From an uncultured virus (IMG/VR IMGVR_UViG_3300014526_000001) (taxonomy: Duplodnaviria > Heunggongvirae > Uroviricota > Caudoviricetes): DNA of 20,000 nt. The translations under genes were made by a program, and so were the position numbers. The DNA lies in the IMG/VR virus record IMGVR_UViG_3300014526_000001. One strand, 5' to 3'. Positions 1 to 20,000 of this stretch are shown piece by piece. Below the pieces are notes generated by a model that saw only the letters and a list, made by a program, of their open reading frames with translations, did no database searches and was not told the origin of the DNA. Each line of letters starts with the position of its first letter. Position 1 is the stretch's first letter.

Positions 1-9
1 TATAACATC

Positions 10-52
10 AATTATCGGAATAATTAGATAATAAAGGGAATTTAATTCCCAC
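10..52. promoter_or_regulatory. Palindromic site GGGAATT-T-AATTCCC (core 36-50) within a ~43-bp repeated element, copy 1
   Basis: Perfect 7-bp inverted repeat in the context aaagggaatttaattcccac; aligns without gaps to 3208-3250 and 9740-9782. Confidence 0.6.
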
Positions 53-573
53 TATTGGATATATATTTTTAATATGAAATACTTCCTAATATATGTGAAG
101 TAGAATCGAAGCTTTCGTATCTAATGAAAGTGTCCATAAAAAATGTTACAAAAGGGTTTATCTATCTTCTAATAAGATGTCCCTATATAAGTTTAAATTA
201 AAACTGCCTTTAAAAAAGAATTTCCAGGCCATAGTTCTATGATTATGTTCATTGTAAAAATATTAACATCCTGACTATTGAAATTAAGAGCAATCGTTGC
301 TACTGTAATTCAATAGTTTGTTTAACTATCCTTGTAAAGAATATTTTATATTTTAATTTAAAAAGCCTTTAAAAATGATCAATAATATGACGAGTAGTAT
401 CCTTGTTTCAACATACAAAGGGTATAAAAATTAGAGACAGTATGTAAAGATTATTTATTAACCCAAATATGGGAGTTATTATAGTTTCTATCAGAGGAGA
501 TAGTAGTATCTTTTTTATAATTACCAATAAGGAACTCCTATAAGATAGGGGATTGATTTATATTCTCTTTTAC

Positions 574-1095
574 TTATTCAGCTTTATTGACAAATTGAAT
601 CTCAACCTTTGTTATACTTTCTCCCCAACCAGGTATTTCTTCCATAGTAGCGAAGACTGGATATAAACCATCACCAACACCACTGCGGAATGCAACTGCA
701 AATCCTTCATGACCTTTACTATATGCAATAGGGCCACCTTGTTTTTTGTTATCATTAGTAACATTACAAATCTTTTCATAAGTTGAATCAGTTTCTTTAT
801 CAAAGACGATTTTTTTACCAAGCGAAAGGGATTGCATATATGCATAACTAAGTATTTCATTAGCTAAATTTTCATCCTTTACTGCAGCTTTAATAATATG
901 ATTTTGGTAAGTAAAATGCAACTTCGGATACTTTAATAAAAGAAAATTATAAATTTCATGGTGAGCTTCGCCCCATAGCTTAACGCCGATTATATTGTCA
1001 TTATAGCCTTTCCACTGACTATTAATATAGCAGGGATCCATAATAATTAACTGACCTGAATCTACACCAACGTGACCTAATAATACTTTTTTCAT
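574..1095 (-). CDS. DUF4241-like hypothetical protein
   Basis: 173-aa ORF with a GGAGG RBS; motifs GVDSGQL..MDPCY and FRSGVGDGLYPVFA resemble DUF4241-type proteins. Confidence 0.7.
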   Translation of the reverse strand: MKKVLLGHVGVDSGQLIIMDPCYINSQWKGYNDNIIGVKLWGEAHHEIYNFLLLKYPKLHFTYQNHIIKAAVKDENLANEILSYAYMQSLSLGKKIVFDKETDSTYEKICNVTNDNKKQGGPIAYSKGHEGFAVAFRSGVGDGLYPVFATMEEIPGWGESITKVEIQFVNKAE

Positions 1096-3188
1096 AAATG
1101 TGCCTCCCGTATATATTTTATAATTTCTAGGTATTTATTAGTTGCATTGTTATAAAAAAATATTTTTCTTTGTTGACATACGAAATACCTCCAAAAGTAA
1201 GTATAGAATAGGCACTCATTAGTAGCACATAAATCAAATCAATATTTATATATTAAAGCACTATACATCCTTGAAACTTCATAAATTATCACCTGCATAA
1301 AATACAATTCCTAGTATAACCTAGATCAGATATTATTTGAAACCCTGTCTTCTATTTTTCGGAAGACAAAGTCAATTTAAGTAAGATACGGTTATTCGTT
1401 TATCAATGAACCTAAGTAAAAAAGAAGATATATGTTTTTCGTATATAAAGGTATAGAGATTTATGTTTGTTTTATCCATTTAAATATTTACAAAAAAATT
1501 TTCACTCCTGATGTATAAAATCATTCAAAATGGTTACTATAATAGTAAATAGATAACTTCTCACAAAACAAAGAAATTAGAGTTGTATTTGTATGTATAA
1601 ATGACTATCTTTTTTTAAGGTTGGATTCTAAAAAAGAATGGATAAATTATTATTTGGAAAAACCAGTACTAGTTTTATAGGATATAGATACTTTTAAGAA
1701 CTAATATTTTTTGATCCGTCATTAATGAAATATTTCACCAATAACAAGACCTTAGTTAAAAGCATCATCATTTAGTTGTAAACTTAATATAGATGAGAGG
1801 GTGGCATAGGATGTTGTTTTTTAGAGTAGGGGAGAACTGCGAAGATCTACAACAATATCGCTTTAAGTAACCCTTTATAGAATCTTTAAAAAATCTCGTT
1901 TATCAACGTTAACAGACAAATTATAAGTTTAGAATTTTGCATATGTATTCTGGTTTACTAAATTTTGTTCTTAAGAAGAAGGGCTTAAATTGGGAGTAGA
2001 CAATTTTTTAAATGCTGTTTTTGAAACAATTAGTATATAACAAGAATAGCCAAAACATTACTTCATAAATATTGTTCAAACTAAATTACAATCATTATTC
2101 TATATTTCTAATACAGAATCCAGAATTCCTTAAAAAGATTAAAATCTAATTAATAATAAAGAAGACATTCATTTTGCGTCCAGGGTGGAATGTAGTTTTA
2201 TTTTTTCATTTGCCATATCATAGGGGCTGAGCATAATGTCACTCTTATTAATTCTTACTAAAAACCTTATCGTTTAAAGAACCTGAGGAATTTTCAAACT
2301 ATCTATAATAGTAAAATCAACCTTATAAATCAAAGAGATTCATTTGTTTATGTGTCTAGAACATATTCAATGCCTAAAAAATCATAAGTTTTAAATATAA
2401 GACTAAAGCTTACTTGTTGTAACAAACATAATTTTGCAAGCATTAGTGATTAAAATTTCTCTTATTAAACTTTTACAATTCAATCGAAAATTTATAATTC
2501 CACTTCAAAATCTTTTAAATTAACAAAAATACGATTTAATGCATTGAACGTTGATAATTTTACGAATAGATACTACCTTATCTAATCTATTTGCTGCCTC
2601 AAAGAATTGGTTTCAGAAGTAATCTCTTTTTTAGTAAAATCTTAATAAAATTTAGTCTTCATTTTATGTGCTATTAAAATCCTCCTATTAATTTATGATT
2701 TAAAACGAGCTTACCTCCCCTTCTTATAAGTATAAAAAAACATTATTGTCTTGTTTAATAATTTTATATTTTGGAGATAATGATATTAGAAGAGTAATTA
2801 GAGTGGTATATACTAAAACAGCAATATATCTGAGAATGGCTTTTCGGTCAAATAAATTTCATAATGCAAAAGGAGCGTATAAGTACATTATTTGTACCAT
2901 ACTATATAAATAATGTAGTCATAGTTTAAAATCAAGTATAAGAATTTTTCATTGGCTATAGATATGTAAGAAGTGAGCCTGTTAATCTGTTTTTCTATTA
3001 ACTAGTCAGATATTCAATAAATTTAATGATTTCGGCGTAAGTTACGATTTATCTTGTTTTCATTACTCTTAAAATTGGATAAAGATTTATTGTAATTTCG
3101 TTTCAATAAGCTTTTCACATAAATTTTTTCTGACTCGCTATAACCGTCTGTATTTTAGATGTTTCGCGATTTTATATTTATAATTCTA

Positions 3189-3250
3189 GTGGGAAATTAA
3201 TTCCCTTAATTAATAGAATATTCAGTTATTAAAGGGAATTAATTTCCCAT
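3189..3250. promoter_or_regulatory. Two inverted copies of the GGGAA-N5-TTCCC site (cores 3191-3205 and 3234-3248)
   Basis: tgggaaattaattccctt (3190-3207) and aagggaattaatttccca (3232-3249) form a perfect 18-bp inverted repeat with a 24-bp spacer. Confidence 0.65.
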
Positions 3251-3391
3251 TTAAAGAATACTCCTAGCTATTATTCTTGTGCAATCTTAGTATAAATTTT
3301 TTTATTTCAATATCCTTCTAGCTAACCGGTTGGTTTTAACATATTGATTGCTCGTTGAAAAGAAGGAAACCTATACAGCATCAGGTAAACT

Positions 3392-3583
3392 TTATAAAAA
3401 TAGCATTAAACTATTTTTTCTAAATGATTTATAGACCACCCAAATCGTTAAAAAAAGAAACAACAAGTATAAAATCACAACAAAAGTAATACCAATAACA
3501 TTTCTTGGTACAAACTTCAAAGACCAAATAGCAGCCATAATAGTAGCAAAAACAAAACGATCTTTTTTTGTTTCTGCATCCAT
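3392..3583 (-). CDS. Small membrane protein, possibly a fragment
   Basis: MDAETKKDRFVFATIMAAIWSL...ITFVVILYLLFLFLTIWVVYK has two hydrophobic segments; no clear RBS. The longer start at 3697 overlaps the HTH fragment. Confidence 0.4.
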   Translation of the reverse strand: MDAETKKDRFVFATIMAAIWSLKFVPRNVIGITFVVILYLLFLFLTIWVVYKSFRKNSLMLFL

Positions 3584-3614
3584 TTTTTTAGACGCAATTG
3601 CTGGAGGGAGAGTA

Positions 3615-3809
3615 TTGCTGAAAAGATTTTTTAAAAATAAAAATGATGAGAAATGGCAAGGTGGAAATCCAAATGGTCGCCCTAAGTTAACCATCAATGA
3701 ATTAAAATTGCTGCATTTAAAAGATGCTGGGAAAAGTAATCGAGAAATTGCTCGATTACTAGGTGTTTCTGAAGCAACTATTAGGAGACCGTTGAAAGAA
3801 CTAAAATGA
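3615..3809 (+). pseudogene. C-terminal Hin/resolvase-type helix-turn-helix, likely a gene fragment
   Basis: GRPK followed by GKSNREIARLLGVSEATIRR, a typical HTH; no catalytic domain upstream. Confidence 0.6.
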
Positions 3810-3821
3810 CTGGATACTCTA

Positions 3822-3873
3822 TGTAGAAAACATATAGAAACGAATAAATGTTTGTATAGAAAACATGTAGAAA
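3822..3873. repeat. Four TRTAGAAA direct repeats on an 11-bp phase flanking a LexA-box-like 14-mer
   Basis: Units start at 3822, 3833, 3855 and 3866; CGAATAAATGTTTG lies at 3841-3854. Confidence 0.6.
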
Positions 3874-4070
3874 TGCACTTTTTTATGGGGACACCGAAAC
3901 ACTAGGTTCTGCCTAGCCTATCACCCCAAGTGATAGCAGATTTCCCTTATGCTCTTTCACTCCCTTTTAATTTTTCTTCCACCTTATATTACTCATCACT
4001 TTTTTCTTTAAGATTCAAGATAAGAAAGATCCTAATTTTACAAAGCAAAATAAAAAAAGGACACCTTTTA

Positions 4071-4271
4071 TCAGGTGTCTTTTCTCAGAAATTCCACGGC
4101 TACTAAATTAATCAAGAAACCAAAACCTAGCACAATGTATATATGTTTTGGCCAATCAAAGATAAATGTCAAAACCCCAAGCAATAAACATATCAAAACA
4201 ATCACTACATAATTTCGTAATCTACTTTGTTTCTTTTTCAAAAAGATAATAGATAATAAGCGCTCCCTCAT
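4071..4271 (-). CDS. Small two-TM membrane protein
   Basis: 66-aa ORF with a basic N-terminus and two hydrophobic stretches; AAGGGA RBS-like sequence upstream. Confidence 0.55.
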   Translation of the reverse strand: MRERLLSIIFLKKKQSRLRNYVVIVLICLLLGVLTFIFDWPKHIYIVLGFGFLINLVAVEFLRKDT

Positions 4272-4366
4272 CGTTTCATTCCCTTAGCTTACCTTCAAAT
4301 AAGAATTTATAGCATATACATTCATAAAGCCAATAACGTTCCCAAATGTAAGTTTGGAAACACATC

Positions 4367-4409
4367 GAAAAGCCATGAACATTGTTAAATCAACGTTTTA
4401 TGGCTTTTC
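4367..4409. repeat. 10-bp inverted repeat (gaaaagccat / atggcttttc) with a 23-bp spacer
   Basis: Seen directly; atgaacattgtt is also repeated at ~4376 and ~4420. Confidence 0.5.
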
Positions 4410-4574
4410 TTATGAACATATGAACATTGTTTATACATCTTTTTATACAAACAGCGTAAACGTTGGTATAACAGTTACTTGTTTGTTTTGTTTTTCGTTT
4501 TGCATAAAATCGTGTATATTTCATATGACAAATGTGGCTATTTCTTATTAGTACTGATTGATCTAAAATTGCAG

Positions 4575-4855
4575 CTATACACTCATATCCTCTTTCCTCG
4601 GTGCTTTCTCTAAAAGCCGAATAACTCTTTCGTATCGCTTACCTATCTCTTCAAACTCTTCTCGAAAAACTTTTGTGACCAAAAATGGCGCCAATGTTTT
4701 CCCTACAGCCACAATATCACCTGGTTGAAGATATTGACATCACGTAAATGTTTAGGATTATGCCAAGTATAGGGTTTAGGATATAGTTTCAATATGTCAC
4801 TATCTTTTTTACTTTTGATATGAAATCCTGAAAGTGTATTATCATTTTTAGTCAT
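4575..4855 (-). pseudogene. Frameshifted DUF5839-like protein
   Basis: RBS AAAGAGG then MTKNDNTLSGFHIKSKKDSDILKLYPKPYTWHNPKHLRDVNI, a frameshift near 4730, then QPGDIVAVGKTLAPFLVTKVFREEFEEIGKRYERVIRLLEKAP. Length 281 bp is not a multiple of 3. Confidence 0.7.
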
Positions 4856-4956
4856 ACATAATTCCTCTTTTGATTAAAGTCTCGAAATTCATTTTAAAAA
4901 CTTCATGAGAGACGTAAAAACTTTTATATATACCCTCCAAGATATTTTTTCTACTA

Positions 4957-5349
4957 TTATTTACTATCCAATTTAATAGTTTCCGTTTTCCCGTCCCACT
5001 CTAATGTTGCTTTGATTTTATCATTTTCAGTTGTGTAAACTTTACAGCCAGTACATTCGACATTACCTATGTGTACATTGTCTTTTTGGTTAAAAGTGTC
5101 TTCAGCAATACCAATATTCAACGCTGTACTCTCTATTTTATATACAAATACTTCAGGTGCAGGTTCTTTTCCAATATATTTAAATATATATTCTCCAAAT
5201 TCTCTTTCTTTAGTAACTTCAGTGTTGTACGTAACACTCCAATTGTCACTTTCTCCATAAAAATTATATTTTTTACTATTATCTAGACAAGCGCTTAAAA
5301 TCAAGATTACAAAAAGAAATATAGCACCTAAGATTTTATATCTTTTCAC
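4957..5349 (-). CDS. Lipoprotein of unknown function
   Basis: GTG start with AGGAGG RBS; signal peptide ending in lipobox LSAC; 130 aa. Confidence 0.85.
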   Translation of the reverse strand: MKRYKILGAIFLFVILILSACLDNSKKYNFYGESDNWSVTYNTEVTKEREFGEYIFKYIGKEPAPEVFVYKIESTALNIGIAEDTFNQKDNVHIGNVECTGCKVYTTENDKIKATLEWDGKTETIKLDSK

Positions 5350-5448
5350 TATTTACCTCCTTAATTCCAAAAAATACAAATTATATATTTATTTCCCTTG
5401 TTTTTTAGTATATCATTATGGTAATAAATAGAAAAGGAGAAAGATATT

Positions 5449-6015
5449 TTGAAAATAAAACATATTTTGGCGATTTTTATTACCCTAATTGGACTGACTT
5501 ATTTTACATCACAAGAGGCTTCTGCAAATACTCTTGACACAAGTGATACTTCTGCAGACATTATTGACACAAGTGATAAATTTTTCTCTAAGATAAAAAT
5601 ATTTGATGCAAATGGTGAGCACATTTCTTATACAACCGAAGAATTACAACAAATGTTCACATTTATCCCTTATGATTCTACTGCTAAAAAAGATTTGAAT
5701 TTAATAATTCCATTTGCAAGTACTTATAACTCTAAGGCATTCAGCTTCAAAAGTAATATCTGGCTCAATGGTGGAATTGGATTTTATAATCCTACTAATA
5801 TCACAATAACTCCAGCAGGATCAAAAGCTTTTTCATTTTTTATCTATAATAAGGATCATGGAACAGAAGTATTCAGATTAGATGTCCCTGAAGGTTTGGT
5901 GGGCGGATTCCATTATGGATTAAGTCATTATGCAAGAGGATACGATTATAGTTTTAAATTTGAAAACTTCTTTTCAGGTACAGTATATATGACTAATGTT
6001 GCTGTTACTTATTAG
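5449..6015 (+). CDS. Secreted protein of unknown function
   Basis: TTG start with AAGGAG RBS; Sec signal peptide ending ASA; terminator follows. Confidence 0.85.
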   Translation: MKIKHILAIFITLIGLTYFTSQEASANTLDTSDTSADIIDTSDKFFSKIKIFDANGEHISYTTEELQQMFTFIPYDSTAKKDLNLIIPFASTYNSKAFSFKSNIWLNGGIGFYNPTNITITPAGSKAFSFFIYNKDHGTEVFRLDVPEGLVGGFHYGLSHYARGYDYSFKFENFFSGTVYMTNVAVTY

Positions 6016-6037
6016 TAAATATAATGGATTAACTCTT

Positions 6038-6067
6038 GGCTAGCTTAAGCTAGCCTTTTTTGTTTTT
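6038..6067 (+). terminator. Rho-independent terminator
   Basis: ggctagc-ttaa-gctagcc followed by a T-tract, just after the stop at 6015. Confidence 0.85.
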
Positions 6068-6231
6068 AATATCGAACAAATGATAATAAATATAGCTGCT
6101 TGATATTTATTTTTTTGAAAGTGAAGGAACGCTTTTTATGCTTGCTATACTTATAATTAAGTGCTTTGCATAAAGATTTAAAAATAAGCATAGCAAACTA
6201 GAGGTATGATTTTTCATCATTCTTCATTTGA

Positions 6232-6433
6232 TTAAAGATCACGTAACTTGGCCAAGATTCTCTCACGTTCTTGTGCAAAATAGGCATTCTTTTCTTCGGT
6301 TACTTCTTCTTCTGGCTCATGACGCGTCGCAAACCACGCTGGAACTACTTCTACTTTTCTAGATTTCTCTTTTTCTGACCCTGTAGATGCATTCGAAACC
6401 GTTAAATCGTTGATTTTGTTGCGAATAATAGCA
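6232..6433 (-). pseudogene. 3' remnant of a Rep/DnaB-C-like or HTH replication-type protein, copy 1
   Basis: Translates as AIIRNKINDLTVS...KVEVVPAWFATRHEPEEEVTEEKNAYFAQERERILAKLRDL*; no start codon; homologous to 7619-7810. Confidence 0.6.
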
Positions 6434-6532
6434 CTTCACTCTTAATCCTGCACGTTGTACTTAGCCTTTTAACACATTACATGAAAAAAAACGATTTGTT
6501 CACAATAGGCGGCTCTTTTTTATCAAACAACA

Positions 6533-6561
6533 TTTACTTATATAACACTTTAATGTATTAT
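6533..6561 (+). promoter_or_regulatory. Putative sigmaA promoter
   Basis: TTTACT-17 bp-TATTAT upstream of RBS GGAGG (6571-6575) and ATG 6585. Confidence 0.45.
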
Positions 6562-6584
6562 ATTGGAATAGGAGGTATATTAAT

Positions 6585-7268
6585 ATGAATTTGAAAAAAT
6601 TATACAAAACTCAATTTAGTAATAAAAAAATTACAATCATGGCTTTACTTTTATCAATTTTACTATTCGGAATGGCTAATAAAACAGCATTTGCAGCCTC
6701 AGAAGAATTAACATTGGTACAAAAACAATCATACTACGAACAATATGAAACTATTATTGAAGAAGCAAAAGTAAAATACCCAGAAGCTGCTTTATCCCTT
6801 AAACCTTTTGAAGATTTTAAAACTGAGGAATGGGTAGAAGCTGCGGAATTTGCGGAAATTGTAGAAGATATGGTTAATGCTGAATTTGTGATAGATATGG
6901 GTAATAACGACTTTGTTGCAGATCAGCCAAAACTTGGAATTATGCCTTTGTCTTCTCATGGGACAGTTATACCTACCAAAAACGTAACTACAAAGATTAA
7001 TGACTCAGATGTTACAATATGGGTTACAGGTTCTTTTAATACAACACTTTCTGGAGGGGTACAGAAATTTGACGGTACAATTAATTCTGTAGTATCTTCT
7101 TCTAACAAAGGACATTGGACACAAACAGGATACAGTCCAACATTAAAAAATAGTAATAAAACATGGAGCATCGAAGTTACTGGAAAATGGGAGTACGGTG
7201 GAGCTCAACAAGGTGTTAAAAATGTAACTATACAATTTACTATTAGTTCAACTGGAGTTGTTAGTTAA
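6585..7268 (+). CDS. Secreted protein of unknown function
   Basis: 227 aa; signal peptide ending AFA; acidic helical N-half and beta-rich C-half. Confidence 0.85.
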   Translation: MNLKKLYKTQFSNKKITIMALLLSILLFGMANKTAFAASEELTLVQKQSYYEQYETIIEEAKVKYPEAALSLKPFEDFKTEEWVEAAEFAEIVEDMVNAEFVIDMGNNDFVADQPKLGIMPLSSHGTVIPTKNVTTKINDSDVTIWVTGSFNTTLSGGVQKFDGTINSVVSSSNKGHWTQTGYSPTLKNSNKTWSIEVTGKWEYGGAQQGVKNVTIQFTISSTGVVS

Positions 7269-7312
7269 TTTTAAGTAAATGAGAAAAGAGAGTAGCTTTA
7301 GTTAATCTCTTT

Positions 7313-7563
7313 AGACTATAGACAAAAGCTATCGCGAAGTTCACTCTCGATGGCTTTTGTCATTTTTCTTCTATGTCATTTTTAATATTTGGTAATATAC
7401 TATCAAATACAACATACTCTTCGAAAATAGATACTCTGCTCTGGACAATTTTTTAAAACCTATTAAGGTTGTTCATCGCATACCTTGCTTTTCCTTTGCA
7501 TAGATTTGTTTAATGTTATAGGAATGGCGTAAATGTTCAGCTTCCTCTACATACGTTTCCAAA
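7313..7563 (-). mobile_element. Degenerate IS1182-family remnant (transposase C-terminus plus IS end)
   Basis: Minus strand reads ETYVEEAEHLRHSYNIKQIYAK/EKQGMR*TTLIGFKKLS, matching the IS1182 C-terminal pattern with the RKETIERVFAD segment deleted. End-like agactatagacaaa at 7313; internal hairpin at 7321-7361. Confidence 0.75.
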
Positions 7564-7618
7564 ATATTTAAATGAGCACAACAAACTAGAGGTATGTTTT
7601 TTTCCATTCCTCTTTTGA

Positions 7619-7810
7619 TTAGAGATCCCGTAACTTAGCTAATATTTGCTCACGCTCTTGAGCAAAATAGGCTTTCTTTTCTTCTGTTAATTCTTCTTCT
7701 TGCTCATGACGAGTCGCAAACCATGCCGGTACTATTTCTACTTTTCTAGATTTCTCTTTTTCTGGCGCTACAGAAACCGTTAAATCGTTGATTTATTGCG
7801 AATAATGGCA
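7619..7810 (-). pseudogene. 3' remnant of a Rep/DnaB-C-like or HTH replication-type protein, copy 2
   Basis: INDLTVSVAPEKEKSRKVEIVPAWFATRHEQEEELTEEKKAYFAQEREQILAKLRDL*, with a frameshift near 7793. Confidence 0.6.
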
Positions 7811-9728
7811 TTATACACCATATAGAACTTATTTTTTATATTTTATTCCGAGACTAAAAAGAACATTTAGATGAAAATGTGTATTTTTTGAATCCTACCA
7901 AAAAGCCGATATTTCTAATTTAAATTACTCATTTTACTTCTAGTCCTTAATTATTAAAGATTTTTTTAAGAATTTCTTTGACCTGAGTAAACCTTGTATT
8001 TATATTTTAATTTTGGGTACTCGACTTAAATATTAATTAATGAAATATTTTTTCTTAATACATTTTTTTACCTCTATACATATTTAAAATTTAAGCAGGA
8101 AGGCTGATTTACATAATTAGTGTTTGCAACAACGGTGCCTATGAAAGCCCCCTACTCCCATTTTAAAAAACTCATTACCCCTCTTCATTTAATACCCTGA
8201 AGCGTTTTATCCATGGAACTTCATGAAAATTGCATGTGGTTCTGAAATAATCGAAATTAATAAGTTTAGACTTATATAAATTAGAAAATAATACGATTTT
8301 CTAATTCTCTTTCAAAAAAAGTGATTTTTTGCCTTTTTGAAATACGTAACTCTAATCTTTTAAACAAAACGATATAATCAAGTGATTCCTTTTCTTGAAC
8401 AATAATGTTTCATATTAATAGCTAAGTTCCTCTATTTTGTAGATATAAATAGCAATAATATAATCAAACAATTTCATAAATGTGAGCAATAATCAACATT
8501 ATAAACTTCTTTGACCACCTTCTTAGTCAGTAATTTTCAGGCAATCAAGTGCTAAAGATTTGCAATGATATCCAAATAAAAATATTACTTCAGTATGGTC
8601 TAATACTTCAAAAAGTATAAAGCTGTTAGAATTCTTATAACTATTCATTTTTAAATATCACTTAACTTCACTCTAAGAAAGAATATCCATTATATATTTC
8701 AATTCTATTTTGATCGATTAGATTTATTAACTTATCTAAATAAATCTGGATGCTATTTCAATTGTAATTGCTATGTTGTTCATAGAATAAACAATTACTT
8801 AATATGGTGCTTACCTAGTATCCTCCTGTCACTAAGAATTTTTTTATACCAAATTGATTCCTAATAGTAATTCTTTAGATTTTTAAATATCACTTTTTTT
8901 CTAACGAGTTATAAAACCCCTCCCCTATTGCTGCCATTTCAGATAACTCTTTCATTATGAATTTTATATGCATCACTAAAAAATTTATAAGGATAATCGT
9001 TTGAAATTTTGTTAAATGATTTATGATGAATTCTATTTTTTAAAAACCTAGGAAACTTTCTGGTACATTTTTATAACATACTAGTTAAACATGCCGTATG
9101 GTGAAATTTAGCAATAATCCAATAAGATGCTATTTATTACATCCACTATTTGAGCATTAATACGTTATTGATAAGTAACCTCTTAATATCATTACAATAA
9201 ATTAGAGATCGGTTCATATTTAATGCTTCTACCACTTCTAGAGTTGTTACTCCTCTTGTGAAACATATCGTTATTACAATCGCTAATATTTTAAAGTGAA
9301 GGTTTTGCTCAATTTATATTTATGAACTAGTTTTTACACATGAAATTTTGAAAAAAGCTACTTACTAATGCTCGCTGGTTTATCAGCTTTTTTTCATTGC
9401 AATTCAAAGCTATATTCTTTATATCTTAGTTTCAGACAAATACCGAATTATTCGTTCTATGTTTCTTTATTACAAATAAATTTTACTGGAGGATACTAAA
9501 CGATTTAGCAGATGTTAATTTTAGAGTTGTATAAATGAGTCGTAAATATTTGAACTACGTTTAATACAACAATAAGTAAGCTTTAATATTGTAAGTAACT
9601 TTAATTTAAAATTTAGATTCATTGTTTTAACTTTAACAAAAATAAGTAGTCCCCTCTTATACTGTCATTAAAACCAGATAGTTTATTTACAGATGATTCA
9701 AAATAAGAAAGAACAAATAGTTATACGT

Positions 9729-9782
9729 TAATATTTCTGAATATTCTGAAATATTAGTATTCAAAGGGAATTAAATTCCCAC
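9729..9782. promoter_or_regulatory. Near-perfect 28-bp palindrome (9729-9756) plus GGGAA-N5-TTCCC site copy 4 (core 9766-9780)
   Basis: taatatttc-t-gaatattc-t-gaaatatta then aaagggaattaaattcccac, ~70 bp upstream of the first gene of the structural module. Confidence 0.6.
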
Positions 9783-9854
9783 CCGTATTTTGTCAGATTG
9801 AAGAATATAGGTATTTTTTATAGTAATAGGGTTTTTAAAGGGAGGGCGTCTGAA

Positions 9855-10121
9855 GTGAGCACAGTTATCGTAAATGGGTTCGTTACAACAGAGGGAAAAG
9901 TTGTAGTTACCAATAAGATCGAAACAGATCAGAATGGAAAGCAGTTCATTGTAACAGAAGGAGTATACAAAACGGATATATATATTGAAGAAATTGAGTC
10001 AATAGAAACTAAATATTTCGCACTACATGAAGTTTTTGTTGTCGAAGAGAAGTTTTCATCCGAGACAAATGAGATTTGTTATAAATTTTTTGCAAGAGAA
10101 TTAGAGAGACTTGAGTGTTAA
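9855..10121 (+). CDS. Hypothetical phage protein (88 aa)
   Basis: GTG at 9855 follows GGGAGGG, a better start than TTG 9798. Confidence 0.75.
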   Translation: MSTVIVNGFVTTEGKVVVTNKIETDQNGKQFIVTEGVYKTDIYIEEIESIETKYFALHEVFVVEEKFSSETNEICYKFFARELERLEC

Positions 10122-10364
10122 GGTGGACAACATAAATTTAAACGTCGTTGGTCCCCTTTTCTTAAAAATACAATGGAAAAGTGATTATTAAATTAGCAGT
10201 GAAGTAAAAAAGAGAAGAAAATTCATTAGATTGGGGACTATTCTAACGATCCAGTTACAATTGTTTGAAAAATATTAAACTGCATAAAAAGAAAAGTCCA
10301 CCATCGATTCAATACAAGCTAAATATGGTAAGAGAAATTTTGAAAAACATCGGAGGGAACTGTT

Positions 10365-10712
10365 ATGACAAATAGCTATATTAAGACGATATTGGGCGAT
10401 TGGGGATTAGCCATTAAGTCTAATGGTGCAATTAACAAAATTATTGATGAGACTAACGGAATGCCGATTGTGCCAGAAACAATATTCGGACATATTCCAG
10501 CAGCACTTGCAAATGCGAGAGGAAAAAACAGTAAAGGTTACCTGAAAGAATTGGAGAATGCCCATAGAAAATTTGATATTAACGGGCGAACAATAGGATG
10601 GAATGAGGCAGCTATTGCAGGATCGTTCATTTCTCTTGGCACTGCGTATCATGTAGCAACACGTCGTGGTGCTAATGGTCAAGGTAATGAAGGCGGTATT
10701 CCAAATATATAA
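10365..10712 (+). CDS. Gly/Ala-rich phage protein, candidate virion-internal or ejected protein
   Basis: GGAGGG RBS; C-terminal hydrophobic segment AAIAGSFISLGTAY. Confidence 0.8.
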   Translation: MTNSYIKTILGDWGLAIKSNGAINKIIDETNGMPIVPETIFGHIPAALANARGKNSKGYLKELENAHRKFDINGRTIGWNEAAIAGSFISLGTAYHVATRRGANGQGNEGGIPNI

Positions 10713-10727
10713 AAAGAGGTGATACAA

Positions 10728-11171
10728 ATGGGATTAGGAAGAGCATGGAATGCAATCAACGGTGGTTCCCCTATCATTGCTGCAACCAGAGATGGGTTAT
10801 GGTCTGGGACAAAGATGTTAGGTAATTCCATTGGTAAAATTTCAAAATCTGCTGTCGGGCCACACGGTCCAATTCAACGCTACGGTAATGTTGCTCTTGA
10901 TTTATACGGTGGATTTATAAAATACACACCTGAAAAAATGTATTTTAATAAAAGAAAGGGAGAGCTCGTTACGAAGCCAGGAAGGTTCAGTTTGAGTAAA
11001 ACTGGTCTTGTTGCAGGAAGTATTATTGGTCTTGGTGTGATGGCTAAAGACATCCAGGATGAAAGAGCTGGTGTATCAACTGGAGTAACAAGAGCAACTC
11101 CTAGTTATTTAGATAATGCTGGAGCAACTGGAGATTTAGTTTTCGCTATGCATCAAAATAGGAAAGGATGA
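10728..11171 (+). CDS. Gly-rich phage protein, candidate virion-internal or ejected protein
   Basis: GAGGTG RBS before ATG 10728; TM-like GLVAGSIIGLGVMA; ends GATGDLVFAMHQNRKG. Confidence 0.8.
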   Translation: MGLGRAWNAINGGSPIIAATRDGLWSGTKMLGNSIGKISKSAVGPHGPIQRYGNVALDLYGGFIKYTPEKMYFNKRKGELVTKPGRFSLSKTGLVAGSIIGLGVMAKDIQDERAGVSTGVTRATPSYLDNAGATGDLVFAMHQNRKG

Positions 11172-11178
11172 TCAATAC

Positions 11179-11607
11179 ATGACACTTTTAACAGCCCTTA
11201 AGGCGACTGGAAAATTTGCAAAAAAAAATGTTGGTGGAATGGTGACCATTGCTGGCCATACCTATGGAGTAGCTTCTGCTTATAACGAAGCTAGAGATAA
11301 TGGAGCGGGAGTTGTTGGCGCATCAGCCCAAGGTCTCACGGCTGAGTTCCTACCAAATTTAATTGGTCAGCCCGCTCACCTTGCTTGGCAAGGTGCAAAC
11401 TTAGCGAAACAAGCATTCTTATATTCAAATCAAAAAGCAAGGGAATATAGTAGATATGGAACGGAAAGTCCCTTCGCTTTTGCTACGCATGTAGATACAA
11501 AACAAACCTATACCATGCGACAGGCTGGATTAAGTCAAATCCAGCAAAATATGTTTAATACTAAGAAAGCTATGATGGGTAATGAGGCTATGTTCTTGCA
11601 TAGGTAA
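11179..11607 (+). CDS. Ala/Gly-rich phage protein
   Basis: Closely follows the previous gene; C-terminus TMRQAGLSQIQQ...MGNEAMFLHR resembles, from recollection, small proteins encoded near terminase genes in large Firmicute phages. Confidence 0.8.
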   Translation: MTLLTALKATGKFAKKNVGGMVTIAGHTYGVASAYNEARDNGAGVVGASAQGLTAEFLPNLIGQPAHLAWQGANLAKQAFLYSNQKAREYSRYGTESPFAFATHVDTKQTYTMRQAGLSQIQQNMFNTKKAMMGNEAMFLHR

Positions 11608-11879
11608 ATAAGAGTGTTTTTCCTGTAAATTCTAGGTCTATAGCATCTAAGACGGTCAAACAGCAAGCGAAAAAGAGAGTGCGGGGGATCTCTTTATGAG
11701 TTGAAATTTTATGAATTATAGTAGCCCGGAATTAGGTCAGTTTGTTGCTAATAATTTTATTGATACACGGGGGATACAAATACTATGTGACAAGCAGTTT
11801 TATTTGCAAATAGCCAATCTTGATTTTAGAAACTGTGATGATTGGCAATGATGCTTGCATTGATTAGGAGAGAAAAATA

Positions 11880-12668
11880 ATGGCAAAAGGAAAATCAAAA
11901 GGTTCTAAAAGAGGAAGAAAAAAACAAACAACCGAAGAAAGACTAAAACAACAGCATCATCAGCAACGAAGAGCTAAATTCTTTACCGGAATGGAAGAGG
12001 TAAAAGGAAAAGTCCTGACACCACACTACTCACAAGCATTGAATATTTCAGATAAAGATTTTCACGTAGCATATGGCCGACATATGAAAGATGAAACTTT
12101 CACAAATGCATCTGCTTTTGATAAAAGAAAAATAATGAATGATTATTTTATTGAGAAAAAAGCTAAAGGAAGAGTAAATGCTGATCCTGGGAGCAGCACC
12201 TACCAAAGGCAGTTAGAAAGAGAAAGGCAAGCTATATACTCAGAAATCAATGCAGCAAAAAATGGTACCAATTCAGGCATATTCAATTTTGACAGTGCGT
12301 CTAATGGCGCAAAACATGCTTTTAATGAGAATGAGCGAATAAATGATTTCTTCAGGCAAAACACAACGAGTCTTACAAATCAAGATATAAGGAAAAGAGC
12401 TTTAGAAGAGTATGAGAAAGTTGGACTCACAGGAGATAATTACCATAACTTTGTGAACAATAAAAATGGATTTAGAGACAATATTTTCACGCAGAGTTCC
12501 AATAATGCTGGGTTGAATCCCACTATGATGGATCATTTATGGGGAAATAAGGTACCTCAAATTGCAGGTGGAGCTCTACTTACTGCTGGGCTAGTTAGCT
12601 CGATGTCAAATTCAAAAGGTAAGCAAACCAACGCAGAATTATATAACCAAGCACAGCCGTATTATTAG
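11880..12668 (+). CDS. Phage protein with a highly basic N-terminus and C-terminal hydrophobic segment
   Basis: AGGAG RBS; starts MAKGKSKGSKRGRKK; ends IAGGALLTAGLVSSMSNSKGKQTNAELYNQ. Confidence 0.85.
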   Translation: MAKGKSKGSKRGRKKQTTEERLKQQHHQQRRAKFFTGMEEVKGKVLTPHYSQALNISDKDFHVAYGRHMKDETFTNASAFDKRKIMNDYFIEKKAKGRVNADPGSSTYQRQLERERQAIYSEINAAKNGTNSGIFNFDSASNGAKHAFNENERINDFFRQNTTSLTNQDIRKRALEEYEKVGLTGDNYHNFVNNKNGFRDNIFTQSSNNAGLNPTMMDHLWGNKVPQIAGGALLTAGLVSSMSNSKGKQTNAELYNQAQPYY

Positions 12669-12669
12669 T

Positions 12670-13000
12670 AAATCTGGATCCAAAAGCACAAATAGTTTTC
12701 ATAGCTTATTAAAGGAAGTAAGGACTTCATTTATGTTGAATCGGAAGCTAGTTTATTGTTTCTTAGTATGCCATTTTAAGGAAAGTATTAGACCTCTTTT
12801 TCTCAGTAGGGAATTTATATAGAACTTTATCGTATTTTAGGGTGCAATGTGATTAGCCAGAAATTCAAAGTAATTAAATGTATAAAGGTGAAAAAGCACT
12901 TTTACATTTATTAAAGTGCAAAATAGAAATTACATTTCTCTTTCATAAACTTATAATGCAGGTTTAGTTAACGAAGAGAGGATTAAGAGTGGTATTAGAT
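12670..13000 (+). pseudogene. Putative heavily eroded terminase large subunit remnant
   Basis: Scars in the expected order: DFIYVES (12723, Walker-B-like), SMPF*GK (12765, STPxG-like), ILGCNVISQKFKVIKCIKV (12834-12890, nuclease-domain-like). Inference by eye. Confidence 0.4.
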
Positions 13001-13080
13001 CGACAAGCATACGCTTATATATTCTGTACTTAGGGACGAGAAGGAGTTTAACAACAAGAAATGTCTGATAATAATACTGT

Positions 13081-13111
13081 ACTCCTTCATTATTTCTGAA
13101 GGAGTTTTTTT
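13081..13111 (+). terminator. Intrinsic terminator immediately upstream of the NlpC/P60 gene RBS
   Basis: actccttca-ttatttc-tgaaggagt followed by a T-run. Confidence 0.7.
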
Positions 13112-13128
13112 AGGGGAGGGAGAAGGCA

Positions 13129-14865
13129 ATGAGCGAATTATTTTATAAACCAAGGATAGTGCCCGATTTTGATTATTTGTCCGAAAAAGAGTTCAAAGAT
13201 ATCCTAGATCGAGAAAGAGAAGATAATATAGAACCTGAAAATCCGGATTCCCTTGATGACATAAAAGATGAGGCTATAAGAATTGCTAAGGAAATTGATA
13301 AGATCAAAAAAATCATTAATATTCTTCCTGGTAATCTACCACAGACATATCGTGATGCATTAAATAAAATCCAAAGTGATTTGTTGAATCCACCTCCTAT
13401 AATTAAGGATGGAGGACCATCAGATATGGAAATAGAATCTGAAATGGAAACTGATACCGTTCCAGGACCTTCTTATAACGGAGATACAGTGGTAAAAATA
13501 GGAGATAATGATATCGACACTATTCTACTATTCCCAGACGACAATGGTATCAAGGTTAAAACAACAAAAGTAGGCTCCCTGATTACATTTATTCGTGAAA
13601 GTTTTTTAAAAGACAAGAATGATATGTATGGGAATTTTGTTCAAAAACTTAAACTTATGATCCAACAATATATGAGAGAACTTTTGTATATTGCAAAGTC
13701 CGGTCATTTCAATTCTTATCTAGATTTATATGTCCGATTTGATACGCCTTCAGTAGAAGTTTCTAAAGATTTAAAAGCTGCAGCTGATCGTATTTTGAAG
13801 TACCAGATTGATCGAGAACAAAAAACAAGATTATTAAATAAGATTTTCAACATTGAGCAGACAGTTGTTCATTTAATATCTAATAAAGTGTCCTATGAGC
13901 AAAGACAACGATATTATGACATGGAATACCTTGAAGCTAAGGATTATATCGAGACGCAGGAGAATGATGAGCTTCGAAAGATGAGGCTAGAGTACGACAA
14001 GAAGTATGAGCAGTGCATGTATAACTATTACAAATACCTAACGGGATCCACCATTTTGACAGATGAAATATTAAAGACATTCCTATCTGAAGCAAGAGGT
14101 AAGGCCTTGCTAAATAAGAATGGAATTGATACGCAAAAAGGATACAAAAAAGAGCAAGAAAAGCAACAGCAAGTTGAAGCAGAACTTAAAAAGCAGACTG
14201 AAGAAACCCAGAAAAAAGAAGAGGAAAAACAAAAATTACTCCTCGAGGAGCTCAATAGCGCAGGCCGAGACTCTTCTTATTCTGGAAGCTACGGAGATAA
14301 GTCAGGTGTCGTAAATAGCAATGGAGCTGCAATAAATAGTTCAGTCTCTGGATCCGAAGTAGAGCTGGTATCAGGAAGCATTCCTGAGAAAATTGTAAAG
14401 ATGGCCCTCCAAGCATGGAATAAACGTGGACCTAATTCAGGTAATCCAATTAAGTACAGCATGAAATTGCGATCCCATAAAATTTTTAATAGTAACACGA
14501 CTCATTCTGATTGTTCTGCTTTTGTTAAAGGCGTTGTATTGGAAGCTACTGGTATAGATGTCGGTAGTAATACATCTGACCAGGTAAACAAAAACAAGAA
14601 CAGACAATGGGTATTCAACATAAATGAACTGCAGCCTGGTGATCTAATTTACTTTAAACCTATAAAAGGGGATACGTATCAAGGTCATGCCATCACACTT
14701 AACGGAAGAAGGTACAATGTCAGCCATACACTCATTTACTTAGGTGACAAAGAAGTGATTGAGTGCACAAATGGAGCAAATGGATTAAGAAAGTTTAATT
14801 TCACTAGTGGTTGGCACAAAACAAATTACATGGAACCAAGATTTTTAGGGGCATTCAGATTATAG
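13129..14865 (+). CDS. Phage structural-type protein fused to a C-terminal NlpC/P60 cell-wall peptidase
   Basis: DCSAFV (Cys codon 14512), LQPGDLIYF and VSHTLIYLG (His codon 14725); preceded by a helical N-domain, a Glu/Lys/Gln coiled coil and a Ser/Gly linker. Confidence 0.9.
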   Translation: MSELFYKPRIVPDFDYLSEKEFKDILDREREDNIEPENPDSLDDIKDEAIRIAKEIDKIKKIINILPGNLPQTYRDALNKIQSDLLNPPPIIKDGGPSDMEIESEMETDTVPGPSYNGDTVVKIGDNDIDTILLFPDDNGIKVKTTKVGSLITFIRESFLKDKNDMYGNFVQKLKLMIQQYMRELLYIAKSGHFNSYLDLYVRFDTPSVEVSKDLKAAADRILKYQIDREQKTRLLNKIFNIEQTVVHLISNKVSYEQRQRYYDMEYLEAKDYIETQENDELRKMRLEYDKKYEQCMYNYYKYLTGSTILTDEILKTFLSEARGKALLNKNGIDTQKGYKKEQEKQQQVEAELKKQTEETQKKEEEKQKLLLEELNSAGRDSSYSGSYGDKSGVVNSNGAAINSSVSGSEVELVSGSIPEKIVKMALQAWNKRGPNSGNPIKYSMKLRSHKIFNSNTTHSDCSAFVKGVVLEATGIDVGSNTSDQVNKNKNRQWVFNINELQPGDLIYFKPIKGDTYQGHAITLNGRRYNVSHTLIYLGDKEVIECTNGANGLRKFNFTSGWHKTNYMEPRFLGAFRL

Positions 14866-14866
14866 G

Positions 14867-15013
14867 GAATATAATTTAGATACAAATCTTGGTGAAAATA
14901 TAAAAACTATTATTCAGGTCAGCAAAAAAGCAGATCCACCTCCAAAAAGAGATAGAAAGTTTATCAGGCTGTATAAAAAGTGGACAAAGGTGCGTAATGA
15001 ATGGTTAGAGGGA
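14867..15013 (+). pseudogene. Putative collapsed portal protein remnant
   Basis: EYNLDT at 14867 and NEWLEG at 14996 resemble N- and C-region motifs (EYxL.., NELLxEGG) recalled for portals of large Firmicute phages. Inference. Confidence 0.3.
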
Positions 15014-15099
15014 AAGTTATCATAGTGGTATCTTGAAGCATTTTTATTTCTGAAATATTAGCGATCTTAAAAACTAAAAATAGAAGAGGTACTTACATG

Positions 15100-15390
15100 C
15101 TTATGTACCAATCTCTGTGAACTCATGGAATGTTGACAATGATGGAGTCCAAAATAGGTCAATTTGCCGTTTTATACGTTTTTGAGAGAGGATTAAAAGT
15201 CTGGTAAAAGCTAGAAGTACCTTACACTCTTATCAGACCTAACAATAATAGATAGCAAAACCATTAGCAGATTATATAAGATAAGAATTTTGCTAGGAAC
15301 ATCTGTATGATTTGTTAAATCAGTTCTATCTGATGGGCCAGCATCGGGACTCTCAAGAAAAACGTCTTAAGCATTCACAGAGGGGTTAAC
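15100..15390 (+). pseudogene. Putative eroded prohead protease remnant
   Basis: gttaaatcagttctatctgatgggccag (15314-15341) is a few indels from VKCSICGQ and is followed by an H..RG-like scar (15373-15387). Inference. Confidence 0.3.
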
Positions 15391-15511
15391 TCAAAAGAAA
15401 CTATAGCGCGTCTGTTACACCTATTACAAAGTAATATTGAGGGGCTGTAAATTTTATTTGAAAATGAAACTTCCCATTTAAAATATTCAAGAAAGCGGAG
15501 GTTAATGTAGT

Positions 15512-15901
15512 ATGACACAAGTCATTGGAAAAGTTGGTTTATCAAAAGGCCGCGTAGGTTATTTTGATGAGCTAACACGTATTCATTTAACTATTTCTAA
15601 ACCAGAAGCTTCCGTATTAGCAGGTATGAATACTGCCAATCTTAAACGTGCTATTCGCTCAGGCATTTTGCGTCTAGTTACTGGTTCTTTAGAATTGGAG
15701 CAAAATAAGGTCGTTAAAAATATCCATGTGCAGGAAGTAACTAAGGCAGCGAAAACTGTAGTGGAAGAAAAAGTAGTTACGATTGACGAAGCTCTTGCTA
15801 ATGCAAATGTAGAAGAAGGAAGGACTGTAGAACCAAAGAAGATAGACGCAGCAAATGAATCTAAAATTACTAGACGAAAACGTAAAACAATTAAACAATA
15901 A
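15512..15901 (+). CDS. Hypothetical phage structural-module protein
   Basis: GGAGG RBS; N-domain VGYFDELTRIHLT and a low-complexity tail ending RRKRK. Confidence 0.85.
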   Translation: MTQVIGKVGLSKGRVGYFDELTRIHLTISKPEASVLAGMNTANLKRAIRSGILRLVTGSLELEQNKVVKNIHVQEVTKAAKTVVEEKVVTIDEALANANVEEGRTVEPKKIDAANESKITRRKRKTIKQ

Positions 15902-15913
15902 GTAGGTGTCTTA

Positions 15914-16669
15914 ATGTACAGAGAGTTTGGAATAGTTGGTATTTTCACGAACCTCGTTGAGCGTACTATTAAAGTAGAATTCACACTTGACATAGATCCA
16001 GACAGCGCTTCATTAGACTCACTTGTCCTTTGTGATAAAGAGACTTCTAGGATTATCTTGGCGGACATTAAAGTTAGTAAAAAAGTAATCACAATGTATT
16101 TGCAAGAATGGCCAGAAGCAGGAAAGCAGTATCTTTTAAGAATTCAATCGGGGATTCGTTCAATAGTAGAAGATATACTATCAGAATCTCTTTTAAAAGA
16201 AATTGTTTTTAAAAGCGAAGTACTCTCGACAGTAAATGTGCTATCTCCTTCAAACCATGAGGTTCTAAATGAGCTGCATTTTCTGTGGGAAGAGGTAAGT
16301 GTTGATGGAAAAAGGGAAAATCTAGTTTCTTCATATTTACTACAGATAGCAAAGGAGAATACATTTTACAATGTTGTTCGAGAAACTGAAGTAGTTGAGA
16401 AGCAGGAGATCCGAATAACAGATATTGATGAAGGCCAGTACTACTTAAGGGTTCGAGCGCAAAAGAATGGAAAGTATGGTCGATGGAGTAAAGTCATTTC
16501 ATTTCTAGTAAGGCAAGCGGAAGATAAAACATCGTCTTATGAAGAGCAGTTAAAAATAATATCAGCTCCTGTAAATGGAGAAACTCCTCCCTCATTTGTA
16601 TTTCAGTTTGATGAAGAAATCGACACAGATATAATGCCTTCAATTGTTGTGAAGAGGAGGTTGATTTAA
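15914..16669 (+). CDS. Ig-like / fibronectin type III domain virion protein
   Basis: FN3 signature GQYYLRVRAQKNGKYGRWS; beta-rich. Confidence 0.8.
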   Translation: MYREFGIVGIFTNLVERTIKVEFTLDIDPDSASLDSLVLCDKETSRIILADIKVSKKVITMYLQEWPEAGKQYLLRIQSGIRSIVEDILSESLLKEIVFKSEVLSTVNVLSPSNHEVLNELHFLWEEVSVDGKRENLVSSYLLQIAKENTFYNVVRETEVVEKQEIRITDIDEGQYYLRVRAQKNGKYGRWSKVISFLVRQAEDKTSSYEEQLKIISAPVNGETPPSFVFQFDEEIDTDIMPSIVVKRRLI

Positions 16670-17200
16670 TTGAGTAAGGTTGAATTCTCCGTAAAAATTT
16701 ACGGCAATACAATCGAAATCATTCCTTCAGAGCCAGTCAAAGATAATAGCATCTATGACATTACTTTCACAGATGTAAAGGCAAGGTTAAAAGAAAAACG
16801 ATTAGAAAAAGTCTGTACTGAAGTCTATACAAAAATGTCTCCATCCTATTGTTCCTTAGAGTCAGTAAATTCTTTAATCGATAGTATTGATCTCGAAGAT
16901 GAGCGCATTCTTTATTACATCAAAGAAGCTTCTCGATATACAGAATATATTAGCGGGAAAAATTTTGATGAAGCAAACGTTCCATTTAATGTACACCAAT
17001 TTGTAAAATTCAGAGCAACTCATGATGCTATATTGAAGCTATTTATCGAAAAAGCATCTGAAGCTGGTCGAAGCGGTAAAATGGGAGAATTAGAATTCAA
17101 GATGAGCGATTGTATTGATTCATTGAAAGATTTGCTTGACTACTTAAAAGGTGAATCGGACAAGTGGGAAAGCAAAGTCTTGAGTGGAATTACTACATGA
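16670..17200 (+). CDS. Ig-like domain plus head-tail connector/adaptor-like protein
   Basis: TTG start with GAGGAGG RBS; IEIIPSEPVKDNSIYDITF (Ig-like), then YCSLESV and a helical adaptor-like region; position before closure and tail genes. Confidence 0.6.
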   Translation: MSKVEFSVKIYGNTIEIIPSEPVKDNSIYDITFTDVKARLKEKRLEKVCTEVYTKMSPSYCSLESVNSLIDSIDLEDERILYYIKEASRYTEYISGKNFDEANVPFNVHQFVKFRATHDAILKLFIEKASEAGRSGKMGELEFKMSDCIDSLKDLLDYLKGESDKWESKVLSGITT

Positions 17201-17265
17201 ACATAAAGCTGTTTGATCAGGTAACTACTCTATTGTTTTATCTGGATTCTTGAGGGGGCATTCAA

Positions 17266-17718
17266 TTGAAAAAACTTCAGTGGATAGACAAAGAGATTAA
17301 GAAAATAATCGAGTTGTTTGAGTATGACATGTATGTAGTCAGAGTCGATACCAAAATCGACTGTACATGTAAAGATTTCACAACTAAGCAAGGAGATCCA
17401 AGACATAAACTATGTCTTGGTACTGGACAAAAAATAAAGATCATGAAGATCAAGGGGGCTTCACATGAGGGACATACTTCCCTCATAAGCCAAGAAAATA
17501 ATGATATAGGGTTAGGTAATATTTATTACTTCAAATCTAATAATTGTTTAAATGAAGGAGACTTAATTGTAGACAAAGGTAAAATTAGCATTGTTCAAGG
17601 GATTGAGCGGAAGAAAGGGACACAGAGAGAATGCGTTTATCAAAAGTGTATATGCATTAACAAGAGAACAGATGTCCAAATTTTCCTAAAGAATTTTGAT
17701 GAAGTCGTAAAGAGGTGA
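17266..17718 (+). CDS. Head-closure/neck-like protein with a Zn-ribbon motif
   Basis: CTC...DPRHKLCLGTG and LNEGDLIV; position in the neck region. Confidence 0.6.
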   Translation: MKKLQWIDKEIKKIIELFEYDMYVVRVDTKIDCTCKDFTTKQGDPRHKLCLGTGQKIKIMKIKGASHEGHTSLISQENNDIGLGNIYYFKSNNCLNEGDLIVDKGKISIVQGIERKKGTQRECVYQKCICINKRTDVQIFLKNFDEVVKR

Positions 17719-17723
17719 TAACC

Positions 17724-18755
17724 ATGTTAGATATTTATTTGGAAACGGAAGCGCAGACTATTATCAAGATAGCAGATAAGAATAAATCCGTTCTCATCAT
17801 TGGTGATGCCGATAGCGATTATGCTTTAAATACGATTAAGTATTACGACTCTACGAAAAAAGCACGAAGCGACTACAAGGGAGGCAAATTGATTGATGCC
17901 TTTGACGCCGCAAAAGAGTTTCAGGCAGAGTTTGTCTTTCTACTGAATTTGAAAGAAAAAGTAGATTATATTGATTTGATAGATATATTAAAGCAGTATG
18001 ATTTTGCTTACATTACTCCTGTAAATCTCTATATCTCTGATTATTTCTATGACTTAAACAGAGGAAATAAGCGTGTTTATTATGCACAAGATTACTTAGA
18101 GAGAGCATCTGTTTTTAATGATTCGACTCTTATTCTAACGGATAAGCATGCAAGCTTATACGAGGATATTGATGTTTATTTAGATGAAATGAAAAAACAA
18201 TGCGGCCCTATTACAGGCGTAGTGAATACTGGCTCTAAAGGTAATAACTTAATCTATGTAGCCAACAATTTAAAAGATTATCCATACAGCAATGTTGTTT
18301 TAGCAAGCATTCTCACAACAACAGATTTAGGAGAATATCCATCTATTAAAGAGTTAGATGTAGTATTCGACATGGATGATTTTGATGTTGGAGAGTTCCC
18401 TATTGTCTATTTTAAAAATAACTTCCAGACTAAGACAACAATAGAAAACTTAATAAATTTCGAAAAATTTAATCCGATATTTAAATCCGTCTTTGTTGAT
18501 CGCATTTTAAAATATATATCAAGAACCTATGATCTTTCAAAATATACTGGAAAACTCTATACTCCTCATCAGAAAATTTTAATAGAAAAAGAGATAGAGA
18601 CGTATTTTGAATCATTAACTAATTGGATTATTCGAAAATTTGAGATTGAAACTGTTGTCTTTTACAAGGAAGACGTAGGGGTAGGTAGAGTTGAGAGCAC
18701 AGTATCTATATGGCCAAAAAGTACAACAGAAAAATATAGATTAGTGGTGAAGTAA
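17724..18755 (+). CDS. Short tail-sheath-like paralog
   Basis: N-terminus SVLIIGDA...GKLIDAFDAAKEFQAEFVFLLNL parallels the N-terminus of the sheath at 19463; C-terminal IEKEIETYF...VSIWPKSTTEKYRLVV resembles the sheath C-terminal domain. ATG 17724 follows GAGGTG. Confidence 0.6.
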   Translation: MLDIYLETEAQTIIKIADKNKSVLIIGDADSDYALNTIKYYDSTKKARSDYKGGKLIDAFDAAKEFQAEFVFLLNLKEKVDYIDLIDILKQYDFAYITPVNLYISDYFYDLNRGNKRVYYAQDYLERASVFNDSTLILTDKHASLYEDIDVYLDEMKKQCGPITGVVNTGSKGNNLIYVANNLKDYPYSNVVLASILTTTDLGEYPSIKELDVVFDMDDFDVGEFPIVYFKNNFQTKTTIENLINFEKFNPIFKSVFVDRILKYISRTYDLSKYTGKLYTPHQKILIEKEIETYFESLTNWIIRKFEIETVVFYKEDVGVGRVESTVSIWPKSTTEKYRLVVK

Positions 18756-19432
18756 TGGAAAAAACAGATAATAATTTGTTTACAAACAACCTAGAGTATC
18801 TGTTAGCACAAGAGGATAATGTTATTAATAACATTGTTGAAAAATCAATGATTCTTTCTCACGAGCAAAAAGTCATTCCCCCACTAAAAGCAAATAAAAG
18901 TGCTAACTTATATGATTTCATTCAAATGATTGGAAAAGTTGTATCTAAGGCAATGAATGAAGATCAAGTAGAGTTTGTCTTTGATGAAGGAAAACGATTG
19001 TCCAGTGACCCGAATAAAAAATTTGATCATCCTTATATTACATATAAGGTGTTATCAAGAAAAACGTTGATGGAGTTGAAACCCAGAGAAAGAGAATCAT
19101 CCATTTCTGAGGTGGCTCAAAGCGACAAAGATAAAAGACATGGGCGCATTTATGGACAAAAATTTAAATCTTATATCCAATTCAATATAATAGCTAGTGA
19201 ATATACGCAAGCGGATAGAGTAATGAATGTCTTTGAAGACCTAATTTTTTCCTACACTCATTACTTTAAAAAGAACGGTGTAGCAGAAATTTTATTTGAA
19301 GATCACCTAACAGATAAAGAGTATGATGTCTATCGTCATTTTCTGTCTGTTCGTAACTTAGTTTATTATGTTGAGATTGAAAAACTATTCGTTATGTTTG
19401 ATTCGGACATTGAAGGTATCTTCATTAAGTAA
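18755..19432 (+). CDS. Tail terminator/completion-like protein
   Basis: Overlaps the previous stop (TAATG); PYITYKV...IQFNIIA...ADRVMNVFEDLI pattern; lies directly before the sheath gene. Confidence 0.6.
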   Translation: MEKTDNNLFTNNLEYLLAQEDNVINNIVEKSMILSHEQKVIPPLKANKSANLYDFIQMIGKVVSKAMNEDQVEFVFDEGKRLSSDPNKKFDHPYITYKVLSRKTLMELKPRERESSISEVAQSDKDKRHGRIYGQKFKSYIQFNIIASEYTQADRVMNVFEDLIFSYTHYFKKNGVAEILFEDHLTDKEYDVYRHFLSVRNLVYYVEIEKLFVMFDSDIEGIFIK

Positions 19433-19462
19433 AGTCAAGTAATTTAAGGGAGGAAGTAAAAA

Positions 19463-20000
19463 ATGAGTTTAATCGACAATGAAACATTCTTGCCAGGCGT
19501 TATTACTGAAGTAGAGTCCGATTACTCTTACGGCTACGATTCAAGTCAATTTGGTACTACTGATTCAGTGGTAGTTGTCGGTACGGCATTCAGTGGTCCT
19601 GTAGGCACGCCTGTTCCAATCTACAACCCAGAGCATGCTCGATACATCTTTGGTAAGACATACGAATCTGGGAGTAAAAAAGCAGCGACTCTAGTTTCTG
19701 CTATTGAAGATGCTTACCAAAAGGGGTCTCGCACAATCTATGCTGTGCGTATCAGCGGTAAAGAAGCTTCAAAGGATTTTGAGTTTAATAGTGATTCAAT
19801 TTATAAATTGCGCTTACGCAGTACGTACCCTACTAATCAGGCAAAAGACTTCTTTATGGTCTATGATAATAAAGAAGGCGAAGAGAAAATCAAAATCTTT
19901 AAGCCAGCTGAACGTGCTACAATCGTTGAAAAAATGCAAGGAGCCATCGTAAGTGAAAATGACACTATTGTCCTTGAACTAAAATTAAATCTTGATTACG
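19463..20000 (+). CDS. Contractile phage tail sheath protein (5' part, truncated by the window end)
   Basis: GGGAGG RBS; frame open to the end: MSLIDNETFLPGVITEVE...VVVVGTAFSGPVGTPVPI...IFG...TLVSAIEDAYQKGSRTIYAVRISG, a classic sheath N-terminus. Confidence 0.9.
   Translation, partial: MSLIDNETFLPGVITEVESDYSYGYDSSQFGTTDSVVVVGTAFSGPVGTPVPIYNPEHARYIFGKTYESGSKKAATLVSAIEDAYQKGSRTIYAVRISGKEASKDFEFNSDSIYKLRLRSTYPTNQAKDFFMVYDNKEGEEKIKIFKPAERATIVEKMQGAIVSENDTIVLELKLNLDY

Follow-up and report, generated by a model that had tools for sequence, protein, structure and literature searches.

The window, a stretch of 20,000 bp, forms part of a circular record of 137,994 bp (~138 kb) that encodes partition genes and a sigma-like factor; the record is a circular plasmid-like element of Lysinibacillus. 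Thirteen ORFs, all on the plus strand, were counted between positions 9798 and 20000, as an earlier interpretation of the letters (the sequence-only reading) had claimed, and GGAGG-like sites preceded most of them, in keeping with the good ribosome-binding sites it had described. A palindrome, GGGAATTAAATTCCC, at 9766..9780 may serve as an operator or late-promoter element; it lies 32 bp 5' of TTG 9798 and about 75 bp 5' of GTG 9855, where the first structural ORF begins, and four of the five copies of this motif in the record, all of them intergenic, fall inside the window. The frame of that first ORF (9855..10121) extends back to TTG 9798 without a stop; a better ribosome-binding site (AAAGGGAGGG) precedes GTG 9855, which is the likelier start, as previously proposed. 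Homologues occupied the same position in nine of the 12 upstream loci from head-bearing relatives.

The ORFs that follow belong largely to families of Bacillus phage 0305phi8-36. The small protein at 10365..10712 (blastp to relatives, E 3e-5), which contains a hydrophobic stretch rich in Gly, is gp113-like, the homologues in relatives matching 0305phi8-36 gp113, which is a virion protein by mass spectrometry according to the annotation of its record. It is followed by a gp114-like protein (10719..11171; homologues in 10 of 12 relatives, best E 3e-15; gp114 itself, E 1e-4) and a gp115-like protein (11179..11607; 12 of 12 relatives, best E 2e-19; gp115, E 5e-4). A basic protein of 262 aa (11880..12668) was full length in 11 variants and had homologues in nine of 12 relatives, aligned at residues 214–261; what it shares with the relatives is limited to the C-terminal 45 aa, which form a hydrophobic segment. 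The ORF at 13129..14865 encodes a gp118-like virion protein (homologues in 12 of 12 relatives, best E 9e-36), in which a gp118-like core (residues ~4–345) leads through a coiled coil to a C-terminal NlpC/P60 peptidoglycan endopeptidase domain at residues 456–560 (Pfam E 4e-9), as had been noticed before; each of 11 distinct variants was full length at 578 aa. The next protein, of 129 aa (15512..15901; custom HMM E 8e-33), lies 3' of the capsid gene in relatives; its N-domain of 65 aa is conserved and is followed by a basic tail of low complexity, while a gp127-like protein (15914..16669; gp127 E 2e-12; homologues in 32 loci) has Ig/FN3-like domains, with FN3 profile matches to PDB chains (E 8e-5).

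Two ORFs account for the 'neck-like' genes of the sequence-only reading. The first (16670..17200) is predicted to fold as a head-tail adaptor of the HK97 gp6/SPP1 gp15 type that carries an Ig-like domain at its N-terminus; missing from it is a C-terminal extension of ~30 aa that is kept in head-bearing homologues and is longer in more distant ones, and only members of the head-less clade are truncated in this way. In solved connectors, the C-terminus of the adaptor inserts into the portal. The second (17266..17718; phrog_38102, E 3e-5) is a gp136-like stopper, or head-closure protein, with four conserved Cys and an SPP1 gp16-like fold; its AF2 model (pLDDT 87) gave Foldseek matches to the neck of phiCD508 (E 1e-4), the stopper of phage 812 (E 2.5e-4), SPP1 gp16 and PBSX XkdH. 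The protein in the gp137 position (17715..18755), whose homologues hold the same position in 32 loci, had been called a sheath paralogue; the resemblance is weak, since hhalign related it to a sheath-like 350-aa protein of plasmid pG9842_140 (E 9e-4) and to the C-terminus of the element's own sheath (E 1.4e-3), while only one of 20 family members matched a sheath PHROG. A gp138-like virion protein (18755..19432; phrog_20284, E 1e-26; 103 database homologues) may be a tail-completion protein, a candidacy based on its position. The sheath itself was correctly identified: the window contains the N-terminal 179 of its 1003 aa (19463..20000; phrog_16991, E 3e-18), the ORF extending past the window end (E 6e-62 at full length).

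Judged by gene content and order, the ancestry of the element is among the jumbo myovirus phage-plasmids of the 0305phi8-36/pBtic235 lineage, which agrees with the jumbo-type phage origin suggested earlier. Its nearest kin are 0305phi8-36 and phage contigs of 200–250 kb. Window genes matched gp114, gp115, gp127, gp135, gp136, gp138, sheath, tube and chaperones of 0305phi8-36 (by tblastn, blastp and phmmer) in the same order, and all 13 ORFs from 9798/9855 to 20000 had collinear homologues in head-bearing relatives. The collinearity with 0305phi8-36, pBtic235-type jumbo phage-plasmids and IMG/VR relatives of ~200–250 kb runs from the gp113-like gene to the sheath, and also covers the tube, the split chaperone pair, the giant tape-measure/hub proteins and baseplate J. 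According to excerpts of PMC8026635, pBtic235 lives as a plasmid. The element differs from this group in its size (138 kb versus 205–248 kb), in the missing extension of its adaptor, in bearing NlpC/P60 on its gp118-like protein, and in the absence of a gp112-like gene, TerL, GroES, portal, protease/scaffold, decoration protein and major capsid protein (MCP).

These absences map onto the spacers between the ORFs. Four ORF-less spacers had been claimed; all four are real and contain no family matches, and three coincide with positions where relatives carry genes. Spacer 1 (10122..10364) is the slot of a gp112-like gene (225–272 aa, four conserved Cys) that every one of the 12 relatives carries between the homologues on either side; the best matches to it in the element were insignificant, by tblastn (E 0.64, outside the spacer) and by HMM (E 1.6). 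Spacer 3 (12669..13128), where a pattern scan found a terminator-like hairpin (13081–13105) and promoter-like sites, is the slot of TerL and 0–3 small ORFs, with TerL between the flanking homologues in all five gene maps listed. Spacer 4 (14866..15511) takes the place of the GroES-like, portal, protease/scaffold, decoration and MCP genes, which fill this interval in the relatives' maps where each was tested. The missing genes sit exactly between the homologues flanking spacers 1, 3 and 4 in the five maps listed, of 12 upstream loci. All 35 loci compared had an MCP ORF on the upstream side of the gp138-like gene, and MCP and portal were both present in 22 of 22 larger relatives tested, all at least 45% complete. 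Opposite spacer 2 (11608..11879), by comparison, no gene is missing, as its flanking homologues abut in the relatives.

The lack of terminase, portal, protease and capsid genes, first remarked upon for the window, extends to all 138 kb. Pfam and PHROG scans of 113 ORFs across the whole record identified none, and phrog_2 (TerL), phrog_9232 (portal), phrog_3922 and PF25209 (MCP) had no match in its six frames; the same family searches found 0305phi8-36 at E 7e-36, 1e-183 and 7e-72. Custom HMMs built from relatives (30 portal, 28 protease, 32 decoration and 35 MCP sequences) produced nothing credible among 5,262 six-frame fragments, where a positive-control HMM reached E 8e-33. The portal, decoration and MCP HMMs had zero matches at E <= 10 in the record, the protease/scaffold HMM had one weak coiled-coil match (E 0.015) outside spacer 4, and with filters off the best match of any head-gene HMM in the window was E 0.58. 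With no remnant of head or packaging genes in the record, the spacers are clean deletion scars: the gp112-like, TerL, GroES-like, portal, protease/scaffold, decoration and MCP genes were lost at three junctions, and are not the 'collapsed', decayed genes envisaged in the sequence-only reading.

An artefact of assembly or gene calling was also considered, because ORF-less spacers and low coding density first suggested recoding. However, the spacers stayed unfilled under code 4 and under TAG=Q. A mis-join is similarly contradicted, as the junctions were reproduced in independent assemblies of 135.9 and 137.4 kb and the proteins occur on many contigs of 133–141 kb. Artefact was therefore refuted, and its probability is negligible.

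The retained neck raises the possibility of a helper-dependent, satellite-like existence, in which the heads of a co-resident head-bearing relative complete the tails or DNA of the element. The adaptor, the stopper and the gp113–116-like and gp118-like virion proteins, which go with heads, have all been kept, and the databases contain head-bearing relatives with adaptors 64–79% identical. However, the otherwise conserved extension has gone from the adaptor, neither a terminase nor a gp112-like gene remains that could direct packaging, and no co-resident relative came up among the sequences searched. In known assembly pathways, adaptor and stopper arrive with the head, so that a helper would bring its own. 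Dependence on a helper is thus decidedly unlikely.

Downstream of the window, the tube, tape-measure-position ORF, baseplate, fibre and lysis genes are present and intact, with neither tube nor baseplate pseudogenised. They comprise the sheath, two tube paralogues, the chaperone pair, a baseplate J-like protein, a 2,691-aa ORF in the tape-measure position, a 2,688-aa hub/lysozyme-like protein, many fibre-like proteins, and a holin with endolysins. By these assignments, the element retains, undamaged, every gene that a contractile tail requires. Many fibre genes encode lectin-like or carbohydrate-binding domains in Pfam (F5/8 type C, LamG, CBM96, pentaxin-like); together with the upstream genes for small hydrophobic proteins and a hydrolase, and the earlier idea of cargo, these could indicate a cargo-injecting device resembling eCIS (Afp, PVC, MAC), or a tail put to some purpose other than killing bacteria, for example adhesion or an effect on eukaryotic cells. 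Like eCIS, the particle predicted from the element's genes would be a headless contractile structure released from cells. However, the element's sheath and tube belong to the 0305phi8-36 phage type, and Pfam scans of the 113 ORFs revealed no Afp15-type AAA+ ATPase, toxin-cargo or other eCIS-type family, so this part of the sequence-only reading was not sustained. Nor was the cargo: the NlpC/P60 carrier is a virion-protein family on which head-bearing phages also bear variable wall-hydrolase modules, and the hydrolase domains act on peptidoglycan, which points to a bacterial target. We consider a device of this kind very doubtful.

The stretch 10001–20000 was present in 20 runs from 14 studies. 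Contigs of 137,441 bp and 135,926 bp (the second circular) spanned the window and all spacers without insertions, and the same head-less gene order recurred in several species of Lysinibacillus, on contigs of 133–141 kb; for L. fusiformis and L. pakistanensis, consecutive accession numbers leave no room for head genes. Among variants from contigs of 133.5–140.7 kb, the sheath was 1003 aa in 15 of 15, the 1,633-aa protein 1,633–1,634 aa in 15 of 15, the 2,691-aa protein 2,668–2,692 aa in 15 of 15, and the 2,688-aa protein full length in 13 of the 15 listed, the other two being fragments on short contigs. The tube protein was identical across 26 contigs. Compared with L. pakistanensis, the sheath differed at 41/1003 residues, the 1,633-aa protein at 114/1633 and the 262-aa protein at 26/262. 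That structural ORFs are full length in many diverged copies argues for purifying selection. Selection, as proposed earlier, is supported to this extent, although the locus sits on a multi-copy-looking plasmid, and selection may act on the plasmid and not the host.

The adjacent DNA behaved differently. Indel letters numbered 0.7–3.6 per kb in 9685–20000 against 5–16 per kb in most of 1–9600, excepting two short pieces at about 0.6–0.7, and the ~10 kb beside the operon (1–9800) contains few ORFs and has lost pieces of 425, 1398 and 81 bp in particular strains, so some decay is under way. This would be expected of an inert remnant, that is, a defective phage-plasmid surviving only as a plasmid, its unused tail genes intact through recent deletions or linkage. 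There are precedents: excerpts of PMC10879196 describe P1-like phage-plasmids that became plasmids through phage-gene loss, and a comparable Bacillus plasmid with tail genes, lacking terminase and capsid, is termed a degenerated prophage remnant in the one publication found (PMC8026635, in excerpt). However, in the P1-like cases a heterogeneous set of genes has gone, tail, lysis and regulator genes among them (PMC10879196, in excerpt), while the element has lost packaging and head functions only and conserved its tail. Furthermore, the head-less order is common to copies differing by up to 4–10% in protein sequence, there were zero truncated structural ORFs on long contigs, and sheath variants typically differed at 0.1–0.5% of residues while aligned contigs differed at 0.9–1.4% of bases, in a rough and unpaired comparison. 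An inert remnant is unlikely, although it retains appreciable weight.

Two plasmids of 136–140 kb, pG9842_140 (Bacillus cereus G9842) and Csp_135p (Clostridium saccharoperbutylacetonicum N1-4), have sheath, tube and gp138-like genes of the same lineage and, by the searches applied to the element, no TerL, portal or MCP. We take pG9842_140 to be CP001188.1. One paper describes CP001188.1 as a degenerated myovirus remnant. The gp138-like proteins of both plasmids are only ~28% identical to that of the element, and different genes precede the tail. A quick tree of a single protein placed the element within a clade (SH-aLRT 99) formed by head-bearing relatives, apart from both plasmids; therefore, the head losses look independent.

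The best reading, with a probability of about 0.5, is a plasmid-borne, giant tailocin-like particle, known here from its genes. Having lost head and packaging genes and kept a complete, well-conserved contractile tail, the element probably makes very long headless tail particles; the lineage, head-gene loss and intact tail of the sequence-only reading are retained in this interpretation, while its collapsed genes, cargo and eCIS affinity are not. R-type tailocins (R-pyocins, diffocins and clostridial tailocins such as clostocin O) likewise combine contractile tail and lysis genes without capsid, portal or terminase. The element differs from them in being plasmid-borne, in its jumbo-phage ancestry, in a locus many times larger, in a particle predicted from its 2,691-aa ORF to be much longer, and in keeping the adaptor and stopper. 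This last point counts against the tailocin-like reading, as tailocins are not known to need head-completion proteins; so do the retained gp113–116-like and gp118-like genes, whose 0305phi8-36 counterparts are virion proteins of the head/packaging block, and the decay beside the operon.

Under the tailocin-like reading, induction would lead the late operon, possibly controlled through the GGGAATTNAATTCCC palindrome and the sigma-like factor, to assemble tails of roughly 0.4 um, as the tape-measure rule predicts for 2,691 aa. Their head-proximal ends would be capped by a remodelled neck of stopper and shortened adaptor, and holin-endolysin lysis would release them. Carbohydrate-binding fibres would attach the particles to related bacteria and the tail would then contract, the wall being breached by hydrolases associated with the virion (the NlpC/P60 domain of the gp118-like protein, and the giant protein that resembles lysozyme), and killing would proceed in the manner of an R-type tailocin. 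Tailocins kill related strains, according to excerpts of PMC10538166. On the tailocin-like reading, the plasmid and its host would both gain, as with a bacteriocin plasmid.

The element derives from a jumbo phage-plasmid; it is carried on a plasmid, has no head genes and has maintained its structural genes. The window corresponds to bases 13063–33062 of a single 137,994-bp record (G000; 35% G+C), which carries direct terminal repeats and is 100% complete under the IMG/VR classification; on account of these repeats, the record was taken to be circular. By the database names of near-identical proteins, which lie on contigs of 133.5–140.7 kb, the element belongs to Lysinibacillus fusiformis, L. 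pakistanensis and Lysinibacillus sp. Outside the window, the record encodes the maintenance proteins ParA, ParB and a ribbon-helix-helix protein (RHH), together with a Bacillus-type replication terminator protein (RTP), SSB, a SNF2 helicase, a tyrosine recombinase and a sigma-like factor. Elsewhere there are lysis genes (a BhlA-type holin, an Amidase_2+SH3 endolysin and further wall hydrolases), a radical-SAM peptide-maturase cluster and approximately 15 lectin-like or carbohydrate-binding fibre-like proteins. Phage-plasmids combine maintenance genes with a complete phage gene set; here, the packaging and head genes were missing. In one genome, the element's proteins were found on a 5,028,939-bp contig, where the element may be integrated in the chromosome or have been assembled together with it. 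Rfam and tRNA scans of the window gave no matches.

The structural operon (9798/9855–20000) consists of 13 co-oriented ORFs, mostly with GGAGG-like ribosome-binding sites, and four ORF-less intervals, the intervals lying exactly where the sequence-only reading had placed them. The tail sheath, 1003 aa in full, begins with the last ORF (19463) and is followed by two tube paralogues, a split chaperone pair and two giant ORFs, one of 2,691 aa in the tape-measure position and one of 2,688 aa that is lysozyme/hub-like and matches a 1,954-position 'endolysin' PHROG (E = 1e-177); further downstream lie a baseplate J-like protein, another large protein (1,633 aa) and fibres. The tube, baseplate and fibre genes for which the earlier reading proposed a downstream check were present. 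The baseplate J-like protein was assigned by a weak match (E = 8e-4) plus its position, and the 2,691-aa ORF is called the tape measure by position and length only; in the description of Bacillus phage 0305phi8-36, the tape measure (orf146) is likewise assigned from tail length. The two giant ORFs lie side by side at 42673–58843 of the record (L003:5640–13715 and L004:17–8083, two stretches of it).

The sheath, tube and neighbouring proteins matched 0305phi8-36, whose lineage is described in PMC2147016, as well as plasmids of Bacillus, Paenibacillus and Clostridium; the gp138-like protein (numbered, as below, after the 0305phi8-36 proteins) had 103 database homologues. An alignment-based scan of viral contigs identified 35 related loci, many of them on contigs of 140–248 kb. 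Searches for related loci with single proteins, or in genome contigs, returned nothing, and megablast of 9855–20000 against plasmids and phages gave no match. Lineage-specific, collinear genes were kept in the element: gp113–116, gp118, gp127, gp135–139, the tube paralogues and the split chaperones.

Pfam and PHROG scans of 113 ORFs across the record detected no terminase, portal, prohead protease or capsid protein. Two matches to 'major head protein' PHROGs were discounted as tube paralogues; the label comes from the NCBI product field for gp140/gp141 of 0305phi8-36, where the accompanying notes say tail tube. Six-frame, stop-tolerant searches of the record with the lineage's own TerL, portal and MCP families also found nothing, while the same searches of 0305phi8-36, as a positive control, recovered TerL (E = 7e-36), portal (E = 1e-183) and MCP (E = 7e-72). 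A joint search of 23 records found MCP in 22 and portal in 22, the sole exception being G000. TerL was detected in 21 of the 35 relatives' records (8 of 9 among those at least 90% complete), and a capsid ORF of 402–437 aa was located a few kb upstream of the gp138-like gene at all 35 loci (blastp). Custom HMMs were made from the relatives' 30 portals, 28 protease/scaffolds, 32 decoration proteins and 35 capsid proteins; applied to 5,262 six-frame fragments of the record, they produced no credible match (the lone one, E = 0.015, was to a coiled-coil ORF), and a control HMM for the 129-aa gene at 15512 gave E = 8e-33 in the same fragments. With filters off, the best value inside the window was E = 0.58, and no head-gene family was found in 100 stop-to-stop fragments of 1–9800 and the spacers. 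The lack of terminase, portal, protease and capsid genes, which had been noted from the window, thus holds for the whole record. The lineage is characterized by its own TerL, portal, protease/scaffold and HK97-type capsid, and these were absent here; since all 22 larger relatives carry portal and MCP and G000 does not, the record represents a derivative, rather than a phage, of this lineage.

A possible capsid remnant at residues ~112–203 of the 578-aa ORF (13129), indicated by tblastn/blastp likeness (E = 1e-4 to 4e-4), was rejected, as the 35-sequence capsid HMM was negative. A capsid search of the protein database included no named Lysinibacillus among the 120 matches listed, most of which were nameless. 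At 77963–82896 of the record (L005:8326–13259, another of its stretches) there are three radical-SAM genes, two of them PapB/SCIFF-type peptide maturase-like, suggesting a RiPP cluster on the same plasmid; these are followed by ~11 kb of ORFs without a known family. The ORFs at 83–94 kb (938, 644, 342, 375, 319, 158, 406 and 351 aa) had no Pfam, PHROG or NCBIfam match and no likeness to TerL, portal or MCP, and the 938- and 644-aa ORFs had no phage tblastn match. The 644-aa ORF had an Atlas score of 0.83, which is a lead only, and it is possible that these unassigned ORFs are structural.

Gene order was compared with the 20 kb upstream of the neck genes in 12 head-bearing relatives. Each window ORF from 9798 to 16669 had homologues at between 2 and 12 of these 12 loci, depending on the gene. 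The order, read from five maps of the 12 loci, began in all five with 9798-like, gp112-like, gp113-like (10365), gp114-like (10719) and gp115-like (11179) genes; it continued with an 11880-like gene, none to three small ORFs, TerL and a gp118-like gene (13129), and ended with Cpn10/GroES-like (an identity tested in one relative), portal, protease/scaffold, decoration protein, MCP, 15512-like and gp127-like (15914) genes. Against this order, the spacer at 10122–10364 occupies the slot of the gp112-like gene, which is present in 12/12 relatives and has left no remnant in G000; 12669–13128 is the terminase slot, and 14866–15511 is the slot of GroES through capsid. These three spacers are deletion junctions. 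The proposal that the spacers mark lost packaging genes was therefore upheld for three of the four, but not for 11608–11879, where no gene is missing opposite in the relatives. Nor were the lost genes 'collapsed', as had been supposed; the deletions were clean, with remnants undetected. Alternative genetic codes (table 4, TAG=Q) were also considered and rejected, as they neither close the spacers nor fill the ORF-poor region.

In one relative, L052, a Cpn10/GroES homologue (11325–11627; Pfam E = 4e-27) lies between the gp118-like gene and the portal; the same slot holds an ORF of 98–100 aa in L050 and L055, and is without one in L047 and L048. This protein may be a capsid-folding co-chaperonin, lost here along with the head genes. 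In several head-bearing relatives (L047, L048), TerL is split into two or three ORFs, 0.2–1.5 kb apart and with another ORF in the gap in one case, which suggests inteins or introns; such insertions have been reported for BtI1.

Among the retained proteins, three small upstream proteins and the 262-aa protein (11880), each with a Gly-rich hydrophobic segment, correspond to gp113–116, three of which are virion proteins in the annotation of the 0305phi8-36 record. In the 578-aa protein, a gp118-like core (12/12 relatives, best E = 9e-36) precedes an NlpC/P60 domain at the C-terminus; in the relatives, the core has either no C-terminal module or modules other than NlpC/P60. Two of the latter look, by eye, like other wall hydrolases, and a Pfam scan of three other gp118-like family members found no domain.

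The model of the 176-aa protein (16670..17200; pLDDT 80) aligned best with head-tail adaptors, namely the Mycobacteriophage Douge connector (9.0), the necks of Mu (8.8, neck subunit) and phage 812 (8.7), HK97 gp6 (7.2), the SaPI1 neck (6.5) and SPP1 gp15 (6.4); its Foldseek E-values are weak by themselves (best 0.02). The model of the 150-aa protein (17266..17718; pLDDT 87) matched stopper or neck proteins, i.e., the phiCD508 neck (E = 1e-4) and the phage 812 stopper (E = 2.5e-4), in addition to SPP1 gp16 and PBSX XkdH. Profiles from alignments of the neck and gp112-like proteins, compared with PDB sequences, matched nothing but an FN3 domain. In solved connectors, the adaptor C-terminus binds the portal. 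The adaptor here ends in ...KWESKVLSGITT, and all 20 aligned head-bearing homologues have a conserved basic extension past this point, as do 7/7 database adaptor homologues (44–79% identity, 204–207 aa); in L. pakistanensis, the orthologue (89% identity) has the same length of 176 aa. A sister lineage with an adaptor of 205 aa has a gp138-like protein 76–79% identical to the element's, on contigs reaching 249 kb. That the element is helper-dependent is quite improbable; the retained adaptor and stopper speak for it, and against it the adaptor lacks the extension that head-bearing homologues share and no terminase or gp112-like gene is left to direct packaging.

Sequence from 10001–20000 was present in 20 runs of 14 studies at 71–100% of sampled words, one of which may be the source sample. 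Contigs were compared from four runs; two of them, one of 137,441 bp and one, circular, of 135,926 bp, covered the window, the only structural differences among covering contigs being deletions of 425 bp, 81 bp and 1,398 bp in the ORF-poor part. No compared contig had extra DNA at the spacers. Base differences were 0.9–1.4% over 9685–20000 (7832–20000 in one run), with 0.7–3.6 gap letters per kb, against 0.6–2.1% over most pieces of 1–9600, with 5–16 gap letters per kb (two short X12 pieces excepted, with ~0.6–0.7). In three isolate-like runs, the k-mer depth of the element's contig was ~1.4 to 4x that of other long contigs touching a short repeat, depth not being equivalent to copy number.

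On long contigs, protein variants were full length without exception: the 578-aa protein had 11 distinct full-length variants (all 578 aa), the sheath 15 (all 1003 aa), the 2,688-aa protein 13 (2,688 aa, plus two fragments on short contigs), the 1,633-aa protein 15 (1,633–1,634 aa) and the 2,691-aa protein 15 (2,668–2,692 aa), while a single 210-aa tube sequence was found on 26 contigs. Between strains, the 2,691-aa ORF varied most (14–49 differences) and the 2,688-aa ORF far less (2–12). The L. pakistanensis copy differed from this one at up to 41/1003 positions in the sheath, 114/1633 in the 1,633-aa protein and 26/262 in the 262-aa protein. In L. fusiformis and L. pakistanensis, accession numbers were consecutive from the 262-aa gene to the tube genes, and in both species, as here, the 262-aa gene is separated from the sheath by exactly seven genes; judging from this numbering, therefore, these copies are also head-less. 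Three Bacillus plasmids with tail genes and without terminase or capsid are treated as degenerated remnants in PMC8026635, and gene loss turns P1-like phage-plasmids into plasmids according to PMC10879196. That the Lysinibacillus element is similarly an unused remnant is unlikely; more than 12,000 codons remaining open across such divergence would not be expected of neutral DNA.

Next to the conserved operon, the region at 1–9800 has the appearance of non-coding or decaying DNA. It is ORF-poor and AT-rich (25–32% G+C; ORFs of at least 80 aa cover 0.3–0.5), its ORFs being few and short (DUF4241-like, an HTH fragment), and in other strains it shows the 425, 1,398 and 81 bp deletions and many small indels. 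A 227-aa ORF lies between the two copies of a 178-bp direct repeat (6210–6387 and 7597–7774; 85% identical); one strain is missing 6433–7832, as if through recombination between these repeats. A ~50-bp segment at 7315–7371, which matches several other long contigs of host assemblies, is a short dispersed repeat common to plasmid and chromosome. The palindrome GGGAATTNAATTCCC has five copies in the record, all between genes, at 36–50, 3191–3205, 3234–3248 and 9766–9780 of the window and at record position 1736. The structural operon has one of these copies immediately before it, and another two make up a larger inverted repeat (3179–3260); the palindrome may be a regulator binding site.

Two other plasmids, Bacillus cereus pG9842_140 and Clostridium Csp_135p, contained sheath, tube and gp138-like genes of the lineage; by the same searches they had no TerL, portal or MCP, and there were no head-like Pfam matches upstream of their tails. 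In a quick single-protein tree, G000 grouped with head-bearing relatives in a 17-row clade (SH-aLRT 99), and these two plasmids were far from it, on long, poorly placed branches. Csp_135p was dismissed as the source of clostocin O, since a review puts this R-type tailocin on a chromosomal prophage (PMC10538166). Upstream of its tail genes, Csp_135p encodes a protein with a Thoeris anti-defence Tad2-like domain (L009:12211–12705). No description of the Lysinibacillus element was found in the literature under Lysinibacillus, tailocin, tail sheath, jumbo/headless or the plasmid names.

Like R-type tailocins, the element has genes for sheath, tube, a putative tape measure, a putative baseplate and fibres, has no capsid, portal or terminase, and possesses lysis genes, located outside the window, that could serve for release. 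With Pfam profiles, no Afp15-type AAA+ ATPase, cap or toxin-cargo family of the eCIS (Afp/PVC) type appeared among the 113 ORFs; some other use of the kept tail is improbable. The production of giant tailocin-like particles is predicted as the best explanation, with a probability of roughly one half. More tentatively, megaplasmids might produce giant headless contractile particles (~0.4 um or longer) that evolved repeatedly from jumbo phage-plasmids, with Lysinibacillus as one origin and pG9842_140 and Csp_135p as separate ones, the head/packaging block being excised each time; in the Lysinibacillus element, the stopper and the adaptor, minus its portal-binding tail, would be re-used as a cap, and the plasmid would spread and persist like a bacteriocin plasmid.

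The tailocins known are small and chromosomal, and derive from ordinary temperate phages. In this case, an entire jumbo-phage tail, including two ~2,690-aa ORFs and dozens of fibre-like genes, seems to have stayed on a plasmid after precise removal of the head and packaging genes. Because head-bearing sister lineages are available, three questions can be tested by direct comparison: which are tail genes and which head genes in this poorly understood lineage, how the neck is remodelled once the portal disappears, and whether phage tails are domesticated by plasmids as well as by chromosomes. If active, the particles would offer a scaffold, new and unusual in its length and fibre complexity, with which Gram-positive bacteria could be targeted and killed. 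Were the tentative scheme of repeated origin from jumbo phage-plasmids true, tailocins would have a new route of origin, at the plasmid level, and the largest known member of their kind.
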